Positions 1 through 64,000 of a DNA stretch of 64,000 bases are shown here, piece after piece; position 1 is the stretch's first letter; each line of letters starts with the position of its first letter. Source of the stretch: Planctomycetota bacterium. Lineage in GTDB: Bacteria > Planctomycetota > UBA1135 > UBA2386. Made by a program: the position numbers and the translations under genes. Under the pieces are notes generated by a model. That model saw only the letters and a list, made by a program, of their open reading frames with translations. It ran no database searches and had not been told where the DNA came from. Location: assembly GCA_035649575.1 (NCBI GenBank), contig DASRJH010000031.1, positions 2,746-66,745 on the forward strand. Reading direction: 5' to 3'.

Positions 1-2412
1 GTCGACTGGTCGTCCCGAAGTGTCCGCGTGAGGTCCGTCCGCGCGCATGATGTTGACCCTCAGCCGCGCCCGCAGTGTTCCGCTCGCCGCGCGCACCCGC
101 ACCGGTACGCTGGCCAGCGCCAGCGGGCGCACGTCGACGTGGATGCCTGCTCGCGTGGTGTCGAACGGGCCGAAGCGCAGCGGCGCGAACGGCGACGATG
201 CCGGTGGCGTCAGCGTGAGCGCGATCCGGCGACCGACGGGCTCGCGCGGCAGCGTGAAGCTCGCGCCGTCGAAGGTAACGGTGCGCGGGCTCGGGTAGGG
301 GACGAGGACGTCCTCGTCGACGTAGTCGATCTTCGCCTCGAACTCCTTCCAGGGTGTGCCTTCGACCGTCGCGACGGTGCCGGTGACGGGGCAGCCGTGC
401 AACTCGTCGTCGGTCGCGATGATCACGAGATCGACGCTGCCGGGTGGAACGTCGGGCCGGCGCAGCGTGAGGCTCTTCTCGGCCGGATCCGGCGTCACGA
501 CGACGGTCCACGCCGTCCCTGGATGCACACGCAGCTCGAAGCCGCCGTCCTCGCCGGTCGTCACGGCACCGCCGGTCGTGAAGCGTTCGCGCCGGCTGGG
601 CTCGGGCCAAGCCGCAGCGTCGACCGGCCCGCTCGACGCGTGCACGCGCGCGCCGGCGACCGGCTCGTCGCGCACGTTCCGCACGACGCCGCGGATCGTC
701 GCGAATCGTGGCAGCACGACACGCACGTCGGCGTGCGGTCGTTCGACCGTCGGCTCGATCCACACGATCTCGCTCGGCGGCTGGACCTCGGTGCTCGCCA
801 GGATGCCGTAGCGCGTGTGCTTCTGCAGGTCGGCCGCGAAGCAGCCGCCGGCGTCGGCCCGCAGCCACAGCGACTCCTCGTTGTGTTGCGGGCGCCGATC
901 GGCAGTGGCGCGCCAGACGCGCACGCTGGCGTTGCCGACCGGCCGGCCGTCGGCGTCGCTCACGACGCCGCGCACGGTGATCGCTCCGAGGAACGTCAGC
1001 ACGATGTCGGGCACGGGAACGTCTCGCGTGTTGACCTCCGCGACGAAGGTCAAAGCACCGCCGTCAGTTGCCTGGACCCGGTACGAGGAGTGCCGCACGA
1101 GCTGGACTTCGAAGCGGCCATCGTCGTCCGCGCGCACCGGTGCCGGCGACGGTGCGGCGCCCATCGTGCTCGTGTCCATGCCGTGGCCGGTCGCCGTGAC
1201 GATGGCTCCGGCCGCGCCTGAACCGTCGTGCCGCACGACACGGCCGCGCAGCGGTACCCCGGGTCGCAGGATCAGCACCGTGTCTTCGCCCGCGTTGCGG
1301 CTCCACGCGAAGTGCTCGGTCGTCATCGTGAGCTCGCGTTCGGCGCGCACGACGACGCAATCCAGATCGACGGTCGTCTGCACGCGTCCGAGGGCGTCCG
1401 TGCGCAGCAGGAACAGCTCGGGGCCATCGTGGCCCAACGAGTAACCACGTTCCTTGCCCGGCAGCTGCGTCTTGCTCGACCGCGGTCGCCAGCCGCGCAC
1501 GACGAGGTCCGCGAGCGGCCGCGCGTCGATGTCCTCGACCCGCACGCGCAAGCGCCACGGCGCCACCGTGCCGACGGCCCGTTCTGCGGCATCACTCGCT
1601 GCGCCGATCGACACGCCAAGAGCCGGCGCAGGCTCGCGCTCCGGTTCGGCCGGTCGACCGGGCTCGACCGGCGCGGCTGCGGCCGGCGTGACGGCAGGTG
1701 CCTGCGCCGCTTCCATGCGAGCGATCGGCGTCTCGCGCGACCAGGCGAACACGAGGACGAGCGCAGCAGCCACCGCGCCGCCGGCGAGGAGCTTGATGGT
1801 CATGAGGAGCCCCATGAGCGAGAAGGGGAGCACGGCAGCAGCTGCGGGCACCGGCGCGCGCGCTGCGAAGCCGCCCAGCGCACCGCGCCACGCCGCGCGT
1901 CCTCCCGGCCGTGCGTCGAGGCGGGCGCGCAGCCGTTCGAGGCCGCGAAACAGGCGTGAACGCACCGTGTCGTGCGGCACGTGCAGGCGCGCCGCGATGT
2001 CGTGCGTCGACAGGTCGCGCCAGAAGCGCAGCACGATCGCCGTGCGGAACGGCTCGTCGAGCTCGTGCACGGCGCGCGCGATCGCGTGCAGTGTCTCCGC
2101 CTGCTCGGCGATGCGAGCCGGATCTGCCGTGGCGTCGACTTCACTGCGCGCGACGCGCTGCTCGCGAGCCGAACGGCGCGCGTCACTGCGCCGCCAACGC
2201 GCGGCGAGGTGCGCCACGACGCCGGACAACCAGGGTCCCGCGCGCCCTACGCCGTCGCGTCGCTGCAGCGCCGCGACATACGCATCGTGCACGACGTCGT
2301 CGGCCGCACCGGCGTCGAGCAACGAACACGCGAGACGCCGCAACGATCGCCCTTCGGCGACGAGCCGGTCGGCGTCGAACGGAGCAGCAGCGGGATCGGG
2401 TTCGTCGGACAT
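1..2412 (-). CDS. ECF-type sigma-70 factor fused in frame to a TM helix and a large extracytoplasmic region with carboxypeptidase-regulatory-like repeats (3' end lies outside the window)
   Basis: Absent from the ORF track because the frame never reaches a stop before position 1. I checked every triplet of this frame from 1 to 2412 and found no stop. ATG at 2412, upstream in-frame TAG at 2461-2463. N-terminus MSDEPDPAAAPFDADRLVAEGRSLRRLACSLL..DDVVHDAYVAAL is region-2-like. EPFRTAIVLRFWRDLSTHDIAARLHVPHDTVRSRLFRGLERLRARL is a region-4 HTH. A hydrophobic stretch MTIKLLAGGAVAAALVLVFAW follows, then repeated units such as ITVRGVVSDADGRPVGNASVRVW and TIRGVVRNVRDEPVAGARVHA. Confidence 0.8.
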   Translation of the reverse strand, partial: MSDEPDPAAAPFDADRLVAEGRSLRRLACSLLDAGAADDVVHDAYVAALQRRDGVGRAGPWLSGVVAHLAARWRRSDARRSAREQRVARSEVDATADPARIAEQAETLHAIARAVHELDEPFRTAIVLRFWRDLSTHDIAARLHVPHDTVRSRLFRGLERLRARLDARPGGRAAWRGALGGFAARAPVPAAAAVLPFSLMGLLMTIKLLAGGAVAAALVLVFAWSRETPIARMEAAQAPAVTPAAAAPVEPGRPAEPEREPAPALGVSIGAASDAAERAVGTVAPWRLRVRVEDIDARPLADLVVRGWRPRSSKTQLPGKERGYSLGHDGPELFLLRTDALGRVQTTVDLDCVVVRAERELTMTTEHFAWSRNAGEDTVLILRPGVPLRGRVVRHDGSGAAGAIVTATGHGMDTSTMGAAPSPAPVRADDDGRFEVQLVRHSSYRVQATDGGALTFVAEVNTRDVPVPDIVLTFLGAITVRGVVSDADGRPVGNASVRVWRATADRRPQHNEESLWLRADAGGCFAADLQKHTRYGILASTEVQPPSEIVWIEPTVERPHADVRVVLPRFATIRGVVRNVRDEPVAGARVHASSGPVDAAAWPEPSRRERFTTGGAVTTGEDGGFELRVHPGTAWTVVVTPDPAEKSLTLRRPDVPPGSVDLVIIATDDELHGCPVTGTVATVEGTPWKEFEAKIDYVDEDVLVPYPSPRTVTFDGASFTLPREPVGRRIALTLTPPASSPFAPLRFGPFDTTRAGIHVDVRPLALASVPVRVRAASGTLRARLRVNIMRADGPHADTSGRPVD

Positions 2413-2613
2413 CGCGTCGTACAGTTCGTGCCCGCGACGGGCCGGGTTGCTCCCCGGAATCTACGAGCCGGCGCACCGGCGCGAATGCCGGATGCACGAG
2501 GGAAATGCCCGATGGCGGCCTCGGGGGGCATCGCCGCAGCCCCCCTACCAGTTCTCGCGCACTGCGGACGACCCTGGCGCAGCCGGTGGCGAGCCTTCAA
2601 TCTGACCCCTCGC

Positions 2614-3114
2614 ATGCCCGAACAGCCGCACATCCGCATTGCCCCACCGCGCGACGAGCCGGACTGGCGCGCAGCGCGCGACCTGCTCGTGGATTACTCC
2701 GAGTCACTCGGGTTCTCACTGACGTACCAGGGCTTCGAGGCAGAGGTCAGCTCGTTTCCAGGTGAATACGCGGCACCGGCCGGGGCGCTGCTGCTCGCAG
2801 TCGTCGACGCCACCGCCGCCGGCATCGTCGCGCTACGCCGGCTGGAGCCCGACGTCTGCGAGATGAAACGGCTGTTCGTGCGACCGGAGTTCCGCGGCGT
2901 GCGAACGACCGACGGCCTCTCGCTCGGCCGCGCGCTGGCGAGTGAGGTGGTGAACCGCGCCCGCGAGCTCGGCTACCGGAGGATGCGGCTCGACACGATC
3001 GCCGGCAAGATGGACGCGGCTATCGCGCTCTACCGCTCGATGGGCTTCGTCGAGATCGCACCCTACTGCGACAGCCCGGTGCCCGGGACGCTGTTCATGG
3101 AAAAGCGGCTATGA
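2614..3114 (+). CDS. GNAT family N-acetyltransferase
   Basis: C-terminal part of track ORF 1972..3114, starting from ATG 2614 (MPEQPHIRIAP...). Acetyl-CoA-binding-type motif CEMKRLFVRPEFRG..GLGRALASEVV and ALYRSMGF. The upstream part of the listed ORF is antisense to the sigma gene. Confidence 0.8.
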   Translation: MPEQPHIRIAPPRDEPDWRAARDLLVDYSESLGFSLTYQGFEAEVSSFPGEYAAPAGALLLAVVDATAAGIVALRRLEPDVCEMKRLFVRPEFRGVRTTDGLSLGRALASEVVNRARELGYRRMRLDTIAGKMDAAIALYRSMGFVEIAPYCDSPVPGTLFMEKRL

Positions 3115-3297
3115 TGCGGCGAGACCTGGCACACCGTGCAGGATCTCTTTGCCACGCACGCGAGTTCACCATCCGCGTGTGAATGGCCGGTGACGCCGGC
3201 GTGAAAACTACACGCGCTTCGACGACGCGATTCGTCACTGCGTCGGGGAACGCCCGTGCGTGCTCGGCGCCCAGGCGTAGGCTTGCTCGGCCACCCG

Positions 3298-4674
3298 ATG
3301 AGCACACGAACCATCCCGGTCGCACGCGACGATCGCCTCGAGGTCGACATCGAGGGCCTCGGCGACGGACCCGACGGCATCGCCCGCATCGGCAACTACG
3401 TGATCCTCGTGCCCGGCGTGCTCCCGGGCGAACGCGCCTACGTGCGCATCACGTCGGCAGCGCGCAAGTTCGGCCGCGGCGAGCTGCTGGCCGTGCGCAA
3501 GGCCGCTCCCGAGCGCGTCGCGGCGCGCTGCCCCCACTTCCTGGCCTGCGGCGGCTGCCATCGCCAGCACCAGGACTACGGAGCACAGCTGCAGGACAAG
3601 CAGCAGCGTCTGCAGCGCGCGATCACGTGGGCCCTCGGCGACGAAGCTCCCAAGGTCGCGCCGCCGATCCCCGCGGAGCCACCGTTCGGCCAGCGCCACA
3701 AGGTCGTCGTGCACCTGCGCAACACGCGCGACGAACGCCTCGAGGCGTGCTTCCATCGCCTGCGCAGCCCCGAGCTCGTCGCCGTGCGCGAATGCCCGGC
3801 GAGCCAACCGCGGGCGTGGGCGATCGCGATGGCTGCGGTGGCCCTGCTGCACGAGCTGCCGCACGGCGCATGGGATCCCGACTTCGCGCCGAACGACCTG
3901 CTGCGCAGCGTGCTCGTGCGCACGACGATGACGGGGCAGGCCCACGTCGTGCTCGTCGCGCGCCAGCCCATGATCCCTGGCCTCGAGCGCGTGCTCGACG
4001 ACCTGCACGAAGCCGGCGCGACGACGATCAGCTGCAACGGCAACGACGGCGAGTTCTCGCGCCTGCTCGGTCCACAGACCACGATCGTCTCGGGACCACC
4101 GCGCATCGAAGAACGGCTGCTCGAAACGCACTACCTGCTCTCCCCCGATACGTTCTTCCAGACCTCACCCGAGGGCGCCGAGCACCTCGTGCGCCTCGTC
4201 ACCGAGTGGCTGGCGCCGACGAGCCAGGACGACGTCGCGGATCTCTACTGCGGCGGCGGCCTGCTCACGCTGCCGCTAGCGCGCACGGCGAGGAGCGCGC
4301 TCGGCATCGAGCTCAGGACCGCGACGATCTCCGACGCCGAGGCGTCCGCGCGCAGAAACGGCCTGCGCAACGTGCAGTGGCGCTCGGGTCACGTCGAGAG
4401 CTGGCTGCGCGCGTGCCGCCACGGGCAGCTGCCCCGCCCCCACCTCGTCGCGATCGATCCGCCGCGCACGGGGCTCGAGCCCGTGGTCATCGACGAGCTG
4501 TGCCTGCTGCGGCCGCGCCGCATCGCCTATGTCTCGTGCGAACCACGCGCGCTGCAGCGCGACCTGCAGGCACTCGCGACTGCAGGTTTCCGCACGCGGT
4601 CCGTGCAGCCGATCGACATGTTCCCACAGACCGCCCACATCGAGGCAGTCGCGATGCTCGAACGCAGCACGTGA
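3298..4674 (+). CDS. rlmD: 23S rRNA (uracil-5-)-methyltransferase, RumA/RlmD family (TRAM domain, Fe-S cysteine cluster, SAM-dependent methyltransferase)
   Basis: MSTRTIPVARDDRLEVDIEGLGDGPDGIARIGNYVILVPGVLPGERAYVRI is TRAM-like. CPHFLACGGCHRQH is the Cys cluster. DLYCGGGLLTLPLA is the SAM motif. C-terminus YVSCEPRALQRDL..DMFPQTAHIEAVAMLERST. ATG 3298 chosen over the track start 3256. Confidence 0.85.
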   Translation: MSTRTIPVARDDRLEVDIEGLGDGPDGIARIGNYVILVPGVLPGERAYVRITSAARKFGRGELLAVRKAAPERVAARCPHFLACGGCHRQHQDYGAQLQDKQQRLQRAITWALGDEAPKVAPPIPAEPPFGQRHKVVVHLRNTRDERLEACFHRLRSPELVAVRECPASQPRAWAIAMAAVALLHELPHGAWDPDFAPNDLLRSVLVRTTMTGQAHVVLVARQPMIPGLERVLDDLHEAGATTISCNGNDGEFSRLLGPQTTIVSGPPRIEERLLETHYLLSPDTFFQTSPEGAEHLVRLVTEWLAPTSQDDVADLYCGGGLLTLPLARTARSALGIELRTATISDAEASARRNGLRNVQWRSGHVESWLRACRHGQLPRPHLVAIDPPRTGLEPVVIDELCLLRPRRIAYVSCEPRALQRDLQALATAGFRTRSVQPIDMFPQTAHIEAVAMLERST

Positions 4675-4684
4675 GAAACAGCGC
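4657..4684. repeat. attL-type core (direct repeat copy 1), covering the last rlmD codons and its TGA stop
   Basis: Exact 28-bp match to 10842-10869, read directly from the sequence. Confidence 0.85.
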
Positions 4685-4794
4685 GTAGGGCCGCTTTGCC
4701 CTCAGTTCTCAGCATTCTAGTGTTACGTGCAGGAGCGTGCAAGAGCGTGCACGAAGAGGCGCGAGAAGTGGACAGTTTCGGCCGATTTGGACAG

Positions 4795-5745
4795 TCACTG
4801 TCCACTCGGCGAGGACGGGCCACGAGCACCCAGTCGGTGCTCGATCACCGGTCGGAGATCCTTCGCCAGCTGCTCGGGCGTCTCCCACACGATGTGCAGC
4901 AGCTGGCGGGTATCGAACGGCAGCTTGCCGAGCTCGCCCTTGCGCACGGTCCAGATCACAGGTTTCCCGAGGCCTTCAGCGAAGCCGGCTTCGTACATGA
5001 CGCTGGCGCTAACGCCTGTAGCATCCGCAACCATGGCACGCGACCGACGAATCGCGACGAGGATGTGGGCGTCGATGCGATCGCCGTGCGCCGGTTCTCG
5101 ATCGACGCGCAGCGGTGAGTAGCCGGCACTGCGGATGCCCTTGCTCAGACCGTTGTCGTAGACGTCGCTCATAGAAGAATCGAACCACATGGCGACGAAG
5201 ACACGGTCGTTGCGCAGCGGCGACTTGTCGATCTCCTCCAGATGGAGGTAGCCGGCAAAGGTGAGTCGCACTCGGAGTAGGCCGTCTTGGGGGTCAATCC
5301 CGAGGCTCTCGAGGCGCCCCTGCTGGACGGCCGCGGCGACGAGGAACAGCATGTCCTCGCGTCCTCCCGTCCACACCAAAGCGGCATCGGTCTTCAGGTT
5401 CAGAGGAACCGCGTCGTTGAGAGTGTTGCTGCGCGACTCGACCAGACGGAGAAGCATGTCGAGCTGCTCGCGCACGCCATGCTCAGGCAGCCAGGATCTG
5501 AGACTGTCGAGCGATTCAGCGAGAGACGGGTATCCTGACTCGCGATTGTTCCGCTGCATTCGGAGCCACGCGGACAGGCGTGGCCATGCATCGAACCTGG
5601 GATCCCGTCCAAGCTCCTCCACCATGTCGCGGTGCAGCAAGAACAAGCCGCAGCGGGAACACTCGAAGCACTCGAGCGACAGGTCCGACGAGGATATGGT
5701 GTCCGCGGACTCCCAACAAACTGGGCACTTGCTGGGATGCTTCAT
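4795..5745 (-). CDS. Zinc-ribbon protein with a C-terminal nucleoside 2-deoxyribosyltransferase-like (NDT/TIR-like Rossmannoid) domain; candidate effector or toxin
   Basis: ATG 5745 overlaps the TGA of the upstream ORF (ATGA). MKHPSKCPVCWES...ECFECSRCG gives two CxxC pairs. C-terminus RVFVAMWFDSSMSDVYDNGLSKGIRSAGYSPLRVD...ILVAIRRSRAMVADATGVSASVMYEAGFAEGLGKPVIWTVRKGE...LPFDTRQ matches the FVAMxF...ADxT...YExGxAxGxGKPVI pattern of NDT-like domains. Confidence 0.75.
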   Translation of the reverse strand: MKHPSKCPVCWESADTISSSDLSLECFECSRCGLFLLHRDMVEELGRDPRFDAWPRLSAWLRMQRNNRESGYPSLAESLDSLRSWLPEHGVREQLDMLLRLVESRSNTLNDAVPLNLKTDAALVWTGGREDMLFLVAAAVQQGRLESLGIDPQDGLLRVRLTFAGYLHLEEIDKSPLRNDRVFVAMWFDSSMSDVYDNGLSKGIRSAGYSPLRVDREPAHGDRIDAHILVAIRRSRAMVADATGVSASVMYEAGFAEGLGKPVIWTVRKGELGKLPFDTRQLLHIVWETPEQLAKDLRPVIEHRLGARGPSSPSGQ

Positions 5746-5891
5746 TTGTCGCCAGCACTGCCCTCGCCCGGCATGGCCATCCGCCCAGGGGAATCGACGG
5801 CGCCTACACCCAGGCGCGCCCGCCGCACCCACGTCTTCGCGGTGCCGCGCGGGATGTTGAGCGCTGCAGCCTCGAGTGCGCGGGCGCTCAT
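5742..5891 (-). CDS. Small (49 aa) helix-turn-helix protein, excisionase/MerR-like (HTH_17-type pattern)
   Basis: ATG 5891 overlaps the antitoxin TGA (ATGA at 5888-5891), and its own TGA overlaps the next ATG (5742-5745). MSARALEAAALNIPRGTAKTWVRRARLG resembles the LGVSRSTVYRWVRxGRL-type HTH. Short ORF, so moderate confidence. Confidence 0.55.
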   Translation of the reverse strand: MSARALEAAALNIPRGTAKTWVRRARLGVGAVDSPGRMAMPGEGSAGDK

Positions 5892-6091
5892 GGCCTTGCC
5901 TTGCCTGCCTTCGTGGTCCTCGGCTTCGGCATGGTGAACGGCTTGCCCTCGAGTCGCTCGAAGTCGGCCAGCGGCACGAGGGCGAACTTCGGACGGCCGC
6001 GGTGCGTGCAGACCACGCGGGCGCCTGCGACGACAGCCTGCGCGACTTGCGTCAGATTCCACCGCAGTTCGTCGGCCGGGATGGTCTTCAC
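5888..6091 (-). CDS. Phd/YefM-family type II antitoxin-like protein (67 aa)
   Basis: VKTIPADELRWNLTQVAQAVVAGARVVCTHRGRPKFALVPLADFERLE follows the Phd/YefM consensus (xTVsaxEaRxNLxxxxxxVxxGexVxITRxGkPvAvLVsxxeyErL). GTG 6091 has AAGG 9 nt upstream. The longer track ORF (to 6526) has an Arg/Pro-rich, junk-like N-terminus. Confidence 0.7.
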   Translation of the reverse strand: MKTIPADELRWNLTQVAQAVVAGARVVCTHRGRPKFALVPLADFERLEGKPFTMPKPRTTKAGKARP

Positions 6092-6367
6092 TCGCCGCAA
6101 CCTTAAGGTTCCGCGGAACGCCGTCAATCCCCTGGTCGCGATTCCGTCTCGTCGCGCGCCCCCGCTTGGCGAATCCTCGTCGCCGGGGCTACTCTGCCGG
6201 CAGCACACCGCGGCCCGCTCGGCTTCACCCGGCGCCTGGGAACTGAGGTTGCCGGGCGGCCGCGCACCTCCCGGACGTAGGCATGCGTCGTGGTCATGTC
6301 CCTCCCTTGACGTCACGGCGAGGCCTGCTAGCTTCCGCGGCTCACAGCCACAAACGAGGAGGCACGA

Positions 6368-8335
6368 ATGATCTCGTCTCTGAGCGGTCTTGGTGCGGTG
6401 GTCTTGCTGGCTTCGCTGACCTCGGCGCAAACACCGCCAAACTACTATGTGAGCAACGGAGGCAGCGACACCAACCAGGGATCGATTCAGGCACCTTGGG
6501 CGACTCTCGGCAGGGTCCGGCAGCACGCGGATGACCCTACGAAGGGTTTCGCCGCTGGTGATTCAATCAATCTGGAACGCGGCAGCTCGTGGACCGACGA
6601 ACTGCTCATTTTGCCGAACCCAAGCCCAACTGCTAATTCGAATAGCGGCACTTCGGGCAGCAAGATCCGCCTGCAGGCCTATGGCGTTGGGCCGGCTCCG
6701 GTCATCAAGGGACTAGTTCAGCGCGTCGGCACCCGCGTCCAGCTGCGCAACGTCGAGCACTGGATCATTAGCGGTCTTCGCTTCGAAACTTCGCACCATG
6801 GGGTCCTCCTGTCCAACTCTACGACGCCCCACACGGTCCTTCACGGTGTCGAAGTGCACAACTGCTACTTCAAGGATATGGATGATCGCGGCAATTCGTT
6901 TACCAATTGTGGTATTCTGATCCACGGCTCGGCCCAGCAGGTTGACTGGCAAGACATCAGCATCAGCAACTGCATCTTCGACACTGTGTCAAACGGTGTG
7001 AGTAATGTTGGGTCCACCAACAACATCAGCATTGTCGACTGCGCGGCTTTTGGTGGCCTGTCCGCTGGCTTTTCACTTACCCATGTAGCGGGAGGTACTG
7101 TGGCTGGGTTCAGTGTTCGTGATGTTGGCGGAACCAGTTCGTTTGGGTCTTGTGGCGCCGCCTTGATCTTATGCGACGATGTAATAGTCACCGACTGCTC
7201 GATCTCCGGCGTCCGACACGATGGTGGCCTTGACGGCGTCGGATTTGATTTTGAGGCGGGCTGCAGGAACTGCACCTTGCGTCGCAGTTACATTTTCAAT
7301 AATGAGGGTGCTGGCATCATGGTCATGAGCGGGAACACCTTGCCGCTACAACACAATAGCTCACTCGTCATCGAGGATTGTCTACTGTACAATAACAACA
7401 CCCGTTATCAGCTTCCAGGGGCACCCGGCTTTCCCGCTGTAAATTCGGAACTTTTGTGCTTTCATGCGCTGAACAATGGCGTCATGAGAAACGTTGGTGT
7501 CTACAGGAGAACTACTACTACAGCTACCTACAACCACTTCAGCACCAATTGGGGCGGCTTCACAATAGAACCTAGTGTCATCACGGGTGATTACTGCGTC
7601 GGATGGAAACCTGTCTATGGAAAGTTCTCGCAGCTGGACGTTGGGGGCAATGGAAACATCGTCGGTGTGGAAGCTGGTAAGGTGCTTGTGTGGACCCGTG
7701 AATTCCTGGGCAATTGCTGGACCAACGTCACAGGTAACTTTGGCCCGTTCCTCAGCGCTAGTATCGGTTGCGACGGTGTGTTGTGGGCCGTTAAGAACGA
7801 CTTCTCCGTATGGGGGTACGATGGAGGCTTCAATTGGAGTACGCGAGGAACTGTGGCAATGAAACAGATTTCCGTCGGGCAACTCCCCCCGTTCACCCCT
7901 CCTCCCACTGTGATGGAAGACAATGTTTGGGGGATTGATACGCAGAGTACACCCCAAACCTGGAGATGGAACCAGTCGTTGTTGCCCACTCCTGCTTGGG
8001 AGTGGGTCTCTGGGAACACCACTCAAGTCGATGCTGCCGCAACTAGAGGCGAAGGTGCCTGGGCTGTTTTTGCATCCCAACAGCCGCCATTGGTCTATCG
8101 TATCCAGAATCCTCCCACCCAAACATGGCAGCAGGTAACTACACAGCCGCTCGACCAAGTGTCCAGCACGAACTTCAATGCTGCCGTCGGGGTATATGGA
8201 AATGCCGTCTGGCTGACAAGGGATGGGGGAGTGTCATGGTCTCAGCTTCCGGGCCAGCTAACTCAAGTCGCCGAGGGAAGTGATGGTGCGCTGTGGGGGT
8301 TGGACGCGAACGGGCACGTTTGGAGATTCAATTGA
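6368..8335 (+). CDS. Secreted right-handed beta-helix (pectate-lyase-fold-like) protein with a C-terminal tectonin/TECPR-like beta-propeller repeat region
   Basis: GGAGG lies 7 nt before the ATG. Signal peptide MISSLSGLGAVVLLASLTSAQ. N-terminal YYVSNGGSDTNQGSIQAPWATL plus periodic N/C/I-rich rungs (VHNCYF, ISISNCIF, ISIVDCAA, VIVTDCSI, CTLRRSYIFNNEGAGI). C-terminal W-rich repeats (VLWAVKNDFSVWGYD, NVWGIDTQ, NAVWLTRDGGVSW, GALWGLDANGHVWRFN). A/T is frequent at third codon positions, unlike neighbouring genes. Confidence 0.8.
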   Translation: MISSLSGLGAVVLLASLTSAQTPPNYYVSNGGSDTNQGSIQAPWATLGRVRQHADDPTKGFAAGDSINLERGSSWTDELLILPNPSPTANSNSGTSGSKIRLQAYGVGPAPVIKGLVQRVGTRVQLRNVEHWIISGLRFETSHHGVLLSNSTTPHTVLHGVEVHNCYFKDMDDRGNSFTNCGILIHGSAQQVDWQDISISNCIFDTVSNGVSNVGSTNNISIVDCAAFGGLSAGFSLTHVAGGTVAGFSVRDVGGTSSFGSCGAALILCDDVIVTDCSISGVRHDGGLDGVGFDFEAGCRNCTLRRSYIFNNEGAGIMVMSGNTLPLQHNSSLVIEDCLLYNNNTRYQLPGAPGFPAVNSELLCFHALNNGVMRNVGVYRRTTTTATYNHFSTNWGGFTIEPSVITGDYCVGWKPVYGKFSQLDVGGNGNIVGVEAGKVLVWTREFLGNCWTNVTGNFGPFLSASIGCDGVLWAVKNDFSVWGYDGGFNWSTRGTVAMKQISVGQLPPFTPPPTVMEDNVWGIDTQSTPQTWRWNQSLLPTPAWEWVSGNTTQVDAAATRGEGAWAVFASQQPPLVYRIQNPPTQTWQQVTTQPLDQVSSTNFNAAVGVYGNAVWLTRDGGVSWSQLPGQLTQVAEGSDGALWGLDANGHVWRFN

Positions 8336-9259
8336 TGGGTCATCCGGAAGTCGCGTTGGTAGCTGAGGCCAACTGATCTTTGGTTGAACTACTGCGCCGA
8401 AACGAGCGACGACGTAGTGCCAGTCCCAACGGAACGAGCCGGCGCCGTCGCGGCGGAATCTGCTGGGCACGAACTGAAGCCGGCTCGACGCCCGCACGCT
8501 TGGCACGAGAATCTTCTCCTCGTCGACACCAAGGTCCGGAATTGGCTCCTCTGGCGGGCCTGGATCAGCGGGCTTGGGGATCACACGCTGCAGCTCGAGC
8601 ACAGCCTTCGTCACGGTGTCGCTGCACAGTTCGGGATCGCGCTCGAGTTCGCGCAACGGCGCAGCATTGCCGCCGACCGCGAACACGGCGGCGATGGCTT
8701 GGGGCACGAACACACGGAAGCCAGTCCGCAGACCCCACACGAGCTCAAGTCGTTCGTCGATCGGGCTGCGACGGATCACGGGCTCGCTCTGGACCGTGAC
8801 GCCATGGACCTCTCGACGGGCTCGCTTCCGCCCCGTCCGTCTTTCCCACTCCGCCGTCAGGCGCTCGCGAGCAACTTCTGCAGGATGTCGAAGCCGGTAG
8901 CGAAACGGAGAGCGCGCCGAATCATCGGTTCGGTCGTCGTCGCCCGGATCTTCGGCATCAACGCGCTCATGCTGGTCGCGTCCGGTGGTCCTGATGTAGC
9001 CGGGCCATGGCGCGGCGCGCGCGCTGATCTGGCTCCCCGTCCATTGGTTTTCATCGTCTGGATACCGCTCCCACGGCGCGAGCGACTCCAGCATGCACAA
9101 CAGATCGGCCACAGCCCGAGCCGGCGTCGGCCGCACGAGTTCGCTGCCGTCGTTGTCGACGAACACCTCGAACCCTTCCGGCAACGCCGGCCGCGCGATC
9201 GCTGCGGGCTGCGGTGCCGGCACCGTCGCGGCCCCGCGCCTCTTCTTGCTGTTCGCCAT
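8258..9259 (-). CDS. Hypothetical protein immediately downstream of the integrase (island-borne)
   Basis: Coding-like composition with no recognisable motif. ATG 9259 (MANSKKRRGAATVP) preferred. The last ~45 codons run antisense through low-GC DNA and overlap the 3' end of 6368..8335 by 78 nt, so the native C-terminus may have been replaced. Confidence 0.5.
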   Translation of the reverse strand: MANSKKRRGAATVPAPQPAAIARPALPEGFEVFVDNDGSELVRPTPARAVADLLCMLESLAPWERYPDDENQWTGSQISARAAPWPGYIRTTGRDQHERVDAEDPGDDDRTDDSARSPFRYRLRHPAEVARERLTAEWERRTGRKRARREVHGVTVQSEPVIRRSPIDERLELVWGLRTGFRVFVPQAIAAVFAVGGNAAPLRELERDPELCSDTVTKAVLELQRVIPKPADPGPPEEPIPDLGVDEEKILVPSVRASSRLQFVPSRFRRDGAGSFRWDWHYVVARFGAVVQPKISWPQLPTRLPDDPSIESPNVPVRVQPPQRTITSLGDLS

Positions 9260-9365
9260 CGCGTTCGCCTCACGCAATCGCCTGCAAGGAAGTGTCGGTG
9301 GCAGCCGCGCAGGCGAGCACGACCCGGCGCGGGTGCTACCCGCACCGTTGCCACCGACGGTGAAT

Positions 9366-10667
9366 CTAGCTCGCTCCCACGATCTGGTCGAGCACGCGCA
9401 CCGCGCGAACCTGCTCGGCGGCGCTGCTGTGATAGTAGCGGCTCGTCGTCGCGATGTTCTTGTGGTTCGCCGCGGCCGACGCGGCCGCGATGCCCGCCTC
9501 GTTCACGACGCGCGTGACGGCGGTATGGCGCAGTTCGTGGTTCGTGAAGTCCTCGACGCCGGCCTTCGCCGCTGCGATCTTCACGTGAAGCCGATACGCC
9601 ACGGTGTTCCAACGGTCGTTGAAGCGTCGCCGCATCGGTTGCTTGCGACGCCGGCCGGCCGCGTGGCGGTCGGCCATGCGCTTGGCCGGCGAGAAGATGA
9701 AGGCCTTCGGCAGCGCCGGGAAGCGCTCGAGGATCGCTTGCGCCTCCTTGCCGAGCAGGTAGCGCGTGACATGCCCCAGGTGCTCGGTCTTTGCGCCCTC
9801 GACCGTGTAGATCCAGGTGCCGTTGGGGCCGTTCTTGTTGATGTCCGCCCAGCGCATCAGGCAGACGTCGCCGGGCCGCATCGACGTCTTCAACTGCAAC
9901 CGCATCATCGCCGCGACCTGGCTGCAGCAGTGCGCGGCGACCAGCTCGATGTCTTCCACGGGCACCGCGCGCCGGGCTCGCTTCCCGTGCTCCGGCCGGC
10001 CGGAGCACTGGCCGGGCTTCAGGTTCGACAAGCTGGCGCAGTCGAGCCACACCGGCTTCGGCACGAGCCCGCGCGACTCGCCCCACCTCAGCATGTCCTT
10101 CACGAGCCAGACCCATCGGTTGATCGTCTTGCGCACGTGGTCGGGGTAGTCGGCTTCGATGCGGTCCCGCCAATGCACCAGCAGGGCTTCCTTCAGCCGG
10201 CGCACCGGCACGGCGCCGGCGAACTCCTCGAACAGCGTCAGCACGCGGCGAGTCAGCCGCCGGCGTGACGTCTCCTTGCGGTGCTTCAGGAAGCGGCCCG
10301 TGGCGACGATCCACGCCTGGTACTGCGCCGACAGCTCGCGCACCGTCAGTATCGCCTCGTTTGCAGTGATCGCACGCGGCCCGATCGGCTCGCGTCCATT
10401 CTCGTTCCACTCCTCGAGCAACTCCGCGTAGCGCTTGTGCGACGCCGGAGTGCCCCAGACGCCGAGGTAGTGCGTCTTGCCGTTGAGCCGCACCCGGGCT
10501 TGCCCCGAACTGTGCTTCGTCATCTTCGGCAACCGAGACGTCGCGCCCCTTGCCTTCTCAGTCGTCGCCGTCGTGCCGTTGTCATCCGCGCGCATGCCGG
10601 TGCAGTCGAGCGAATCGACGGCACACGAGGGCGCGCCTTCGCGTCCCTTCGAAGTGATCTTGACCAT
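9366..10667 (-). CDS. Tyrosine-type site-specific integrase
   Basis: N-terminal ARVRLNGKTHYLGVWGTPASHKRYAELLEEW is typical of the integrase arm-binding/SAM-like region. Catalytic elements MRPGDVCLMRW (Arg), HELRHTAVT (HxxR) and NHKNIATTSRYYH (His...Tyr). Alternative starts at 10595 or 10523 are possible. Confidence 0.9.
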   Translation of the reverse strand: MVKITSKGREGAPSCAVDSLDCTGMRADDNGTTATTEKARGATSRLPKMTKHSSGQARVRLNGKTHYLGVWGTPASHKRYAELLEEWNENGREPIGPRAITANEAILTVRELSAQYQAWIVATGRFLKHRKETSRRRLTRRVLTLFEEFAGAVPVRRLKEALLVHWRDRIEADYPDHVRKTINRWVWLVKDMLRWGESRGLVPKPVWLDCASLSNLKPGQCSGRPEHGKRARRAVPVEDIELVAAHCCSQVAAMMRLQLKTSMRPGDVCLMRWADINKNGPNGTWIYTVEGAKTEHLGHVTRYLLGKEAQAILERFPALPKAFIFSPAKRMADRHAAGRRRKQPMRRRFNDRWNTVAYRLHVKIAAAKAGVEDFTNHELRHTAVTRVVNEAGIAAASAAANHKNIATTSRYYHSSAAEQVRAVRVLDQIVGAS

Positions 10668-10794
10668 CGCCTTGGCCTCGATTTGGACAGTCGACTGTCC
10701 ACTTTGGAGGAGGCGGTGCTACGCCTCGCTTCTCACTCCACGCGCAACGCGCGACGCGGAACCGAGCTGCGTTCGTCGTTCTGGAGCACGTCGC

Positions 10795-10859
10795 AGCTCG
10801 ACATGTTCCCGCAGACCTGCCACGTAGAGGCCGTGGCGTGCCTCGAACGCAGCACGTGA
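10795..10859 (+). pseudogene. Diverged duplicate of the rlmD 3' end (island-side arm of attR)
   Basis: Encodes ..LDMFPQTCHVEAVACLERST* versus the genuine ..IDMFPQTAHIEAVAMLERST* at 4618-4674. There are three amino-acid differences in the last 19 codons, and no methyltransferase body lies upstream. Confidence 0.7.
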
Positions 10860-10869
10860 GAAACAGCGC
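10842..10869. repeat. attR-type core (direct repeat copy 2)
   Basis: Exact 28-bp match to 4657-4684. Confidence 0.85.
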
Positions 10870-10896
10870 CGAAAGCCGGTTCACCCTCGTCACCCC

Positions 10897-11418
10897 TCAT
10901 GAGGAACCACTCTTCGTCGCGTGGTGCAGGCCGGCGATCGCATGCGCGACCTCGGCCGCCAGACCTGCGGCAATCCCCCCCGGGCCATCCTCACTGGTGC
11001 TCGGCTCCAGCTTGCCGTGGGTGTGTTCGACGGGCGCCTGCGGTGCGGCTTTCAGTTCGCCATCCTGGAGCCACGCGAGGAACCGCTGGAACAGGAACCC
11101 CTCGTCGATCGTGTTCCCCATCGCCCAGAAGATGCCCACGCCGAGCGCCTTGGCCAGGTTCGGGCGCCTGGCGACCGTGAAGACGTAGACCGCGACCGGA
11201 TCCGCGAGAACGAACGACTGCCCTCGGAAGGACGGCAGCGTCCTGAGCCCACCGGGAACCGGCCACGGCATCCGTTGCGCCAGCTTGTAGACGGGACCGA
11301 ACTCGTCGACGCGGAGCGCCTTCACGACGTGCCCAGGCCCATCGTGTCGATCGGGCGAGTGCGGAGGGAAGAGCTCATCGGAGAGCCCTCCCTCCCGGCG
11401 TGCGAACTGAGGACCCAC
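10897..11418 (-). CDS. Hypothetical protein
   Basis: Non-junk composition (FVLADPVAVYVFTVARRPNLAKALGVGIFWAMGNTIDEGFLFQRFLAWLQDGE). No motif recognised and the start is uncertain. Confidence 0.45.
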   Translation of the reverse strand: MGPQFARREGGLSDELFPPHSPDRHDGPGHVVKALRVDEFGPVYKLAQRMPWPVPGGLRTLPSFRGQSFVLADPVAVYVFTVARRPNLAKALGVGIFWAMGNTIDEGFLFQRFLAWLQDGELKAAPQAPVEHTHGKLEPSTSEDGPGGIAAGLAAEVAHAIAGLHHATKSGSS

Positions 11419-11627
11419 AGGGGCGAGAACGATCGGCAGCGCCTGCTGGCGAGTGCTGCGTCGTATGGCTGCGTGACCGACCCATTGCGAAGCTCCTGTG
11501 CAGGGGGTTCGCTTGGGTTGCCTTGGTTCTTCAACACCGCGGCGGCCGATTTCTTAACTGGTGAAGGAAAGAAACTCAGCGACGCCCAGGCGGGCATTCG
11601 ATGGCGGCGAGCGGCCGCGGAACGTTC

Positions 11628-13859
11628 TCACCGCGCCACGCACTGGGCTAGAGCAGTCAGGAAGTCCTCGGCCCAGGTGATCGCCGTCGTGCGGCCGACC
11701 GCGGCGAGCAGCCGCGCGTGGCGCGAGCGCCGCTCGTCGCCGTCCATGCGCAGCGCGCGGTCGAGGTCGCGCGCGAGCCCGTCGCAGTGCCAGGGATTCG
11801 TCAGCACCGCGTCGCCGAGCTCGACAGCGGCGCCGGCAAACCGCGACAGCACCAGCACCCCCGGATTCGCAGGATCCTGCGCGGCGACATACTCCTTCGC
11901 GACGAGGTTCATGCCGTCGCGCAGCGGCGTCACGTAGCCGACCGCGGCGGCGCGATACAGCAGCGCGAGCTGATCGTGGCTGAACGCGCGATACAGATAC
12001 CGGATCGGCACCCAGTCGGCGTCCCCGAACTGGCCATTCACGCGGCCGACGATCAGCTCGACGCGTTCGCGCTGTTCGACATACTCCGGCACGTCCCCGC
12101 GCGACGGCACCGAGATCTGCACCAGGCTCACGTGGCGCCGCCACTCCGGCTGCAGCTCGAGCAGCCGCGCGAACGCGGACAACCGCTCGGGGATGCCCTT
12201 CGTGTAGTCGAGGCGGTCGACGCCGAGCACCATCTTGTTCGGCGCGATCGCGCGCATCAGCTTGTCCACTTCGTCCATGCTCGCGGCGTCCGCGGGCTCC
12301 TGGAAACGCTCCGGGATGATGCCGATCGGGAACGCGCCGACGCGCGTCCGGCGGCCGCGGAGCTCGACGACGTCGTCGCCGACGCGCGTGCCTGGCAGCG
12401 CCGCGGCGCACTCGCGGAACGCGCTCGCGTAGCCGGGCGTGTGGAAGCCGATCAGGTCGAGCGACAGCATCGCGGTGAGGAGCTGCTCTGCCCACGGCAG
12501 TACGAAGAACACGTCCGGACCGGGGAACGGCACGTGCAGGAAGAGACCCAGTGGACCGGTGTGGCCGCGCCGCCGCAGCCGGTCGCCGAGCAGCAGCAGG
12601 TGGTAGTCGTGGATCCACACCGCGTCGCCGGCGCCGACGAGCAGCTGCGCGGCGTCGGCGAAGCCGTCGTTCGCCTGCTCGTACGCGGCCCAGTCGCCGT
12701 CGGCGATGCGCACACGTGTCGGGAACGAGTGCAGCAACGGCCAGAGGGCGCTGTTGCAGAAGCCGTTGTAGTAGTCGCGGCGCCACGCTTCGGGCAGGTC
12801 GACCCAGGCGAGCTCGGGTTGCCCGGTGTCGTCGAGCCCGAACTCGGTGATGCCATCACCCGGGGCCGTGCGGCCGCTCCAGCCGAGCCAGATGCCCTGG
12901 CGCGCGCGCAGCGCCGGCTCGAGCGCGGACACGAGCCCACCGACGTTGCGCTTGCCGCCGTCGCCGTGGTTGTTGGAGCGCAGCTCCGGCAGCCGGTTGG
13001 ACACGACCAGCAGCCGGTACGACCTCGCGGCGGCGGCCGGCCGGCGCTGTACGGGCACGGGCATGGGCTGCAGCTCCGCGCCCGGCGTGCCGCCGCGCAC
13101 CGCGACCAGCGAGCGCAGGAACTGCCGCGCCTCGCGTGGAGCGTCGAGCCGCCAGCGCGCCGCGGTCGCGCGGGTGCGGTCGTGGCCGACGGCGATCGTC
13201 TCGCCGTTGCCGTGCACCGCGCGGAACATGTCCTCGTCGGTCACGTCGTCGCCGATCGCGAGCAGCCGGCACCCGGCGCCGGCCTGGTCGCGCAGCCAGG
13301 CCAGGGCAGTCGACTTGTCCATGCGAGAGGGCCGCACCTCGACGACGCGCGCACCTCGCAGCTCGTGGAACGACGGATGCGACCGCAACCACGCCTCGAT
13401 GCGGCTGCCCACCTCGACCAGCGCGGCTTCGCGGTCGGCACGTGCGATCGCGCGGTAGTGGAAGGCCACCGACCACGTCTTGCGCTCGACGATCGCGCCG
13501 GGATGGCGCCGCGCTGTGCGTTCGAGCTCTTCGGCGAGGTCGGAGACCTCGTCGCGCGAAGCGCCGGCGAACTCCTCCCACGCGCCGCGGCCGCGCCGCC
13601 ATCCACCGTGCTCCGCGACGAGCGCCAGACCGTCGACGCCGCCGAAGAAGGTCTCGAGCTGCTGGCGCGGCCGGCCGCTGACGATGGCCGCGACGATCCC
13701 CGGCGCGCGAGCGACGTCCGCGACGAGCTCGAGCAGTTCGGCGTCGGGGCTCGCTTCGGCCGGCGTCGCCGCGAACGGCAGCAGCGTACCGTCGAGGTCC
13801 ATCACGACGCAGAGCGGCGACCACCGCGCGAGCGCGAGCCAGTCCTGCGCAGCGGTCAC
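11628..13859 (-). CDS. otsBA: Bifunctional trehalose-6-phosphate phosphatase (N-terminal HAD, OtsB-like) / trehalose-6-phosphate synthase (C-terminal GT20, OtsA-like)
   Basis: N-terminal VVMDLDGTLLP (HAD DxDGT) and AIGDDVTDEDMF. GT20 part RLLVVSNRLP..GGLVSALEP..WLGWSG..FCNSALWPLLH..IHDYHLLLL..LGVDRLDYTKGI..DGMNLVAKEY. Confidence 0.9.
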   Translation of the reverse strand: MTAAQDWLALARWSPLCVVMDLDGTLLPFAATPAEASPDAELLELVADVARAPGIVAAIVSGRPRQQLETFFGGVDGLALVAEHGGWRRGRGAWEEFAGASRDEVSDLAEELERTARRHPGAIVERKTWSVAFHYRAIARADREAALVEVGSRIEAWLRSHPSFHELRGARVVEVRPSRMDKSTALAWLRDQAGAGCRLLAIGDDVTDEDMFRAVHGNGETIAVGHDRTRATAARWRLDAPREARQFLRSLVAVRGGTPGAELQPMPVPVQRRPAAAARSYRLLVVSNRLPELRSNNHGDGGKRNVGGLVSALEPALRARQGIWLGWSGRTAPGDGITEFGLDDTGQPELAWVDLPEAWRRDYYNGFCNSALWPLLHSFPTRVRIADGDWAAYEQANDGFADAAQLLVGAGDAVWIHDYHLLLLGDRLRRRGHTGPLGLFLHVPFPGPDVFFVLPWAEQLLTAMLSLDLIGFHTPGYASAFRECAAALPGTRVGDDVVELRGRRTRVGAFPIGIIPERFQEPADAASMDEVDKLMRAIAPNKMVLGVDRLDYTKGIPERLSAFARLLELQPEWRRHVSLVQISVPSRGDVPEYVEQRERVELIVGRVNGQFGDADWVPIRYLYRAFSHDQLALLYRAAAVGYVTPLRDGMNLVAKEYVAAQDPANPGVLVLSRFAGAAVELGDAVLTNPWHCDGLARDLDRALRMDGDERRSRHARLLAAVGRTTAITWAEDFLTALAQCVAR

Positions 13860-14023
13860 GGTGACTCCATGGGGCGCGCCTTGCTCACTTCATGACCTGC
13901 AGGTGCTCGACGGCGTGTGAACTGCCACTGTACCCGCGGACGCCGCAGCCGGCCCCCGCCCAGGGTTCGCGCCCGATACGGGGACGCTAGCCCGACCGGG
14001 ACTGGCCCAGTAGCCTGCGCCGG

Positions 14024-15157
14024 ATGAACGTCCACTCTGCCATACTCGCGGCTGCCCTGCTCGCGGCCACGCTGCTCGCCGCCTGTTCTTCGATGCACTC
14101 ACACTCCAACGTCCCATCGCGTCACTTCGGCGTCGACCAGAGCGGCCGCCCCGCAACGCTCTGGACCATGCGCGCGGGCCGCGTCGAGGTGGACGTCACC
14201 GACTACGGTGCCACGCTGGTCGCCGTGCGCGCGCCGGACCGCGCCGGGTTCCTCGGTGACATCGTGCTCGGCTTCGACGACGTCACGGGCTACGAGTCGG
14301 GCGACAACCAGTACTTCGGCTGCACGACGGGTCGCGTGTGCAATCGCATCAAGAAGGGCGAGTTCACGCTCGACGGCTACACCTACGTGCTCGCGACCAA
14401 CAACGAGCCGAACCACCTGCACGGCGGCGCGCAGAGGAGTCTCGACAAGGTGCACTGGCAAGGCGAGGTCGTCGAAGCGGGCAGCGCGCGCCAGGCCGTG
14501 CGCTTCACCTACCTGAGCAAGGACGGCGAAGAAGGCTACCCGGGCAACCTGCGGATCTCCGTCACCTACACGCTGTCGTCCGACGATTCGCTGCGGATCG
14601 ACTTCGCCGCGACGACCGACCGCCGCACGCCCGTCAACCTCACGAACCACGCGTATTGGAACCTCGCTGGTGCAGGCGCTGCGACGGTGCTCGATCACAC
14701 GCTCTGCATCGATGCGCCCAGCTACACGCCGACCGACGCCACGCTGATCCCGACCGGCGCGATCTCGCCGGTGCTCGGCACGGCGCTCGACTTCGCGAGG
14801 CCGGTTCCGATCGGACTGCGCATCGACCAGCTCGTCTCGACGCCCGCGCGCGGTTACGACCACAACTACGTGTTGACCGAGGCCGACGGCCTCCGGCGGG
14901 CGGCCGTGCTGGCGCACGAAGCGAGCGGCCGTTCGCTGACCGTACAGACCACGGAACCCGGACTGCAGCTCTACTCGGGCAACTACCTGCGCGGGCAACG
15001 CGGCAAGAGCGGCAAGGCCTACGCGAAACACAGCGCGATCTGTCTCGAGCCCCAGCACTTCCCGGACAGCGTGAACCAACCGCGGTTCCCGAACACGATC
15101 CTCGAGCCCGGCAGGGTGTACTCGTCGACGATGCTGCTCACGTTCGCGGCCGAGTGA
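14024..15157 (+). CDS. galM: Aldose 1-epimerase (galactose mutarotase), lipoprotein-type signal
   Basis: MNVHSAILAAALLAATLLAAC is lipobox-like. GRVCNRIKKGEFTLDGYTYVLATNNEPNHLHGG, EGYPGNL, NLTNHAYWNL and ICLEPQHFPDS are typical mutarotase motifs. Confidence 0.85.
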   Translation: MNVHSAILAAALLAATLLAACSSMHSHSNVPSRHFGVDQSGRPATLWTMRAGRVEVDVTDYGATLVAVRAPDRAGFLGDIVLGFDDVTGYESGDNQYFGCTTGRVCNRIKKGEFTLDGYTYVLATNNEPNHLHGGAQRSLDKVHWQGEVVEAGSARQAVRFTYLSKDGEEGYPGNLRISVTYTLSSDDSLRIDFAATTDRRTPVNLTNHAYWNLAGAGAATVLDHTLCIDAPSYTPTDATLIPTGAISPVLGTALDFARPVPIGLRIDQLVSTPARGYDHNYVLTEADGLRRAAVLAHEASGRSLTVQTTEPGLQLYSGNYLRGQRGKSGKAYAKHSAICLEPQHFPDSVNQPRFPNTILEPGRVYSSTMLLTFAAE

Positions 15158-15167
15158 GAGGCGGCAC

Positions 15168-16022
15168 ATGTTCGCGAGCATCGAACTGGGCCGCCGCATC
15201 GAAGCCGCCGAAGCCCGCATGATGACGGCGTTCGCCGAGGTCGCGCAGGCTGCGGCGCCGCGGGGCACCGTGTTGCTCGAGCAGATCGGCGGCGGCGTCG
15301 CGGTGCTCGTGCAGCGAGCCTCGCCGATGAACAAGGCGATCGGGCTCGGCTTCGACGGTCCGCTCGACGAGGGCCGGCTCGCGGCGATCGAGACGGCCTG
15401 GCACGAGCGCGGCGCCTCGCTGCAGGTCGAGCTCGCCACGCTCGCGCGTTGCGAGGTGGCGCAGCAGCTCGCGGCGCGCGGCTACGAGCTGCGCGCGTTC
15501 GAGAACGTGCTCGGTTGCGCGCCCGCGAGCCTGAGGCCCGCGGCCCCGGCAGCCTTCGCGGTCGAGGACGCCGAGGAGCTCGATCGCGGCGCCTTCGTCG
15601 ATTGCATGGTCGACAGCTTCTTGCACGGCGATGGCAGCGGCGCCGGTTCGGCCGACGAGTTCGCGCGAGCCGACCTCGTCGCCGCGATGAGCGAGTCGAT
15701 GTCGATGCCTGGCATGCGCCGCTACGCGGTGCGCATCGACGGCGCGATCGCGGGCGGCGCGAGCATGCACGTCGATCCCCAGGGTGTTGCGCAGCTGTGC
15801 GGCGCCGCGACCGCGCCGCGGTTCCGGCGCCGCGGCATCCAGGCCGCGCTGTTGCGCTCGCGACTCGCCGATGCAGCGCGCGACGGGTGCGACGTCGCCG
15901 TGATCACGACACAGCCGGGCTCGAAGTCGCAGGCGAACGCGCAGCGACAGGGGTTCTCGCTGCTGTATGCCCGGGCCATCCTGGTCAAGCCGCCCAGGAA
16001 CCTCGGAGAACGACGGGACTGA
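15168..16022 (+). CDS. GNAT family acetyltransferase (acetyltransferase domain in the C-terminal half)
   Basis: AQLCGAATAPRFRRRGIQAALLRSRLADAARDGCDVAVITTQPGSKSQANAQRQGF matches the Q/RxxGxG/A acetyl-CoA motif context. Confidence 0.65.
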   Translation: MFASIELGRRIEAAEARMMTAFAEVAQAAAPRGTVLLEQIGGGVAVLVQRASPMNKAIGLGFDGPLDEGRLAAIETAWHERGASLQVELATLARCEVAQQLAARGYELRAFENVLGCAPASLRPAAPAAFAVEDAEELDRGAFVDCMVDSFLHGDGSGAGSADEFARADLVAAMSESMSMPGMRRYAVRIDGAIAGGASMHVDPQGVAQLCGAATAPRFRRRGIQAALLRSRLADAARDGCDVAVITTQPGSKSQANAQRQGFSLLYARAILVKPPRNLGERRD

Positions 16023-16154
16023 TTTGCCGTGGCGGCAGAGAGTCCCTCGCGCCGCGCGACAATCTCCGCCGAGTCAGGATGACCACTCTGCACCATCGCT
16101 GAAAGAACCGTCGCTGAAAGAACCGCCGCGGCACGACCCTGCTATCGTCCGCGC

Positions 16155-17129
16155 ATGCTCGCCCGTCTGCTCGCCGGTTTCTGCCTCGCTCTGCCCGCGC
16201 TCGCGCAACAACAGGCGCCGCCGGAGCCGTCCTTCGCGTTCCTCGAGAAGCCGCAGCTCGGTCTGCCGAAGATGCCGAAGCCCGACGGCTACACGCCGAC
16301 CGAACCGATGTTCGAGCTCGGCCGCCGGTTGTTCCTCGACACCATCCTGAGCAGCGACCGCACCGTGTCGTGCGCGACGTGCCATCCGATGGCCACCGGT
16401 TTCGCGAGCACCGAGCCGCGGCCGGCCGGCGTACAGGGCCGGCGCGCGTTGCGGCATGCGCCGGCGCTGTGGAACCGCGGCTACGGCACGCTGCAGCGTT
16501 GGGACGGCGCGTCGCCGAGCCTCGAAGCGTTCGTGCTCGAACCGATCGCGGACCCGAACGAGATGGACCTGCCGCTGGGCCAGGCGCTCGACCGTCTCGC
16601 GACCGACGCGGACTACCGGCAGCAGTTCGAAAAGACGTTCGGCGCTCTGCCGTCGGCCGAGAGCCTGCAGCGTTGCCTCGCGACGTTCGTGCGCGGGATC
16701 GTCGCGGGCGATGCGCCCTACGACCGTTTCCTGCGCGGCAACGCCGAGGCGCTGACGAAGGCGCAGCGCACGGGTCAGTGGATCTTCGAGAGCAAGGGCG
16801 CTTGCTGGAAGTGCCATACGCCGCCGCTGTTCACGGACGACAGGTTCCACAACACGGGAATCGGCGTGCGCGACGGCGTACCCGAGCCCGGACGCGCGCG
16901 CGTGACCAAGGACGAAGAGCACACGGGTCAGTGGAAGACGCCGACGCTGCGCGGCCTGCGCCTCACGGCGCCCTACATGCACGACGGTTCGCTCGCGACG
17001 CTGGCCGACGTCGTGGCCTTCTATGTGCGTGGCGGCAATACGAACCCCCATCTCGATCCGCGCATGCGCCCGATCGACTTGTCGGCCGACGACCAGCTCG
17101 CCCTCGTCGCGTTCCTGATGTCGTTGTAG
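16155..17129 (+). CDS. Di-haem cytochrome c peroxidase (CCP/MauG family)
   Basis: Signal peptide MLARLLAGFCLALPALAQ. Two CxxCH motifs (CATCH, CWKCH). WKTPTLRGLRLTAPYMHDGSLATLADVVAFY is the family signature. Confidence 0.85.
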   Translation: MLARLLAGFCLALPALAQQQAPPEPSFAFLEKPQLGLPKMPKPDGYTPTEPMFELGRRLFLDTILSSDRTVSCATCHPMATGFASTEPRPAGVQGRRALRHAPALWNRGYGTLQRWDGASPSLEAFVLEPIADPNEMDLPLGQALDRLATDADYRQQFEKTFGALPSAESLQRCLATFVRGIVAGDAPYDRFLRGNAEALTKAQRTGQWIFESKGACWKCHTPPLFTDDRFHNTGIGVRDGVPEPGRARVTKDEEHTGQWKTPTLRGLRLTAPYMHDGSLATLADVVAFYVRGGNTNPHLDPRMRPIDLSADDQLALVAFLMSL

Positions 17130-17135
17130 CTACCG

Positions 17136-18905
17136 CTACTTGCCGTCAGAGAGCTTGCACTCGATCAGGCCACCCTTGTCCGACGTGTCCTCGAACACGA
17201 GGCAGCGATTCGCCGCCGGCCCTTCCATCGTCAACACGATCCGCCGCCGCTCCGCGGTCTCGGCAGTCGCACAATCGGGTCGCAGCGAGGTCAAGGCGAC
17301 CGAGAACGGCGGCTCGGTCGCGACTTCGCAGGACCGCCACTTCGTCTCGTGGGCCCACACCATGTGCAGCAGCAGTTGTTTCGTCGCCGTGCGGAGCCGG
17401 TACCAGCTCTCGCCCGCTTGGAGCATCGCGGACCCCACGTATTCGATCGCGATGGGTGCTCCGTTTTCCTTCTTCCACGCGCGCAGCAGATCGCGCGCCG
17501 CCGCACCGTTGCTCGGCGCGATGAATGCTTCGCCATCGACGGTGGCTGTGTCGGCCAACATCTGTTCGACGAGCCGCAGGCCGCGATCTTCGTGGTGCCG
17601 CATCAGGTCTTCCTTCGGCGGTGGCCAGTAGCCCTGGGCCACGCGCACCGAAGCCTGCAGACCCCAGCCCGACAGGCGCAGCCCACCCGCGTGGCGTTCG
17701 ATCACGAACGTGCCGCCGCCGCGCGGCAGCACGTACGTGCCGACGAAGCGCTCGGCCTCGGCTGCACTGAATGCGCCCTCCGTCGCGGGCGCGGTGGCCG
17801 GCGTGCCGGGCGCCGGCGTCGTGCCGGGTGCCGGTGTGCCGTTCGCCGCGAGCGGTGCCCCCGGGCGCAGCATCTGGTTCCACTCTGCCACGAGCGCTTG
17901 CTGCAGGTCCTGCAGCGAACCCCAGTCCTCGGTCAACATCACGATCCAGCTCTTCGACTTGCGGTGCACGATCCAGGCCGCGCGATAGCCGACCGTCTCG
18001 CCGCCGACGCGCACGAGCGTCTCGCCGTTGCCGGGCAGCTCGGCGACCTCGTAGCCCGGCGCACCGGGCAACGGCCGCCACAGCACCTGCAGCAGTTCCT
18101 CCGAGAGCAACGACCCCGACAGCAGGCCGCGCAGCAGCGCGTGCACGTCGAGCACCGAAGCGAGCACACCGCGCGCGCCGCGGTGCGACCAATTGAGGTC
18201 GAACGACGTCGCGGGTTCGCCGCGTTCGTTCTGCGGCGTCCGGCGCGACGACACGAGTCTCGCGTCGGGCCGCGCAGTGCAGAGCACGGCCGTGCTCATG
18301 CCAAACGGCTTCGTGACGCCGTCGGACAGCAGCTTCTCGAGCCGGAGCTTCGTCATTTCCTCGAGCACGAGCGCGAGCAGGTTGCTGTTCACTGGCGAGT
18401 AAGCCACCACGCGACCCGCGCGCTGCGCCAACGGAGTCGCCGCGATGGCCTGCAGCGCGACGCGATTCACGCTGGCCGGCGCCTTGCCCCACGCCGCTTC
18501 GGGCGGCAGGCCGGACACGTGGCGCACGAGGTCGTCGAGCGTGATGGCGGCCTTGTCGGCGGGCCAGCCGGCGACGAGCTTGCTGACCGGATCCTCGAGG
18601 CGCACCTTCTTCTCCGCGCATAGCCGCAGCGCACAGAGCAGCGTCAGCTGTTGCGATGCTCCGCCGAGGTCGAACAGCGTCTGCGGCCCGTTCGGCACCT
18701 TGAGCCGATCCGCGAGGCCATAGCCCTTGGCGAGCAGTATCTTGCCCTCGACGGCGACGAGCACGGCCCCCCAGAAGCCGGACGCCTTGCTCGTGATCAC
18801 GCTGTCGAGCTTGAGACCCTGGTCGCCTTCCACGATCGTGCCCGGCGGCTGCTTCTGGGCCACGAGGCAGGAGGTGAGCCACACGACGAAGAACAGGCGG
18901 TGCAC
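17136..18905 (-). CDS. Secreted beta-lactamase-fold (serine hydrolase family) protein with a C-terminal extension; active-site motif appears degenerate
   Basis: MHRLFFVVWLTSCLVAQ signal. GAVLVAVEGKILLAKGYGLADR..TLFDLGGASQQLTLLCALRL has beta-lactamase family architecture, but the position of SxxK reads SQQL. Confidence 0.7.
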   Translation of the reverse strand: MHRLFFVVWLTSCLVAQKQPPGTIVEGDQGLKLDSVITSKASGFWGAVLVAVEGKILLAKGYGLADRLKVPNGPQTLFDLGGASQQLTLLCALRLCAEKKVRLEDPVSKLVAGWPADKAAITLDDLVRHVSGLPPEAAWGKAPASVNRVALQAIAATPLAQRAGRVVAYSPVNSNLLALVLEEMTKLRLEKLLSDGVTKPFGMSTAVLCTARPDARLVSSRRTPQNERGEPATSFDLNWSHRGARGVLASVLDVHALLRGLLSGSLLSEELLQVLWRPLPGAPGYEVAELPGNGETLVRVGGETVGYRAAWIVHRKSKSWIVMLTEDWGSLQDLQQALVAEWNQMLRPGAPLAANGTPAPGTTPAPGTPATAPATEGAFSAAEAERFVGTYVLPRGGGTFVIERHAGGLRLSGWGLQASVRVAQGYWPPPKEDLMRHHEDRGLRLVEQMLADTATVDGEAFIAPSNGAAARDLLRAWKKENGAPIAIEYVGSAMLQAGESWYRLRTATKQLLLHMVWAHETKWRSCEVATEPPFSVALTSLRPDCATAETAERRRIVLTMEGPAANRCLVFEDTSDKGGLIECKLSDGK

Positions 18906-19005
18906 CCTCGCATCCTACCGCAACGCCTGCGGTGATCACCTGCGTCGATCCAGCGTCGAACCCGCATCCATCGATCGGCGTCACGGGTTGTAGCCCGCGC
19001 CGCCG

Positions 19006-20364
19006 GTGACCATGCCGCCGCACACAACTACTATGTTCACAATGGCACTGCGGCGGACATACGGGACCGGGTTCGTGCTCGGCCTGCTGTGTATTGGCGC
19101 CGGCAGCCCGCTGCGCGCCCAGGACGACCTGCGCGACGTCGTCACGCTGCACCACGGCCAGCAGGTCCGCGGCCGTATCTACGAAGCCTTCGAGCCCGAC
19201 GAAGTGACGCTGCTGCAAGGCCGACAGCGCGTGCGCATCGAACGATCCCAGATCGCTTCGATCCAATCGATCCGCGACGAGGCCCGCGAGTTCTTCGTGC
19301 GGCACGATCGGCTCCTGGGCAACGACCGCTATCGGTGGTGGCTCGCCGAGTGGGCCGAGAGCCGCGGGCTGCACGCTCTCGCGCGTCTGCAGGCGACGGA
19401 CGTCGTCCTGCACGAACCGGACCACGAAGCCGCGCGTGCGCTGCTCGGCCATCGCCGTCGCGGCAAGCACTGGCTGTGGCCACGCAAGGACCAGTGGTTC
19501 ACGCTGGCCGAGTACGAAGCGTATTGTGCCGAATGGGGCCATGCGTTCGTGCTCGAGGGCGAACACTTCGTCGTGCAGACGAACGGCGGGCTGCGCGCGG
19601 CGATCGGCACGGTGTTCGACCTCGAACGGCTCTACGTCTGGTGGTTCGACACGTTCGGCAAGCCGCTGCAGCTGCGCGAAGTGGTCGACCCGAAGATGCT
19701 CGTGCAGGTGTGGCGCGACCGCGACCACTTCCCGGCCTGGAGCAGCATCGTGCAGCCCTACTTCAAGCCGCGCGTCGACGTCGCGGGCACGACCGAGCAG
19801 TCGACGAGCTACGCGTTCTTCGAGAATCACTCGGCCCCACGCGCCACGCGTCTGTTCGAGGTCGCGGTGCAGCACCTGCTCTACCGCACGGTGGCCGACG
19901 ACCCGCCGTTCCCGACGCAGAAGGAACGGCTCTGCGCCTGGGGCGAAGTCGGCCTCGGCCAGTATGTCGACCGGCTGTTCCAGGGCCCACCTGGCCACGC
20001 CGGGCCGCAGCCGTGGCGCATGGTGCTCGAAGAAGGCCAGCTCGTGCTGCGCGAGCGCAGCTACGGCCTCGAGATCCTCACGCACCGTCAAGCGCGCCAG
20101 TTCTTCATCACGGTCGCCGACAACACGCCGCTCGATTGGGCGTCAGCGCACCTGTTCGTCGCCTACCTGATGGACAAGGACCGGCAGCCAGTGCTGCGCG
20201 ACGCGTTCCTGCAGTTCCTGTTCCAGGCGCTGCGTCTGGGCAAGGGCGAGAGCAGCTCGGCGTTCGACAAGCTGCTCGGCAGGAAGGTCGAGACGCTCGA
20301 ACTGCCGTGGCGGCAGTGGATCGAGGTCGAAGTGCAGAAGCTGCTCGCGCGGCCCGGCGGCTAG
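19006..20364 (+). CDS. Secreted hypothetical protein
   Basis: Signal-like ALRRTYGTGFVLGLLCIGAGSPLRAQ and good coding composition throughout. No catalytic motif recognised. The true start is probably an internal Met near 19036. Confidence 0.6.
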   Translation: MTMPPHTTTMFTMALRRTYGTGFVLGLLCIGAGSPLRAQDDLRDVVTLHHGQQVRGRIYEAFEPDEVTLLQGRQRVRIERSQIASIQSIRDEAREFFVRHDRLLGNDRYRWWLAEWAESRGLHALARLQATDVVLHEPDHEAARALLGHRRRGKHWLWPRKDQWFTLAEYEAYCAEWGHAFVLEGEHFVVQTNGGLRAAIGTVFDLERLYVWWFDTFGKPLQLREVVDPKMLVQVWRDRDHFPAWSSIVQPYFKPRVDVAGTTEQSTSYAFFENHSAPRATRLFEVAVQHLLYRTVADDPPFPTQKERLCAWGEVGLGQYVDRLFQGPPGHAGPQPWRMVLEEGQLVLRERSYGLEILTHRQARQFFITVADNTPLDWASAHLFVAYLMDKDRQPVLRDAFLQFLFQALRLGKGESSSAFDKLLGRKVETLELPWRQWIEVEVQKLLARPGG

Positions 20365-20370
20365 GCGTTC

Positions 20371-21087
20371 ATGCGACTCAGGCTCTACTCGGAACTCGCG
20401 GATTGGTGGCCCCTCGTCTCGCCGTCCGCCGACTACGCGGACGAAGCGCGGGTCTACGCGGAGCTGCTGCGCGACGGCCGCGCCCGAGCACCGCGGCTTC
20501 AGGCACTCGAGCTCGGCAGCGGCGGTGGCCACTGTTCGCTGCACATGCGCGACGGACTCGAGTTCACGTTGAGCGACGTGTCGCCCGAGATGCTCGCGCT
20601 GAGCTACCGGTTGCAACCGGACCTCGAGCACGCGCTCGGCGACATGCGCACGATGCGGCTCGGCCGCGAGTTCGATGCCGTGTTCGTGCACGACGCGATC
20701 ATGTACATGACGACGCGCGCGGACCTCGAGGCCGCGTGCCGGACCGCGTTCGTGCACTGCAAGCGCGGCGGCGTGGCACTGTTCTTGCCCGACTTCGTGC
20801 GCGAGACGTTCGCTGCGGGCACCGACCACGGCGGCGTCGACGCACAGGATCGGGCCATGCGTTATCTCGAATGGGTACACGACGCCGACGGCCACCGCGT
20901 GCCGGTCGATTTCGTGTTCGCGCTGCGTGAAGGGAACAACACGCGGATCGTGCACGATCACCACGAGTGGGGTCTGTTCTCGACGAGCGAGTGGCTCGGC
21001 GTGCTGCACGGCGTCGGTTTCGCGGCCGAGCGCCAGACGCTGCCCGGGGAAGACCGCCGATGCTTCGTCGCGCGGCGCTCTGACTGA
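20371..21087 (+). CDS. Class I SAM-dependent methyltransferase
   Basis: LELGSGGGHCSLHM (motif I GxGxG), FDAVFVHDAIMYM (motif II/III context). Confidence 0.75.
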   Translation: MRLRLYSELADWWPLVSPSADYADEARVYAELLRDGRARAPRLQALELGSGGGHCSLHMRDGLEFTLSDVSPEMLALSYRLQPDLEHALGDMRTMRLGREFDAVFVHDAIMYMTTRADLEAACRTAFVHCKRGGVALFLPDFVRETFAAGTDHGGVDAQDRAMRYLEWVHDADGHRVPVDFVFALREGNNTRIVHDHHEWGLFSTSEWLGVLHGVGFAAERQTLPGEDRRCFVARRSD

Positions 21088-21097
21088 GCCTGTGCGA

Positions 21098-21260
21098 TCT
21101 TGATGCGGCCATGACGGAGTCGCGCGCGTTTTGATGCGGCCATGACCTTTCGACGAAAGGGCGGCACGGACGAGTCGAGCGTGTTCGCATTGCGCACGGA
21201 GCCGCTCGCGTTTTGACGCGGCCATGACAGAGACACGCGCGTTTTTCACGCGCCCATGAT
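21098..21260. repeat. Four copies of a ~19-20 nt motif (G)TTTTGAYGCGGCCATGAC, arranged as two tandem pairs
   Basis: Copies at 21098-21115 (tcTTGATGCGGCCATGAC), 21128-21146 (gTTTTGATGCGGCCATGAC), 21210-21228 (gTTTTGACGCGGCCATGAC) and 21241-21260 (gTTTTTCACGCGCCCATGAT). Each is preceded by a CGCGC-rich stretch. The palindrome CCTTTCGACGAAAGG lies between the pairs. Confidence 0.6.
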
Positions 21261-21375
21261 CTGTCGTCGAGGTAACTGCCGAGCGGCCCGCGGTAGTGCA
21301 ATCAACCTCTCTGAATGCGCAGCGCGCATGCCCCCGCGCGACTGCGCGTAGCCGCTCTCGACAAAGGAGACGCAT

Positions 21376-22929
21376 ATGCACGAGTCCCAGGAACCCCAAA
21401 CGCTCGGGAATCGCCTCGCGGCGACGCCGTGGCTGATGACCGCGATCATGCTGCACGTTGCCGCAGTCGCGATTGCCAGCATCCTCTACTACACGCACGG
21501 TTCGGCCATCGACGACGCGATGCCGACCGAAGTCGCGCTGACCACGCGGCCGCCGGCAATGCCCGAGTTCGCGCCGCCGGAGATCATCGATCGGCTCACG
21601 GTACCGCAGATCGCGTTCGACGAGATCCCAACGACCGACAACCCGTTCGATGCGCTGCAAGACGAGAAGTCCGAGCAGACCAACGAGGCCGATATCACCG
21701 CCGAGCTGGCCGGGATGAGGGGCAACGACGGCGGCGCGACGGCCATCGGCGCCGGTGAAGGGCACTACGGTCCCGTGCCGTCGCCGTTCGGTGGCAGGCC
21801 CGGCGGCCCCGGGAAGTACGGGAATCGCCCCACCGGCGGCGGCCCGTCGAGCGACCACCTCACGGACGACGCCGTGATGCGTGGTCTGCTCTGGCTCAAG
21901 AACCACCAGGACGCGGACGGCCGCTGGGACGCGGACCAGTTCATGAAGCACGACGTCGCGGGCGATCCATGCACGGGTCCCGGCAACGCCGGCACCGATG
22001 TCGGCGTGACGGGTCTCGCGCTGCTCGCCTTCCTCGGCAGGGGCAACACGCTGCGCGAGGGCCCGTTCCGCGAAGTCGTACGCAGCGGCATGCGCTGGCT
22101 CGTCGACCAGCAGGACGAGAGCGGCCGCATCGGCGAACCGGCTTCGCAGAGCTACATGTACTCGCACGCGATCGCGACGCTGGCGATCTGCGAGGCCTAC
22201 GGCCTCTCCGACATCGCCGGAGTCACGCGGAGCAGGAACTACAGCAGGCTCAGGAAGCCCGCGCAGAACGCGATCAACTTCATCGTGCAGGCGCGCAACC
22301 CGTATGGCGTATGGCGCTACGAACCGAAATGCGCCGATGGCGACACGTCGATCACGGCCTGGATGGTGCAGGCCCTCCTGTCGGCGAAGGAGTTCGAGCT
22401 GCTCGTCGACGATGCGGCGCTAAAGTCCGCCACCGTGTGGTTCGACAGCGTGACGGACACCGCGACCGGTGCTTCGGGTTACACGCGACTCGGCGACGGC
22501 AGCTCGCGGCCCGTCGGCAAGCAGAACCAGTTCCCGTCGGCGCGCAGCGAGGCGTTGACGGCTGCGGTCCTGCTGTGCCGCTACTTGATGCACCAGGAAC
22601 CGAAGGACGTGCCGACCATGAGCCTCGCCGCCGAGACGATGCTCAAGAAGCCGCCCGTGTGGAACGAAGCCGACGGCTCGATCGACATGTACTACTGGTA
22701 CTACGCGAGCTACGCGCTCTACCAGGCGGGCGGCAAGCCGTGGGACACCTGGTCCAAGAAGATGGTCGCGGCGTCCATCAAGACGCAGCGACAGGACGGC
22801 AATGCGAAGGGCTCGTGGGATCCCGTCGACGCGTGGGGCGAAGACGGCGGCCGCGTCTACGCGACCGCGATCATGGTGCTGATCCTGGAAGCCCAGTATC
22901 GCTACGCGCGCGTGCTCGGCGGTCGCTGA
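21376..22929 (+). CDS. Membrane-anchored prenyltransferase/squalene-oxidase-repeat (alpha/alpha-toroid) protein
   Basis: AGGAG before the ATG. TM helix TPWLMTAIMLHVAAVAIASILYY. Repeats such as AVMRGLLWLKNHQDADGRWD, GVTGLALLAFLGRG, GMRWLVDQQDESGRIG, YSHAIATLAICEAY, AINFIVQARNPYGVWRY and TAWMVQALL. Confidence 0.75.
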   Translation: MHESQEPQTLGNRLAATPWLMTAIMLHVAAVAIASILYYTHGSAIDDAMPTEVALTTRPPAMPEFAPPEIIDRLTVPQIAFDEIPTTDNPFDALQDEKSEQTNEADITAELAGMRGNDGGATAIGAGEGHYGPVPSPFGGRPGGPGKYGNRPTGGGPSSDHLTDDAVMRGLLWLKNHQDADGRWDADQFMKHDVAGDPCTGPGNAGTDVGVTGLALLAFLGRGNTLREGPFREVVRSGMRWLVDQQDESGRIGEPASQSYMYSHAIATLAICEAYGLSDIAGVTRSRNYSRLRKPAQNAINFIVQARNPYGVWRYEPKCADGDTSITAWMVQALLSAKEFELLVDDAALKSATVWFDSVTDTATGASGYTRLGDGSSRPVGKQNQFPSARSEALTAAVLLCRYLMHQEPKDVPTMSLAAETMLKKPPVWNEADGSIDMYYWYYASYALYQAGGKPWDTWSKKMVAASIKTQRQDGNAKGSWDPVDAWGEDGGRVYATAIMVLILEAQYRYARVLGGR

Positions 22930-22951
22930 GAGCTACGCGCCGCGAACGCGC

Positions 22952-25303
22952 TCAGGCCCGGCCGAGCCGGAACATGCGCAGGCCGGACCAACGTTCGCAG
23001 AGCGCGAGCACGACGACCGCCAGCACGGCCCAGAGCGCCCAAGCCGGCACCGCCGAGACGACCTTGCGCACGACAGCCGGCGCCGGCGCCGCTGCGGGAC
23101 TGTCGGGGCCCACCGGTGCCTGCCCCGCGAGGCCGGCGAGCAACTCGACGTCGTGTGGCGTCGGCGCGATCGGCGTCACCTCCCATGCATCGAGCAGCGA
23201 CTTCGGCGTGCGCACACCTTCGGCCGGCAGCACCCCCTGGATCCACGTGGCCAGGCGCGCCGGGAACGCGCGCTCGGCGCGGAACTCGCTGCCGGCATCG
23301 CCGCACAGATCGGCCGCAAACGCGCCGACGCGCCCGAGCCCTCGATTCGCGTAGCACAAGAGCGGCCAGCCGTTCTCGCCGGCGACGAGCAGGACCTGCG
23401 CGTCGAACGGCGCCGTGCCGGCGACCGCACCACCCAACGTCGGCCACGCGGCCTCGGGCAGCGGCTCGAGCAACCTCGACTCGGCGACGGCCCGCACCGC
23501 GATGCGCTGCGGCGCCGGTTCGGGGACCGACGCCGGTGCCGGCTTGGGTGGATCGACCTTCGGCTTGCTCGGCGGCGGCTGTGCCGGCGGCGTGCTCGAG
23601 CCCGGTGCATTGCGCGGCTGCCGGCCGACGCGCTGCAGCGAGCGCGTGACTTCGGCGGTGACGAACACGGGGACCGCGGCGACGTCTTCGACCGGGAAGA
23701 ACTGGCCGCCGCCATCGCGCGTCAGCAACTCGGCCTCCTTGATGAACTGCGGGCCCGTCTGCGCGTCGACGATCGAGATGATCGACAGCGTGATCTTGTC
23801 CCCCGTGCGCATCTTGTGCGCGAGACTGCGCAGAGCGAGGCTCTCTTCGCCACGGAACTCGCCGTCCGTGATGACCACGAGGTGCTTGACCGCGGCGCGG
23901 CTCGGCCGCAGCAGTTCGTGAGCCACGCGCAGACCGCTGAGCAGGAAGGTGTTCTCGGACGCATGCGCGAGGCGTTCGATGCCGGCGCGAACGGTCGCCG
24001 TGTTCAAGGCGTCGGTCAACGCCAGCTCCGCGCGTCCGGCGTCCTTGTTGCCGAAGGTGACGATCGCGACCTGGTCACCTTCGTCGAGCGCCTGGGCGGT
24101 GCGCAGCGCGCTCGACTTCGCATAACTCATCTTCGTCCTGCCGTCGCGCAGCTCCATGCCCATGCTGCCCGAACGATCGACGAGCAGGACCATCGCGATC
24201 GCGCGCTTGTCGACTTCGATCGGGTCCTTCGACACGGGACTCGCGCCGCGGATGTCGCCGCTCGGCGGCTCGTCGTCGGGCGGCGGCAAGGGCGGCGTCA
24301 CCGGTGGCTCGCCGCCTGGCGGCCCGCCCGCACCCGCGCCATCCGGCTTCGACTCGATGGGCAGCGGCCGCACGGGCAGGATCGCGCGCACTGGCTCCTC
24401 GGCGGCGCCGAAACCGGGCGCGAGCACGAACAGCCCCATGCCGTCGATCACCGCGGCGACGATCGCCTGCTGGTCGGCGGCCGGCAGGCCCTGCCCCACC
24501 ACGAGTGCCGCAGCCGTGCGCCAGTCCGGCGGCAGGCTCGCGGCTTCTTCGACGGCGACACCCTGCGCACGCAGCGCCGCGGCGGCGGTCATGCTCGGTT
24601 CGAGCACGAGCACGCGCGGTGGAGCCGCAACGGCGAACTCGCCGCGACAGATCACGCGGTGATCGGCGACCTCGGCCGTGAGCTCGATGCGGTGCACACC
24701 GGGCGCGGTTGCGGTGAACGTGCACTCGGCAGGCGGGCTGGTGCCGAGCGATACGCGCTCGCGGAACACTTCGCGTTCGCCCGAGTACACGGTCAAGACG
24801 GCCGCGAGCGGCTGCTGCAGGATCGGGGACTCGAGCTGGAGCAGCAGCGGACGATCGACCGTGCACGCACCGGACGCGCGCACCTGCAGCAGGCCTGGCT
24901 GCACCGGCAGTGCTCTGACCTGCAGCCGTGCCCTGGCGCCGAGCGGCCCGCGTCCGATGCCGTCGCCGAGCGCGTCCGACCAGCAGAGCTCGAGGTCGGC
25001 GGCGCGCGGCCCGGCCGTGGCCGCCGCGGCCAGGGCCCGCGTGCGCGCATCGACATCACGCTGGCCGATCGCGGCGGCTGCCGTGCGCGCTTCCTGCTGC
25101 TCGAAGTGCACGCGCTGCGGGTCGAGCGCGAGCGCGGCGAAACCGAGCACGACGCCCCAGGCGCAAAAGCGCGCTGCGGCCGGCGTGCGCGCGGTCAACA
25201 GGCCGATGCCCGCGACGAGCAGCGCTGCGACAAGGATCACGGTCACGGCCGCCGCCCGCCCGGCAGGAAGGGCCCCCCGGGCAGGAACACCGGGGACAAC
25301 CAA
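22952..25303 (-). CDS. Membrane protein with a von Willebrand factor A (VWA) domain, BatA-like architecture
   Basis: MIDAS motif in [14 protein letters not shown], then [10 protein letters not shown] and LVVITDGEF. Hydrophobic N- and C-terminal segments. The true start may be downstream of 25303, since the track start overlaps the upstream gene. Confidence 0.8.
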
Positions 25304-26490
25304 TCGATGCGGTCGCCGAGCTCGCGCCCGTGCCCGAAGTCGGCCTCGAGCGTCAAGGTGTCGCCGGGTTTCACCGGCAAAGCACCGGTGTCCTGCGGCG
25401 CCCGGCCCGCGGCGAGCCCGAGCCGTTCGAACACGAGCTTGCCGTTCACGAGCACACGCACGTCCGCGTTGGCCTGCACACGCAGCTCGGCGGCGCTGTC
25501 GTCGAGTCCGACGCGCGTCCAGAAGCGTTCACAGCCCTCGGGCACCTGGAACGACAGGCGACTCCGGCTGTGCACGCCGAGACCCTTGCCGTGGGCCCGG
25601 CCGCCGGCCAGCAGCGGCCCTCCCAACGCCGCATGGTCCCGTTGCCACGGGTAGACGACATCCCCCTCGAAGCCGCTCTCGGCCACTTCGCTCGGTTTCA
25701 GGTCCGACAGGAAGGTGCCGACGCCGGCGAACGAGAGGCAGGCGAGATCCGACAGGCGCAGGTCGACGACCGCGCCGCCTTCGAGCTCGCACTGGACCAC
25801 CTTCGTCGTGAGTTTGCGCACGGTGATGCCGAGCCGGTCGCCGGTGCGGGTCAGCAGCTGCACGGGAGCCGGCCCGCTGCGCGGCGCCGCGTCGGCGATG
25901 CGCAAGGCCACGAATTCCGTGGCCGCGTACCAGCGCGCGGCGCCCGCCGCGGGCTGGAACTTCACGCCTTGCTCGCCGAACTGGTGCAGCGTGCCCGCGA
26001 CGAGGTCGTAGCCGACCTGCGCGCGCAGGTAGAGCGCTTCGCCTACACCTTCGGGCAACTCGAGCAGCGTCGGCCGCGCGACTCCGGCAGCAGCCAACAC
26101 GGCGATGCGATCCACGGCGATCGAGACGCGCCCGAGCACCGGGGAGAGCAACTCGAGGTGATCCCCCGTCGCATCACCACCCGCGACGACACCGCGCACG
26201 ACCTCGCCGCCGCAGAGGTAGGCAGCAGGCAGCTCGGCGATCTTCGCGGGCGCGCCGTGCACCGCGAGCAGCTCACCGGCGGCCACGCGCCGGCGCATGC
26301 CGGCCGCGACCACCTCGACACCCTGGGCCGGGTCGCCCGTGAGCTCGGTCGCGAGCAGCGTCGTGCCGTCGCGCAGCGCGATCTCGAGCGGCGGCGCCTG
26401 CGCCGGCACGGCCCCGAGCGCGCCGAGCCACGCGAGCACGCACGCAGCAGGAACTGATGGTTTGAGTGGACCTGCCACTGCCCGATGCAT
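25243..26490 (-). CDS. Secreted protein with a C-terminal NPCBM-like carbohydrate-binding domain
   Basis: Start at ATG 26490 ([32 protein letters not shown] signal). C-terminus [60 protein letters not shown] is the NPCBM pattern. The N-terminal ~170 aa of the track ORF is rejected as junk. Confidence 0.7.
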
Positions 26491-26881
26491 GTTCACACCC
26501 GTGAGTCCCCGACGGATTGTGCGTCCCGGGGGCGTGTCCACGCAAACCATCAGTCCCCACGCGGCCGGGGCTTGCATGCCAGAATGGCGTCCGCCGCGGC
26601 CAGCGGAACCTGGGCGGCTGCCAGAATGACGCGGAAAGCATCGCCGCGGACCAGGCGTCACGAACGGGGGCTCCCACTCAAGCTTGTCCATCACAGGTCT
26701 TTGCATCCTACCCGCGACGCGGGCCAGTGGCTGCTGGAACTCGGCACCAGGTTTGCCTTGCGGCGCGCCTCGTTCGCCGAACCGCACCCATCGGTGCGGC
26801 GGTTCCACGTGCGACGCCGCCTCGACGAGGTGGCCGCGCGCCACCTCCCACGAAGTATCCAGATACCCCTCCGAGGCTGTG

Positions 26882-28495
26882 ATGGTCAAACAACTGGTAT
26901 TCGAAAACGACGCCCGGGAAGCCGTGCTCCGCGGCGTCAGCAAGCTCGCGAAGGCCGTCGTCTCCACGCTGGGCCCACGCGGCCGCAACGCCGTGCTCGA
27001 CAAGGGTTGGGGCGGCCCGACCGTGACGAAGGACGGGGTAACGGTCGCCGAGGAGATCGAGCTCGAGGACCGCTACGAGAACATGGGCGCGAAGCTCGTC
27101 AAGGAGGCCGCGAGCAAGACCTCCGACACGGCGGGTGACGGCACCACGACCGCGACGCTGCTGGCCCAGGCGATCTGCGAAGGCGGCATGAGGTATCTGA
27201 CGGCCGGCGCGAACCACGCCGAGCTGATCAAGGGCATCCGCGCCGCGACGACCGCGATCGTCGACGAGCTGCAGCGCATGAAGAAGACGGTGCCCGGTAC
27301 GGACCAGAAGGCAATCATCCAGGTCGCCGCGGTCGCCGCGAACAACGACCCCGAGATCGGCAAGATCATCGCCGACGCGATGAAGAAGGTCGGCCAGGAC
27401 GGCGTCATCACGGTCGAAGAGGGCAAGGGGCTCGAGACCGAAGTCGTGGTCGTCGAAGGCATGCAGTTCGACCGCGGTTATCTGTCGCCGCACTTCGTGA
27501 CCAACCCCGAAGACATGACGGTCGACCTGCGCGACTGCCTCGTGCTCGTGCACGAGGACAAGCTGTCGAACGTGCGTTCGCTGTTGCCGCTGCTCGAGAA
27601 GCTGAAGGACAGCAACAAGCCACTGCTGATCATCGCCGAGGACATCGAAGGCGAAGCGCTCGCGACGCTCGTCGTCAACAAGCTGCGCGGCGTGCTCAAG
27701 GTCTGCGCGGTCAAGGCACCCGGCTACGGCGACCGCAGGAAGGCCATGCTGCAGGACATCGCGATCCTGTGCGGCGGCGAAGCGATCTTCAAGGACCTCG
27801 GTCAGGACCTCGAGAAGGTGCAGTTGCGCCAGCTCGGTTCGGCAAAGAAGGTGCTCGTCGACGGCGACAATTGCACGATCGTCGAGGGCAAGGGCAAGAC
27901 CGCGGACATCAAGGCGCGCGCCGATCAGATCCGCCGCGAAATCGAAGGCACGACGTCGGACTACGACCGCGAGAAGCTCCAGGAGCGCCTGGCCAAGCTC
28001 ACGGGTGGCATCGCCGAGGTCCGCGTCGGTGCCCACACCGAGACCGAGATGAAGGAGCGCAAGGCGCTCGTCGAAGACGCGATGCACGCGACGCGCGCCG
28101 CGATCGCCGAAGGCATCCTGCCGGGCGGCGGCGTTGCGCTGCTCAAGGCGAGCAAGGTGCTCGACAAGCTCGAGATGAAGGGCGACGCGCAGTTCGGCGT
28201 CGATCTCATGAAGTCCGTGGCGCGGCAGCCTGTGCGCGTCATTGCCGAGAACGCGAGCGTCGACGGCGCGGTCGTCGCGCGCAAGGTGCTCGACAACAAG
28301 AGCGCGACGTTCGGCTTCAACGCGCTGACGCGCGAATATGGCGACATGTACGAGTTCGGCATCGTCGATCCGACCAAGGTGACGCGCTCGGCGCTGCAGA
28401 ACGCCGTGTCGGTCGCGACGCTGCTGCTGACGACGGACTGCATCATCACCGACGCGAAGAAGGACGAGGCCGGCAACGACGCCGACGACGACTGA
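26882..28495 (+). CDS. groEL: Chaperonin GroEL (copy 1)
   Basis: [70 protein letters not shown] is unmistakable. Confidence 0.95.
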
Positions 28496-28575
28496 GCGTC
28501 CCTGGTCCCCTGTCCCCGTCCCCCATCCCATTCCCACACCCGATTCCCAACTGGCCCAACTGGAGTAGACACACA

Positions 28576-28865
28576 ATGGCTTCCCTACGACCCCTGGACG
28601 ATCGCGTCGTGCTCAAGGTGCTCGACGCCGAAGAGAAGACCGCGGGCGGCATCCTGCTGCCCGACACCGCGAAGGAAAAGCCGCAGCGCGGCAAGATCAC
28701 TGCCGTCGGCGAAGGCAAGTTCGACAAGAACGGCAAGCGCATGAAGCTCGACGTCAAGAAGGGCGACGTGGTGCTGTTCGGCAAGTACGCGGGCAGCGAC
28801 GTCAAGGTCGACGGCGAGGACTACAAGGTGCTGCGCGAGAACGAAATCCTCGCGCGCGTGGAGGA

Positions 28866-28869
<4 letters not shown>
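28576..28869 (+). CDS. groES: Co-chaperonin GroES
   Basis: [47 protein letters not shown]...[20 protein letters not shown] lies upstream. Confidence 0.95.
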
Positions 28870-30482
<1,613 letters not shown>

Positions 30483-30610
30483 ACTACGCGAGCCGGCGCC
30501 GCCGGCTTGCGACGGCCCCTCGCGAACCGGGCATGATGTAGCTTCCGGGCTTGGTCGACCGATAGATCGACCGGCCCGGCCTTGGTATCGGGGGTTCCGG
30601 CCCCGCCTGC

Positions 30611-31747
30611 ATGACAAAGAAGCGCGACTACTACGAAGTGCTCGGCGTCGACCGCACCGCGGACGACGAAAGTCTCAAGCGAGCCTATCGCAAGCTGGCG
30701 CTCGAGAACCATCCCGACCGCAACCCCGGCAATGCGGACGCCGAGAAGCGCTTCAAGGAGGCTGCCGAAGCCTACGCCGTGCTCAGCGACGCGCAGAAGC
30801 GGCAGCGTTACGACCAGTTCGGCCACGCGGCCGTCGACGGCGCGCAGGGTGGTGGTTTCGCTTCGGCCGAGGACATCTTCGCCGCGTTCGGCGACCTGTT
30901 CGGCGGCGGCGGCGGCGGCTTCTTCGAGCAGTTCTTCGGCGGCGGTGGCGGCCGTCGCCGCGGCCGGCGCGGCGCGAGCCTCAAGGTCGACCTCGAGCTC
31001 ACGCTCGAAGAGGTCGCGACCGGCGTGCGCCGCACGATCGAGATCAAACGCGCCGAGACCTGCACGAACTGCAGCGGCTCGGGCGCGAAACCCGGCACCA
31101 AGAAGAAGCGCTGCGCCAGCTGCAACGGCCACGGCCAGGTCATTCGTTCGCAGGGTTTCTTCCAGCTGCGCCAGACCTGCCCCACCTGCCAGGGCCAGGG
31201 TGAAACGATCGACGATCCGTGCCCGAAGTGTCACGGGCGCGGCGCCGTGCCGAAGGTGGCGCCGATCAACATCACGATCCCGGCCGGCATCGAAGCGGGC
31301 CACACCGAACGCATCGCAGGCCAGGGAGAACCCGGCGACGGCGGCGGCCCGCCGGGCGACCTCGTCGTCGTGCTGCACGTGAAGGAGCACGACGTCTACA
31401 CACGCTTTCACGACGACCTGCTCATGCAATCGCGCGTCTCGTTCCGCCAGGTCGTGATGGGCGACGAGATCGAGATCCCCACGATCACCGGCGAAACCGT
31501 CGCGATGAAGATCCCGCCCGGCACCCAGCCCGGCGAGAAGCTGCGCGTGCGCAACCACGGTCTGCCGCGCGCGGACGGCTACGGCCGCGGCAATCTCGTC
31601 GTGCAGATCCAGGTCGACGTGCCGAAGAAGATCTCGGGCGAGCAGGAGGAGTTGCTTCGCCGCTTCGACGAGCTCGACGGCAGCAAGAAGGGGAAGAAGT
31701 CAGGCAAGAAGACGATTTTCGAAAAGGTGAAGGACATTTTCTCGTGA
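30611..31747 (+). CDS. dnaJ: Molecular chaperone DnaJ (type I: J domain, G/F region, four CxxCxGxG zinc-finger motifs)
   Basis: [85 protein letters not shown]. Confidence 0.95.
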
Positions 31748-32346
31748 CCAGAGACGGCTTTGCGAACCCCAACCCTTCCGTGTGCCCCGTGAACCAGCCA
31801 GACGAGAGAGAAGACGCCGCGACCCCGCAGGGTGAGCCCCCGGTGGAGATCCCCGCACGCGACGAGGAGTTGCTTCGACTCAAGGGCGAACGCGACCAGC
31901 TCGAAACGCAGCTGCAACGCACGCTGGCCGATACGGTCAACATGCGGCGGCGCCAGAAGCAGGAGATGGACGACAGCCGGAACCGCGTGCTCGAAGGCCT
32001 CACGCAGGAGCTGTTGCCCGTGCTCGACAGCTTCACGATGGCATTGCAGGCGCACGAGTCCGGCCACGACCCCGAGTCGCTCGTCGAAGGTGTTCGCCTC
32101 GTGCGCACGCTGTTGTCAGGCGCGCTCGAACGCCACGGACTGCAAGAGATCCAGGCCGAGGGCATGCCGTTCGACCCCGCGCGGCACGAAGCCGTCGCCG
32201 TCGAACCGACGAACACCGTTCCTGAAGGCCACGTCGTGCGTGTGCTGCAGGTCGGCTACATGCTCGGCGACCGCGTCGTGCGCCACAGCAAGGTCGTCGT
32301 CGCAGGCAGCGCGACTCCGAACCCGACGAAACCACCGAAGAACTGA
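31744..32346 (+). CDS. grpE: Nucleotide exchange factor GrpE
   Basis: GTG 31744 overlaps the dnaJ TGA (GTGA). [75 protein letters not shown]. Confidence 0.85.
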
Positions 32347-32348
32347 CG

Positions 32349-32678
32349 ATGCCCACCTACGACTACGTCTGCTCTGCTTGCGGCCATCGCTTCGAAGAGT
32401 TCCAGAGCATGTCCAGCAAGCCGCTGCGCCGGTGCCCCGAGTGCAAGAAGAGCGCGCTCGATCGCCTGATCGGTCCCGGTGCCGGTGTGATCTTCAAGGG
32501 CTCGGGCTTCTACCAGACCGACTACCGCGGCAGCTCCTACAGCAGCGACGCGAAGAAGGACGAGAGCGGCGGCGACGCGAAGAAGGATACAGGCACGAGC
32601 GGCGGCGGCTGCACGCCGACGTGTGGCACCGACGCAGCCCCGAAAGAGTGCAAGATGCCGAAGCAGAAGAAGGCCTGA
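32349..32678 (+). CDS. FmdB-family zinc-ribbon protein (CxxC_CxxC_SSSS type)
   Basis: MPTYDYVCSACGHRFEEFQSMSSKPLRRCPECKKSALDRLIG is the family signature. It starts 2 nt after the grpE stop. Confidence 0.8.
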   Translation: MPTYDYVCSACGHRFEEFQSMSSKPLRRCPECKKSALDRLIGPGAGVIFKGSGFYQTDYRGSSYSSDAKKDESGGDAKKDTGTSGGGCTPTCGTDAAPKECKMPKQKKA

Positions 32679-32702
32679 GCGCGAACGAACGGCCGAGCCG
32701 CC

Positions 32703-33191
32703 TCAGGTAGCTTCCCGCGCGAGCTCCTTGCCGAGGCAGACGCTGGTCGCAGGCGAGAGACAATACTCGCCGTAGAGCGGGATCGGGTGGAAGCCGGTGT
32801 TGCGATAGAGCGCGAGTGCTTGCGTCTGCCGCACGCCGGTCTCGAGCACGAGCCGCCGAGCGCCCAACGCGAGCGCCTCCGCCTCGAGCGCTGCCACGAG
32901 GCGCCTGCCGAGACCGCGGCCGCGCAGCTCGGGAGCCACATACATACGCTTCAGCTCGCCGGTCTCGTCGTCGAGCAGTCGGAGGGCGCCGCAGCCGACC
33001 GGCTTGCCGTCGAGACACACGACGAGGAACGCACCGCGCCCGGGAGCGACCTCCGTTGGATCCAGCGCAAAGTGGTTCGCTCCGGGCTCGGCGTAGGCTC
33101 CGCTTAGCTCGGCGTTCAACGCGGCGATCAGGCCGCGGCTCGTCGCGGAGCTCAGTTCCGCGCGCGCGATCGTGATCGTCTCTCTTGCCAT
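32703..33191 (-). CDS. GNAT family N-acetyltransferase
   Basis: ATG 33191 (MARETITIARAEL). ELKRMYVAPELRGRGLGRRLVAALEAEA..ALALYRNTGF. Confidence 0.8.
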   Translation of the reverse strand: MARETITIARAELSSATSRGLIAALNAELSGAYAEPGANHFALDPTEVAPGRGAFLVVCLDGKPVGCGALRLLDDETGELKRMYVAPELRGRGLGRRLVAALEAEALALGARRLVLETGVRQTQALALYRNTGFHPIPLYGEYCLSPATSVCLGKELAREAT

Positions 33192-33408
33192 GGCTCGCCT
33201 GGCGTAAGCGATGCGCATGGCGCGTGGCAAGCCTTCGATCTCACCGCGGGCTCTGCAAGTGGCATGGATACCTGCACCCGACGCAGCGACACACAGCAAC
33301 CCTGCCAGCCGAACGCGGCTCGTCATCAGTCCTCCGAGAAGCGACGAGCGGGACACTGTCGAGCCTGGTCGAGTAGGCGTCGGTGGCAAGCCCTCCCGTC
33401 GCAGCCGT

Positions 33409-34074
33409 TCACTCGCGCGCCATCGCGTCGGGATTCCACGCCATGACACGCGCGCCGTTCTGGAACACGTCTAGCACGCCGAGACCGCCGAGCGGCAGGT
33501 TCAGCGAGATGCTGCGCGCGAGCCGCATGCCGAGCATCGCCGCGGCGAATCCGCTCAGCAACACTCCGGGCACCACGACCACGAGCGACTTGCCGAGCAC
33601 CTTCGGCATCCACTCGACCCACCACGCCAACATGCGCTCTGTGGCGTCGCCGAGATTCTCGCCGCCCGGAGCCTTGGCCTCGCCGAACTCCGAGAAGAAC
33701 GTGCGCACCGCGGCGTCTTCGTCGCGCGCGATCTCGCTCCATCTGCGGCCCTGCCAGCGCCCCATCTCCTGGTCGCGCAGCCGTTCGTCGGGACGCGCTT
33801 CCAGCTCTTGCGCTTCCGCGAGCGCGCGCGCGGGACCGAGACACTGCGGTTGCGGACTGCAGTGTACTTCGGCCAGCTTCACGTTCTTGCAGAGCTCGAG
33901 CATGCGCAGCACCTGCGCCCGGCCGCGGCGGCCGAGGTCGGCCGGACCCGCACCTACCACGATCTCGCTGTGTGGAACGTCGAGCTCGGGATGACGGAAG
34001 AGCCAGAGGCGGCAGCAGTCGGTCGGGTCGGCGAGCACCGGAACATCTTGGCGCTGCCTCCAGCGCACTTCCAT
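33409..34074 (-). CDS. Histidine-phosphatase (phosphoglycerate-mutase-like) superfamily protein, possibly degenerate
   Basis: ATG 34074 (MEVRW). LWLFRHPE matches the RHG-type motif. The later region KSLVVVVPGVLLSGF sits where the family usually has VxHG. Confidence 0.65.
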   Translation of the reverse strand: MEVRWRQRQDVPVLADPTDCCRLWLFRHPELDVPHSEIVVGAGPADLGRRGRAQVLRMLELCKNVKLAEVHCSPQPQCLGPARALAEAQELEARPDERLRDQEMGRWQGRRWSEIARDEDAAVRTFFSEFGEAKAPGGENLGDATERMLAWWVEWMPKVLGKSLVVVVPGVLLSGFAAAMLGMRLARSISLNLPLGGLGVLDVFQNGARVMAWNPDAMARE

Positions 34075-34112
34075 CGTGGCCTGAAACCACGCACGCCAGT
34101 AGCCTGCCCGAT

Positions 34113-35708
34113 GTGAGTTTCGCCACGCTGAAGACGGGCATCGACGGCCTCGACGGCATCCTCGGCGGCGGCATCCGATACCCCGACAATGCCGCAGCAT
34201 TTCTCTGCGTCGCGGGCGGACCCGGCACCGGCAAGACCCTGCTCGCGCTCGAGATGATCGTGCGCGCGTGGCTCGCTGCCGAGGACGGCACGAAGTTCCT
34301 CTACTACTCGGTCGAGCACACACCCGAGAGCATCCACAAGAAGCTCGCCTTCGACTTCGACTGGTTCCGCACCACGGCGCAGGTCACCGCGATGCCGCGC
34401 GAGGTCCCGAGCAAACTCGCGCTGATGGCCATGGGCAGCAACGGCCGCAGCGAACTCGTGTTGACCCAGGCGCGGCCCGCCGCGCTGCAGCGCAAGAGCG
34501 CGCGCGGCACCATGGTCGACATCGAGTGGATCCTCGCCGAGATCGAGAACCAGTGCCTGGTCAGCCCCGTGCGCATGGTCGTGATCGACAACGTCGGCCT
34601 CCTGCTGACCGATCTCGAGTACTTCGAGAAGCGCGCGGCCCTGCTCGAGACGCGCCGGCGTCTGCTCGAGCACTGCATCCACGGCGTCTTCGTCATGGAG
34701 GAAGCGCACCCTCGCGACCTGCGGCTGCCGTCCGCCGAGGAGTTCTCGACGGATCTCATGCTGCACCTGTCGTTCCGCGAGGAGGCGACCGACTTCAAGG
34801 TGCGCGCGATCGAGATCCTCAAGGCGCGGCACCAGTACTACTACCGCGGCGTGCACCACTTCTCGATCGCCGGGCGCGGCATCACGCGCGACATCTACCT
34901 CGGCGCGCGCAACGAACGCGGGCCCGGCATCCACCTCTACCCGTCGGTTGCGGCCCAGCTGTCGATCGCGCGCGACCAGGCGCAGTTCGCGGTGCCATCG
35001 CGCGGCAACACGGCGATCGATCTCGGCCATCCCGACCTCAACAGCGCGTTCCTGCACGAGACGGGGCCGGCCGCGCGGTCCTCGACCGTGCTGCTGGCCG
35101 AACCGGGCACGCGCGCGACGTTCTTGGCGCTGCGTTTCCTCGCGGCCGGGCTGCGCCGCGGCGAACGCGTGCTGTTCGTGTCCACGCGCGAGGACCGCGA
35201 CTCGATCCGGCGCATCTGCCAGCGCGAGCCCGTACTGCGCGATGTGTGCCTCGGTGCCGACGGCAAGTTCGCGCCCGACTTCCGCGTCGTCTACCCGCAT
35301 CCGGAGTTCATCACGGCCGGCAAGTTCACGTGGGACCTCGTGCGGTTGTGCCAGGGTGGCCACGCCGACGGCGAACCGAAGCCCGTGGAACGCATGTCGT
35401 TCGACAACATCTTCCGGCTGCAGGACCGCTTCCCGCTGATCAAGGAACAACGCTTCCTGATCGCGGCGATGCTCGACATGATGCGCTACCAGGGCGTCAC
35501 GCCGTTGCTCGTCGACATGGTGCCGCCAGGCGCGAGCCGCGGCCGGACGGATTTCGACCCCTCGAGCTACCTGACCGGCTTCGACAACGTCGTCCACCTC
35601 TTCTTCGAACAGGAGGAGCAGGGGGCGCGGCCGTTCTTCCGGGTGTTGAAGTCGGTCGGCAACGACTACCGGCCCGAGCCGGTGCCGATCGAGTGGCGCA
35701 AGGCCTGA
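34113..35708 (+). CDS. KaiC-like double RecA-fold ATPase
   Basis: GTG 34113 (VSFATLKTGIDGLDGILGGGI). Walker A CVAGGPGTGKTLLALEM and Walker B-like MVVIDNVG. The second domain starts IDLGHPDLNSAFLHETG, with AEPGTRATF at the Walker A position. Confidence 0.75.
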   Translation: MSFATLKTGIDGLDGILGGGIRYPDNAAAFLCVAGGPGTGKTLLALEMIVRAWLAAEDGTKFLYYSVEHTPESIHKKLAFDFDWFRTTAQVTAMPREVPSKLALMAMGSNGRSELVLTQARPAALQRKSARGTMVDIEWILAEIENQCLVSPVRMVVIDNVGLLLTDLEYFEKRAALLETRRRLLEHCIHGVFVMEEAHPRDLRLPSAEEFSTDLMLHLSFREEATDFKVRAIEILKARHQYYYRGVHHFSIAGRGITRDIYLGARNERGPGIHLYPSVAAQLSIARDQAQFAVPSRGNTAIDLGHPDLNSAFLHETGPAARSSTVLLAEPGTRATFLALRFLAAGLRRGERVLFVSTREDRDSIRRICQREPVLRDVCLGADGKFAPDFRVVYPHPEFITAGKFTWDLVRLCQGGHADGEPKPVERMSFDNIFRLQDRFPLIKEQRFLIAAMLDMMRYQGVTPLLVDMVPPGASRGRTDFDPSSYLTGFDNVVHLFFEQEEQGARPFFRVLKSVGNDYRPEPVPIEWRKA

Positions 35709-35857
35709 GCCGGGGCCGACGGCGTTCGCCGCGCGGGCGGGTCTCGAGCCGACCGGGATTCTGTCCCTCCGGCTCAAGTCTGACCGCCAAATGCCGATGG
35801 GAAGGGGGCCTCGGCCCGCCGTTCGACCGGCGGGCCGCCCCAACCCAAGGTCCCCCG

Positions 35858-36721
35858 ATGCGATGTCTGGCGGCGAGCGTGCTTCCAGTTGCGGCTGCGA
35901 TGGCGCAGGATCGCTGCGCGTCCGAGGCTGCTTGCGTGTGGGAGTCCATGGGAATCGAGGTTGCGCCGGCGTCCTACCGCAGCGAGGCCGTGCGTCAGGA
36001 CGAGGGTTTCCTGACACCGTGGTTCGTGGCTTTCCGTTTCGGGGATGACACCCGGCTCGCTCCCACGAATCTGAGTGATTCAGGGTACTGGTTGCACGAC
36101 GCGACGCTTCCGGCTCGCGGCCTCTGGTGCGAGAGTGATCATCACGGCGACGATCATCACGACGATCCGAGCGGCACGAGCACGACACGAGTGGTCGGTG
36201 CGAGTTACCTGGGCTTGCACCGCCCGAGAAACAGCTTCGGCACCGTCGAGGAGACCTTCTCGTTCGGCTTCGACGCGACCGACACGGGCGCAGGGTCGTT
36301 CGATTGCGGACTGCAGTCCTCGTTCGTGCTCGCCCTCGAACTCGACGGGCACGACGGGCACGCCGGAAACGTCGCCGTGCACGCCGAGGCGCATCTCGGC
36401 ATCTACGCGCAGCTCGGCATCGAACCGTCCTTCTCGCTCGCGCGGCTCGGTGGCGTCGACGTGACGTTCGCCGTGCCTCTCACGATGGGCTTCTGCCTCA
36501 AGAACTACTACGTGGACGCCGACGGCAGGGGCGACCTCTTCGGGTATCTCGACCTCGGCGCGGTCGCCTCGTCGCCGCTGCCGTTCCTGCCGTCGCGAGT
36601 GGGTCTGTGGCACCTCGACGTCGGTCTGCACTGGCTCCTGCTCGGCGACAGCAACGAACAGCGCGAGGCCGGCGAAACCAGCGACATGATGGTGTCGATC
36701 GGGCTCGGCACGACCTTCTGA
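35858..36721 (+). CDS. Putative outer-membrane beta-barrel protein with a His/Asp-rich segment
   Basis: AAGG 8 nt before the ATG. Signal MRCLAASVLPVAAAMAQ. Alternating amphipathic strands. SDHHGDDHHDDPSG and LDGHDGHAGN. C-terminal ..SIGLGTTF has the terminal Phe typical of OMPs. Confidence 0.45.
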   Translation: MRCLAASVLPVAAAMAQDRCASEAACVWESMGIEVAPASYRSEAVRQDEGFLTPWFVAFRFGDDTRLAPTNLSDSGYWLHDATLPARGLWCESDHHGDDHHDDPSGTSTTRVVGASYLGLHRPRNSFGTVEETFSFGFDATDTGAGSFDCGLQSSFVLALELDGHDGHAGNVAVHAEAHLGIYAQLGIEPSFSLARLGGVDVTFAVPLTMGFCLKNYYVDADGRGDLFGYLDLGAVASSPLPFLPSRVGLWHLDVGLHWLLLGDSNEQREAGETSDMMVSIGLGTTF

Positions 36722-36723
36722 AC

Positions 36724-37158
36724 CTACTGACCCCGCGGGGTCTCCTTCCTGGGCGGGCCACCGCTGGCCTGCAGGGCGCGCAAGGCCGACATCGCCTGCG
36801 CCGACTGCTCGACCGGAACGAACAGGTGGTCGTGGTGCGCGCCGGCGATCACGTTGCAGGCGATCCCTGCGGCCGCGAGTGCCTGGGCGACCGCGGCCGT
36901 GAGCCCGACGGCGTGCAGGTCGGAAGCGACGGTCAGCGTGATCCACGCGGCGCGGAACCGCGACGCGAACCCACGCGCGCGCGCATCGGTTTCACGCAGC
37001 ACGAGCGACCATCCCTCGTCTTCGAGCACCGCGGCAACCACTTCGAGACCGCTGATGTCGTTCTCGGCCGGCACCGAGACGAATACGAACGCTCCCTCGT
37101 GCAGCACCGGGTTCATCGTGCGCAACAGCGTCGCCCGGTCGCTGATCGGCGCGCTCAC
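36724..37158 (-). CDS. ACT-domain-containing protein
   Basis: LLRTMNPVLHEGAFVFVSVP...WITLTVASDLHAVGLTAAVAQALAAAGIACNVIAGAHHDHLFVP matches the small ACT_7-type family pattern. Confidence 0.7.
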   Translation of the reverse strand: MSAPISDRATLLRTMNPVLHEGAFVFVSVPAENDISGLEVVAAVLEDEGWSLVLRETDARARGFASRFRAAWITLTVASDLHAVGLTAAVAQALAAAGIACNVIAGAHHDHLFVPVEQSAQAMSALRALQASGGPPRKETPRGQ

Positions 37159-37194
37159 GGCCCGAGACCCTGTTCGATCATCGCGTGTTCACCC

Positions 37195-39138
37195 CTACAC
37201 CCTGGCCCTGTGCCCCTGCACGATCTGCGCGACCACTTGCGGCTCGGCCAGCGTCGTGATGTCGCCGAGGTCGCCGTAGTCGCCTTCGGCGATCTTGCGC
37301 AGGATGCGCCGCATGATCTTCCCGCTGCGCGTCTTCGGCAGCCCCGCGACGACCTGGATGCAGTCCGGCGTCGCGATCGGACCGATGGCCTTGCGCACCT
37401 GTTGCTTCAGCACGGCCTCGACGTCGGCGGGATCCACGCCGTCTGCTGGCTTGGCCGGCAGCACGAACGCGAAGATGCCCGTGCCCTTGAGCTGGTGCGG
37501 GAACCCCACCACCGCGGCTTCGGCGCAGAACTCGTGCGCGACGAGCGCACTCTCGACCTCGGCCGTGCCGAGCCGATGTCCCGCCACGTTGATCACGTCG
37601 TCGACGCGCCCCGTGATCCAGTAGTAGCCGTCCTCGTCGCGTGTGCAGCCGTCGCCGGTCAGGTAGAGCCCGCGATACCTCGAGAAGTAGGTCTGCCGGT
37701 AACGACAGTGGTCGCCCAGGATCGTGCGCGATTGGCCGGGCCAGCTGCCGGCGAGGCAGAGGTTGCCCGTGACGCCGTTGCCGCGCAACTCCCCGCCCTC
37801 GTCGTCGACGATCACGGGCCGTACGCCAGGCAACGGGAAGGTCGCGGAGCCCGGCTTGCACGGCGTCGCGCCGGGCAACGGCGAGATCATGATGCCGCCC
37901 GTCTCGGTCTGCCACCACGTGTCGACGACCGCGCAACGCTTGTCGCCGACGACGTCGTGATACCACTGCCAGACCTCGGGGTTGATCGGCTCGCCGACCG
38001 AGCCGATCACGCGCAGGCTGTCGCGCTTGTATTTCACGACGGGCTCGTCGCCGAAGCGCAGCAACGCACGCAGCGCCGTCGGCGCCGTGTAGAAGATCGT
38101 CACCTTGAGGTCGTCGATGATCTGCCAGTAGCGGCTCGCATCGGGATAGACCGGCGTCGACTCGAACATGACGGAGGTCGCGCCGTTGCAGAGCGGCCCG
38201 TAGACGATGTAGCTGTGGCCCGTGACCCACCCGACGTCGGCCGCGCAGAAGAAGACGTCGCCGGGGTGCCAGTCGAACACGAGCTCGTGCGTGTAGGCCG
38301 CGTAGAGCAGATAGCCGCCCGTCGTGTGGACCTGGCCCTTCGGCTTGCCCGTGGAGCCCGACGTGTACAGTACGAACAGCGGGTCTTCGCTGTCCACCCA
38401 TTCCACGGGGCTGGTGGCGCGCTGCTTCTGCATCTCCTCGTGCAGCCAGAGATCGCGGCCCTGCTGCATCGGCACCGCGGTTTCGGTCCTCTTGACGACG
38501 AAGACCGCCGTGATCGGCAGCCCGTCCGTGGCCTCGTCGACGGTCTTCTTGAGCGGGATCACCTTGCCACCGCGCAGTCCTTCGTTGGCCGTCAGCACGA
38601 CGCGGCAATCGGCGTCGACGATGCGGTCTCTGAGCGACTCCGCCGAGAAGCCCGCGAACACGACGGAGTGGATGGCGCCGATGCGCGCGCAGGCGAGCAT
38701 CGCGAAGACGGCCTCGGGGATCATCGGCAGGTAGATGCAGACGCGGTCGCCCTTCTGCACGCCGTGGTGACGCAGCACGTTGCTGAGCCGGCCGACCTGC
38801 TCGTAGAGCTCGCGATACGTGATGTGCCGGTAGGTCGACGGCTCGTCGCCGACCCAGATCAGGGCCGTCTGGTCCCCACGGTCGACGAGGTGGCGGTCGA
38901 TGCAGTTGTAGCTCGCGTTGAGCTTGCCGCCGAGGAACCAGCCGACCTCGGCTTTCTCGAAGTCCTGTTCGAACGTGCGCTCGAACGGCTGGAACCAATG
39001 CAGCCGTTTGGCCTCCCGGCCCCAGAAGCTCGCAGGGTCCTCGATCGATGCTTCGTAGAGGCGGCGGTATTGCGCGAGCGAACTGACGTGCGCGCGGCTC
39101 TGGATGGCGGGTTTGCAGTCGACGATTCGATCGGACAT
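37195..39138 (-). CDS. acs: Acetyl-CoA synthetase
   Basis: [61 protein letters not shown]. Full-length, 647 aa. Confidence 0.95.
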
Positions 39139-39153
39139 GGCTCTATCGCGCAG

Positions 39154-40665
39154 TCACAACGCCCGGGCCCACTGTAGCAGCGTGCGCACCGCCGTGCCGG
39201 CGGCGCCCCCTCGGTAGTAGTCCTTGGCGATGCCGCCGTAGGCGGCGCCCGCGATGTCGAGGTGCGCCCACGGCGTTTCGCCGGCAAAGTAGGAGAGGAA
39301 GGCACCGCCCGCCGTCGAGCCGTTGCCGTGTTGGGTGCCGTTGATGTTCGCGAGGTCCGCGAACTTGCTCTTCATCTGCTCCTTGTGGCACTCCCAGAGC
39401 GGCAGCTGCCAGAGCGGTTCGTCAGCTGCCTTGCCGGCCGCAATCAGCGCGTCGATGAGCTTCTGGTCGTTGCCCATGATGCCGGCCATCTCGTGGCCGA
39501 GCGCCGTCACGACGGCGCCGGTCAGCGTCGCGAGGTCGACGATCAGCTTGGGCTTGTAGAACTTCTTCGCGTAGCAGATCGCGTCGGCGAGCACGAGGCG
39601 ACCTTCGGCATCGGTGTTCAGGACTTCGATCGTGCGCCCGTCCATCGCGGTGACGACGTCGCCGGGTTTCTGCGCGTTGGCGCCCGGCATGTTCTCGGTC
39701 GCGGCGATCAGGCCGATCAGGTTGCACCCCGGCTTGTGGTCTCTGAGCGCGCCGTGTTTGACCGCGTGGAAGAAGCCCAGCACGGCGCCCGCGCCACACA
39801 TGTCGTAGCGCATCTCGTCCATCTTGGCGGCCGGCTTGATGCTGATGCCGCCCGTGTCGAACGTGAGGCCCTTGCCGACGACGCAGGCATTGCCCTTGCT
39901 GCCCGGCACGCGGTACTCGAGCACGAGGAACTTCGGTGGCTCGTCGCTGCCGCGCGCGACGCCGAGCAAGGCGCCCATCCCGAGTCGCTGCATCGCCTGC
40001 AGATCGAGCACCTTCACGTGCAGGCCGCCGCCCGTGAGTCCCTTCGCGGCCTTCGCGAGCGATGTCGGCGTACACAGATTCGACGGCATGTTCTCGAGGT
40101 CGCGCGCGAACACCGTGGCCTCCCCAGCGATGCTCCCCTGCTCGAGACCGCGCTCGAACGCAGTCGCGTCGCGCTTCTCCATGCCGACGCCGGCGACCTG
40201 GCAGATCGCGGCCTTCTGCGTCTTGGGCTTCTGCTGCCGCGGCGGTTCGTAGCGGTAGGCCCCGAGCACGAGACCTTCGGCAATCGCCTGCCCTGCCTCG
40301 AAGGCCGCGACCGGACCGAGCGCCTGCTTGCCCACGCACAGGCCGAACGTCTCGACGCCGACCTCGGCCGCCGCCGCTTGCGCCACGGCCGCGATGCGGC
40401 GCAGCTTCTCGGTGTCGACCGTCGCCGCGGCACCGAGGCCCACGAACCCGAGCCGCTTGCAGTGCCCCTTCGCGCCGCGCGCGGGCTGGCTCTGGTGGAA
40501 CAGGTTCGTGCTGCGCCACGCCGTCTTGAGGTCCCCGGTCGCCTTGGCCGCAGCGACTGCCGGTTTCAGCTGCGGGCCCGCATCGGGTATCGCACCGTCG
40601 ACAGCAAGGGCCAGCACGAGTTCGCCGCGGCTACATGCCGCCGGCGTGACGGGGCGGATCTTCAT
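39154..40665 (-). CDS. pepA: Leucyl aminopeptidase (M17 family)
   Basis: ATG 40665 (MKIRPVTPAAC). VGKGLTFDTGGISIKP, MRYDMCGAGAV, NTDAEGRLVLADAICYA, LATLTGA. Confidence 0.9.
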   Translation of the reverse strand: MKIRPVTPAACSRGELVLALAVDGAIPDAGPQLKPAVAAAKATGDLKTAWRSTNLFHQSQPARGAKGHCKRLGFVGLGAAATVDTEKLRRIAAVAQAAAAEVGVETFGLCVGKQALGPVAAFEAGQAIAEGLVLGAYRYEPPRQQKPKTQKAAICQVAGVGMEKRDATAFERGLEQGSIAGEATVFARDLENMPSNLCTPTSLAKAAKGLTGGGLHVKVLDLQAMQRLGMGALLGVARGSDEPPKFLVLEYRVPGSKGNACVVGKGLTFDTGGISIKPAAKMDEMRYDMCGAGAVLGFFHAVKHGALRDHKPGCNLIGLIAATENMPGANAQKPGDVVTAMDGRTIEVLNTDAEGRLVLADAICYAKKFYKPKLIVDLATLTGAVVTALGHEMAGIMGNDQKLIDALIAAGKAADEPLWQLPLWECHKEQMKSKFADLANINGTQHGNGSTAGGAFLSYFAGETPWAHLDIAGAAYGGIAKDYYRGGAAGTAVRTLLQWARAL

Positions 40666-40691
40666 CGCGGCACGTTGTAGCGCCGCCCGAC

Positions 40692-41402
40692 TCAGGCACC
40701 ACCAGGCTTCGGCAGATCTCCGACCCACCGCACCGTGTCCCCGTCGCGCAGCTGCTCGAGCTTCCAGATCGGTACTTCGTTCTTGAGCCGATCCATCAGG
40801 AACCGGCACGCATCGAAGGCAGGACCGCGATGCGGCGAAGCCACGACGACGACCACGGACGCAGCGCCGATCGGGACTGTGCCGAGCCGATGCGCGACGC
40901 GAGCCCGCGTGATCGGGAAGCGCCGGATCGCCTCCTCGAACAGACCGCACATGACCTTCTGCGCCATCTCCGGGTAGGCCTCGTAGCGCAGCGAGAGCAC
41001 GGCGACCCCTTCGTTCTGGTTCCGCGTCGTGCCCGCGAACGTCACGACGGCCCCGTCGGCATCGGTGCGGCACTCGGCTTCCAACACTCGCGGATCGATC
41101 TCGTCCGACACGAGGTCGAAGCGGTAGAGGTCGTGCGCACCCGAACCACCGCTGATCGGCGGGATGAAGGCCACCTCGTCGCCGTCGTGCAGCACGGTGT
41201 CGCCGCGCGCGTAGTCCCGGTTCACGGCGTAGGCCACCGGTAGCCGCAGCAGCGGCGGCGCCTGCTGGCCGAGACGCTGGCGCAAGAACTCGACCGAGGT
41301 CCCCGAGGGCACGTGCAGCTCCATCGTCTCGGTGCCAAGAGCCTCACGCACGGCGGCGAAGCAACGCACGGTGATGCGCATGAGCTGTTCGGGCATCGCC
41401 AC
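40692..41402 (-). CDS. Fused molybdopterin synthase: MoaD-like sulfur-carrier domain (ending ..PPISGG) followed by the MoaE catalytic subunit
   Basis: RITVRCFAAVREALG..LHDGDEVAFIPPISGG is the MoaD/ThiS fold with a GG end. It continues in frame into SGAHDLYRFDLVSDEID..GAVVTFAGTTRN..LRYEAYPEMA..VAHRLGTVPIGAASVVVVVASPHR..PIWK, which is MoaE. Confidence 0.85.
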   Translation of the reverse strand: MAMPEQLMRITVRCFAAVREALGTETMELHVPSGTSVEFLRQRLGQQAPPLLRLPVAYAVNRDYARGDTVLHDGDEVAFIPPISGGSGAHDLYRFDLVSDEIDPRVLEAECRTDADGAVVTFAGTTRNQNEGVAVLSLRYEAYPEMAQKVMCGLFEEAIRRFPITRARVAHRLGTVPIGAASVVVVVASPHRGPAFDACRFLMDRLKNEVPIWKLEQLRDGDTVRWVGDLPKPGGA

Positions 41403-41500
41403 ATTCTGTTGCCCCGGTGGCCATCCTGGCTATTGGCTGGCTAGAATCCCGACCCGGACTCGCGGTTGCGCCCTCGCCCACGACCGGGCTGTCTCCCCTC

Positions 41501-43006
41501 ATGCGATATTCCTACGCTCTCTTCGCCGCAGCAGCGGTTGCGGCCTCTGTTCCCAGCCAGAACTGTCCTGTGCTCCCAACCTGGACGCCCTTCCCAACCC
41601 CGGTGCCTCCCGCGACGCAACCGTCCGTGCGGCGCTCGGGAGCCATGTGCTTCGACGGCAATGGCAACCGCCTCATCCTGTATGGCGGTGTCAGCCCGAC
41701 GCCGAGCATCATCCTCAGCGAGACCTGGGCGTTCAACGGCGCGGCGTGGACGCTGCTGTCACCGATCGGCGGAGCTCCGGGTCGCTGGGGCCACCAGATG
41801 GTGCGCAACACGGTGTTGAACCAACTCGTGACGTTCGGTGGTCGTTCCCCCACGATCAGCGGCTTCGCCCAGGACAGCTATCTGTGGAACGGCACGGCCT
41901 GGTCCAGCCTCCCGACATCGAACCCTCCGGCGGCGCGCTACCTGTACGGGATGACCTACGACTCCGGGCGCAACAAGATCGTGATGTTCGGCGGCCGTGC
42001 CGCGCTCGCGACCAAGGGCGACACCTGGGAGCTGACGATCAACGGCGTGACCGGGAGCTGGCAGGAAATCGTGACCCCGACGTCACCACCGCCGCGCGAA
42101 GAGATGGTGATGGCATACATGCCGGAGCTGCGCCGCACTGTGTTGTTCGGCGGCTACGACCGCGACACGGACACCATCTACGGCGACACCTGGGGGTACG
42201 ACGGCGTCACGTGGCAACTCCTGTCACCCATCATGCCCCCTCCCCCGGTGGAACTGACGCCGCGCTACCGCGCGGCCAGCGCATACGACACCGCACGCCG
42301 GCGCCTCACGGTCTACGGCGGGTTCGACGGCGCCTTGGTGAAGACCGATACCTTCGAATTCACGGGCGACGAGTGGCGACTGATCAACGTGGGACCGGGC
42401 AGCCTCAACGCGACCGAGATGTATGCGGCCTACGACAGCCAGCGCCGCAGGTTCGTCACGTTCGGAGGCTACGGCGTTGCGTTCAGCAACCAGACCCACG
42501 ATTACAACGGCAGCTGCACCGCGTTCTTCAGCCAGTTCGGCGAAGGGTGCGAGACGTCGATCGGCGTTGGCGCGATCTCCGTCTTTGATCCCGACGGTCC
42601 AACAGGCCCCGTGCCGCCGAGCCTGCCGCGGCTCGGCCAGCAGTATCAGATACAGTTCTCCAACATTCCGCCGCAGACTCCGCCGGCGACGACCTTCGTC
42701 ATCGTCGTCGTCGGACTGTCGAACACGACTCTCAGCGGCATCCCGCTGCCACTCGATCTGAGCGTCATCGGCTGGGCATGCTCGCCTCCCGCACCACCAT
42801 GCCCACCATGCTTCCTGCTGACTTCCGCCGATCTCCTGGATGTGCTCGAGACGCCGACCGGTCTCCTGACGAAGAACATTGCGATCCCGAACACCTCGAC
42901 CCTGACCAACCTGCCGCTCTACTCACAGGCGCTCATTCTCGATCCGGGTGCGCCCAACGGGGTGGGTGGCACCAGCCGCGGCGGCGTCGGCGTCATTGGA
43001 AACTGA
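41501..43006 (+). CDS. Secreted Kelch-repeat beta-propeller protein with a conserved C-terminal module
   Basis: ATG 41501 (MRYSYALFAAAAVAASVPSQ signal). Repeats RSGAMCFDGNGNRLILYGG, WGHQMVRNTVLNQLVTFGG, ARYLYGMTYDSGRNKIVMFGG, REEMVMAYMPELRRTVLFGG, YRAASAYDTARRRLTVYGG. The C-terminal module begins GEGC at 42539. Confidence 0.75.
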   Translation: MRYSYALFAAAAVAASVPSQNCPVLPTWTPFPTPVPPATQPSVRRSGAMCFDGNGNRLILYGGVSPTPSIILSETWAFNGAAWTLLSPIGGAPGRWGHQMVRNTVLNQLVTFGGRSPTISGFAQDSYLWNGTAWSSLPTSNPPAARYLYGMTYDSGRNKIVMFGGRAALATKGDTWELTINGVTGSWQEIVTPTSPPPREEMVMAYMPELRRTVLFGGYDRDTDTIYGDTWGYDGVTWQLLSPIMPPPPVELTPRYRAASAYDTARRRLTVYGGFDGALVKTDTFEFTGDEWRLINVGPGSLNATEMYAAYDSQRRRFVTFGGYGVAFSNQTHDYNGSCTAFFSQFGEGCETSIGVGAISVFDPDGPTGPVPPSLPRLGQQYQIQFSNIPPQTPPATTFVIVVVGLSNTTLSGIPLPLDLSVIGWACSPPAPPCPPCFLLTSADLLDVLETPTGLLTKNIAIPNTSTLTNLPLYSQALILDPGAPNGVGGTSRGGVGVIGN

Positions 43007-43021
43007 CCGAGTCCGCGGCGC

Positions 43022-44011
43022 TCAGCCGCCCTGCAACCTGCGGCCTGCTTCCTCGACGTCGCCCTTGCTGCCGAGGTAGAGCGGCGTGCGCTCGTGCAGC
43101 TTTCTCGGCGTGATGTCGAGGATGCGCTGCCGGCCGTCGGTCGCCGCACCACCGGCCTTCTCGCAGACGAAAGCGAGCGGCGCATTCTCGTAGAGCAGGC
43201 GCAGCTTGCCCTCGGGCTTCTTGACCTCGCCGGGATACATGTAGATGCCGCCCTTCAACAGCGTGCGGTGGAAGTCCCCGACCAAGGCCCCCGCGTAGCG
43301 CGCCGCACGCTTTCCGACCTTCGTCTCCTGCCGGCGGAACGCGCGCACCATGGCCTGCGTGTTCTGATCCCACTTCAACTCGTTCGACTCGTTGACGGCG
43401 TAGGAGCCTTCGCCCTCGGGGATCCTCAAGTCGGGGTGCGTGAGGAAGAACGTGCCGATCGAGCGGTCGAGCGTGAAACCGTTCACGGGACCACCGGCCG
43501 TGTAGACGAGCATCGTGCAGGGCCCGTAGAGCACGTAGCCCGCGGCGATCAGATCGCGTCCTGGCTGCAGGAAGTCGCCGAGCGTCGGTTTGCCTTCGAC
43601 GGACAGCCGGCGGTAGACGCCGAAGATCGTGCCCATCTGGCCCGCGACGTCGACGTTGCCCGAACCGTCGAGCGGATCGACCGAGATCACGTATTTGCCA
43701 CCCTCGCCCCCCGGCAGCAGGTGGATGTCGTCCATCTCCTCGCTCGCGATGCCGGACACCATCGGGATGTTCTCGAACACCTGGATGATGACGTCGTTGC
43801 TGATGACGTCGAGCGCGCGCACGTTCTCGTCCTGCACGTTCGTGGTGCCCGTGTAGCCGAGCTTGCCGATGAAGCCCGCGCGCATGATCTCGCTGGCCAG
43901 CATGCGCGCGGCGAGGCTGAAGCGATTGAGCACGGTCGACAGGCCTCCGCTCGCTTTGGCGTTGGCCTGGTCGCGGAAGAACTGTTCGCTGAGTGTGAGA
44001 CGATTGGTCAT
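43022..44011 (-). CDS. fbp: Fructose-1,6-bisphosphatase, class 1
   Basis: LNRFSLAARMLASEIMRAG, ASEEMDD, YVISVDPLDGSGNVDV, GYVLYGP, RYAGALVGDFHRTLLKGGIYMYP, LRLLYENAPLAF. Confidence 0.9.
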   Translation of the reverse strand: MTNRLTLSEQFFRDQANAKASGGLSTVLNRFSLAARMLASEIMRAGFIGKLGYTGTTNVQDENVRALDVISNDVIIQVFENIPMVSGIASEEMDDIHLLPGGEGGKYVISVDPLDGSGNVDVAGQMGTIFGVYRRLSVEGKPTLGDFLQPGRDLIAAGYVLYGPCTMLVYTAGGPVNGFTLDRSIGTFFLTHPDLRIPEGEGSYAVNESNELKWDQNTQAMVRAFRRQETKVGKRAARYAGALVGDFHRTLLKGGIYMYPGEVKKPEGKLRLLYENAPLAFVCEKAGGAATDGRQRILDITPRKLHERTPLYLGSKGDVEEAGRRLQGG

Positions 44012-44060
44012 CGGGGGCGACGCTCGAGAGACTTCGCATTCAAGCGAAGTGCTCTGTGAC

Positions 44061-45911
44061 TCACAACGGCATCACCAAGACAGGTTGGTCCGATCCCGCT
44101 TCGAACAGACGCCCAGTGCCCAGGAGGTCCTTGCCAAGGCGCACCAAGACGACCGTCTCCACTTCGACCGAGAGCAGCGGCGAACGGCTGCCGTCCGCGG
44201 CTTCCACCTGCAGCGTTGCGCCGGCCGCCGCCGGCCAGAGCACGAGGCGGGCACCGTCGGCGCAAGCGCCGATCTCGCGAGCCTGGGCCGGTCGGGTTGG
44301 CCGTTCGCCGCGGCCACGCCGCCAGTAGAGCCGCATGCTGTCGCCGCCCGGGCGGCCGTTGTCGACGAACGGCAGGTCGAAGCGCGCGACCTCGACCAGG
44401 TCGAGCCGCGGATCGAAATCGGCACGAAAGAGCCTGCCGCAGGCGTGCGGCAGGCTCGGATCCACGGCGAACTGCACGGGATTGTCGACGACGAAGCGGA
44501 CTCGTTGCGCATCGAGCCAGGCGTCGAGTGCCGATGCCTGCAGGGCAAAGAACGCGCGCGCATCGACGACGCCGTCGAGGTTGAGGATCGCATGCCGCCG
44601 CTGCGGTGCTGCGAGCACATCGGCGTGGAACGTGACGATGCCCGAGTTGAAGCAGCCGACGCGTTCGCCCGCGGGCAACACGAGGTCGAGGTGTCGGCCC
44701 GCCATCGTCATCTCGGTCTGGCCCAGCAGCGGCTCGGGTGCCACGCGCGGCCAATCGACGATCTGGGCGATCGCGAACACGGCCAACATCCACCGCAGGC
44801 GGCCCACGTGCAGCAGCGCAGCGGCCGCGCCGGCGGCGAGTGGCGCCACGTAGTAGTCGCGCGGATACCAGCGCACGGCCCAATGCAGGGCCGTGATCGC
44901 GAGCAGTCCGAGGCCGAACCAGAGCAGGGCGCTCGGCATGCCGCGGCGACGCCGTGCGGGCAGCAACGCGAGCCACACGGCCGCGAACGCTGGCACGGCA
45001 AGGTCGCCGGCGCCGAGTGCTTTGGCGATCCCCACGAGCAGGAGTGGCAGCAGACGCAACGACGCCGGCCACCAGGGCCGCACGACGGCGAACACGAGCA
45101 GACCCCAGCCCATTGCGGAGGCGAGCGCGAACGGGCCGCCGAGCAGCACCGGCCGCAGGAACCACCAGCATCGCGCGAGCCAGCCCTCGCCTGCGGGATC
45201 GTCGAGCGCCTGGTTGTGATGCCAGAGCCAGGCCATCGGCAACGCCGAGTCGGCCAGCAGCCCGCCGCCGAGAACCATGTTCGCGCCGCACGAGATCGCG
45301 AGGCAGAGCGCGGGCACGAACGCGGCGCGCCACGGGCGCCCTTCACAGCGCACGAGCGACAGCCCGGCAACGACGGCGAGCAGATCCGTGCGCGCGAGCA
45401 CCGCGAGCACCGACAACACCGCGAACGCGCTTGCCGAGCCGCGGCGGCGGAGCCACAGACCCACCGCCGCGAGACAGGCGAGGGCCGTTTCCTGGCCGTT
45501 CTGGCATTCGCGTACGAGCAATGGGTTGCCGAGCCAGCAGAGTCCGGTGCAGAGACCGCGGAACCGATCGCGCGTGCCGAGCCAGAGCCACAGCGCCGCG
45601 AGACAATGCAGGCCGAAGCCGAGCCACGCGGCGACGACCGGCAGAGCAGCAGCGCCGAACAGCCACGCGACGGGCACGAGACAGAGGCTCCAGAGCAGCT
45701 GCACGCCGCTCGTCGAAACACCGTCGCTGACCATCGGACCGCGTCCCGCGGCGACGTTGGCGGCCCACGTGAACTCGTAGAACGCGTCGTCGCGCAGCCG
45801 ATTCGCTGCATCGGGTACGAGCGCCAGCCCATGCCAGAGCCCGAAGATCGCGGCCGCTCCGGCCGCGGCGAGGGCGAGGCCTGTTCCGCGCCTCGACGAG
45901 CGCAGCTGCAT
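44061..45911 (-). CDS. Polytopic membrane protein, possibly a GT-C-type (ArnT/PMT-like) glycosyltransferase, with a soluble C-terminal domain
   Basis: ATG 45911 (MQLRSSRRGTGLALAAAGAAAIFGLW) shares one nucleotide with the upstream stop (TGATG). More than 10 hydrophobic segments. The function call rests only on architecture and an early DDAFYEF-type loop. Confidence 0.5.
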   Translation of the reverse strand: MQLRSSRRGTGLALAAAGAAAIFGLWHGLALVPDAANRLRDDAFYEFTWAANVAAGRGPMVSDGVSTSGVQLLWSLCLVPVAWLFGAAALPVVAAWLGFGLHCLAALWLWLGTRDRFRGLCTGLCWLGNPLLVRECQNGQETALACLAAVGLWLRRRGSASAFAVLSVLAVLARTDLLAVVAGLSLVRCEGRPWRAAFVPALCLAISCGANMVLGGGLLADSALPMAWLWHHNQALDDPAGEGWLARCWWFLRPVLLGGPFALASAMGWGLLVFAVVRPWWPASLRLLPLLLVGIAKALGAGDLAVPAFAAVWLALLPARRRRGMPSALLWFGLGLLAITALHWAVRWYPRDYYVAPLAAGAAAALLHVGRLRWMLAVFAIAQIVDWPRVAPEPLLGQTEMTMAGRHLDLVLPAGERVGCFNSGIVTFHADVLAAPQRRHAILNLDGVVDARAFFALQASALDAWLDAQRVRFVVDNPVQFAVDPSLPHACGRLFRADFDPRLDLVEVARFDLPFVDNGRPGGDSMRLYWRRGRGERPTRPAQAREIGACADGARLVLWPAAAGATLQVEAADGSRSPLLSVEVETVVLVRLGKDLLGTGRLFEAGSDQPVLVMPL

Positions 45912-46699
45912 CAGCGACCTCGCAGGAACTCGCCGACGCGGCCGCCGACGGGTCCCCCTCTCGCGAGCGACAGGTCGTTGTGTCCGGCACCGGGCACCAC
46001 GACCAGCTCCGCGGGACCCGCGCACAACGCACGCAGCTTCTCGCCGAACTCGCAGGGCACGATCGTGTCGGCATCGCCGTGCACGATCAGCACGGGACAA
46101 CGCACGCGCGGCGCGAGGACGGCGTTGTCGAAGCGGTGGCGCATCAGCGCCGACACGGGCAGCCACCAGAACTGGCGCTGCGCGATCTCGACGAGCGACG
46201 TCGGCGGCGCGCGCAGCAGACACCGCGCGGCTCTCCCGTTCGCGGCCACGTGCATCGCGCAGCACGTTCCGAGCGAGCTGCCACCGACCACGAACGGCAC
46301 CTGCAGTTTGCGTGCGAGCGCCTCCGCGTCGGCCGCGACCGCGTCCGCCATCGCGAGGATCGACTCGACGCCGGGTTTCCCGGCGCTCGAGCCGTAGCCC
46401 GGATACTCACCCGACACGACGGCGACGCCGTGCTCCGCCAGCTCGGCGACCTGCCACGCGGCGCTGTGCAGGTCTTCCCCGTTGCCGACGAAGAACGCGA
46501 GCACAGCTCTAGGCTGCTCGGGCACGCGCCGCACGGCGCGGAATCCGAGGCCCCCGTGCCCCTTCAGCGAGAACACCTCGACGCCCGGAGTGTCGACACC
46601 GCGGTCGCCGCGACCCGCACCCGGGAAGGTGATGCGATCCTGCTGCCACCACACGAGTGCCACGATCAGTGCGTAGCCGACCAGCGCGCAGAGCAGCAT
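45911..46699 (-). CDS. Alpha/beta hydrolase
   Basis: ATG 46699 (MLLCALVGYALIVALVWW, TM anchor). Nucleophile-elbow-like VVGGSSLG. VLIVHGDADTIVP and GAGHND complete a Ser-Asp-His pattern. Confidence 0.7.
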   Translation of the reverse strand: MLLCALVGYALIVALVWWQQDRITFPGAGRGDRGVDTPGVEVFSLKGHGGLGFRAVRRVPEQPRAVLAFFVGNGEDLHSAAWQVAELAEHGVAVVSGEYPGYGSSAGKPGVESILAMADAVAADAEALARKLQVPFVVGGSSLGTCCAMHVAANGRAARCLLRAPPTSLVEIAQRQFWWLPVSALMRHRFDNAVLAPRVRCPVLIVHGDADTIVPCEFGEKLRALCAGPAELVVVPGAGHNDLSLARGGPVGGRVGEFLRGR

Positions 46700-46722
46700 T
46701 TGGATCACGCGGCGACGCACGC

Positions 46723-47718
46723 CTACACGAGTTCGGCGATCTGCACCGCGTTGAGCGCCGCACCCTTGCGCAGCTGGTCCCCGACGACCCAGAACGTGAG
46801 CCCCGGCGTGAGCACGCGCCCGATCCGCAGCCGCCCGACCGCGACGGGATCCCGCCCCGCCATCGTGTTGGGCATCGGATACACCTTCGCGGCCGGATCG
46901 TCGGCGAGCTCGACGCCTGGGGCACGAGCGAGCAGCTCGCGCGCCGCCGCGACCGACAGCTCCTGCTCGAGCTGGACCGCGACCGACTCGCTGTGGCAGC
47001 GTTCGACCGGCACGCGCACGCACGTTGCGTCGACGCGCAGGGCAGGCAGACCCATGATCTTGCGCGTCTCGAACTGCATCTTGTCCTCTTCCTTCGTGTA
47101 GCCGTCGGCCATGAAGACATCGACCTGCGGGAACAGGTTGAACGCGAGCGACTGCGGCAAGACGCGCGGCGGCATTGCTTCACCGCGCAGCGCCGCGGCC
47201 GTACTGTCGCGCAGTTCGAGCATCGCCTGCTGCCCCGCGCCCGAGGCCGCCTGGTAGGTCGAGACGACGACGGCCCGCAACCCCGCGGCGCGATGCAGCG
47301 GCCACAGCGCCAGCACCAGGATGATCGTCGAGCAGTTCGGATTCGCGATGATGCCGCGGTGTCCACGCGATGCGGCCGCGTTCACTTCGGGCACGACGAG
47401 CGGCACGCCCGGATCCATGCGGAAGGCCGAGCTGTTGTCGACAACGATGGCCCCGCTCGCCGCGGCGAGTGGCGCCTGCTCGCGCGAGGTCGAAGAACCG
47501 GCCGAGAACAACGCGACCTCGACGCCGCGGAACGAATCGCGCCCGAGCGCCTCGACTGGCAACGACTCGCCGCGGAACTGCAGGCGCTGGCCCGCCGAAC
47601 GCGGCGACGCGTACAGGCGCAACTGCCGGATCGGGTAGTTGCGCGCGGCCAGCACGGCCAACAGGTCCTTGCCGACCGCGCCGGTCGCACCGACGATCGC
47701 GACGTTGCGCGGGTTCAC
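46723..47718 (-). CDS. asd: Aspartate-semialdehyde dehydrogenase
   Basis: GTG 47718 with AGGAG 7 nt upstream. [30 protein letters not shown] (active-site Cys), [37 protein letters not shown]. Confidence 0.9.
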
Positions 47719-48275
47719 GAGGGAGCTCCTGAACGGTTCCACTCGCCCGACTTGCCGCCCGACTTGTGCAACAAGCGCACGTTCTCGATCGAAGCACCGC
47801 GGCAGCGCGCCTTGACCATGTCGTAGACGGTCAACGCGGCCACGGAGGCTGCCACGAGCGCCTCCATTTCCACGCCGGTCGCCGCGACCGTCGTGGCCTC
47901 GGCCTGGATCCGCACCGCGTCGGCGCCGGCCGGCGCGAACTCGATCGTCACGCTGCCGAGCTGCAGGTTGTGGCACAGCGGAATGAGCCGCGCGGTATCC
48001 TTGGCGGCCTGGATGCCCGCGATGCGGGCGACTGCGAGCCCCTCCCCCTTCGGCAGCGTGCCCGCCATCAGGACCGCGAGCACCTGCGCGTCGAGGCGAA
48101 CGGTCGCCTCGGCAACAGCCCGGCGGGCCGTGGGCGGCTTGCGCGAAACGTCGACCATGCTGGCCCGACCCTGCGCATCGAGATGCGACAACGGGCCCGC
48201 GACAGGGGCCGGATCGGGAATTCTGGGCTCGGCCACACCACGAGCGTAGCGCCGCCGGCCCACGCGTCCGCGCAC
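47715..48275 (-). CDS. moaC: Cyclic pyranopterin monophosphate synthase MoaC
   Basis: [68 protein letters not shown]. The stop overlaps the asd GTG (GTGA). The start is uncertain. Confidence 0.85.
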
Positions 48276-48475
48276 GGCCAGGGAAAACTATTTCCGCAAC
48301 CAGCCCGTGACAACGTATAGGTGCTGTTGGTGGCACTGCGACCCCTCGGTCCTCCGGGCAGGTCGGTCCCGCCGCGGACGACTGCTCGGTGCGGTTTCGA
48401 TTGCACCCGAGGTCCCGGAGTGGCCGATCTGAACCCAGGGACCAGGCCTGGCAGGCCGATCTCTCCCGGAACCGT

Positions 48476-50836
48476 ATGCAACAATCGAAATCGCCGCACC
48501 TGTTCGTCCGTGCCCGCCTCCTTCCCTGGTTGTTCGCCGCCGCGATGTCCGCGGGACTGTGCGCCCAGACCGATGACCAGATCCTCGCCATCCTGCAGCA
48601 GGCAGAAGCGGCACCGGTCGCGCAGATCTACGAGTTCGGCAGCCAGGTGGCCGAGCTCTCTCCCGACGCCAACACGGATGCCTTCCGGGACACCGTGATC
48701 CGCGTCGCGAGGAAGAGCGGCACCGACAAGGCCCGACTGTGCGCCGCCGTGGCGATCAAGTCCATCAGGCAAGACGACGTCTACGGCAAGGACGTGCTCG
48801 AGCTGCTGAAGCCGGTCGCCACCGCCAAGACGACTGCCGAGGACGTGCGCGCGGGCGTCATGACGGTGTTCGGTGAGCAGCGCCTCTTCAACACCCGCAT
48901 CACTCCCGACGTGCGCACCATCGTCGAAGCGAACTGCAAGGACGAGCTCACAGCCCCACTCGTGCGCATCGAAGCGGCCTTGGCGCTCTGGAACATCGGC
49001 AGCAACGAGCAGATGGCAACGGCCAAGCAGGTGCTCGAGCAGTTCCTGCAGTCGAGCGACCACGAGCTCAAGGTGCGCGGCGCTCTCGCGCTAGCCGAGT
49101 TCAACATCGAGGGCGGCCCGGCCTGGAACGTCCTGCGCGAGATCCGCGACCAGCCGACCGACGCGGGCCGCAGGGCGCGTCTCTTCCTGCAGCGCGGCGA
49201 GGAGCGCCGCAAGTTCGCCGACTTGCTCAACCGCGTGATCGAACGCAACGAGAGCGGCGATGCAGATCCGGCCGATGCCAACTCCTATGCAGTCCTGAGC
49301 GAGCTGCGCCGCCGCATCAAGACACAGTACTTCAACGGCAGCGAAGTCACGGACGAGGAACTCATCCAGTTCGCGGCGAAGGGCATGCTCGAGGGCCTCG
49401 ACCCGCACAGCACGTATTTCACGGGTGACGAGTACAAGCGCTTCTTCTTCGATCTCCACCGCGAGTACGGCGGCATCGGCGCATTCGTCAACTTCGACCA
49501 GGACAACGACTTCTCGATCGTGCGCCCGATCTACTCGGGGCCTGCCTACAAAGCCAGCATGCGCAGCGGCGACAAGATCCTCGAGGTCGACGGCTGGGAG
49601 ACCGCGCAACACACCACCGACGAGATCATCAGCCGCCTCAAGGGCCGCCCCGGGACCCCGGTCGTGCTCAAGTTCTTCCGGCCGGGCTTCCAGGAGCCCC
49701 AGGACATCACGATCGTGCGACAGCAGATCTCGGTGCCGGCCGTCAACTGGGCCATGGTGCCGGGCGACATCGGCTACGTCGAGCTGATCAACTTCAGCGC
49801 CAACCTGACGACGGAACTGCGCACCGCGTTGTCCGATCTGCAGCGCAAGGGTGCGCTGGGCATCGTGCTCGACGTGCGCAACAACACGGGCGGCCTGCTG
49901 ATGCAGGCCAGCGACGTGGTCGAGCAATTCCTCGAGGGCAAGAAGCTCGTCGTCTTCACGCAGGGCCCCTCCGAGCCGCGGCGCGACTACTTCACGTCGT
50001 CGACGCCGCGCGAGGTCTGCACCTTGCCGCTTTGTGTGCTGACGAACAACCTGTCGGCATCGGCCAGCGAGATCACGGCCGGCGCCCTGCAGGAGCACCA
50101 GCGCGCGGTCATCGTCGGCCAGCGAACGTTCGGCAAGGGCACCGTGCAGAACCTCTTCCCGCTCTCGACGGAGCCCGAGGAGAAGTTCGAGGACCTCAAC
50201 AACGACCGCGTCTGGCAGGAGGGCGAGCCGTACACTGACCGCAACAAGAACGGCAAGTACGACTTCGGCGCGCACATGAAGCTCACCGTCGCGAAGTACT
50301 ACTTCCCGGTGAGCCTGCGCAGCCCTCACCGCGAGTTCAACAAGGAAGGGCGCATCGCCGATCCCAACTGGGGAGTGACACCCGACCGCATCGTCGACCT
50401 GCTCGAGCACAAGCCCGAAGACGCTTGGAAGAACGCCGCTGTCTACGCGCTGCTCAAGAAGAGTGTGTTCCGCGAATACGTGAAGAATCACATGTCCGCG
50501 AACGAGGCGCTGTTCCGCCAGCTCGCAGATGGCGACGACGGGAACCCGTCGAAGTACCCGGATTTCGCGAGCTTCTACCAGGGCCTGAACACGAAGCTGA
50601 GCGAGGACGACGTGCGGCGCTGGGTGCGCTACGAAGTGCGCGACCAGGTCAGCGACCTGCGCGGTGCCGTGTATCCGGGTCTGCGCGCGCTCGGCGATCC
50701 GCAGGAGGACGCCCAACTGCAGGAGGCCGTGCGCACGCTGCTCAAGCAGACGGGCAAGGACATCCGCGACATCGCCGCCTACAAGAACGTGCTCAAGATC
50801 AAGTTCGACGACGCGCAACGCACGTCGGCGAAGTAG
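48476..50836 (+). CDS. S41-family carboxy-terminal processing peptidase with a PDZ domain and an N-terminal helical-repeat region
   Basis: ATG 48476 (MQQSKSPHLFVRARLLPWLFAAAMSAGLCAQ signal). PDZ GGIGAFVNF..IYSGPAYKASMRSGDKILEVDG. Catalytic region LDVRNNTGGLL and LTNNLSASASEITAGALQEHQRAVIVGQRTFGKGTVQ. Confidence 0.85.
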   Translation: MQQSKSPHLFVRARLLPWLFAAAMSAGLCAQTDDQILAILQQAEAAPVAQIYEFGSQVAELSPDANTDAFRDTVIRVARKSGTDKARLCAAVAIKSIRQDDVYGKDVLELLKPVATAKTTAEDVRAGVMTVFGEQRLFNTRITPDVRTIVEANCKDELTAPLVRIEAALALWNIGSNEQMATAKQVLEQFLQSSDHELKVRGALALAEFNIEGGPAWNVLREIRDQPTDAGRRARLFLQRGEERRKFADLLNRVIERNESGDADPADANSYAVLSELRRRIKTQYFNGSEVTDEELIQFAAKGMLEGLDPHSTYFTGDEYKRFFFDLHREYGGIGAFVNFDQDNDFSIVRPIYSGPAYKASMRSGDKILEVDGWETAQHTTDEIISRLKGRPGTPVVLKFFRPGFQEPQDITIVRQQISVPAVNWAMVPGDIGYVELINFSANLTTELRTALSDLQRKGALGIVLDVRNNTGGLLMQASDVVEQFLEGKKLVVFTQGPSEPRRDYFTSSTPREVCTLPLCVLTNNLSASASEITAGALQEHQRAVIVGQRTFGKGTVQNLFPLSTEPEEKFEDLNNDRVWQEGEPYTDRNKNGKYDFGAHMKLTVAKYYFPVSLRSPHREFNKEGRIADPNWGVTPDRIVDLLEHKPEDAWKNAAVYALLKKSVFREYVKNHMSANEALFRQLADGDDGNPSKYPDFASFYQGLNTKLSEDDVRRWVRYEVRDQVSDLRGAVYPGLRALGDPQEDAQLQEAVRTLLKQTGKDIRDIAAYKNVLKIKFDDAQRTSAK

Positions 50837-50901
50837 TAGCGCACCAGAAACGCCGCCGCGGGGCTCATTGCCTGTTTCGGTGCGGTCTGTCCCCGCCCAG
50901 C

Positions 50902-52263
50902 CTAGAGCCCGAGCGTGAGGCGGGCGCCGCGGCTCATCGCGAGGCCTTGCAACGGCGGCAGCGGAGCACCTTGCGAGTCGTCGATGAGCCACTGGCAGAA
51001 CAACTGCCCACCCGCGAGCGACGGCACGTTAGGAATCGGCAGGGACTCGATGCGCACGCCGAGCGGCGAGGTCACGCTGAGCCACACGGGCAGACCGGTC
51101 GACGGGTCGACGAGCAACGTGCAGGCGCCGACGATCGGCAGCTGCGCAGCCGCGCCCGAGAACCACAGCGCCGCGATCGACTGCGGCGCCGCGGACTCGA
51201 CGCCGATCCGGAAGTTCAGGTTGCCGAGCGTGGGCAGGCCATTGCTGCGCATGACCGGAACCCCCGAAGTCCCGCTGCAGCCGGCCCCATAGATCGTGAA
51301 CGACGCGGTGGTCCCGCCGCCAAGATACCACGGCACCGTGAGGTTGTTCGTGGTGAAGAACTGCTGCAGCAGGTTCGCGACCTTGGCGCGACCCGAGGGG
51401 CTCGGGTGCGTGCCATCGGGTTGCACGTCGGCGCAGAGCCAGACGAGGCCATCGCTGCGCGGCGTGGTGCCATCGGTCCACAGGTAGGGACCCCAACCGA
51501 GCCAGGGTGCCAGCACGGTCCCTTGCTGCGGATCGCAGTTGAGCTGCGGATCGCCGTTGATCTGCTGCTCGATGAGCCACTTCACTGCGAAGCCGGACTC
51601 GTAGGCGTAGGGCTCGGGGTTGAGGCTCGTGGTCGCATAGCCTGCGTAGGTGCGGCTGCTGCAGAAACAGAGCTGCACGTTCGGGTAGCGCGCACGGATG
51701 TTGCGCGCGATCTGGGCCAGCAGGCCCTGCAGCTGCGTCGAAGCACCAGGGAACCCGCCCGTGACGCCGGCGATCGCTTCCTTGAGCCACACGACCTGCA
51801 CCTGCTGCGGCGTCACGCCCGCGTTGGCGAGGCGTTGGTCGACCACGGTCCAGAAGTTCGCATTGGGGTTCGCGACGATGACCGCATCCTGACCCCCCTG
51901 CGCGCCGTCGACGATCGTCACCGCGGGGTTCTTGTTGGGGTCGCCATTCGCGGTCACGATCCAGGTCGAGTACTCCTGCGTCGTGTTCGACATGCCGATC
52001 GACAGCAGCACGATGCGGCCACCGACAGCAGGAAGGCCAGCGGCATCGCGCGGCACGACGAGCGAACGCGCGGTGACGCCCAGCGCCTGATGCGCGGGCG
52101 GCGGCGTGTTCGCGCCATTGCCATAGAGACCCCCAGTGAGACCCTGATACGTACCGATGCCGAGGTCCATCAGCGGCACGGCCCCGATCGACGTGTTGTT
52201 GCAGTTCTGCGCGGGAACGCTCACGGCGGTGACGAGCACGGCCGACAACCAGGTAGTGTTCAT
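50902..52263 (-). CDS. Secreted SGNH/GDSL-like esterase-fold protein (tentative) with the same conserved C-terminal module
   Basis: ATG 52263 (MNTTWLSAVLVTAVSVPAQ signal). IVLLSIGMSNT is block-I-like and DVQPDGTHPS is DxxH block-V-like. The C-terminal module starts GAGC at 51288. Confidence 0.6.
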   Translation of the reverse strand: MNTTWLSAVLVTAVSVPAQNCNNTSIGAVPLMDLGIGTYQGLTGGLYGNGANTPPPAHQALGVTARSLVVPRDAAGLPAVGGRIVLLSIGMSNTTQEYSTWIVTANGDPNKNPAVTIVDGAQGGQDAVIVANPNANFWTVVDQRLANAGVTPQQVQVVWLKEAIAGVTGGFPGASTQLQGLLAQIARNIRARYPNVQLCFCSSRTYAGYATTSLNPEPYAYESGFAVKWLIEQQINGDPQLNCDPQQGTVLAPWLGWGPYLWTDGTTPRSDGLVWLCADVQPDGTHPSPSGRAKVANLLQQFFTTNNLTVPWYLGGGTTASFTIYGAGCSGTSGVPVMRSNGLPTLGNLNFRIGVESAAPQSIAALWFSGAAAQLPIVGACTLLVDPSTGLPVWLSVTSPLGVRIESLPIPNVPSLAGGQLFCQWLIDDSQGAPLPPLQGLAMSRGARLTLGL

Positions 52264-52328
52264 GGGCTCAGCGACCAGCGGGTGGCAGGCAGGCAAGAGC
52301 TTACCGCGCCCAGCCACCAACCGCGGGG

Positions 52329-52960
52329 TCAGACGTAGGACGGATACGTGGCGTCGTACATCTGGGCTCGCACCGCGCTCTCGATGTCGTCTGGCCGCGG
52401 CACCGTGGCCAGGCCCTCTTCGTAGGCGACCGTCGCCACGGCCGCGGCGATGCGCGTCGACACGTGGCGCAGCTCCGACAGCGGTGGGAACAGCAGTCCC
52501 TGCTCGAGCGACGACTCTTCGACGAGCCCCGCGAGCGTGCGGGCCGCCGCATGGAACATCGCATCGGTGATGGACCGCGCACCGGCGACGATCGCGCCGA
52601 GGCCGAGGCCCGGGAAGACGTAGGCGTTGTTGCACTGGCCCGGCACGAACCTGCGACCATCCAACTCGACCGGCGCGAACGGGCTGCCGCTCGTGAACAC
52701 CGCGGTGCCGTTCGACCATCGACAGGCCTGCTCCGCCGGTGCTCGTTCCGGTCCTGCAGGCTCACGAGATAGATGCACTGCTCGATCGCGCTCGTCTTCT
52801 GGCGGAAGCTCTCGAGCACGCGCGCCATTTGTTCCTGCTGCGTCAGCACGCGCGGCGGCAGCAGCCCGTGCAGCCCGAGCGCGTCGCGTTCGGCTGCGGT
52901 GAATGCGGTCCCTTTGTTGAGCCGAGGGTCGTGCAGGTAGTCGATCGGACGCAACGGCAT
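52329..52960 (-). pseudogene. NAD(P)-dependent malic enzyme remnant: N-terminal ~73 codons joined out of frame to the C-terminal ~135 codons
   Basis: N-terminal fragment MPLRPIDYLHDPRLNKGTAFTAAERDALGLHGLLPPRVLTQQEQMARVLESFRQ..LVSLQDRNE (52960-52742). A different frame then reads AEQACRWSNGTAVFTSGSPFAPVELDGRRFVPGQCNNAYVFPGLGLGAIV... to 52329. The whole central catalytic and NAD-binding region is missing. Confidence 0.75.
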
Positions 52961-53168
52961 TGGAGGCACGCTACCCCACCTGCCGTGGTTCCAGGAACAG
53001 ATGCGAGGCGTGGGCCATCCCCGCAGTACACGGTGTGGGACAGGCCCGGCCGACTTGTTACACGACGCCGGGGACCAAGGCCCCCTCGCGTGGAGGCGAA
53101 CACCAGGCCACAGCCGATACGTTTGTCCCCCGTCCATCGCGACCGGCCAACCGCATCCCGACCACGTC

Positions 53169-54749
53169 ATGCGCACCCAAACCCTGCTCGCCGCATCTTT
53201 CGCCCTTGCGGTCGGGGTCGCCCAATCACCCGCGCCCCAATCCCCGGCACCCCAGTCCCCGTCTCAATCACCGGCAACCCAGCCGACGTTCAACGAGCAC
53301 ATCGCCCCCCTCGTATGGAAGTCCTGCGCGGGCTGTCACCGGCCCGGTGAGGTCGCGCCGTTCTCGCTGCTGACCTACGCCGACGTCAAGAAGCGCGGCC
53401 GCAACGTGCTGACCGTCGTCGAGGACCGCTACATGCCCCCGTGGCACCCGGCCCCCGGCTACGGTTCGTTCCGCGACGATCCGCGTCTGTCCGACGAGCA
53501 GATCGGCACGCTGCGGGCCTGGGTCAAGGCCGGCATGCCCGAAGGTCCCCCCGAAAAGCTCGGCAAGCCACCCGCGTTCACCACGGGCTGGCAGCTCGGC
53601 GAACCCGATCTCGTCGTCAAGACGCTCGGCGCCTTCGAAGTGCCCGCGAGTGGGCGCGACATCTACCGCAACTTCGCGATCCCGCTCGGCCTGCCCGAGG
53701 ACAAGTACGTGACCGCCATCGAAGTTCGCCCCTCGGCGCGTTCGGTGCTGCATCACGTGCTGATCTTCCTCGACGAACAACGCGAGGCCCAGGAGCTCGA
53801 CGGCAAGGATGGCCGCGCCGGCTTCTCGGGCATGCGGTTGCAGCGATCCACCATGATCGGCGGCTGGGCCGTCGGTGGCATGCCGAGCCATCTGCCCGAG
53901 GGCCTCGCGATCAAGATCCCGAAGGGCAGCGACCTCGTGCTGCAGAGCCACCTGCATCCGTCGGGCAAGAAGGAGCAAGAGGCCACCGTGCTCGGCCTGC
54001 ACTTCGCGGACGAGCCGCCGAAGCGCACGCTCGTCAGCATCCAGCTGCCACCGTTCTTCGGCTTCACGCAGGGACTCGACATTCCTCCCGGCGAAGCCGA
54101 CTACCGGCTGCGCGACACCTTCACGCTGCCCTGCGACGTCGACGCCGTGAGCATCGGCGGCCACGCGCACATGGTGTGCAAGTCGCTGCAGATGATGGCA
54201 GAGCTGCCCGACGGCAAGACGACGCCGCTGCTCAAGATCGACCGCTGGGACTTCGACTGGCAGAACCGCTACACGTTCTCTTCGCTCGTTCGGTTGCCCA
54301 AGGACGCGCTGCTGCGCTCCGAGCTCGTCTACGACAACAGCAAGAACAACGAGAACAACCCCAACAAGCCGCCGAAGCGAGTGCGCTGGGGCCGCGAGAC
54401 GACCGACGAGATGGGCAGCATCACGCTGCTCGTCGTGCCCGCCGACGAGAAGGATCTCGAGGTCCTGCGCAGGGCCATCGCCAAGAAGAACACGGAGAAG
54501 ATTCCGGGTCTCAAGCAGGAGCAGATCGATGCCCAGTTCCAGAAATTCGACAAGAACCGCGACGGCAAGTTGACGAAGGACGAAGTGCCGCGGCTGGGTT
54601 TGTTCTTCGATCGGCTCGACAAGGACGGCGACGGGGCATTGTCGAAGGAGGAAGCCAGCGCGATCGGCGAGTTGCTGGGCGGGATCGGCGGCCTTGGTGG
54701 CCAACCCGGCGGCGGTACTGGCGGCGGCAACGGGAACGGCGGCAAGTGA
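53169..54749 (+). CDS. Secreted protein combining a CxxCH haem-c-type motif, a copper type II ascorbate-dependent-monooxygenase-like domain and two C-terminal EF-hands
   Basis: ATG 53169 (MRTQTLLAASFALAVGVAQS). IAPLVWKSCAGCHRPGEVAPFSLLTY. His-rich sites LHHVLIF, SHLHPSG and GGHAHMVCKSLQMM. EF-hand loops DKNRDGKLTKDE and DKDGDGALSKEE. Confidence 0.7.
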   Translation: MRTQTLLAASFALAVGVAQSPAPQSPAPQSPSQSPATQPTFNEHIAPLVWKSCAGCHRPGEVAPFSLLTYADVKKRGRNVLTVVEDRYMPPWHPAPGYGSFRDDPRLSDEQIGTLRAWVKAGMPEGPPEKLGKPPAFTTGWQLGEPDLVVKTLGAFEVPASGRDIYRNFAIPLGLPEDKYVTAIEVRPSARSVLHHVLIFLDEQREAQELDGKDGRAGFSGMRLQRSTMIGGWAVGGMPSHLPEGLAIKIPKGSDLVLQSHLHPSGKKEQEATVLGLHFADEPPKRTLVSIQLPPFFGFTQGLDIPPGEADYRLRDTFTLPCDVDAVSIGGHAHMVCKSLQMMAELPDGKTTPLLKIDRWDFDWQNRYTFSSLVRLPKDALLRSELVYDNSKNNENNPNKPPKRVRWGRETTDEMGSITLLVVPADEKDLEVLRRAIAKKNTEKIPGLKQEQIDAQFQKFDKNRDGKLTKDEVPRLGLFFDRLDKDGDGALSKEEASAIGELLGGIGGLGGQPGGGTGGGNGNGGK

Positions 54750-55312
54750 ATCGGACGGGCCTCGCCAGCACGGCGTGGCTCGCGTTGCTCACCGCGAGCT
54801 GCGCTACCGCGCGCGTGCAACTGCAGGACCTCGACGGGGTCGCGCACGAACCGCTCGCAGTCAGGAATGGCGCGGTGCACGTCCTGCTGTTCACGAGCCA
54901 CGAGTGCCCGATCGCGAACAGCTACGCGCCGACGCTGCGCGAGCTGGCCTCGAGCTGGAGCGGGACCGCGGTGCGGCTCTTCGTGGTCCATGTCGACCCG
55001 GACCTGACGGTCGCGGCGGCGCGCTCGCATGCGCGCGACTACGAGCTGCCCGGTGCGATCCTGTTGGACCCACACCAGCAGCTCGCGCGTGCCGTCGGCG
55101 CCACGAAGACCCCCGAAGCCGTCGTGCTCACCCAATCGGCCCAGGTCTACCGCGGCCGCATCGACGATCAGTGGAGTTCCCTCGGCTCGCGTGCGCAGGC
55201 CGCAACCAGCCACGATCTGCGCGATGCCGTCGCAGCAGCTCTCGCGGGGCGGGCCGTGGCCGCAACGTCGACCCCTGTGGTCGGTTGCCTCATGCCCGAA
55301 GCGCGCGAGTGA
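54746..55312 (+). CDS. Thioredoxin-fold (redoxin/AhpC-TSA-like) protein
   Basis: GTG 54746 overlaps the upstream TGA (GTGA). Signal-like TAWLALLTASCA. VLLFTSHECPIANSYAP and KTPEAVVL..VYRGRIDD follow the thioredoxin-fold pattern. Confidence 0.7.
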   Translation: MNRTGLASTAWLALLTASCATARVQLQDLDGVAHEPLAVRNGAVHVLLFTSHECPIANSYAPTLRELASSWSGTAVRLFVVHVDPDLTVAAARSHARDYELPGAILLDPHQQLARAVGATKTPEAVVLTQSAQVYRGRIDDQWSSLGSRAQAATSHDLRDAVAAALAGRAVAATSTPVVGCLMPEARE

Positions 55313-55327
55313 ACGGATAGCCTCGGG

Positions 55328-55648
55328 TTGACCGGTTCGATACCGTGGTGCCGAATGTCCGTTCTCAACCCAACACCGCCCGACCTGCTCGTCGATGCCG
55401 CAGGGCGCCCCTACTTCCTCTGGGACGTGGATATGACCCTCGTGCAGTTCGAGGCGCTGCTGCGCACGAGCGATCGGCTGACGAAGGCCTACCTGGTCGG
55501 CAAATTGATGCGGCAAGCGAAGCCCGACGACGTCTTCACTTTCGTCAGTGAAGCCGAGATCCGCGAACTGTGGCACGACGTGGTTCCCTACCTTGGCCGA
55601 TCGCGTTCGCTCTGGGAATGGCTGCTCGAGGCTTGGGAGAAGCGGTAG
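55328..55648 (+). CDS. Small protein upstream of the AbiEii-type nucleotidyltransferase; putative cognate antitoxin or partner
   Basis: PYFLWDVDMTLVQFEALL...DDVFTFVSEAEIRELW...SLWEWLL resembles the FWDVD...W..LL module I recall upstream of AbiEii genes. It ends 2 nt before the next ATG. The true start may be ATG 55355. Confidence 0.55.
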   Translation: MTGSIPWCRMSVLNPTPPDLLVDAAGRPYFLWDVDMTLVQFEALLRTSDRLTKAYLVGKLMRQAKPDDVFTFVSEAEIRELWHDVVPYLGRSRSLWEWLLEAWEKR

Positions 55649-55650
55649 CG

Positions 55651-56307
55651 ATGTTGGGTCGACTCACCGACCTCCAGGCGAGGATCCTCGTCGCATTGGC
55701 ACCCGTGCAGCCGCGTTGGACACTGACCGGCGGGGCCGCTCTCGCAGGCTTCCATCTCCAGCATCGGACCACCCGAGATCTCGACTTGTTCTGGCACGGA
55801 CTCGCCGTCTTCGGTCCCGAACCGGAGCAATGCATCGATCACCTGGAGCGAGAGGGCCTCACGGTGAACGTCCTGCAGCGAACGACAGGCTTCGTGCGCC
55901 TGCGCGCCGAACTCCATGGGGAAGCTGCCGTCGTCGACCTCGTAGCCGAACCGGTGCCCAACATCGAGCGACCCCAGCAGGTCACGGCGGGTGGTGCCAT
56001 GATCCAGGTCGACAGCCTGTACGAAATCCTCGTCAACAAGCTCGGTACCCTGTTGCATCGCGCCGAGGTTCGCGACCTCGTCGACTTGCGCGCGCTGCTC
56101 GATCGCGGCGGCGACCTCGGCCGCGCCCTGCGCGACGCGAACAAGAAGGATAGCGGCTTCTCGCCAATCATGCTCGGCCACTTGCTGCATGGCTTCCCAC
56201 TCGAGCGCCAGGCAAAGATCGCCGGGCTCGACGCCGCGACCACTGCCGCCTTGGATCGGTTCCGCGTCGACCTGGCGGCGCGCATCGCGAAGGTGACCCA
56301 ACCGTAG
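55651..56307 (+). CDS. Nucleotidyltransferase, AbiEii/AbiGii toxin family (DUF1814-like)
   Basis: ATG 55651 (MLGRLTDLQARILVAL). WTLTGGAALAGFHLQHRTTRDLDLFW matches the GGTAL....R.S.DlDlf nucleotidyltransferase signature. EILVNKLGTLLHRAEVRDLVDL. Confidence 0.8.
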   Translation: MLGRLTDLQARILVALAPVQPRWTLTGGAALAGFHLQHRTTRDLDLFWHGLAVFGPEPEQCIDHLEREGLTVNVLQRTTGFVRLRAELHGEAAVVDLVAEPVPNIERPQQVTAGGAMIQVDSLYEILVNKLGTLLHRAEVRDLVDLRALLDRGGDLGRALRDANKKDSGFSPIMLGHLLHGFPLERQAKIAGLDAATTAALDRFRVDLAARIAKVTQP

Positions 56308-56432
56308 TCGCAGCTCACCTCGGAGGCACGAGACGTCGCGGGCCTGACACGTGCTTGCCGTGCTCCGCTGGCCAGATCCCCTGACGGTTCTCGGTTGTTG
56401 GGCCCACACCCAGGCTGCAAACTGCACGGCCC

Positions 56433-57365
56433 GTGCAGCAACGTCCTCTCGGCACCACTGGTCTCCGGGTCTCCGCGCTCGGGCTCGGCGCCGCCAGTCT
56501 CGGCGGCGTCTACGGCGATGTCGACGAATCCGAGGCGATCCGCACCGTGCACCGCGCGTTCGAGCTCGGCGTCACGCTGTTCGACGCCTCGCCCTACTAC
56601 GGCAGCACGCGCGGCGAGACGGTGCTCGGCAAGGCGCTGCGATCCCTGCCGCGCGAGCGCTGCTTCCTGTCGACGAAGGCGGGTCGCTACGGCGTCGACG
56701 ACTTCGACTTCTCGCCAGCCCGCCTGCGTACGAGCCTCGACGAGAGCCTGAAGCGACTCGGCACGGATCACGTCGATCTGTTCCTGCTGCACGACGTCGA
56801 GTTCAGCGATCTCGACCGCACGCTGACGGAGGGACTGCCCGTGCTCGAGTCGATGAAGACGAGAGGCCTGGTGCGCTGCATCGGCTACAGCGGGTTGCCG
56901 CTCGCGATCTTCCGCCGCGGCCTCGCGCTGCCGGTGCCGTTCGACGTCGTACTGAGCTACAGCCACGCCACGCTGTTCGACACGACGCTGACGCAGCTCG
57001 TGCCATCGCTCGCGGCGCGTGGCATCGGCCTGATCAATGCGTCTCCGGGCGCGCTCGGTCTGTTGTCGAGCCATGGCCCGCAGCAGTGGCACCCGGCATC
57101 ACCGGCGATCCGCGCCGCGTGCAAGCGCGCGGCGGACTGGTGCAAGGCACGAGGCATCGAGATCGCAGAGCTCGCGCTGTCCTTCTCGTGTTCGTTGCCG
57201 GGACCCGCGGCCACGCTCTGTGGCACGGCCGATCCAGGCGAGCTCGAACGCAACGTGCGCGCGGCGAGCACGCCGCCCGATCCCGAGTTGACCGCGGCCG
57301 TGCGCTCGATGCTCGCGAGCATCCGCGACCAGACGTGGATCCAAGGCCGCCCCGAGAACCAGTGA
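56433..57365 (+). CDS. Aldo/keto reductase (aldose 1-dehydrogenase-type)
   Basis: MQQRPLGTTGLRVSALGLGAASLGG, FDASPYYG, GKAL, VDLFLLHD. Confidence 0.85.
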   Translation: MQQRPLGTTGLRVSALGLGAASLGGVYGDVDESEAIRTVHRAFELGVTLFDASPYYGSTRGETVLGKALRSLPRERCFLSTKAGRYGVDDFDFSPARLRTSLDESLKRLGTDHVDLFLLHDVEFSDLDRTLTEGLPVLESMKTRGLVRCIGYSGLPLAIFRRGLALPVPFDVVLSYSHATLFDTTLTQLVPSLAARGIGLINASPGALGLLSSHGPQQWHPASPAIRAACKRAADWCKARGIEIAELALSFSCSLPGPAATLCGTADPGELERNVRAASTPPDPELTAAVRSMLASIRDQTWIQGRPENQ

Positions 57366-57378
57366 GAGAGCCCCACCG

Positions 57379-58164
57379 ATGACCACGACCCCCGACCCGT
57401 TTCGCCTCGAAGGCAAGGTCGCCGCCATCACGGGCGCCGGCTCCGGCATCGGGGCCGCGATCGCGGAGCTCTTCGGCGCGCGCGGTGCCTCCGTCGCGCT
57501 GCTCGAGCTCGACGCGAGCAGCGGCGCAGCCAAGGCCGAGCAGCTGCGCAGCAAGGGCATCGAGGCGGAGTTCGTGCCGTGCGACGTGACGCAGGACACG
57601 CTGGTCGGCGCCGCGATCACGCGCGTCGTCGAGCGCTTCGAGGCACTCGACATCCTCGTCAACAACGCGGGCATCGGCCACGTCGGTTCGCTCGCGAACA
57701 CGACCGAACAGGACTTCGACCGCCTCTACGCCGTCAACGTGAAGGGCGTGTTCCTGTGCAGCAAACACGCGCTGCCGCACCTGATCTCTGCGCGCGGCGT
57801 CGTCTGCAACCTCGCCTCGATCGCGAGCCTGATCGGCATCGCGGATCGCTTCGCCTACTCGATGACGAAGGGCGCGGTGCTCACGATGACGAAATCCATC
57901 GCGCTCGACTACATGGCCCAGGGCGTGCGCTGCAACTGCATCTGCCCCGCGCGCATCCACACGCCGTTCGTCGACGGCTACCTGAAAAAGAACTACCCGG
58001 GTCAGGAGCAGCAGATGTTCAGCAAGCTCGCCGCTTACCAGCCGATGGGCCGCATGGGCACGCCGCAGGAAGTCGCCGAGATGGCGCTGTTCCTGTGCAG
58101 CGACGCGAGCCGGTTCGTCACGGGACAGGCCTTCCCGCTGGACGGCGGCAAACTCACCGGGTGA
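57379..58164 (+). CDS. Short-chain dehydrogenase/reductase (SDR)
   Basis: KVAAITGAGSGIGAA, LVNNAGI, YSMTKGAV (YxxxK), and the PGRI-type loop CPARIHTP. Confidence 0.9.
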   Translation: MTTTPDPFRLEGKVAAITGAGSGIGAAIAELFGARGASVALLELDASSGAAKAEQLRSKGIEAEFVPCDVTQDTLVGAAITRVVERFEALDILVNNAGIGHVGSLANTTEQDFDRLYAVNVKGVFLCSKHALPHLISARGVVCNLASIASLIGIADRFAYSMTKGAVLTMTKSIALDYMAQGVRCNCICPARIHTPFVDGYLKKNYPGQEQQMFSKLAAYQPMGRMGTPQEVAEMALFLCSDASRFVTGQAFPLDGGKLTG

Positions 58165-58167
58165 GGT

Positions 58168-59058
58168 ATGCAGATGCACCTGCTCCGCTACGGAAAAGCC
58201 GGCCAGGAACGTCCCGCCGTGCAGCTGCGCACCGGGCAGCGCCTCGACGTATCCTCGTTCGGCGGCGACTTCGGCCCCGCGTTCTTCGCCGAGGACGGCC
58301 AGGTACGCCTGCACGCGTTCGTGCAGCGCCACGGCAGCGCCCTGCCGGCTGTGCCGGCCGGCGCGCGGCTCGGTCCGTGCGTCGCGCGCCCGCACAAGCT
58401 GTTCTGTATCGGTCTCAACTACCGCGACCACGCGCGCGAGACCAAAGCACAGCTGCCGGCCGAGCCCGTCGTGTTCGCGAAGGCGACGTCGGCGATCTGC
58501 GGTCCCGACGACGATCTCGTGCTGCCGCGTGGCTCGCTGAAGACCGACTGGGAGGTGGAGCTGCTGGTCGTGATCGGCAAGACGGCGCGCTACGTCGACG
58601 CCGCCGACGCGATGGACCACGTCGCGGGCTACGCGCTGCACAACGACTACAGCGAACGCCACTGGCAGCTCGAACGCGGCGGCCAGTGGGTCAAGGGCAA
58701 GAGCTTCGACACGTTCGCGCCGATCGGCCCCTGTTTCGTGCCGAAGGCCCTCGTGCGCGACCCGCAGGACCTGCCGCTGTGGCTCGAGGTGAACGGACGC
58801 CGGCGCCAGGACTCGAACACGCGCGAGATGGTGTTCGGCGTCGCCGAGCTGGTCGCCTACCTGAGCCAATGCCTCACGCTCGAACCCGGTGACTGCATCA
58901 CGACCGGTACCCCGGCCGGCGTCGGTCTCGGCTGCAACCCACCCGAGTATCTGAAGGCCGGCGACGTCGTCACGCTCGGCATCGGCGAGCCGGCCGGTTT
59001 CGGCACGCAGCGGCAACGCGTCGTGCCATTCGAGTCGCCCAGAGGAATCGACCGGTGA
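58168..59058 (+). CDS. Fumarylacetoacetate hydrolase (FAH) family protein
   Basis: KLFCIGLNYRDHA, DWEVELLVVIGK, NDYSER, KSFDTFAPIGP, GDCITTGTPAGVG. Confidence 0.85.
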   Translation: MQMHLLRYGKAGQERPAVQLRTGQRLDVSSFGGDFGPAFFAEDGQVRLHAFVQRHGSALPAVPAGARLGPCVARPHKLFCIGLNYRDHARETKAQLPAEPVVFAKATSAICGPDDDLVLPRGSLKTDWEVELLVVIGKTARYVDAADAMDHVAGYALHNDYSERHWQLERGGQWVKGKSFDTFAPIGPCFVPKALVRDPQDLPLWLEVNGRRRQDSNTREMVFGVAELVAYLSQCLTLEPGDCITTGTPAGVGLGCNPPEYLKAGDVVTLGIGEPAGFGTQRQRVVPFESPRGIDR

Positions 59059-59384
59059 AACGCCACGGCTTCCGGCTCGGGCTGAAGCCCGAGTGTCTCG
59101 CGGAATACAAGCGCTACCACGTGCGGATCTGGCCCGAGATCCAGGACGCGATCGCGGCTGCCGGCATCCGCAACTACTCGATCTTCCACTTCCACGGCGA
59201 GCTGTTCGGCTACTACGAGTATGTCGGGCCGCCGGCCGAGTACGAAGCGCGCATGCGGGCTCTCGCCGACGCGCCGCGCATGCGCGAATGGTGGGACATC
59301 ATGGAAGCGATGCAGGTACCTCACCCCAGGCGCAAGCCCGGCACCTGGTGGGCCGAGATGGACGAAGTCTTCCACGTCGATTGA
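59055..59384 (+). CDS. rhaM: L-rhamnose mutarotase family protein
   Basis: GTG 59055 overlaps the upstream TGA (GTGA). KRHGFRLGLKPECLAEYKRYHVRIWPEIQDAIAAAGIRNYSIF...MREWWDIM...EVFHVD. Confidence 0.85.
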   Translation: MKRHGFRLGLKPECLAEYKRYHVRIWPEIQDAIAAAGIRNYSIFHFHGELFGYYEYVGPPAEYEARMRALADAPRMREWWDIMEAMQVPHPRRKPGTWWAEMDEVFHVD

Positions 59385-59394
59385 ACCGCACGCC

Positions 59395-60492
59395 ATGAAG
59401 ATCACGCACGTCGACACCGTCCTGCTCTCCGTGCCGCTGCAGCAGCGCACGATCACCGACAGCCAGAGCACCGTCACGCACGTCGAGTTCCTGCAGGTGA
59501 TCCTGAAGACCGACGCGGACCTCACGGGCTACGGCATGAACTGGAGCTACACGCCCGGGCTGCGCACGGCGCAGGTCGCGGTGCAGGAGAACTACGCGCC
59601 GCTGCTGGTCGGCAAGGACCCGGCCTTCCGCAAGCAGATCGTCAGGGAGTGCTTCTTCAGCAACCACTTCATCGGCCGCGTCGGCAGCACGCGCGTGGCG
59701 CTCGCGGCGGTCGAGTTCGCGCTCTGGGACCTCGCGTGCAAGCAGGCGAACCTGCCGCTGTGGCGTTACCTCGGCGCCTGCCGCGACAGGGTCAAGGCCT
59801 ACAGCACCGATGGCGGCTGGCTCTCGTGGAGCCAGGACGAACTCGTGCGCGATGCCCTGAAACTGGTCGAACGCGGCTTCGACGCGGTCAAGATCAAGCT
59901 CGGACGCGCCGATCCGCGCGAAGACCTGCGAAGAGTCGCCGCGGTGCGCAAGGCCGTCGGCGACGGCATCGACATCATGACCGACGTCAACTGCGCATGG
60001 ACGCTCGCGACGAGCAAGCAGTATGGGAGCCGGCTCGCGGACCACGACGTGAAGTGGCTGGAAGAGCCGATGAAGCCCGAGGACGTCGCGATGCACAGCG
60101 AGCTCGCGCATGCGATCACGACGCCGATTGCCGTCGGCGAGACGATCTTCACGCGCGAGGCGTTCCGCGATTACATCGCAGCAGGCGCCGTGCATTACGT
60201 GCAGGCCGACGCGACGAAGCTGCTCGGCATCGACGAGTGGCTCGAGGTCGCTGCGCTCGCGGCGAGCTACAACCTGCCCGTCGTGCCGCACACGAACGTG
60301 CAGCACAAGCTGCACGTGCAGCTCGCAGCCGCGACGCCGAACTGTGTGCTGGTCGAGAACTGCTACGAGTCGCTCAACGACATGTGGGAGGAGCCGATCT
60401 ACGTGACGAAGGGCTTCTACAACCTGCCCGAAGCGCCCGGCACCGGCCTGCGCATCCGCGACAAGGTCGTCGCTGCGCACCGCATCGGTTAG
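59395..60492 (+). CDS. Enolase-superfamily (mandelate racemase/muconate lactonizing enzyme) sugar-acid dehydratase, L-fuconate/L-rhamnonate dehydratase-like
   Basis: ATG 59395 (MKITHVDTVLLSVP). FALWDLACKQANLPLWRYLG, VKIKLG, DIMTDVNCAW, WLEEP, IAVGE, YVQAD. Confidence 0.85.
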   Translation: MKITHVDTVLLSVPLQQRTITDSQSTVTHVEFLQVILKTDADLTGYGMNWSYTPGLRTAQVAVQENYAPLLVGKDPAFRKQIVRECFFSNHFIGRVGSTRVALAAVEFALWDLACKQANLPLWRYLGACRDRVKAYSTDGGWLSWSQDELVRDALKLVERGFDAVKIKLGRADPREDLRRVAAVRKAVGDGIDIMTDVNCAWTLATSKQYGSRLADHDVKWLEEPMKPEDVAMHSELAHAITTPIAVGETIFTREAFRDYIAAGAVHYVQADATKLLGIDEWLEVAALAASYNLPVVPHTNVQHKLHVQLAAATPNCVLVENCYESLNDMWEEPIYVTKGFYNLPEAPGTGLRIRDKVVAAHRIG

Positions 60493-60603
60493 TATGGTGC
60501 AGTTCACCGCGCCGAGTGAGTCTCAGGCTCCTCGTGGTTACTTCAGGCTGTTCGCGCTGTCGACTGCGGGGATCCCATCGACCGCGCTCTGGGTGAGGCT
60601 GGA

Positions 60604-62277
60604 ATGAGCACCAAGATCGGGTTGAACTGCGTCGCTCGAGGCGGGCTGCTCGGGATGAGCCTTCTGACATGTTTGGTTTCCCAGCAGGAGCAGTGGCGGG
60701 TTTGGTCCTCCACGGACGCATACGGACTTCCGGAGCCTATTCGGGACGTCAACGGCGATGGAACGACAGACTGCATCGCGATCGTGGCGAAGAACCTGTT
60801 CTCCACGAGCACCACCAACATTGTCGTTCGCATTCACTCTGGATTGGACGGATCGATGCTCATGGAGCAGCCCGTTTGGCAATCCAGCGAACGAGTGTTT
60901 GCCATCGGCGATGTGGACGGCGACAACATCTCCGAGTTCGCCATCCAAGTGCACTGGGGCGCCGCCGCGCCGAACTGGCTCAGCGTCTACTCACCGCTGC
61001 ACGGCCAGCCCCTGTGGACCTGCACGGGATCCTTGACGACCGGCTATGGGTACTTCGGCAAGTACACGATCGGGCTGAACCTCGACAACGACACCAACCG
61101 GGAAATCGTCACGTCGACGAGTGAATACAACGACTCGCGCATCTTCGCCTACGACCACGACGGAACGCTGCTCTACACCTTCAACCTGCAGCCCCCAGCC
61201 AGCGAATGGATGCGCGGCCTCGGCAGCGTCGGCGACATCGACGGCGACGGTGCCGACGACTTCGGCGTCGGCCTGGTCGAGACCACAGGTCGCGGAGCGA
61301 TCCAACTGTACTCCGGTCGCTCCGGCAGGGCACTGCGCCGCGATCTCGGGCCGCTGCCCGGCGACGCGATCGGCAGCCAGGTCGTGGGCGTCGGTGACTT
61401 CGACCGCGACGGTGTCCCCGACTACGCCGCCAGTAGCTACCTTGGTTTCCGCGGCGTGGCAGTGATCTACTCCGGTGCCACGGGCCAGATGCTGCGCCAA
61501 TGGTCGGGCGAGCAAGGGCTCGCCGAGAAGCTCGTTGGAGGGCCCGACTTCGATCTCGATGGCGTGCCCGATGTGTTCGCGGGCGGCCCTCGCCACTTCA
61601 ACCCGACGGGCTGGACCGGCCGTATCCAGGTGCTGTCCGGCCGCGACGGTGGCCTGTTGTGGGACGAGTGGAATGCGCCATCGACGGAACTCGGTGCGCT
61701 TTACCAGCCAGATCGCGAACTCGGCACCGGCCTGGCCAACCTCGGGCCGTTGCCGGGCAACCCGTACCCGGTCGTCGTGGTGTGGGACCGCCCTTACAAG
61801 ATCATCGGCTATCAGGGCACGATCCCGATCGTTCTCCATTCGCCGCGGTTGCGCGCAATCTGCGTTGGCCTCGCGGGCACCGACGTGCAGGGCATCGGGT
61901 GCAGCAGCACGGGAGCGCCACCGCAGAACGCAGTGCGCAGCGACTCTGGCGGGCTGCGCATCACGCTGGCTGGCGCTCGTGCGAACGCACTGGCCTGGCT
62001 GCTCGTCGGCCCCCAGGGCTCCACGAGCTGGCAGGGCATCCCGCTGCCCTACGGCCTCGGTAGCTGGTCGCTACCTGGATGCTACCTGCTCGTGCCCGCC
62101 GACCTCATCTTCGCGCGCGTCACCGGCAGTGGTGGCTGGAACGAGGGCTACACACTCGTGACCGCACCCTTCACCGTCGCCACAACCGGCCTCGGCGTGG
62201 CGACGCAGTGGTTCGTGTTCAACCCGGCGACGTCCGACTATGGCATGACACCCCGACACGAACTGCGCATTCAGTGA
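60604..62277 (+). CDS. Secreted FG-GAP/VCBS-repeat (integrin-alpha-like propeller) protein with the conserved C-terminal module
   Basis: Repeats DVNGDGTTDCIAI, GDVDGDNISEFAI, GDIDGDGADDFGVG, GDFDRDGVPDYAAS and PDFDLDGVPDVFAG. The C-terminal module starts GIGC at 61891. Confidence 0.75.
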   Translation: MSTKIGLNCVARGGLLGMSLLTCLVSQQEQWRVWSSTDAYGLPEPIRDVNGDGTTDCIAIVAKNLFSTSTTNIVVRIHSGLDGSMLMEQPVWQSSERVFAIGDVDGDNISEFAIQVHWGAAAPNWLSVYSPLHGQPLWTCTGSLTTGYGYFGKYTIGLNLDNDTNREIVTSTSEYNDSRIFAYDHDGTLLYTFNLQPPASEWMRGLGSVGDIDGDGADDFGVGLVETTGRGAIQLYSGRSGRALRRDLGPLPGDAIGSQVVGVGDFDRDGVPDYAASSYLGFRGVAVIYSGATGQMLRQWSGEQGLAEKLVGGPDFDLDGVPDVFAGGPRHFNPTGWTGRIQVLSGRDGGLLWDEWNAPSTELGALYQPDRELGTGLANLGPLPGNPYPVVVVWDRPYKIIGYQGTIPIVLHSPRLRAICVGLAGTDVQGIGCSSTGAPPQNAVRSDSGGLRITLAGARANALAWLLVGPQGSTSWQGIPLPYGLGSWSLPGCYLLVPADLIFARVTGSGGWNEGYTLVTAPFTVATTGLGVATQWFVFNPATSDYGMTPRHELRIQ

Positions 62278-62296
62278 TGGACTCGCCTTCCGCGAG

Positions 62297-63064
62297 CTAG
62301 CCCATCGCCAACGCGAATGTGCGCACCTGCAGCCCGGGCGCGCGCACCGCGCACGCCGCGACGAACTCCGGCCCCGGCGAGACGTCGTGCAGCGACCAGT
62401 TCTCGGGATCCTCGCGGCCATCGCGGCACGCGAGCAGCTTCGGCGTGTCGCAGAGACTCACGTCGAACGTGTCGAGCGGCATCGAGAGGCCTTCGCCGAG
62501 CGCCTTGATGTAGGCCTCCTTGCGCGTCCAGCAGCGATAGAACGCGAGCCGCCGCGCGTCGCCCTCGAGCGCATCGAGCGCCGCAAACTCGCTCTCGGAG
62601 AAATGGCGGCGGCCGATTTCGTTCAAGCTCTCGAGGTGGCGCACCTTCTCGAGGTCGAGCCCGAGCTCGACGCCGCCGATCGCGATCAACGCGAGCTTGC
62701 CCGAGTGGGACAGGTTGAAGAACGGCCCCTCTGCGGCCAGATACGGCTTGCCACGCGGCCCGCGCCGGAACTCGATCCCGCGCGGATCCACGCCGAGGTA
62801 GCCGCCGAGTATCGCGCGCAACGCGCCGTGTCCGATCTGGAAGCGCCGCCGATGGTCGACGATGCGAAAGCGCGCGAGACGCTCGCGCTCGGCCGGCGAC
62901 AGCAGCGCATCCTGCGGCTCCGGGTCGCCGTGCAGCGGCACGGCCCAGACGTGCAGCTCGCGCACGCCCAGGGTGATGCCCGCCGCCCTGGTCGGCTGAA
63001 AGGCAGCGTAGAGCTCGACCTCATCCATGCGAACGCAGAAGCCTAACCGAGCCACGTCCGCCAC
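62297..63064 (-). CDS. 4'-phosphopantetheinyl transferase (Sfp/EntD type)
   Basis: LSPAERERLARF, RGKPYL, FNLSHSG, GLDLE, WTRKEAYIKALGEG. The start may be the internal Met at 63028. Confidence 0.85.
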   Translation of the reverse strand: MADVARLGFCVRMDEVELYAAFQPTRAAGITLGVRELHVWAVPLHGDPEPQDALLSPAERERLARFRIVDHRRRFQIGHGALRAILGGYLGVDPRGIEFRRGPRGKPYLAAEGPFFNLSHSGKLALIAIGGVELGLDLEKVRHLESLNEIGRRHFSESEFAALDALEGDARRLAFYRCWTRKEAYIKALGEGLSMPLDTFDVSLCDTPKLLACRDGREDPENWSLHDVSPGPEFVAACAVRAPGLQVRTFALAMG

Positions 63065-63105
63065 ACAGCGTCGCTGCGGAATGTCGGCCTGTCAGGATGG
63101 CTCGT

Positions 63106-64000
63106 TCAGCGGAGCGAGGCGCGGAACGGCGGCGCCGGCAGACCGTCGGCGTTCGAGAGCGAGCACCGCGGCGCCGCGGCCCAGGCGTAGCGCACGTGAA
63201 CCGGTCGTTCGACTCCCGCTGCTTGCAGTTCGATGCCCCCCCCGTGGACCTTGGCCACCGCGGGCACGTAGCGGCCGTCTTCGCCGGCGAGCTCGAAACC
63301 TTCGCCGCCCGGCGCGAGCACGAGCGCACTGCCACCCGTGTCGAACAGCAGCTGCATGCGGCCCCCGTCAGTCCGCTGCAGACCCGTGAGACGCGGCCCG
63401 CGCCACGCGATGGCTTCCTTGTAGTGGCCCGCCAGCGCCAGCCTCGCGAGACGCTGCCCGACCGGCTTCTTGTCCACGGGATGGATGTCGGCCGGATCGC
63501 CGCAATCGAGCGTGACGGCCATTCCGGTCTGCGGCAGCTCGAGGGCTTTCGCCTGCGCCTCGCGCAGCCGAGCGGTCTTGTCGCCCTCGTCGTTCTCATA
63601 TCCGAACGGCGCGATCTGCACGAAGTAGAACGGCAGCTCGCGGTCGAAGCGCACACGCCAGTCGCTGATCATCGCGGGGAACAGACGCGCGTATCGTTCG
63701 GCGTTGTTGCGGTTCGCTTCGCCCTGATACCACAACACTCCCGTGAACGGGAACGCGGTCAGCGGCGCGATCATGCCGTTCCACAACACCGACGGGCGAT
63801 TCGGACTGTTGTCGTCGGGAGGCAATGGCGGCAGGTCGCGCATCGCGGGTCCGACGCGGCGTTGCCACTCGCCGGCGAGCCCGAGACTCTGCGCATGGTC
63901 CTTCACCTGCACGAGACGCAGGTCGGCCGCGGCTGACCTCCAGCCACCGTCGCCGCCCCGGTCGACGACGCGCACACGCAGCACGGCTGTCGCCGCATCC
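63106..64000 (-). CDS. Sialate O-acetylesterase-like (SASA/DUF303) protein, 5' end outside the window
   Basis: PSVLWNGMIAPLTAFPFTGVLWYQGEANRNNAERYARLFPAMISDWRVRF..LPFYFVQIAPF is the SASA family core. The frame stays open from 63984 to 64000, and the family normally has a longer N-terminus. Confidence 0.75.
   Translation of the reverse strand, partial: DAATAVLRVRVVDRGGDGGWRSAAADLRLVQVKDHAQSLGLAGEWQRRVGPAMRDLPPLPPDDNSPNRPSVLWNGMIAPLTAFPFTGVLWYQGEANRNNAERYARLFPAMISDWRVRFDRELPFYFVQIAPFGYENDEGDKTARLREAQAKALELPQTGMAVTLDCGDPADIHPVDKKPVGQRLARLALAGHYKEAIAWRGPRLTGLQRTDGGRMQLLFDTGGSALVLAPGGEGFELAGEDGRYVPAVAKVHGGGIELQAAGVERPVHVRYAWAAAPRCSLSNADGLPAPPFRASLR

Follow-up and report, generated by a model that had tools for sequence, protein, structure and literature searches.

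Phage 21 and e14 integrate in icd of E. coli, phage Phi-m46.1 is one of the rumA/rlmD-targeting elements of Firmicutes, and tandem accretion at one att site is known from CIME/ICESt1-type arrays and from the SCC composites at rlmH. Housekeeping-gene 3' ends are frequent targets of tyrosine integrases, as in the streptococcal ICEs of rplL, guaA, lysS, rpsI and rpmG, where the 3' end of the gene is rebuilt (PMC4701971). The rumA/rlmD-targeting ICEs and IMEs of Firmicutes use a single large serine recombinase and are bounded by direct repeats of 2–21 bp; rumA and the recombinase gene exchange their 3' ends reciprocally, which alters the C-termini, lengths and frames of both (PMC4701971).

We analysed a stretch of 64,000 nucleotides (the window) from an uncultured member of the Phycisphaerales (Planctomycetota), whose metagenome-assembled genome (MAG) comprises ~6 Mb in 349 contigs. 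As the first-pass annotation of this DNA had proposed, a site-specific, integrase-bearing island lies in the 3' end of rlmD, and the gene end is duplicated (Table 1).

Table 1. Features of the island and its surroundings (positions in the window)
Feature	Position	Strand	Evidence or remark
rlmD (23S rRNA U1939 C5-methyltransferase), 472-aa ORF	3256..4674	+	TIGR00479; TRAM and tRNA_U5-meth_tr domains
Left 13-bp junction core TCGACATGTTCCC	4613..4625	+	attL strand-exchange interval; codons I453-D-M-F-P457; three-way alignment with L119
Element-borne final 16 codons of rlmD with stop (4626-4674), conserved tail GAAACAGCGCGTAGGGCCGCTTTGCCCTCAGTTCTCAG	4626..4712	+	includes left 28-mer
Putative P' arm motifs	4727..4804	+	GTGCA x3 (4727, 4737, 4747; 10-bp spacing); TGGACAGT half-site 4769-4776; palindrome TGGACAGTCACTGTCCA 4788-4804
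316-aa zinc-ribbon protein, C-terminal TIR-like / nucleoside-2-deoxyribosyltransferase-like domain	4795..5745	-	PADLOC, PHROG, weak PF05014
49-aa mini helix-turn-helix (HTH) protein	5742..5891	-	sequence reading; weak HTH matches
Phd/YefM-family antitoxin, 67 aa	5888..6091	-	PF02604 1.8e-9; TIGR01552 8.4e-10
Secreted right-handed beta-helix and tectonin protein	6368..8335	+	PF13229, PF19193
orf339, conserved integrase partner	8258..9277	-	homologues directly behind int in G097 (38%) and L104 (40%)
Tyrosine integrase (int), 433 aa	9366..10667	-	PF00589, phrog_1; intact ORF
Putative P arm motifs	10680..10748	+	palindrome TGGACAGTCGACTGTCCA 10684-10701; GCGCAAC 10742-10748
Right 13-bp junction core (attR)	10798..10810	+	alignment with L119; 6,185 bp from left copy
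Displaced resident rlmD end (..QTCHVEAVACLERST and stop, to 10859), element-type tail GAAACAGCGCCGAAAGCCGGTTCACCCTCG	10811..10889	+	includes right 28-mer 10842-10869
Probable older-insertion remnant	10890..14007	.	orf173 (10897-11418, -); fused trehalose-phosphatase/synthase gene otsBA (11628-13859, -)
Original rlmD end relic (CAGTAG, ..Q and stop) and native rlmD-galM spacer	14008..14023	+	directly before galM (14024-15157)

rlmD and its bracketing repeats

The rlmD ORF scored 304 bits against the TIGR00479 equivalog model (cut-off 183.55) and encodes an N-terminal TRAM domain (E 1.7e-12) together with the catalytic Cys and Glu motifs, which identifies its product as RlmD (RumA). Its true start is likely the ATG at 3298, giving 458 aa; relatives measure 458–461 aa. 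The protein aligns through to the C-terminus of E. coli RumA (1UWV): VSCEP pairs with C389 and DMFPQT.H.E with E424, and E463 stands opposite E424, the general base of RumA (PMC1904294). With an ORF that reaches the C-terminal position of RumA and retains the catalytic Glu, the target gene appears full-length and functional.

A perfect 28-bp direct repeat, CTCGAACGCAGCACGTGAGAAACAGCGC, brackets the ~6.2 kb as first noted (4657–4684 and 10842–10869), and its left copy covers the rlmD stop codon. Exactly two copies occur in the window, where shuffles expect 0, and exactly two in the whole 6.0-Mb genome even with 3 mismatches allowed; the suspicion that the repeat might be dispersed across the genome did not hold. 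The 28-mer is the best-kept stretch of a longer imperfect repeat. Similarity between the copies begins 44 bp further left, at the 13-mer TCGACATGTTCCC, and extends weakly for ~25 bp beyond the 28-mer; the spacing of the two 13-bp cores gives an island length of 6,185 bp. G+C content is 70–75% in the flanks versus 51–66% in the island interior. Left of the right repeat the frame reads ..DMFPQTCHVEAVACLERST before the stop and rlmD reads ..DMFPQTAHIEAVAMLERST, so that the island side does encode a diverged copy of the rlmD C-terminus.

Could the repeats have caused the misjoining of a metagenomic contig? The MAG is fragmented, and contigs of G004 and G097 break at the same site. Yet a perfect identity of 28 bp lies below usual assembly k-mers, the contig crosses both junctions without a break, records of the integrase protein exist for two contigs (up to 73 kb), and the structure matches independent elements in detail. 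We give an assembly artefact a negligible chance.

Empty site and switch point

The closest relative lacks the island. On its contig (L119), rlmD is 91.5% identical at the nucleotide level and continues directly into what stands behind the right copy in the window, so that the two flanks meet at the repeat; the empty attB expected of an island-free relative therefore exists. The right copy is 95% identical to the L119 rlmD end over 81 nt. Left of the 13-mer, L119 matches attL at 29/30 positions (92/100) and attR at only 10/30 (28/100), whereas right of it 29/30 positions (64/68) match attR and only 21/30 (52/68) match attL. At the divergence of the gene, the probability of at least 10 differences in the 30 nt right of the 13-mer is 1.1e-4. 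By this alignment, the switch between host-like and element-like sequence falls in TCGACATGTTCCC (rlmD codons I-D-M-F-P), 44 bp upstream of the 28-mer; since L119 is 8.5% diverged, the junction is placed by the pattern of differences rather than by an isogenic pair, and as a 13-bp interval rather than as cleavage positions.

Judged by these matches, the end fused to rlmD today (..AHIEAVAMLERST, from about P457 to the stop) is the one brought by the element, and the copy beside the integrase (..CHVEAVACLERST and stop) is the displaced resident end. This reverses the assignment made at first, by which the left copy was the native end, the integrase-side copy an attP mimic from a different host, and the crossover inside the 28 bp. 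That assignment can draw on the 28-mer as the sole long perfect identity between the ends, and a generalist mimic might in principle look as consensus-like as the right copy does. But L119 has the right-copy type, as do all four other genomes of the genus (C..V..C / QTCH..AC), and in the 30 nt behind the core the left copy shows 9 differences from L119, although the gene as a whole is 91.5% identical. Moreover, neither the G097 element nor the L104/L117 pair shows identity of the copies over the stop region, which makes a crossover there impossible in the G097 element, and 'AVAMLER' occurs together with element-type tails in G010 and L117. A native left end thus retains a very small chance.

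The perfect 28-mer reflects common descent of two element-derived tails rather than crossover; the G097 tail matches it at 27/28 positions. A crossover at the 13-mer does not account for the 28/28 identity of the tails, which requires their common ancestry or later gene conversion. A crossover near CTCGAAC, once considered because several attL copies are native-like before this motif, was dropped after L119 and after 'AVAM' had been found travelling with element tails. G004 (rlmD 86% identical at the amino acid level) is uninformative on the rlmD end because its contig stops 8 nt after the stop codon.

Integrase, related elements and cargo

The tyrosine integrase adjoins the right repeat, as had been described, with 130 bp between its gene and that repeat. 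It matches PF00589 (E 4.6e-15; 56 bits, cut-off 27) and phrog_1 (E 1.5e-36) and has the R-K-H-x-x-R-H/W-Y residues of tyrosine recombinases and phage integrases, which places the island outside the class of the Firmicutes rumA elements, where the gene of a large serine recombinase spans the att site. R264, K293, H377, R380, H402 and Y411 are invariant in the family alignment, their putative catalytic roles being assigned by motif. Phylogenetically, the enzyme belongs to a RumA-targeting clade (support 100/98), and outer clades adjoin tRNA-Leu, -Val and -Pro genes, an outcome in line with the insertion proposed from the outset. Integrases at most 48% identical lie beside tRNA genes or at other sites, and four other elements, with integrases 56–78% identical, share the layout of the window. 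No match was obtained by tblastn of the integrase against 50,697 phage records; a related-locus search with the integrase alone gave none, and an alignment-based scan gave only loci already seen. The closest metagenomic integrases are P0002 and P0004. The partner gene orf339 has only 10 relatives among 1.84 billion representatives; its product matched no family and no PDB fold at E≤0.001, and the AlphaFold mean pLDDT is 67.

In G097, where int is 70–78% identical to the window integrase, the native stop region (..ERAT and stop, then CGGCCGCGCGCC) lies beside int, and an element-type stop and tail lie behind rlmD. Between its attL and attR copies, identity is confined to the left 40 bp; taken alone, this stretch would permit a crossover somewhat further right. 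Contig L104 holds int, the P arm, a native-type end, the native spacer and the start of galM, and L117, from the same sample, holds the matching attL. In L103, the P arm, mimic, tail and P' arm are contiguous and collinear with the window-derived attP reconstruction; this arrangement could be attP-like, a tandem junction being equally possible. Segment 4626–4712 of the window is homologous to this contig and to the sequence behind rlmD in G097, L117 and G020. The island proteins have no relatives near rlmD in G002–G004, G008, G010 and G020. Two rlmD-like fragments (G006:C41, G001:C369) were rejected as att relics: they are ends of paralogue genes truncated where the contigs stop, and what lies upstream of them is gene-like.

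In all five elements, from different hosts, target-gene homology begins at TGTTCCC. Such a recurring 13-mer/TGTTCCC boundary is expected of a fixed recombinase core, not of random homologous exchange, and bears on the alternative that homologous recombination brought in an island-bearing donor segment, with crossovers inside rlmD and downstream and no Int event in this lineage. The left switch does fall in a conserved stretch usable for homologous exchange, and MAG populations recombine. However, the right copy and the downstream sequence are the recipient's own (95% to L119), so that the right crossover would have had to fall just inside the island end. We grant this alternative a small chance.

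Both island ends carry putative arm motifs. All 5 window copies of TGGACAGT sit there, and the GTGCA x3 array, the tail and the palindromes are found nowhere else in the genome. The palindrome TGGACAGTCGACTGTCCA lies 17 bp upstream of where int begins, and its type recurs upstream of int in all relatives checked, tRNA-targeting ones included; the P' arm motifs are conserved in G097, L103, L117, L111 and L113. TGGACAGT and the GTGCA repeats in both arms would serve as arm-type or regulatory sites. The conserved tail had no Rfam match at E≤1, showed no folding advantage over shuffles (z -0.4 to +0.4) and contained no terminator or promoter consensus.

As for cargo, the Phd/YefM antitoxin gene opens a three-gene operon, followed by the mini-HTH gene, which overlaps both neighbours by ATGA start/stop, and the TIR-like gene. 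The 316-aa product of the latter matched the PADLOC TIR effector PDLC00733 (1.7e-9), phrog_16139 (2e-30) and, weakly, PF05014, and is a candidate toxin or defence effector. The beta-helix/tectonin gene lies within a low-GC block (51–58%), with a GC3 of 0.62 versus ~0.9 in host genes. Searched against Pfam, NCBIfam and PHROG, the island ORFs revealed no relaxase, coupling protein, T4SS or other transfer genes that would mark an ICE or IME; PHROG matches comprised only the integrase, the antitoxin and unknowns, which does not make the island a prophage or phage satellite; and family-profile searches recognised no excisionase or replication gene.

Int presumably catalysed the integration, and we infer that the island can still excise. 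Integrated in the same way, it might by now be an immobile relic, a prospect that concerns present-day mobility only. The lack of a recognised excisionase, relaxase or replication gene, the low-GC block nested inside the island and the in-place decay of the neighbouring older element lend this some weight. Nevertheless, int is an intact ORF that keeps its catalytic residues, the two cores are identical, conserved arm motifs are present at either end, and the insertion is recent, because the closest relative lacks the island. We therefore consider immobility possible but doubtful.

Probable older insertion and comparison with known systems

L119 too carries the element-type tail of the resident end, and this tail matches that of the G097 element; from this resemblance, we take the resident end (10811–10889) for an old attL, the scar of a decayed family member that integrated earlier. 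The region behind it (10890–14007) is absent between rlmD and galM in G002, G003, G008, G102 and L104 and has no close counterpart in four genomes of the genus; the window and L119 have orf173 in common, and otsBA is absent from L119. By its bounding scars this region, which has no mobility gene, is a probable remnant of an element. The 16-nt relic before galM matches GCGCAGTAGCCTGC..ATG of empty-type relatives, and L119 keeps a longer decayed native end there (..EALACLELAR and stop). That is, three generations of rlmD ends stand in a row, and from the older-element junction and the native-end relic it follows that the rlmD end was overwritten at least twice.

Taken together, the locus is very probably the product of Int-type site-specific insertion at TCGACATGTTCCC, with an element-supplied rlmD end and an older family member downstream. 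The 6,185-bp island would have entered the rlmD 3' end by tyrosine-integrase site-specific recombination, with strand exchange within the codons of the near-invariant DMFP motif. Right of the core, attP would carry its own version of the final 16 codons, among them that of the catalytic general-base Glu, together with a stop and the conserved ~45-bp tail; because of this replacement end, rlmD would be left intact with an element-encoded C-terminus. The former end would have been shifted 6.2 kb downstream, beside the integrase, where it would form the left junction of the older, decayed element of the same family (10811–14007).

On a wider scale, we lean towards the following reading as a whole. 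A Planctomycetota integrase lineage would have exchanged tRNA genes as targets for the motif VIII (DMFP) codons of RumA-family methyltransferase genes, using both rlmD and a TRAM-less paralogue. With each integration the final 16 codons, catalytic base included, would be overwritten, and the new end would often be fixed as a scar after decay, so that the rlmD C-terminus would be of mobile-element origin in a good fraction of Phycisphaerae. The serine recombinases of Firmicutes would have chosen the DMFP motif convergently.

The mechanism is ordinary, a tyrosine-integrase island restoring the 3' end of a housekeeping gene; new at the rlmD target are the phylum, the clade of the integrase and its enzyme class. 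Since the mechanism is textbook, the value of the locus lies in annotation, comparison and possibly tool-building, not in concept. To our knowledge, genetic tools for Planctomycetota are few and hardly any of their integrative elements have been characterised, and the locus offers the phylum a cleanly mapped attB/attP system with a 13-bp core, conserved arms and a defined integrase clade. It is also a natural record of how mobile DNA may repeatedly overwrite the catalytic C-terminus of a housekeeping gene, and it suggests that tyrosine and serine recombinases of unrelated phyla converged on one conserved rumA/rlmD stretch. The first-pass remark that an rRNA-methyltransferase 3' end is a less common target can be kept with one qualification, as rumA/rlmD is well known as a target of Firmicutes serine recombinases (PMC4701971).

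Compared with known systems, the island resembles tRNA-targeting islands, which bear integrases of sister or outer clades, share the palindrome upstream of int and carry the 3' part of their target. Here, however, the target is protein-coding, and a displaced fragment rather than an intact tRNA gene stands beside int. As in tandem-accretion arrays, a second element entered the junction of the first and displaced gene ends mark the boundaries, but int and most of the right junction are gone from the older unit, and there are two layers only. With other elements in housekeeping-gene 3' ends the island shares a tyrosine integrase at one end, direct repeats that hold the gene 3' end, an intact target with an element-supplied end, and integrases that cluster by target. 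It differs from them in target (rlmD or a RumA-family paralogue), in host (Planctomycetota), in its size of 6.2 kb without conjugation, mobilisation or phage genes, in a supplied segment that encodes a catalytic residue, and in an integrase distal to the rebuilt gene. The Firmicutes rumA elements share the target gene, the codons of 3' motif VIII and a hotspot with serial insertions; their recombinase class is unrelated to the tyrosine integrase found here, which leaves the C-terminus restored in frame.

Island boundaries and the empty site

The perfect 28-bp direct repeat CTCGAACGCAGCACGTGAGAAACAGCGC reported in the first-pass annotation was confirmed at both island ends. It has no further copy in the window and no third copy in the 6.0-Mb, 349-contig genome, even at 3 mismatches. 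Its left copy contains the stop codon of the rlmD ORF (3256-4674), whose product scores as RlmD with 304 bits against a cut-off of 183.55 (NCBIfam TIGR00479) and contains TRAM and U5-methyltransferase domains. The similarity between the two copies is longer than first seen, beginning at the 13-mer TCGACATGTTCCC and fading ~25 bp past the 28-mer. rlmD ends in DMFPQTAHIEAVAMLERST-stop, and the reading frame left of the right copy in DMFPQTCHVEAVACLERST-stop. The inserted DNA comprises 6,185 bp, G+C changes from 70-75% in the flanks to 51-66% within the island, and no tRNA gene was found in the window.

Features of the island and its surroundings, with corresponding positions in the island-free contig L119
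Feature	Window	L119	Remark
rlmD body	3300-4684	10006-11390	
28-mer, left / right copy	4657-4684 / 10842-10869		
13-mer, left / right copy	4613-4625 / 10798-10810		
Conserved tail	4672-4712		~45 bp long, behind the stop codon
GTGCA x3 array	4727-4751		10-bp phased
TGGACAGT	4769		
TGGACAGT palindrome	4788-4804		
Zinc-ribbon/TIR-like protein	5745-4795		operon
HTH protein, 49 aa	5891-5742		operon
Phd antitoxin	6091-5888		operon
Beta-helix/tectonin gene	6368-8335		
orf339	8258-9277		
Tyrosine integrase, 433 aa	9366-10667		minus strand
TGGACAGT palindrome	10684-10701		17 bp upstream of integrase start
Right copy	10798-10878	11319-11399	95% identity
orf173	10883-11605	11736-12469	
Segment with trehalose gene	11606-13984		absent from L119
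galM onward	13985-15993	12724-14728	

A protein database yielded a 91% identical RlmD (P0022), encoded on the 125-kb contig L119; the named relatives retrieved are Planctomycetota or Phycisphaerales metagenome-assembled genomes (MAGs). The island is missing from L119, whose downstream side shows ~90% identity to that of the window; L119 provides the empty site with joined flanks that the first-pass annotation had looked to. We mapped the junction in a three-way alignment of L119 and the window's left and right junctions. Left of the 13-mer, L119 matches the left junction at 29/30 and 92/100 positions and the right junction at 10/30 and 28/100. Right of it, the right junction matches at 29/30 and 64/68 and the left junction at 21/30 and 52/68. 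Given the 8.5% divergence across the remaining gene, the probability of finding at least ten differences within 30 nt is 1.1e-4; for the nine seen, a hand calculation from the same figures gives P ~6e-4. This pattern places the switch between host and element partners inside TCGACATGTTCCC, mapped as a 13-bp interval and lying 44 bp upstream of the 28-mer in which the crossover had been proposed. In four other genomes of the genus RlmD ends QTCH(V/I)E..ACLE.., which is the right-copy type, as in L119. The polarity initially assigned, with the right copy as the element's mimic of the gene end, is thereby reversed: the rlmD-fused end is the one brought by the element, and the integrase-side copy is the displaced resident end.

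Synteny with L119 is lost immediately upstream of rlmD (window 1-3299 versus L119 1-10005); the 10 kb of L119 that precede rlmD contain nothing matching the window's first 3.3 kb, which include a sigma-factor fusion and a GNAT acetyltransferase. In another related genome (G004:C144, L030, position 1-15; RlmD 86% identical at the amino acid level) the contig ends 8 nt past the rlmD stop codon (TGAGAAGCGGC), as it would if this site, too, were occupied by a repeat-bounded element.

A probable older insertion layer

In the plain arrangement (G002, G003, G008, G102, L104), rlmD ends ..ER(A/L)..-stop-CCTGC.. and galM follows within 13-15 nt. The end displaced in the window and its resident counterpart in L119 both bear an element-type stop region and tail, GAAACAGCGCCGAAAGCCG.., which matches the element tail of G097, from another genus of the family, at 27/30 nt (own count). 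L119 carries a decayed native end (..GAGGCGCTGGCCTGCCTCGAACTGGCTCGGTAG, EALACLELAR-stop) directly before galM, and in the window the native-end relic is reduced to CAGTAGCCTGCGCCGG (14008-14023). From these scars we read 10811-14007 as what probably remains of a family member that inserted earlier and no longer has its integrase. The left junction of this older element would be where the present island integrated, and the perfect 28-mer would thus represent two element-derived tails of common descent. A similar scar lacking arm motifs is found in G010 and L118.

The trehalose gene, a fusion of an N-terminal trehalose-phosphatase and a C-terminal trehalose-phosphate synthase, has no close copy in the four genomes of the genus, and only ~250 nt separate the orf173 homologue from galM in L119. 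The segment is either a gain in the window lineage or a loss in L119. In L119, in turn, a 79-aa ORF (11476-11715) follows the element-type tail and precedes the orf173 homologue; this ORF is absent from the window and gave no family match.

Related elements, arm motifs and cargo

In a maximum-likelihood tree, the window integrase falls into a clade with P0002, G097, P0004, L103, L104 and L105 (support 100/98), and all members with readable context target a RumA-family gene. The palindrome of the window clade recurs in its sister clade (L120, L121), for which neither a RumA nor a tRNA fragment turned up. Outer clades adjoin tRNA-Leu (G082), tRNA-Val (G020) and tRNA-Pro (G061, L123).

The layout recurs in these relatives. 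G097 (integrase 70-78% identical, depending on the alignment) has a 19-codon rlmD fragment upstream of the integrase gene (contig C32) and a full rlmD on contig C77, followed by sequence homologous to the left end of the window island (4685-4806). Identity between its two rlmD ends is confined to the left 40 bp, CGCCGTTCGACATGTTCCCGCAGACCGCGCACGTGGAAGC; the stop region is native-type on the integrase side (..ERAT-stop-CGGCCGCGCGCC; compare G102, same genus) and element-type on the rlmD side (..ERSS-stop-GAAACAGCGCCGAAGGCCGGTTTGCCCTCGG). L104 (integrase 58%) shows integrase, P arm (the integrase-side element end), NMFPQTCHVESLACLELRQ-stop, native spacer and galM start, and L117 from the same metagenome supplies the left junction that fits it, comprising the element tail and the P' arm, the opposite end. 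L105 (56%) covers the start of an L104-like arrangement. In L103 (57%; Logan SRR31843402 contig, 1863 bp), integrase, P arm, a RumA-type mimic (LFPHTEHVEVLATLERKA-stop), tail and P' arm are contiguous, collinear with the attP made by joining the two ends of the window island; L103 is a tandem junction or else an element in its excised or replicating state. All five elements begin to resemble the target gene at TGTTCCC.

All 5 copies of TGGACAGT in the 64-kb window sit at the island ends. Genome-wide, the 2-nt-spaced palindrome, the tail pattern and the GTGCA array occur at the island ends only. The arm motifs are kept in the arms of related elements and may be arm-type or regulatory binding sites.

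The tail, an imperfect palindrome (TGAGAAAC..GGCCGGTTTGCCCTC.GTTCTC.GCA.TCTAG), stands at the same place in G097, L103, L117, G020, G010, L111 and L113. It is the best-conserved part of the element family, above the coding mimic, with 50-90 bp between it and the crossover; no known RNA matched it, and it gave no significant fold. A scan of sequence collections found its pattern behind rlmD in G010, G020 and G097. In two other Planctomycetota MAGs, L111 (JAEUHT010000287.1) and L113 (BJHM01000007.1), tail and P' arm also stand behind a RumA-family paralogue without the TRAM domain (27% identity to the window RlmD); the L103 mimic is of this paralogue type. Since a peptidase S46 gene lies 1.1 kb further on, the L113 copy is a short remnant.

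The cargo includes a three-gene operon joined by ATGA overlaps. With 51-58% G+C (GC3 0.62), the gene for a secreted beta-helix and tectonin protein differs both from the island DNA in which it is nested (63-70%) and from the genome (70-75%), and has the look of a secondary insertion. orf339 comes directly behind the integrase gene, as it does in the RumA-targeting elements of G097 and L104, and its last ~45 codons reach the low-GC block, where they overlap the end of the beta-helix gene in antisense orientation. Its family is very rare (10 relatives among 1.84 billion representatives), with conserved motifs PWERFP..WT.SQ and AAGG..EPLRELERD..H.DTV and neither a family assignment nor a structural match. 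No gene for transfer, replication, excisionase or phage functions could be recognised in the island, which is therefore a minimal integrative element; the integrase had no match in a phage collection. Its intact parts suggest that the island may still be mobile.

The element-supplied RlmD C-terminus and known systems

The crossover lies in rlmD codons 453-457 (I-D-M-F-P), and the element therefore encodes residues ~457 to 472. These include E463, which aligns with E424 of E. coli RumA (1UWV), the motif VIII residue that acts as general base (PMC1904294). Because the element supplies this glutamate, reading frame and residues FP.T.H.E are preserved in the element-borne copies, whose drift is mostly synonymous; between L103 and L111, the differences within FPHTEHVEVL are synonymous (read by eye). 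For the same reason the core is placed on GACATGTTCCC, nearly invariant across the rlmD genes of the family.

Tyrosine integrases of ICEs commonly target the 3' ends of housekeeping genes (30/73 in streptococci), and single serine integrases are known to use rumA, where insertion alters the C-terminus (PMC4701971). The island shares its logic with the former and its target with the latter. Its integrase clade and phylum are new; hence it is a new example within a known class of elements.

Follow-up and report, generated by a model that had tools for sequence, protein, structure and literature searches.

Architecture of a three-gene overlapping operon with a Phd/YefM-fold leader and a probable sensor-fused N-glycosidase on a planctomycetal integrative element

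The window analyzed in this work is the whole 64,000-nucleotide stretch from a Planctomycetota bacterium (GCA_035649575.1 DASRJH010000031.1:2746-66745). Its minus strand carries three consecutive genes, designated g1, g2 and g3, which are separated by an intergenic region from a divergently oriented gene coding for a 655-aa protein:

5888-6091, minus strand: g1, first gene of the operon, 67 aa (GTG start at 6091, TGA stop at 5890-5888)
5742-5891, minus strand: g2, bridging g1 and g3, 49 aa (ATG start at 5891, TGA stop at 5744-5742)
4795-5745, minus strand: g3, last gene of the operon, 316 aa (ATG start at 5745, TGA stop at 4797-4795)
6092-6367, strand not applicable: divergent intergenic region between g1 and the gene for the 655-aa protein, presumed from its geometry to hold the promoter/operator of the operon

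Read along the minus strand, the consecutive genes share ATGA stop/start overlaps, g1 with g2 at 5891-5888 and g2 with g3 at 5745-5742. This chain of three open reading frames lies exactly where a preliminary description of the sequence had placed it, and every peptide string quoted there for the three products was found. The start that gives g3 its 316 residues is backed by the homologues, where the conservation of C7, C29, C32 and G33 reaches 90% or more (alignment A1, 54 sequences). A public cluster representative identical to g3 has just 254 aa and spans 80% of it, which we infer to fit a gene call from an internal Met. The promoter/terminator scan around the operon returned nothing usable, and no sigma-70-like promoter was found within the region 6092-6367.

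The operon is part of a low-GC island of 6.2 kb that contains an integrase and is flanked by a direct repeat of the 3' portion of an rlmD-like gene. The remaining features of the island are the following:

4608-4703, plus strand: left att-like repeat copy, including the last codons and the stop of the rlmD-like gene
6368-8335, plus strand: 655-aa beta-helix and tectonin protein (Pfam Beta_helix, E 9.3e-13; Tectonin, E 3.3e-14)
8258-9277, minus strand: 339-aa open reading frame downstream of the integrase, with no Pfam, PADLOC or PHROG match
9366-10667, minus strand: tyrosine integrase (Pfam Phage_integrase, E 4.6e-15)
10793-10888, plus strand: right att-like repeat copy, from the repeat search

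The two copies found by the repeat search form a 96-nt direct repeat (family D1), 80% identical and with an exact core of 28 nt, in which the codons for the C-terminus of the 472-aa TRAM/U5-methyltransferase occur twice (peptides DMFPQTAHIEAVAMLERST and DMFPQTCHVEAVACLERST). The GC content is 52-70% in the island (52-65% in g3 and the gene for the 655-aa protein) and 65-74% in the flanks. The flanking repeats, the integrase and the deviating GC content bear out the earlier view of the operon as cargo on an integrase-bearing island. The gene for the 655-aa protein is the lowest-GC part of the island (0.52-0.56), and its product is a separate cargo. The tRNA scan gave nothing in the island, and no Rfam match at E ≤ 1 was obtained in 4400-11000; the island is not tRNA-targeted and holds no retron-type RNA.

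The product of g1 had been described as a Phd/YefM-type protein, and this assignment is confirmed by scores above the cut-offs of both Pfam PF02604 (37.7 bits, cut-off 29.8) and TIGR01552 (38.5 bits, cut-off 20.8). Residues 1-50 constitute the Phd/YefM fold and residues 51-67 a tail rich in Lys, Arg and Pro. In the Phd-Doc and YefM-YoeB complexes, the toxin-binding C-terminal region follows the DNA-binding domain of the antitoxin. In g1 and in all six of its g3-linked relatives, only a Lys/Arg/Pro-rich tail of 13-17 residues is present after residue ~50, and a comparison of the tails found nothing in it that aligns with the C-terminal regions of YefM or Phd, which are longer. The basic character of the tail is kept across distant relatives of g1. 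From its family membership g1 probably binds DNA; the inverted-repeat search found no convincing operator palindrome upstream of the gene. As the preliminary description had noticed, the usual partners of Phd proteins are absent: no open reading frame of the island has a Pfam or NCBIfam match to Doc, RelE/YoeB, ParE or PIN.

Close homologues of g1 (55-70% identity) lead operons that end in an integrase and contain no g3. Four such loci have the following gene orders:

Locus L253: Phd gene, 93-aa gene, 160-aa gene, integrase
Locus L254: Phd gene, four small genes, integrase
Locus L255: Phd gene, integrase, 107-aa gene, DUF4238 gene
Locus L256: Phd gene and integrase, overlapping by 4 nt

Across the elements led by g1 relatives, the integrases are homologous, as are several of the small genes, and the integrases are homologous to that of the window as well; by BLAST, the latter clusters with the integrases of L253 to L256 and of a further locus, L088. 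In a PADLOC scan the cargo of the related elements mostly gave no match, the DUF4238 protein of L255 included, and one protein of L088 matched the candidate model PDC-S48 weakly. Because PADLOC matched almost none of them, these cargo genes are not called known defence genes. A scan of the g1-family alignment A7 against IMG/VR returned zero relatives. The product of g1 thus resembles a regulator from the backbone of a family of integrating elements more than a dedicated antitoxin, and the position of its family at the head of the integrase operons suggests that the Phd fold is used for regulation in the backbones of mobile elements.

The gene status of g2, the least secure open reading frame of the three, is uncertain. 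Its sole support is the GC content by codon position (0.72/0.66/0.78), which is coding-like. The excisionase/MerR-like helix-turn-helix (HTH) previously proposed for this product is a candidate assignment: the only HTH matches lie below threshold at E 0.015-0.04 (Pfam Sigma70_r4_2, E 0.015; HTH_28, E 0.042) and no significant match to the excisionase/HTH_17 family (PF12728) was obtained. None of the fetched loci contains a homologue of g2, and BLASTP comparison with the HTH_17-like proteins found at the same position in L085 (166 aa) and L242 (103 aa) gave an E of about 1. From its sequence, g2 may be a small HTH protein.

The third gene encodes a protein in which a zinc ribbon is followed by a MarR-like winged helix and then by a domain of TIR/NDT fold:

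5632-5745, minus strand: residues 1-38, zinc ribbon with four Cys (C7, C10, C29 and C32), modelled as a three-stranded sheet
5218-5631, minus strand: residues 39-176, helical linker and MarR-like winged helix-turn-helix
4798-5217, minus strand: residues 177-316, flavodoxin-like domain of the TIR/NDT superfamily
4990-4992, minus strand: GAA codon for E252, the Glu predicted to be catalytic, in the YEAG motif

The AF2 model has a pLDDT of 91.3 for full g3 and of 94.0 for its N-terminal part. The modelled strands of the zinc ribbon comprise residues 13-17, 24-29 and 33-38, and in alignment A3 C10 is conserved at 90% or more, as are C7, C29, C32 and G33 in A1; models and Cys conservation (at least 90%) thereby uphold the zinc ribbon that had been read at the N-terminus. 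The top Foldseek PDB matches of the middle domain are all MarR-family regulators (probability 0.93-1.0, E 0.02-0.1), aligned over about 80-109 columns. The N-terminal half diverges, and blastp covers about 41-50% of g3 in many relatives. The linker and winged-helix part evolves fast and is the presumed sensor.

The residues F183, A185, D241, E252, G254, A256, F277, D278 and W287 of the C-terminal domain are invariant in the family, with E252, D241 and D278 unchanged across 54 sequences. A comparison of the family profile with PDB places E252 opposite the Glu in the GVGYELGRA stretch of Rcl/DNPH1, the catalytic residue of Rcl. The sequence matches the PADLOC TIR effector model PDLC00733 with an E of 1.4e-9, and reaches 19.4 bits against Pfam Nuc_deoxyrib_tr (PF05014), under the gathering cut-off of 28.8; some homologues carry a precomputed PF05014 match. 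No match at E ≤ 1 was listed for Pfam TIR, TIR_2, TIR-like, Cap12/Pycsar TIR or DUF4062. With Foldseek, the domain is matched at probability 1.0 by the TIR folds of SPARTA TIR-APAZ, TIR-STING, AbTir and SARM1, the best structural matches being 8i87_C (E 6.8e-4), 6wt7, 7un8 and 7uxu, with 6o0u also at probability 1.0. NDT-type folds are likewise matched at probability 1.0, namely NDT, the CMP N-glycosidase BcmB and DNPH1 (8pqt, 4jen, 4kxm and 2a0k), and the BFVD matches are a CMP hydrolase, an NDT and a Cap12/Pycsar TIR-domain protein. The fold matches and the invariance of E252 agree with the earlier recognition of an NDT/TIR-like domain containing the conserved Glu of YExG. On these models, g3 is probably a sensor-fused N-glycosidase, either a NADase or a nucleotidase.

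The family of g3 is very large and uncharacterised, and is often found beside restriction or defence genes. With clusters defined at 50% identity, it comprises 5,216 cluster representatives at E ≤ 1e-30, 16,965 at 1e-10 and 32,050 at 1e-3, and its members, stand-alone proteins of ~300-330 aa, occur in Bacillus, Leptospira and many other phyla. A total of 110 homologues of g3 was found. In the metagenome and genome scans all relatives among the matches listed have 50% identity to g3 or less, and the contexts of its closest relatives were taken from exact-protein look-ups. The recurrent neighbours include type I/IIG restriction-modification (R-M) genes, bSEFIR, integrases and prophage genes. Over 192 non-redundant loci these are HsdR (14), HsdM (12), N6_N4 methylase (10), DUF559 (7), Eco57I/MmeI-like (4) and GmrSD (3), and R-M or defence families were the commonest Pfam families among 135 random immediate neighbours. 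In the wider family, ordinary housekeeping genes make up the majority of the neighbours. The association with defence, as it emerges from plain neighbour counts, is an enrichment and not a rule; to this extent the defence and mobile contexts that had been expected are found, the family being enriched near R-M and defence genes and present on mobile elements. One member, carried by a Leptospira plasmid, has a bSEFIR gene (PADLOC, 2.4e-100) on one side and a large methyltransferase on the other; a copy on a B. mycoides plasmid comes after ArpU and an integrase. Prophage 315.2 of S. pyogenes has a distant relative in its lysogeny module, and 69 viral contigs of IMG/VR carry a relative. Among 59 tightly linked small neighbours of the family, no antitoxin-type family recurs.

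The best reading of the locus, with a probability of about 0.55, is that g1 is the regulator of the element's operon and g3 an optional cargo of defence type, a sensor-fused N-glycosidase. The locus would form the accessory end of an integrative element of 6.2 kb placed in the 3' end of the rlmD-like methyltransferase gene. The product of g1 would be a DNA-binding backbone protein with a basic tail, belonging to related temperate-phage or integrative elements, whose g1-led operons would contain, besides the integrase and optional cargo, small genes and one for an excisionase-like HTH protein; g1 would most likely control the transcription of the element operon. At best, g2 would be related, in degenerate form, to the excisionase-like HTH proteins that occupy the same position in related elements. 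The zinc-ribbon/winged-helix module of g3 would sense a protein or nucleic acid derived from an invader, and this would release or assemble the C-terminal domain. Subsequently, the latter would cleave the N-glycosidic bond of NAD+ or of a (deoxy)nucleotide, and the outcome would be a defence of abortive-infection type for the host that carries the element.

The original proposal was different. It regarded the operon as a candidate for a new toxin-antitoxin or abortive-infection architecture in which a Phd-type antitoxin would hold an NDT-like toxin in check. Cast as a type II system, g3 would be a constitutively toxic enzyme that degrades nucleotides or NAD, g1 would bind and neutralise it and repress its own operon, and g2 would be accessory. 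The three genes chained by ATGA overlaps and the scores of g1 above the Phd/YefM family cut-offs are in line with this arrangement, and the conserved basic tail of g1 might conceivably bind at the acidic active site of g3. Phd-like genes were searched for with phmmer, using g1, g2, E. coli YefM and P1 Phd as queries, in all open reading frames of 80 and then of 238 loci. A homologue of g1 lies upstream and on the same strand in six of the nine loci examined from the subclade closest to g3 (the window, L081, L085, L242, L243 and L244), and in L081 it is the immediate neighbour of the g3 homologue, with which it shares a 4-nt overlap. These two facts leave room for a functional interaction, which g1 and g3 may have. 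On the other hand, the linkage is confined to this small subclade: neither a Phd-like neighbour nor a recurrent small partner was found in any of the 192 non-redundant g3-family loci outside it. The number of unrelated genes between the two in the subclade is 0, 1, 1, 2, 2-3 or 6, and the members P0004 (on a short contig), P0005 and P0012 (truncated, 236 aa) have no Phd gene upstream. A pairing of g3 with an antitoxin gene is thus not conserved across the homologues surveyed. Moreover, the close homologues of g1 precede integrases in operons devoid of g3, and g1 lacks what YefM and Phd possess as C-terminal regions. With the empty loci, the variable spacing and the g1 homologues that occur without g3, the restraint of g3 by g1 is unsupported, and a new toxin-antitoxin architecture is unlikely. 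The literature search for a Phd/YefM protein paired with a TIR/NADase toxin yielded one general review and no described system.

The MarR-like fold of the middle domain could equally mean DNA binding and regulation. In such a case g3 would be a ligand-sensing transcription factor, with the winged helix bound to DNA and the TIR/NDT-like domain to a nucleotide, which together with g1 and an Xis-like g2 controls lysogeny or excision. One source names the homologue P0026 a MarR-family regulator, g3 homologues adjoin excisionase/HTH_17-like genes in L085 and L242, and relatives lie in regulatory or lysogeny regions of prophages. However, a Glu of catalytic type and two Asp never vary in 54 diverse sequences, which leads one to expect an enzyme, and many members are situated within R-M operons or alone among housekeeping genes, with no cognate target operon beside them. 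The fast N-terminal and conserved C-terminal halves would also be the reverse of what a regulator with a variable sensor should display. A transcription factor is therefore doubtful. Even less credit is due to g3 as an ordinary enzyme of nucleotide salvage or DNA modification (an NDT or a dNMP/CMP hydrolase) that reached the island by chance. The NCBI name of its homologues, 'nucleoside 2-deoxyribosyltransferase', and the matches to NDT, DNPH1, BcmB and a viral protein named CMP/hydroxymethyl-CMP hydrolase point in that direction; however, the Pfam NDT score is under the cut-off, the matched NDT, BcmB and DNPH1 chains are single domains of about 120-160 aa with no counterpart of the ~175-aa N-terminus, and the contexts are those of R-M, defence and mobile elements, not of nucleotide metabolism.

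Beyond the regulator-and-cargo reading, a bolder possibility can be put forward tentatively: the family of g3 would be a widespread, undescribed single-gene anti-phage system whose sensor N-terminus switches on the N-glycosidase, with the addition, in the subclade, of a Phd-fold hybrid of regulator and antitoxin that restrains the effector. If the members of the family are indeed sensor-fused NADases or nucleotidases, a very abundant single-gene module would be added to TIR/NDT immunity, and carriers that can be grown, such as B. cereus/B. mycoides and Leptospira, would make this directly testable. That a Phd/YefM-fold gene leads an overlapping operon does not suffice to diagnose a toxin-antitoxin pair. 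The finding on the g1-g3 locus opens no long-standing question.

Several known systems resemble parts of this operon. Like the Phd/YefM antitoxins of Phd-Doc and YefM-YoeB, g1 has the N-terminal domain and stands first in an operon with stop/start overlaps; unlike them, it has neither the C-terminal region nor a known toxin partner, and its close homologues precede integrases. With NDT, DNPH1 (Rcl) and BcmB-MilB, g3 shares the flavodoxin-like fold, the aligned Glu and, after it, an aligned G-x-A-x-x-LGKPV motif, but differs from NDT, DNPH1 and BcmB in its ~175-aa extra N-terminal region, its Pfam score below the cut-off and its mobile/defence context. The TIR NADase effectors (SPARTA TIR-APAZ, TIR-STING/Cap12, Pycsar TIR and AbTir) provide the closest structures and the matching PADLOC TIR model, whereas g3 has its own N-terminal module, no Pfam TIR match and no Argonaute, CD-NTase or cyclase nearby. 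Accordingly, g3 was rejected as a SPARTA component (no Argonaute nearby) and as a CBASS or Pycsar effector (no cyclase nearby). It was equally rejected as a retron NDT effector of the Retron-Eco1 type, given that the island has no RT domain in its open reading frames, no ncRNA and no PADLOC retron match, and as a DUF4062/Swarozyc member, given that there is no sequence match.

NDT domains fused to Abi-type N-terminal sensor domains have been predicted to act as toxins (PMC3710099). Such fusions (AbiJ-NTD1 with NDT; PMC3710099) and g3 have in common a variable N-terminal recognition module, a C-terminal toxin domain of N-glycosidase type, putative in g3, and mobile or defence loci; in g3 a zinc ribbon and a winged helix replace AbiJ-NTD, and the Abi-type fusions are themselves predictions (PMC3710099). 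Swarozyc is reported to be a single-gene defence in which an HTH/winged auxiliary domain, joined to a TIR-like NADase, recognises the phage portal and triggers NAD+ depletion (bioRxiv 10.64898/2026.05.01.722283). The TIR-like domain (DUF4062) is N-terminal in Swarozyc and C-terminal in g3, which, unlike Swarozyc, contains a zinc ribbon and has no DUF4062 match at E ≤ 1. Both occur in defence-island settings, and Swarozyc (KpSwz), like g3, unites in a single polypeptide a domain of the TIR/NDT superfamily with a catalytic-type Glu and a module of winged-helix type. As far as an analogy can carry, Swarozyc is the best functional one for g3.

Reading of the minus strand confirmed the two ATGA overlaps, between g1 and g2 and between g2 and g3, at the positions claimed for them in the preliminary description. 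The three open reading frames are:

g1: GTG at 6091 to stop at 5890-5888, minus strand, 67 aa, Phd/YefM-like protein
g2: ATG at 5891 to stop at 5744-5742, minus strand, 49 aa
g3: ATG at 5745 to stop at 4797-4795, minus strand, 316 aa, predicted Zn-ribbon, winged-helix and TIR/NDT-like protein

The start of the 316-aa g3 is supported because the Zn-ribbon residues are conserved among homologues (C7, C29, C32 and G33 at 90% or above in a 54-sequence alignment). A public cluster representative identical to g3 has only 254 aa, a length consistent with a start called at an internal Met. The weakest of the three frames is g2: a search over the ORFs of the fetched loci returned no homologues, its Pfam matches are all sub-threshold HTH models (E 0.015-0.04), and a coding-like codon-position GC pattern is the sole support for it as a gene.

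The g1 protein belongs to the Phd/YefM domain family, as had been proposed; it scores 37.7 bits with PhdYeFM_antitox (curated cut-off 29.8 bits) and also passes the TIGR01552 cut-off. Beyond residue ~50 there is just a 17-residue Lys/Arg/Pro-rich tail, and a like tail is present in all six g1 relatives linked to g3 homologues. No counterpart of the C-terminal regions of YefM or Phd aligns in g1 or in these six relatives. The distance between the two genes varies among loci.

Genes between the Phd-like gene and g3 or its homologue, by locus (exact-protein look-ups; closest g3 homologues, 44-63% identity)
L081: none, 4-nt overlap
Window: one (g2, 49 aa)
L085: one (166-aa HTH_17 protein), prophage context with a tape-measure gene
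L244: two
L243: two to three, g3 homologue split
L242: six, the last Exc/HTH_17-like
L088, L241 (short contig) and L245-L247 (truncated g3 copy adjoining smpB): no Phd-like gene

In L245-L247 (6001-6711), the g3 relative is a 236-aa protein without Zn-ribbon, alone beside smpB and indexed in 46 blocks of the searched collection; this copy may be an element relic or stably domesticated. L081 (3965-4639, 224 aa) and L085 (5942-6733, 263 aa), which are the closest relatives, carry an extra gene 3' of the g3 homologue, with a 4-nt overlap. The two products are mutually unrelated; each has hydrophobic stretches at its N-terminus, and a Cys-rich, ribbon-like motif occurs in one of them. No such gene follows g3 in the window, because g3 abuts the att repeat.

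The most telling evidence comes from the reverse direction: a g1-subfamily profile returned 107 relatives, among which two public records are named as Planctomycetes or Planctomycetota MAGs. Three of the 107 could be placed (55-70% identity to g1), and all lead operons that lack a g3 homologue.

Operons led by g1 relatives and a related element
L253: Phd, 93 aa, 160 aa, integrase
L254: Phd, four small genes, integrase
L255, 5001-7692: Phd, integrase, 107 aa, DUF4238 protein; a terminase is also on L255
L256, 873-2077: Phd, tyrosine integrase overlapping by 4 nt
L251: a more complete L253-type element, with GP38 and PriCT_2 genes as well

The integrases of L253-L256 cluster with that of the window, and several small genes are common to L242, L244, L251, L253 and L254. 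Together with the g1-led operons without g3, this makes the Phd-like gene a backbone gene of one integrating-element family. The L255/L256-type elements suggest a regulatory Phd-integrase module. Thus g1 is independent of g3, and g3 is cargo in varying slots of that element operon.

The island itself is genuine. Its features and surroundings are:

4608-4703 and 10793-10888: 96-nt direct repeat (copies 80% identical, 28-nt core exact), duplicating the final codons of a TRAM/U5-methyltransferase (rlmD-like) gene
10805-10859: displaced original 3' end of the rlmD-like gene
10667-9366, minus strand: tyrosine integrase (Pfam)
8258-9277, minus strand: 339-aa ORF, 3' of the integrase
6368-8335, plus strand: 655-aa protein with right-handed beta-helix, C-terminal tectonin domain and hydrophobic N-terminus
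11628-13859, minus strand, just beyond the island: 743-aa ORF, by eye like a fused trehalose-6-phosphate phosphatase/synthase

The GC content is 0.52-0.70 over the whole island, 0.52-0.65 over g3 and the 655-aa gene, and 0.65-0.74 outside. The tRNA and Rfam scans gave no tRNA or Rfam family in or at the island; the insertion target is the 3' end of the protein-coding rlmD-like TRAM/U5 RNA methyltransferase gene and not a tRNA. The island regenerates the last ~19 codons, and the methyltransferase gene is therefore intact. The 655-aa gene is the GC minimum (0.52-0.56), which suggests that it was acquired separately; a 90-aa ORF of L253 (3329-3601) resembles part of its product. The 339-aa ORF, with zero matches in Pfam, PADLOC, PHROGs and NCBIfam, could be the replication or regulatory protein of the element.

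The AlphaFold2 model of g3, built from the 54-sequence alignment, has a pLDDT of 91.3, and a separate model of residues 1-176 reaches 94.0. A four-Cys ribbon makes up residues 1-38, and the top Foldseek PDB matches of the separate 1-176 model are all MarR-family winged helices (probability 0.93-1.0, at modest E of 0.02-0.1). With probability 1.0, residues ~177-305 match two kinds of domain: on one side the TIR domains of SPARTA TIR-APAZ (8i87, E 6.8e-4), TIR-STING, AbTir and SARM1, on the other the NDT-type N-glycosidases NDT (8pqt), BcmB (4jen) and DNPH1 (4kxm). Matching viral predicted structures include CMP/hmCMP hydrolase, NDT proteins and a Cap12/Pycsar TIR-domain protein. The Pfam NDT score is sub-threshold (19.4 versus 28.8 bits), and a PADLOC effector model described as TIR matches at E 1.4e-9. 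The g3-family profile finds Rcl/DNPH1 (E 7.8e-4), with E252 aligned to the Glu of GVGYELGRA; E252, D241 and D278 are invariant across the 54 diverse sequences. The folds, the Rcl-aligned Glu and the invariant residues bear out the original Zn-ribbon and NDT/TIR-like calls.

Among 1.84 billion cluster representatives, the g3-family profile matched 5,216 proteins at E<=1e-30, 16,965 at 1e-10 and 32,050 at 1e-3. Almost all of the best 150 matches have 290-345 aa and align end to end. The C-terminal half is conserved and the N-terminal half diverges fast; many relatives are 41-51% identical over the last ~150 residues only, and the ribbon is degenerate in some. Neighbours were surveyed in 238 loci among the matches listed from genomes, metagenomes and IMG/VR, reduced to 192 when the g3 homologues are collapsed at 80% identity. 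Recurrent neighbours in the 192 are HsdR (14), HsdM (12), N6_N4 methylases (10, some with HNH), DUF559 (7), Eco57I/MmeI-like proteins (4) and GmrSD (3), as well as integrases or serine recombinases. The top Pfam families of 135 random immediate neighbours are ResIII, SWI2_SNF2, Methylase_S, DEAD, ArgJ, N6_Mtase, N6_N4_Mtase and DUF559; HEPN_Swt1, FRG and Schlafen AlbA_2 also occur, and the rest are assorted housekeeping genes. On plasmid p4 of Leptospira interrogans (L250, 4219-9031), a family gene is flanked on one side by a bSEFIR defence gene (PADLOC 2.4e-100) and on the other by the gene of a methyltransferase of 772 aa with a match to PADLOC mad2; together they make a compact defence island on the plasmid of a pathogen. 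A Bacillus mycoides megaplasmid carries a member 3' of ArpU and an integrase, and the lysogeny module of S. pyogenes prophage 315.2 contains a distant relative.

The composite reading, with a probability of roughly 0.55, is that g1 regulates the element's operon and g3 is its trigger-dependent N-glycosidase cargo. As the Phd/YefM N-domain is known to do, g1 would bind DNA. In Swarozyc, binding of the phage portal by a winged auxiliary domain activates a TIR-like NADase (bioRxiv 10.64898/2026.05.01.722283); Abi-type sensor-toxin fusions, NDT included, have been proposed (PMC3710099). By analogy with both, the Zn-ribbon/winged-helix module of g3 may sense an invader component and the C-terminal domain would then act on a candidate substrate, NAD+ or a nucleotide.

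The overlapping operon had been proposed as a candidate new toxin-antitoxin architecture with g1 and g3 as partners. This is unlikely: unlike Phd-type antitoxins, g1 has no toxin-binding C-terminus, no known partner and no conserved pairing with g3. Queries with g1, YefM and Phd found no Phd-like neighbour outside the closest g3 subclade among the fetched loci, and of 59 small neighbours closely linked on the same strand, none belongs to a recurrent family (MazE and ParE once each). A ligand-sensing regulator, to which the MarR-like half of g3 might belong, is doubtful beside the invariant residues of the other half. A housekeeping NDT, for all the NDT-type matches, is very improbable; by the neighbour survey and the annotated examples, genes of this family are solitary, with an enrichment on mobile elements and near restriction/defence genes.

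Pfam and PADLOC on the island ORFs and Rfam on the island detected no retron, CBASS, Pycsar or Argonaute partner of g3. A literature search of incomplete coverage, and thus weak evidence of absence, found no paper on a Phd plus TIR/NDT pair or on the g3 architecture. The interest that remains lies in a very large defence-associated protein family of predicted function and in the recruitment of the Phd fold to mobile-element backbones for a role other than that of an antitoxin. The g3 protein is no member of DUF4062 or the Pfam TIR families nor, by score, of PF05014; in its way of working it would most closely resemble the single-polypeptide TIR-like NADase defences.

Follow-up and report, generated by a model that had tools for sequence, protein, structure and literature searches.

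The window, the 64,000 nt stretch of DNA analysed herein (contig DASRJH010000031.1, assembly GCA_035649575.1), derives from a MAG of a Planctomycetota bacterium comprising 349 contigs and estimated to be 82.6 % complete. Within it, a 6.2 kb island is inserted at the 3′ end of a gene for a rumA/rlmD-like methyltransferase (3256–4674), between direct repeats of 96 nt, which are 80 % identical and lie 6185 nt apart from start to start. Besides P0001, the gene with which we are concerned, this island carries a Phd-like gene, a mini-ORF, a TIR/NDT-like gene, a 333 aa backbone gene and an integrase, with no phage structural genes found on it. The features referred to below are as follows.

4608–4703, + strand: attL, the 3′ end of the rumA/rlmD-like gene, containing the exact 28 nt core CTCGAACGCAGCACGTGAGAAACAGCGC
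5888–6091, − strand: Phd/YefM-family gene (TIGR01552, E 6e-10), first in a divergent three-gene island operon and called in four assemblies
6350–8393, no strand: low-GC cassette (55.2 % GC), delimited by a change-point scan and made up of a Shine–Dalgarno site, an ORF and a 3′ hairpin
6356–6362, + strand: Shine–Dalgarno site GAGGAGG, read from the sequence, 5 nt ahead of the ATG
6368–8335, + strand: ORF P0001, 655 aa, predicted secreted protein with a GH136-type beta-helix and a tectonin propeller (Pfam, AlphaFold2, Foldseek)
6368–6427, + strand: predicted Sec signal peptide, residues 1–20, MISSLSGLGAVVLLASLTSA followed by Q, a hydrophobic core and then T-S-A
6431–7582, + strand: right-handed beta-helix, putative catalytic domain, residues ~22–405 (Pfam PF13229, family profile, Foldseek)
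7232–7255, + strand: candidate catalytic motif D289-G-V-G-F-D294-F-E296 (family alignment)
7595–8332, + strand: six-bladed tectonin beta-propeller, residues 410–655 (Pfam PF19193, profile, Foldseek)
8258–9259, − strand: island backbone gene, 333 aa, its native C-terminus replaced and its last ~57 codons running antisense into the cassette
8355–8373, + strand: terminator-like hairpin directly past the stop codon, within low-GC DNA; a consensus match only, in a region where such sites are no more numerous than in shuffled sequence
9366–10667, − strand: tyrosine recombinase (integrase) of the island (Pfam Phage_integrase, E 4.6e-15)
10793–10888, + strand: attR, a diverged copy of the rumA 3′ end

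Upstream of the P0001 ATG there are 12 open codons, amongst which no other in-frame start occurs. The N-terminus of the protein is hydrophobic and leads to T-S-A immediately before Q. Residues 1–17 fall below a pLDDT of 50 in the AlphaFold2 model (pLDDT 89.5, pTM 0.89 for the whole), and hydrophobic leaders precede a conserved YY[VI] in every family member. On these grounds the signal peptide proposed in an earlier note on this DNA is plausible, and P0001 would probably be exported via Sec; against it, a positively charged n-region is absent.

The N-terminal right-handed beta-helix, also proposed in that note, is seen with Pfam, AlphaFold2 and Foldseek alike. The Pfam model Beta_helix (PF13229) covers residues 124–330 (E 9e-13, over the curated cut-off), the family profile matches the GH136 chains 7v6m, 6kqs and 5gqc with E-values of 1e-29 to 2e-24, and the best Foldseek matches for this domain (6kqt, 6kqs, 7v6m and 5gqc; E 3e-13) are again GH136 structures. 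These represent the lacto-N-biosidases LnbX of Bifidobacterium longum (5gqc), ErLnb136 of Eubacterium ramulus (6kqs/6kqt) and TnX (7v6m), which share with P0001 both the fold and the N-terminal cap YYVSS..G.D.N.G.S...P..T. The profile similarity is significant only over the N-terminal ~230 profile positions (~20–250), with the catalytic half scoring negative and a profile of that half alone finding no GH136 chain; sequence similarity therefore ends ahead of the catalytic half, and identity at the level of the fold is 15–17 %. Unlike these three proteins, P0001 possesses an appended tectonin propeller. GH136 enzymes also require a GH136-I/LnbY helper domain, which is absent from P0001, the mature protein beginning at the beta-helix cap, and from the island genes. 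Lacto-N-tetraose is an unlikely substrate for P0001, as the host is an environmental, high-GC organism and the gene resides on a mobile island rather than in a gut locus for milk oligosaccharides or mucin.

Within the beta-helix, residues D289, G290, G292 and D294 are invariant across a 27-sequence family alignment, and D-[GA]-x3-D-x-[DE] recurs in 58 of 60 relatives collected irrespective of pattern, with Asp at the last position in some. This is the only motif in which a large and diverse beta-helix family retains invariant acidic residues. The P0001 version, DGVGFDFE, has the same spacing as the LnbX segment DGQAWDAD, to which the family is bridged by the variants DGQAFDYE and DGGAYDID, and D289 and E296 are 7 residues apart. 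In ErLnb136 the acid/base D568 and the nucleophile D575 are separated by the same distance (PMC7335108). One hhalign register pairs the P0001 motif with DGQAWDAD (P 0.012), which would place D-G-x3-D-x-[DE] in an equivalent region of the two helices; a shorter template gave a different register (P 0.003), and pairwise alignment of the catalytic half with GH136 did not score above shuffled sequences. Judged from conservation and spacing, D289 may act as acid/base and E296 as nucleophile, with D294 alongside, in which case the putative nucleophile would be Glu in P0001 as opposed to the Asp of GH136.

The C-terminal tectonin propeller suspected in the earlier note is confirmed. Pfam Tectonin (PF19193) matches residues 514–653 (E 3e-14, 53.3 bits against a curated cut-off of 30), and the W-rich repeat GALWGLDANGHVWRFN corresponds to residues 640–655. 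A six-frame search of the genome with the same model also exceeds the cut-off (37.4 bits), and revealed no second copy of the family in the host. In the AlphaFold2 model, 24 strands at residues 405–654 form six four-stranded blades, as in Tectonin 2 (5fsb/5fsc), a Laccaria bicolor lectin that binds O-methylated mannose and fucose. The family profile matches 5fsb over the whole propeller (E 9.5e-28) and Foldseek superposes the two with a TM of 0.87, at an rmsd of 2.5 Å and 22 % identity. Compared with Tectonin 2, the blades of P0001 are degenerate: the WG[LI]D...VWR[WF] pattern is kept only in blades 3 and 6, and blade 3 carries a 14-residue insert (505–518). According to PMC6359319, the inter-blade sugar site of Tectonin 2 is composed of Ser200, Asn216, Tyr222 and Trp3. 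By a reading of sequence and profile, the equivalents of Asn216 are acidic in three blades (Asp in 3 and 6, Glu in 1) and Lys, Phe or Tyr in the remaining blades, whilst those of Trp3 and Tyr222 are aromatic in all six blades, with Trp in the place of Tyr222. By analogy, the propeller would be expected to have lectin activity. Carp fishelectin (4ruq/4rus) and other animal tectonin lectins display the same fold (TM 0.78, 13–14 % identity). Those of the fishelectin type are stand-alone proteins of animal innate immunity and Tectonin 2 is a free lectin, whereas the propeller of P0001 is one domain of a putative bacterial enzyme. The tectonin repeats closest to those of P0001 occur in large bacterial surface proteins, and therefore nothing points to a eukaryotic donor.

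With regard to relatives, the full beta-helix and tectonin architecture is found in ~8 clusters amongst 1.84 billion representatives, all on bacterial contigs. One metagenomic family (P0002, together with P0008–P0011, P0018 and P0030), to which JGI gives the annotation 'parallel beta helix pectate lyase-like protein/tectonin-like protein', has the same architecture at 614–668 aa, and is 29–42 % identical to P0001 and collinear with it over both domains. Compared with this core clade P0001 is the most divergent member (branch length 1.36), it alone has the blade-3 insert, and it is the sole copy seen on an integrase island. With the best relative at 42 % identity and a long branch, no close donor is known; amongst 300 other genomes of the phylum, only three contain the Tectonin family. 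Elsewhere the beta-helix module is fused to GH127, dockerin, CBM9 or F5/8 type C domains, fusions typical of a catalytic CAZyme module. Neighbours of the family genes include sulfatases, a methyltransferase–GT2 fusion, or an AraC regulator accompanied by an MFS_2 sugar transporter.

It is conceivable that P0001 binds glycans and does not cut them, being a non-catalytic adhesin or lectin toxin in which the beta-helix is only a stalk and the propeller attaches to glycans of prey, of predators (nematodes, amoebae) or of surfaces. Beta-helix proteins are often structural, a TIR/NDT-like gene lies on the same island, and Tectonin 2, so similar to the propeller in structure, is described in papers cited in PMC6359319 as a lectin that acts in defence by recognising O-methylated glycans. 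We consider this unlikely, however, given that the only invariant acidic residues of the family are gathered in one motif with the catalytic spacing of GH136, that beta-helix relatives are joined to CBMs, dockerin and GH127 in the manner of catalytic modules, and that family genes have sugar-utilisation surroundings.

The assignment made in the earlier note, that the beta-helix is of the kind used by polysaccharide lyases or phage tailspike depolymerases, fares less well. Such an enzyme would act by beta-elimination, and there are matches of this type: a weak Pel9A-like Pfam hit (PF22842), NCBIfam PelN over residues 11–133 (E 6e-7, and at 28.6 bits far under its cut-off of 740), Foldseek similarity to PL9, PL6, rhamnogalacturonan lyase and tailspike folds (E 1e-7 to 1e-5), and beta-helix proteins of uncultured phages in BFVD (E 2e-13, TM 0.47), the latter being generic fold matches only. 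Against these, GH136 structures come first in the Foldseek ranking and the PelN match is confined to the generic N-terminal cap. The generic beta-helix and the cap are indeed all that P0001 has in common with Pel9A (1ru4), CBA120 TSP2, the P22 tailspike and others among the tailspike or capsule depolymerases and PL9/PL6 lyases (TM 0.2–0.35, 8–16 % identity), and it lacks modules for trimerisation or virion attachment. In the 27-sequence alignment no Lys, Arg or His is invariant, which leaves no conserved candidate for a lyase base, and the AlgE4 epimerase/lyase motif YGFDPH has Val in place of Tyr and Glu in place of His in P0001. Furthermore, there are 0 relatives in 2.9 million viral contigs, and the island is devoid of phage structural genes. 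Lyase or phage-derived activity is accordingly quite improbable; a hydrolase is more likely than either, and the residues conserved in the family suggest hydrolytic rather than lytic chemistry.

The composition of the locus sets P0001 apart from all of its surroundings. In 400 nt windows, GC falls from 0.68–0.73 to 0.51–0.57 across ~6400–8400, and the maximal GC-deficit segment in the change-point scan is the cassette itself. The ORF has a GC content of 55.3 % (GC1/2/3 of 54/49/62 %), compared with 68.7 % for the genome, where 2 kb windows average 68.7 % with an sd of 2.1 %. The P0001 stretch is the lowest-GC 2 kb window of the whole genome (6.0 Mb, 349 contigs), and the gene ranks second-lowest amongst 10,867 ORFs of at least 200 aa genome-wide. 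Its GC3 lies 23–30 points under that of host genes, as values are 0.89 for rumA, 0.91 for the integrase, 0.92 for otsBA and 0.85–0.92 for flanking host genes, and 0.73–0.91 for the island genes besides P0001, or 0.73–0.84 once the integrase is set aside. The two compositional claims of the earlier note, that the gene is far poorer in GC than its surroundings and frequent in A/T at third codon positions, are both upheld by these values. As the island backbone has 66.5 % GC, the cassette differs from backbone and host alike.

Not all of this deficit reflects codon usage. P0001 is rich in N, S, T, G and W and poor in A, R, E and L, and when re-encoded with host codon preferences it reaches 63.2 % GC, so that ~5.5 of the 13.4 missing points (~40 %) are attributable to amino-acid composition and the remaining ~8 to codon choice.

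The right edge of the low-GC segment provides a further line of evidence. Homologues of the backbone gene (P0156, P0157 and P0159) have a C-terminal segment in common, QKRTTIK...QTGNRGxYRL, which the 333 aa gene of the window lacks; here the last invariant column is G274, and we place the start of a non-homologous tail at ~residue 276 (nt ~8431). Because the right junction removes this conserved C-terminus, the cassette is a secondary insertion into the island. P0001 has the setting of integrase-island cargo: direct repeats bracket the island at the 3′ end of a gene, a tyrosine recombinase is encoded between them, and relatives lack P0001. None of 60 related genomes (4 of the same genus, 32 of the same family and 24 of the same order) contains the gene; the island backbone ORF is likewise missing from relatives, and the flank downstream of the island is not conserved in them. 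What stands out as low-GC DNA is a single intact gene, acquired horizontally as a cassette and nested in an integrase island, and the separate acquisition suggested in the earlier note thus stands on the cassette's own composition, the truncated backbone gene and the absence from 60 relatives.

Comparable shifts are seen wherever the family occurs. In six of six loci with high-GC flanks the family gene lies 6–10 GC points under them, whilst in locus L034 (38 % GC) it deviates upward, with a GC3 of 0.47 vs 0.28–0.36; in all seven, from hosts of 38–70 % GC, the gene is shifted toward ~55 %. As the mismatch recurs throughout the known family, the gene would seem to travel. Low GC in the six high-GC loci, and an expectation of only 63.2 % from amino-acid composition, could also be taken to mean that P0001 is an old resident whose composition results from its amino acids and weak codon selection. 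This is very improbable for a gene that lies within an att-flanked island, is missing from the same 60 genomes, has so low a GC3 and adjoins a backbone gene truncated at the junction, and amino-acid composition cannot explain the upward GC3 shift in L034. Mis-assembly or mis-binning, for which the fragmented and incomplete state of the MAG might speak, is scarcely credible, since the gene, both junctions and the neighbours are 100 % identical in ERZ27257732, ERZ27257649, SRR5585388 and SRR5582436, four separate assemblies from different runs and assemblers compared over 5–12 kb, whose identical arrangement shows that the locus is not a chimera, and since the gene is more than 6 kb from each contig end.

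The reading that we favour, with a probability of roughly 0.7, is that this nested one-gene cassette encodes a Sec-exported GH136-type hydrolase with a carboxylate pair and a rigid tectonin carbohydrate-binding module. The cassette entered secondarily, into an island that already occupied the end of the rumA/rlmD-like gene. Once P0001 had left the cell, the beta-helix would cut a glycosidic bond by means of the proposed carboxylates, and the rigidly joined propeller would hold the enzyme to the glycan it attacks, which may be a microbial surface polysaccharide or exopolysaccharide carrying methyl groups or other decorations.

Tectonins are known from fungi and animals, where they serve innate immunity as free lectins for O-methylated sugars, and we know of no enzyme that has one as its carbohydrate-binding module. 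To our knowledge, GH136 is likewise known only from gut bacteria, in which a dedicated chaperone assists the cleavage of glycans from milk and mucin. An enzyme of GH136 type that needed no chaperone and was targeted by a tectonin would, if real, broaden both families and offer a handle on a possibly methylated environmental glycan, the practical value being modest until a substrate is found. More tentatively, and in our view doubtful as yet, the family could constitute a new mobile glycoside-hydrolase clade that is directed by tectonin to methylated or decorated microbial glycans, folds without the GH136-I chaperone, uses a Glu nucleophile and moves as a cassette between phyla. If so, P0001 would become the first known example of an enzyme directed to the ligands of tectonins, and movement between phyla would explain the shift toward ~55 % GC in all seven loci. 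The locus itself is a clean example of nested acquisition, with a one-gene cassette lying in a minimal integrative element whose backbone gene was broken upon its entry.

The GC content of the window falls from approximately 0.70 to 0.51-0.57 between ~6400 and 8400 (400-nt windows), with a change-point scan placing the segment of maximal GC deficit at 6350-8393 (55.2 % GC), hereafter the cassette. The sole long ORF with a coding-like pattern in this stretch, at 6368-8335 (+), encodes a 655-aa protein, P0001. Its GC content is 55.3 % (54, 49 and 62 % at codon positions 1, 2 and 3, respectively), against 68.7 % for the host genome (a MAG of 6.0 Mb in 349 contigs, 82.6 % complete), within which the standard deviation among 2-kb windows is 2.1 points. 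Across all contigs the cassette window is the genome-wide minimum among 2-kb windows, and the ORF ranks second-lowest in GC of 10,867 ORFs of ≥200 aa. Host genes flanking the island, the 6.2-kb integrase element around the cassette, display GC3 values of 0.85-0.92, and island genes other than that of P0001 display values of 0.73-0.91. Outlier status is based on frame-independent GC and on the GC3 of these named neighbours, the GC3 ranking of the greedy ORF set having been discarded for its wrong-frame ORFs. The low GC and A/T-rich third positions that the earlier note had judged by eye are thus real and extreme, with the ORF a clear outlier of the genome-wide distribution. Because re-encoding P0001 with host codon preferences still gives only 63.2 % GC, approximately 40 % of the deficit is compositional and 60 % is codon choice; the protein is high in Asn, Ser, Thr, Gly and Trp, and low in Ala, Arg, Glu and Leu. 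Further strongly low-GC stretches occur in the same genome (C173:2000-8000, C301:1500-5500, C245:5500-11300 and C94:16300-20000); these have 56-61 % GC, harbour several ORFs of 200-800 aa apiece, and are probably more foreign DNA.

The cassette lies within an island bounded by an att direct repeat, which duplicates the 3′ end of a TRAM/U5-methyltransferase (rumA/rlmD-like) gene at 3256-4674. The features are as follows:
4608-4703 and 10793-10888: att direct repeat, 96 nt, 80 % identical, with a 28-nt exact core
6368-8335 (+): low-GC gene, between the att repeats
8258-9259 (-): 333-aa gene, between the att repeats
9366-10667 (-): tyrosine recombinase, between the att repeats
Divergent operon with a Phd/YefM-family gene first, between the att repeats

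Low-GC DNA starts 18 nt 5′ of the ATG, just upstream of a Shine-Dalgarno GAGGAGG (5-nt spacer), and stops 58 nt 3′ of the stop codon, past a terminator-like hairpin. As it spans only the Shine-Dalgarno, the ORF and the hairpin, it constitutes a one-gene cassette. Homologues of the 333-aa island gene are 268-287 aa in length, with three having a C-terminal QKRTTIK...QTGNRGxYRL in common; in the copy within the window, G274 is the last invariant column, and from approximately residue 276 (nt ~8431) an unrelated 57-residue tail extends, antisense, into the cassette. This breakpoint is within ~40 nt of the GC boundary, which is direct evidence that the cassette entered a pre-existing element and disrupted a backbone gene. 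In an empty-site test, the joined island flanks match relatives over the rumA half only, since sequence conservation does not extend to the downstream flank in those genomes.

Several smaller observations concern the island. The heptamer AAACGAG occurs at both cassette edges (6353-6359 and 8401-8407); this pair could easily arise by chance (~0.2 expected by our own estimate) and is not claimed as a target-site duplication. Short copies (25-72 nt) of the rumA 3′ end/att are found at sites apart from the full-length gene, in the same genome (C55:1563-1587 and C252:7269-7302) as well as in relatives (G002:C186:4990-5057, G001:C369:80-140, G003:C306:52661-52721 and G008:C11:10812-10871), which suggests that the same attachment site is used by other elements in the lineage. 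A 548-aa gene followed by that of P0159 (L048:1754-2599), a full-length homologue of the truncated 333-aa gene product, opens a far larger element of ~12 small genes, which also carries an HTH/Peptidase_M78 gene; beside this element, the island in the window looks like a relative that has been strongly reduced. Just outside the island, at 11628-13859 (-), is a 743-aa ORF fusing a trehalose-phosphate phosphatase to a GT20 synthase (Pfam).

The arrangement is no assembly artefact, and the gene is not native. An identical protein, with its neighbours on both sides, is present in four separate assemblies (ENA ERZ27257732 and ERZ27257649; Logan SRR5585388 and SRR5582436), and over 5.3-12.4 kb the identity to the window is 99.98-100 % in every one of them. 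No paralogue occurs elsewhere in the host genome, and 60 relatives (4 congeneric genomes, 32 from the family and 24 from the order) contain no homologue, so the gene is not an ordinary core gene of the lineage; the separate acquisition proposed earlier is upheld. In a sample of 300 other genomes of the phylum, only 3 contain the Pfam Tectonin family.

Both halves of P0001 are recognised by Pfam (Beta_helix, E 9e-13; Tectonin, E 3e-14) and supported by an AlphaFold2 model (pLDDT 89.5, pTM 0.89), built from a 27-sequence alignment, in which residues 1-17 are disordered. Residues 1-20 (MISSLSGLGAVVLLASLTSA, followed by Q) look like a Sec signal peptide, the earlier note having assigned a signal peptide to the protein, though the n-region contains no basic residue; a comparable leader precedes the conserved YY[VI] at the start of the beta-helix in all homologues. 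Neither a lipobox nor a C-terminal sorting signal is present in P0001, which contains 14 Cys.

With regard to the beta-helix, the structures most similar to it are of family GH136, the lacto-N-biosidases. The family profile matches GH136 chains 7v6m, 6kqs, 7v6i and 5gqc (E 1e-29 to 2e-24), and the top Foldseek matches in the PDB are 6kqt, 6kqs, 7v6m and 5gqc (E 3e-13 to 2.5e-10), with lyases, C5-epimerases and tailspikes ranking below them. The significant sequence match is confined to the N-terminal ~230 profile positions. Just two acidic positions, D289 and D294, are conserved in every sequence of the 27-sequence alignment; E296 is nearly so, and the three lie together in DGVGFDFE. Since part of this alignment consists of loci fetched with that very pattern, for which conservation of the motif is circular, it was re-tested on 60 HMMER hits not selected by pattern; 58 of these carry one copy of D-[GA]-x3-D-x-[DE] in the equivalent place, in variants such as DGQAFDYE, DGQSFDFE, DGGAYDID and DACGIDID. 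The corresponding segment of LnbX (chain 5gqc) is DGQAWDAD. ErLnb136 has the same seven-residue spacing between its acid/base, D568, and its nucleophile, D575 (PMC7335108). The catalytic pair of LnbX is D411/D418, consistent with chain indices 382 and 389 at an offset of 29. By this comparison D289 is likely the acid/base and E296 the nucleophile. These roles are no more than likely because hhalign places DGVGFDFE on DGQAWDAD in a collinear stretch of 109 columns (P 0.012) but on another coil with a shorter template, and because the catalytic half and GH136 give no significant pairwise alignment. A phmmer search with the catalytic half returned nothing relevant.

The earlier note had read this fold as that of a polysaccharide lyase or phage depolymerase. 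Coils of AlgE4 and pectate lyases are the sole matches of the catalytic-half profile. Weak PelN and Pel9A-like matches arise because the N-terminal region includes a cap common to PL9-type lyases. Against lyase or epimerase chemistry, the 27-sequence alignment contains no invariant Lys, Arg or His, and the catalytic Tyr and His of AlgE4 (YGFDPH) are replaced by Val and Glu in P0001. A phage origin is without support, a scan of viral contigs having found no relative. The hydrolase-like reading is thus the one supported, and elsewhere, fused to GH127, dockerin, CBM9 and F5/8 type C domains, the beta-helix module behaves like a putative catalytic CAZyme module. One relative of it (32 % identity over residues 64-380) is encoded at L006:8001-8951, on a 3.7-Mb scaffold of an Asgard-archaeon MAG labelled Promethearchaeota, which points to a transfer between domains of life or else to faulty binning.

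In the model, residues 410-655 fold into six blades of four strands each. By Pfam model score and by fold, P0001 clearly belongs to the Tectonin domain family, as had been proposed for its C-terminal region. The propeller matches Tectonin 2 of Laccaria bicolor over its whole length (profile E 9.5e-28; Foldseek TM 0.87, rmsd 2.5 Å) and carp fishelectin with a TM of 0.78. Site 6 of Tectonin 2 is composed of Ser200, Asn216, Tyr222 and Trp3 (PMC6359319). Blade-by-blade alignment indicates that both aromatic positions are retained (as Trp or Tyr) in all six blades, and that the Asn216 position is occupied by Asp in blades 3 and 6, by Glu in blade 1, and by Lys, Phe or Tyr in the remaining blades. 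In blades 3 and 6 the candidate site residues are D525 and D646, with W531 and W652. Two or three of the putative sugar sites look competent, and their specificity need not match that of Tectonin 2. Blade 3 also carries a 14-residue insert of low model confidence that is unique to P0001.

HMMER, run exhaustively against 1.84 billion cluster representatives, gave 901 hits at E up to 1e-3, of which only about eight have the full architecture: P0008, P0009, P0002, P0010, P0011, P0018 and P0030 (29-42 % identity to P0001), and P0024, a longer variant with additional PKD and FG-GAP domains. One member is labelled 'parallel beta helix pectate lyase-like protein/tectonin-like protein' by the JGI pipeline. 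The fusion is absent from 185,579 species-representative genomes; as a lone query of this collection P0001 had no match, and a scan with a 4-sequence alignment retrieved beta-helix-only relatives alone, from Planctomycetes, Pirellulales, Sumerlaeota, Verrucomicrobiota, Cohnella and Paenibacillus. The seven family loci all lie on bacterial contigs dense in genes, where the neighbours include an ECF sigma factor, Ser/Thr kinase and sulfatases; an AraC regulator with an MFS_2 transporter and N_methyl/DUF1559-type genes; or a methyltransferase-GT2 fusion with an NDP-sugar epimerase. These bacterial loci, the strong Shine-Dalgarno of the P0001 gene, and the closest tectonin repeats lying in bacterial multi-domain proteins (SBBP, DUF1573, DUF7948, pro-kumamolisin) speak against a eukaryotic origin, which is rejected. 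In every locus the GC of the family gene is displaced toward about 55 %, being 6-10 points below the flanks in the six high-GC loci and 7 points above them in the 38 %-GC locus (GC3 0.47 versus 0.28-0.36); this is suggestive of a gene moving between hosts (n=7 loci). No donor can be named, as P0001 is unresolved within the core clade, on the longest branch.

P0001 works like a putative modular CAZyme that joins a catalytic module to a lectin-type one for binding. Its fold, its N-terminal sequence and its probable catalytic motif are like those of GH136, but it shows no significant similarity over the catalytic half and lacks the helper hallmark. Characterised GH136 enzymes require a GH136-I/LnbY helper (PMC7335108), which is absent from both P0001 and the island. 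For these two reasons it is termed GH136-type rather than a GH136 member. The protein is rare and uncharacterised, its distinguishing features being the tectonin module and the nested, mobile setting, and literature searches turned up no account of a glycosidase with a tectonin appended. It is of interest mainly as a pointer to an unknown glycan and as a neat case of a cassette acquired within an island.

Two further observations extend beyond P0001. At the P0018 loci (L031:5587-7020, L032:2266-3672 and 3814-4872), a fused SAM-methyltransferase/GT2 adjoins the beta-helix/tectonin gene, followed by an NDP-sugar epimerase/dehydratase; tectonins bind O-methylated sugars, and these neighbours could make a methylated glycan, an arrangement seen for only one member, on three contigs. 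Tectonin repeats 42-49 % identical to those of P0001 are found in P0012-P0015, very large bacterial proteins (1043-1829 aa) with 13-14 tectonin-like stretches apiece, combined with DUF7948, SBBP, DUF1573/ASH Ig-like or pro-kumamolisin domains. These make up a big uncharacterised class of bacterial tectonin surface proteins.

Follow-up and report, generated by a model that had tools for sequence, protein, structure and literature searches.

A predicted all-beta C-terminal domain on many unrelated exported proteins of Planctomycetota, a candidate envelope-localisation tag

Introduction

The 64,000-nucleotide stretch analysed here (the window; positions 2,746 to 66,745 of the forward strand of contig DASRJH010000031.1, GenBank assembly GCA_035649575.1) encodes three proteins of a Planctomycetota bacterium that differ in their N-terminal parts and end in what looks like the same module. 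What is this module, and why would proteins with little else in common carry it? An earlier note took it for a sorting, anchoring or secretion tag outside every described family. The question reaches beyond the locus, since a domain without a name in any database closes about 4–5% of the called genes of the source genome and tens of thousands of public protein clusters. Should the domain serve as an address tag, Planctomycetota have a whole system for protein sorting or surface display that has gone unstudied, and the domain would delimit the surface proteome of many uncultured lineages from soil, freshwater and wastewater. The list of its cargo, mostly propellers, lectin folds and proteins without a known family, would give the first inventory of the proteins that these bacteria keep in or on the envelope. 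Even if it is only a binding module, its profile would annotate thousands of hypothetical proteins. The envelope biology of Planctomycetota is still debated. A survey of wastewater metagenome-assembled genomes notes an abundance of signal-peptide proteins in Planctomycetota whose location is unknown (PMC11495043).

Results

Three proteins of the window end in one homologous domain

The first of the three genes (41501..43006, plus strand) encodes a Kelch-propeller protein of 501 residues. Its signal peptide, MRYSYALFAAAAVAASVPS (41501..41557, plus strand), is predicted to be cleaved before Q20 of a QNC motif, a site that we infer from the genome-wide A-x-A↓Q pattern described below, and its C-terminal domain comprises residues 339–501 (42515..43003, plus strand). 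The second gene (50902..52263) encodes an esterase-like protein of 453 residues, which begins MNTTWLSAV, has a signal peptide ending VPA↓QNC and carries the domain at residues 318–453 (50905..51312, minus strand). The third (60604..62277, plus strand) encodes an FG-GAP propeller protein of 557 residues with the domain at residues 422–557 (61867..62274, plus strand). All three open reading frames exist as the earlier note listed them, although the note did not say that the second lies on the minus strand. Pfam recognises the Kelch and FG-GAP families in the N-terminal parts and nothing in the three tails, and NCBIfam has no match anywhere in the three proteins. The label "SGNH-like", given earlier to the esterase-like passenger, finds no support in Pfam or PDB sequences, neither of which matches it; on inspection, only its GMSNT and DGTHP motifs resemble SGNH blocks I and V. 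The three tagged genes are scattered among unrelated housekeeping genes, without operon logic. Their surroundings include genes for acetyl-CoA synthetase, MoaD-MoaE, fructose-1,6-bisphosphatase, MoaC and an S41/PDZ protease, as well as an EF-hand protein, an aldo-keto reductase, an FAA hydrolase and an enolase-superfamily enzyme.

Pairwise BLASTP among the three tails is weak (E 9e-6, 1e-3 and 0.6), too weak for proof, and the case for homology therefore rests on profiles. A leave-out HMM was built from 32 paralogous tails on other contigs of the genome, with none from the window. It retrieves the esterase-like tail with 65.3 bits (E 1e-18), the Kelch tail with 60.6 bits (E 3e-17) and the FG-GAP tail, the most divergent of the three, with 39.9 bits (E 8e-11). 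Each match spans positions 2–133 of the 134 in the profile, and these three tails are the only matches on the window's contig. The shared, homologous module proposed from the window is thus borne out by a model that had seen none of its three copies.

The family consensus reads a.f..fGxGC.G..G.P.L....P.lG.t....l..lP....a.l..G.S.....lPLP..L...G.PGC.L.v..D in its first half, followed after ..D by .........G.a.....iP..P.L.G.....Q....D....NP.G...SNa....iG-stop. The motifs picked out earlier agree with it (fGxGC, lPLP..L..G.PGC.L.V, Q....D and SNa....iG-stop), as do the distances from GxGC to the stop (155 residues for the Kelch tail, 128 for each of the others). Two Pro-rich insertions in the alignment account for the longer Kelch copy. 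The GxGC motif itself is real, but the domain does not start there. In the Kelch copy, GEGC begins at position 42539 and the domain about 8 residues earlier, at 42515, because the first strand precedes the motif. This copy has the conserved Cys350 and Cys437 and the invariant Gln476, with extra cysteines at 339, 427 and 434.

The domain recurs on 71 unrelated groups of passengers

In the source assembly (6.0 Mb, 349 contigs, estimated 82.6% complete), at least 160 open reading frames carry the domain at iE<1e-5, never with more than one copy per protein. The end of the domain lies at most one residue from the stop in 140 of these 160. An iterated profile raises the number of carriers to about 190, and 15–20 more proteins have a terminal tail of greater divergence, with the PGC, Q and SNG elements retained and GxGC lacking. 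A census had been expected to show whether the module is always C-terminal. Almost all copies are, and the exceptions are rare: six proteins have an extension of 30–35 residues after the domain, and in one protein the domain precedes an esterase-like region.

The passengers sort into 71 unrelated groups. Among them are a 30-member family without a Pfam match, DUF5122 propellers (25), Kelch proteins (13) and RCC1-like proteins (9). Others contain LamG, BNR/sortilin, beta-propeller phytase, PPC, LVIVD, FG-GAP, CHRD or lamin-tail (LTD) domains, and lactonase-type propellers and di-haem cytochrome c peroxidases are also among them; 13 of 20 further passenger representatives have no Pfam family. 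The 30 residues upstream of the domain are not enriched in Pro, Gly or Ser, so that no flexible linker precedes it, and no recognisable cleavage region is evident there. Compared with its passenger, the domain is slightly more conserved (median identity 43% versus 40%; higher in 263 of 367 paralogue pairs). For 62 of 102 domains the nearest relative sits on a homologous passenger, and for the other 40 on a non-homologous one, with seven pairs of the latter kind at least 45% identical. The domain has therefore been both shuffled between passengers and duplicated together with whole genes.

Predicted fold and conserved residues

AlphaFold2 (AF2) models built with the paralogue alignment, one of the Kelch copy (pLDDT 93.6, pTM 0.87) and one of a canonical copy (pLDDT 97.0, pTM 0.88), are both all-beta, the latter with eight main strands. 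The domain is accordingly predicted with high confidence to be an all-beta, Ig-like sandwich of about 130 residues. Two cysteines are kept or lost together across 111 full-length copies: 95 have both, 11 have neither, four have only the first and none has only the second. Such joint behaviour is the signature of a disulfide pair, and one disulfide probably holds the sandwich. The conserved glutamine is present in 110 of the 111 copies. A Cys-Gln thioester is unlikely, because the glutamine is retained in all 11 copies that lack both cysteines.

The absence of the module from described families stands after searches by sequence and by fold. Neither Pfam and NCBIfam (E<=1) nor PDB sequence profiles identify a family for any of 35 copies; the sole NCBIfam CTERM match is a weak one to VPXXXP-CTERM (E 0.11, one of the 35). 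Foldseek searches of the PDB with the two confident models return nothing at E<1e-3, the best E values being 2e-3 to 5e-3. The nearest shapes, all insignificant, are generic Ig-like sandwiches, namely the ML domains of NPC2 and the GM2 activator, CBM39 and complement MG domains, with query-normalised TM scores of at most 0.46. A literature search found no paper describing the domain.

Signal peptides of the carriers

A loose heuristic finds a signal-peptide-like start in 126 of the 160 carriers. Under a stricter rule 83 carriers were scored, and the hydrophobic cores of these lead into A-x-A↓Q. Glutamine is the first polar residue past the core in 71% of the 83, versus 40% of other signal-peptide-like starts and 13% expected from composition. 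The VP[SA]QNC motif noted earlier does occur in two of the window proteins. Given the A-x-A↓Q pattern, VPS↓QNC and VPA↓QNC are better read as predicted cleavage sites followed by a +1 glutamine than as a motif that begins the mature chain.

Distribution of the domain

The domain is present in 30 of 31 relatives of the same order, and in most of these the matches reach the scoring cap. The 2.9-Mb relative G021 has no copy, and two further relatives of the order have only 6–8. Two families, f9 and f10, are reduced to 1–11 copies. Evenly sampled across the phylum, Planctomycetota genomes carry the domain in 53 of 251 cases (46 of 201 genera). A profile search of 1.84 billion cluster representatives gives 23,918 matches at E<=1e-3 and 11,758 at E<=1e-10; of the best 150 of the 23,918, all but two end within a few residues of the C-terminus. 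All loci recovered from named genome records come from metagenome-assembled genomes. Among 52 such loci, 43 are labelled Planctomycetota or Planctomycetia, and the other nine Brocadiaceae, Kuenenia, Minisyncoccia or plain "bacterium". Best-hit scores of the window's S41 protease, a conserved protein unrelated to the domain, separate all 22 carrier genomes from non-carriers, save G021. This pattern suggests that the carriers form one clade with secondary loss, and that simple presence/absence profiling is confounded by phylogeny.

The low-copy sister families retain two kinds of carrier. One is a di-haem cytochrome c peroxidase of about 560 residues with a divergent tail. The other is a propeller-peroxidase protein of about 1000 residues, whose cysteine-free copy of the domain is internal, so the fold can exist as an ordinary internal domain.

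Search for partner machinery

A tag of the kind proposed might be expected near, or together with, a sortase-like, exosortase-like or secretion gene, yet no such gene is linked to the domain by neighbourhood or co-occurrence. Across the genome, no family other than cargo is over-represented at a distance of up to two genes from the cargo genes; one apparent enrichment is an artefact of overlapping reading frames. PorV (NF033710) has no match in the source genome, with a weak signal in a control genome. SprA (TIGR04189) and Por_Secre_tail also have none there, but no control genome gave a signal for these two, and the same holds for Slam/DUF560 (PF04575), with matches in 0 of 20 carrier genomes and no signal in any control.

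Several candidates were set aside. A single concatenated query of four outer-membrane barrel candidates (an HExxH-propeller-barrel protein, a short Omp85-like protein and two unknown barrels) was searched in 14 carrier and 14 non-carrier genomes, and none of the four tracks the domain. All 43 genomes tested, the domain-free G021 among them, encode the S41/PDZ protease that adjoins the esterase-like gene. The core cargo retained in low-copy genomes consists of proteins of the cytochrome c peroxidase type, with no obvious processing enzyme among them.

Discussion

Our data favour an envelope-localisation tag, be it a signal for export or attachment or a domain that anchors itself, and we give this reading a probability of roughly 55%. 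Sec-exported carriers, an oxidisable fold, a single terminal copy on many unrelated carriers, shuffling between them, purifying selection and restriction to a lineage all point this way. The core of the earlier proposal, a shared and almost always terminal domain on unrelated signal-peptide proteins, is supported, and such a distribution is what a sorting, anchoring or secretion tag would be expected to show. In such a scheme, the carriers would leave the cytoplasm through Sec and lose their signal peptide to signal peptidase I, in most cases at A-x-A↓Q, and the tail would fold in the periplasm, where its cysteine pair can oxidise. At the cell envelope, the tail might then direct some 160 proteins that otherwise have nothing in common to one shared fate: it would be recognised by a machinery for outer-membrane export or attachment, or it would itself dock onto an envelope component and keep its carriers on the surface.

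[quoted passage not shown] T9SS CTDs (TIGR04183 type A or PF18962 Por_Secre_tail; TIGR04131 type B) are likewise beta-sandwiches, placed at the very end of numerous Sec-exported proteins that are unrelated to one another, a position that the planctomycete domain takes in 140 of 160 carriers and on 71 passenger groups. In both cases, the cargo genes are scattered rather than clustered with a machinery, and the signal peptides expose a +1 glutamine. In other respects the two differ: PorV was not found, none of 35 tail copies matches TIGR04183, TIGR04131 or PF18962 even at E<=1, and no T9SS CTD is among the best 50 Foldseek matches of the two tail models. In addition, T9SS CTDs have roughly 70–100 residues and no conserved disulfide, whereas the planctomycete domain has about 130 residues, a conserved cysteine pair and no evident linker or cleavage region.

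Other tagging systems are more distant. In the type XI secretion system (T11SS; Slam, DUF560/PF04575), which is mainly proteobacterial, a folded C-terminal beta domain on Sec-exported cargo is the signal for outer-membrane translocation. That domain is an 8-stranded barrel, whereas ours is predicted to be a sandwich. The tags of PEP-CTERM/exosortase, GlyGly-CTERM/rhombosortase, MYXO-CTERM/myxosortase and LPXTG/sortase are also C-terminal, lineage-specific and found dozens of times per genome. Such short tags are motifs of about 25–35 residues that include a transmembrane helix followed by a basic tail (PMC11980579); by its alignment and AF2 models, the planctomycete domain has 130 residues in a soluble all-beta fold and lacks a hydrophobic helix.

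In a narrower form of the localisation reading, the tail would mark cargo for an as yet undescribed pathway of outer-membrane export or surface attachment in one large Planctomycetota clade, with about 160 substrates per genome and parts unrelated to T9SS or T11SS. Such a pathway may couple to a signal-peptide rule for +1 glutamine (pyroglutamate) whose origin is separate from that of the Bacteroidetes rule. We put this forward tentatively, as a possibility that falls well short of even odds. Several observations speak against a pure export signal. The domain follows its passenger without a flexible linker, unlike many cleaved tags, and without a cleavage region, and rare copies are internal or followed by an extension. 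In addition, di-haem cytochrome c peroxidases are among the cargo. In studied Gram-negative bacteria this enzyme is periplasmic, so that such cargo fits periplasmic retention as well as surface display.

The domain could instead be a ligand-binding or adhesion module, lectin- or CBM-like, that directs its carriers to an external substrate such as a polysaccharide or a particle and not to their own envelope. We regard this as unlikely, if by no means far-fetched. The weak fold neighbours include CBM39, a beta-glucan-binding domain found at the N-terminus of insect beta-GRP (TM up to 0.46–0.60), and the NPC2/GM2-activator lipid binders; like our domain, these are of similar size and disulfide-containing or Ig-like. 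Many passengers are themselves binding-type propellers and lectin folds, and rare internal copies exist. CBMs typically occur at either end of a protein, internally and in tandem, whereas this domain occurs once per protein, at the extreme C-terminus in 140 of 160 carriers and in all but two of the best 150 database matches. The resemblance in shape is insignificant and comes without sequence similarity: CBM39 is matched at E 7.5e-3 to 2e-2 with a query-normalised TM of at most 0.46, no Foldseek match reaches E<1e-3, and no Pfam CBM family matches any of the 35 copies. Furthermore, non-enzymatic passengers carry the domain too, although these do not need to be targeted to a substrate.

The shuffling data bear on another alternative, a structural or periplasmic module without any addressing role. 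The tail would then be a cap for folding, stability or oligomerisation that spread by duplications, or a periplasmic retention domain. The direct junction with the passenger would suit such a cap, the 62 of 102 domains whose closest relative is on a homologous passenger point to whole-gene duplication, and the association with di-haem cytochrome c peroxidases, including an internal copy, would agree with a periplasmic role. Yet there are 71 unrelated passenger groups with clear shuffling between them, and a cap for one fold would be needless for propellers, lectin folds, phytase, CHRD and LTD alike. Stability alone hardly explains the strict terminal position in about 4–5% of the called genes, and we consider such a module without an addressing role improbable. 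A highly divergent T9SS CTD exported by a cryptic T9SS would follow the same general logic of a C-terminal beta-sandwich on varied Sec-exported proteins and would bring the Bacteroidetes-like +1 glutamine (PMC5837995), but it is largely refuted by the profile, PorV and fold searches above (with the lack of SprA and Por_Secre_tail matches to be read beside their silent controls), by the length and likely disulfide of the domain, and by the description of T9SS as confined to the FCB superphylum (PMC11205867, PMC12398890).

The preference for glutamine after the signal peptide is a habit of the whole source genome and extends beyond the carriers. A profile for Glu_cyclase_2-type glutaminyl cyclase, the one type searched for, finds no such enzyme in the source genome. 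In a crude cross-genome comparison, the fraction of [AGS]Q at the end of signal peptides is 0.31 in the source genome, 0.37 in G122 and 0.39 in G061, all of which have the domain; it is 0.12 in G207, which also has it, and 0.06–0.14 in four domain-free Planctomycetota. A "+1 Gln rule", by which signal peptidase I sites mostly precede glutamine, is reported as Bacteroidetes-specific (PMC5837995). The predicted signal-peptidase sites of the source genome favour +1 glutamine in the same way, here in a planctomycete lineage.

Number and variants of the tail

The main profile, which finds the domain in 160 ORFs of the window's own genome (G000), does not detect every tagged protein. A second, more divergent tail type in this genome keeps the PGC, Q and SNG...F/D elements and lacks the N-terminal GxGC. 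It occurs on contigs C9, C85, C256, C60, C303, C70, C176, C181 and C233 and goes undetected by the profile. Therefore, the true number of tagged proteins exceeds 160. Outside the window, six cargo proteins of G000 (contigs C181, C8, C50, C26 and C127) continue for 30-35 residues beyond the domain. These extensions terminate in an aromatic or hydrophobic residue, as in ...YSYGLVTKFY, and may form an extra strand pair.

The domain is also found internally. A conserved protein of ~1000 residues combines a propeller and a region resembling di-haem cytochrome c peroxidase with an internal, cysteine-free domain copy (loci L071, L074, L077, L078 and L079 in genomes G245, G027, G259, G185 and G120). 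It occurs once in each genome of a sister family in which terminal domain copies are few.

Signal peptides

Signal peptides in G000 mostly end in A-x-A|Q genome-wide, as in the window sequence at 41501-41566 and 52201-52263 on the reverse strand. These ends resemble the Bacteroidetes '+1 glutamine rule', which is described as Bacteroidetes-specific in PMC5837995. Besides G000, two of the three other carrier genomes sampled appear to follow such a rule, and none of the four domain-free Planctomycetota sampled does. A search of G000 for the Glu_cyclase_2 cyclase found none.

Neighbouring genes and candidate partner proteins

The esterase-like cargo gene lies convergent with the forward-strand gene of a long (~815-840 residues) S41/PDZ protease of the C-terminal-processing type (48311-50833). 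All 43 Planctomycetota genomes tested have this protease, and its occurrence is therefore not tied to that of the domain. Divergent from the cargo gene is a forward-strand gene (52941-54746) for a 602-residue protein with C-terminal EF-hand motifs.

Elsewhere in G000, contig C21 (reverse complement, 4181-7354) encodes a 979-residue protein without a Pfam match, which carries an HExxH motif and has a middle part like a propeller and a barrel-like C-terminal end, and contig C148 (3090-4622) encodes a 455-residue Omp85-like protein. The HExxH protein has no match in three genomes of the same family. Homologues of both proteins, 46-51% identical, are present in the distant domain-free genomes G051 and G040, side by side in G051, which makes for a patchy distribution.
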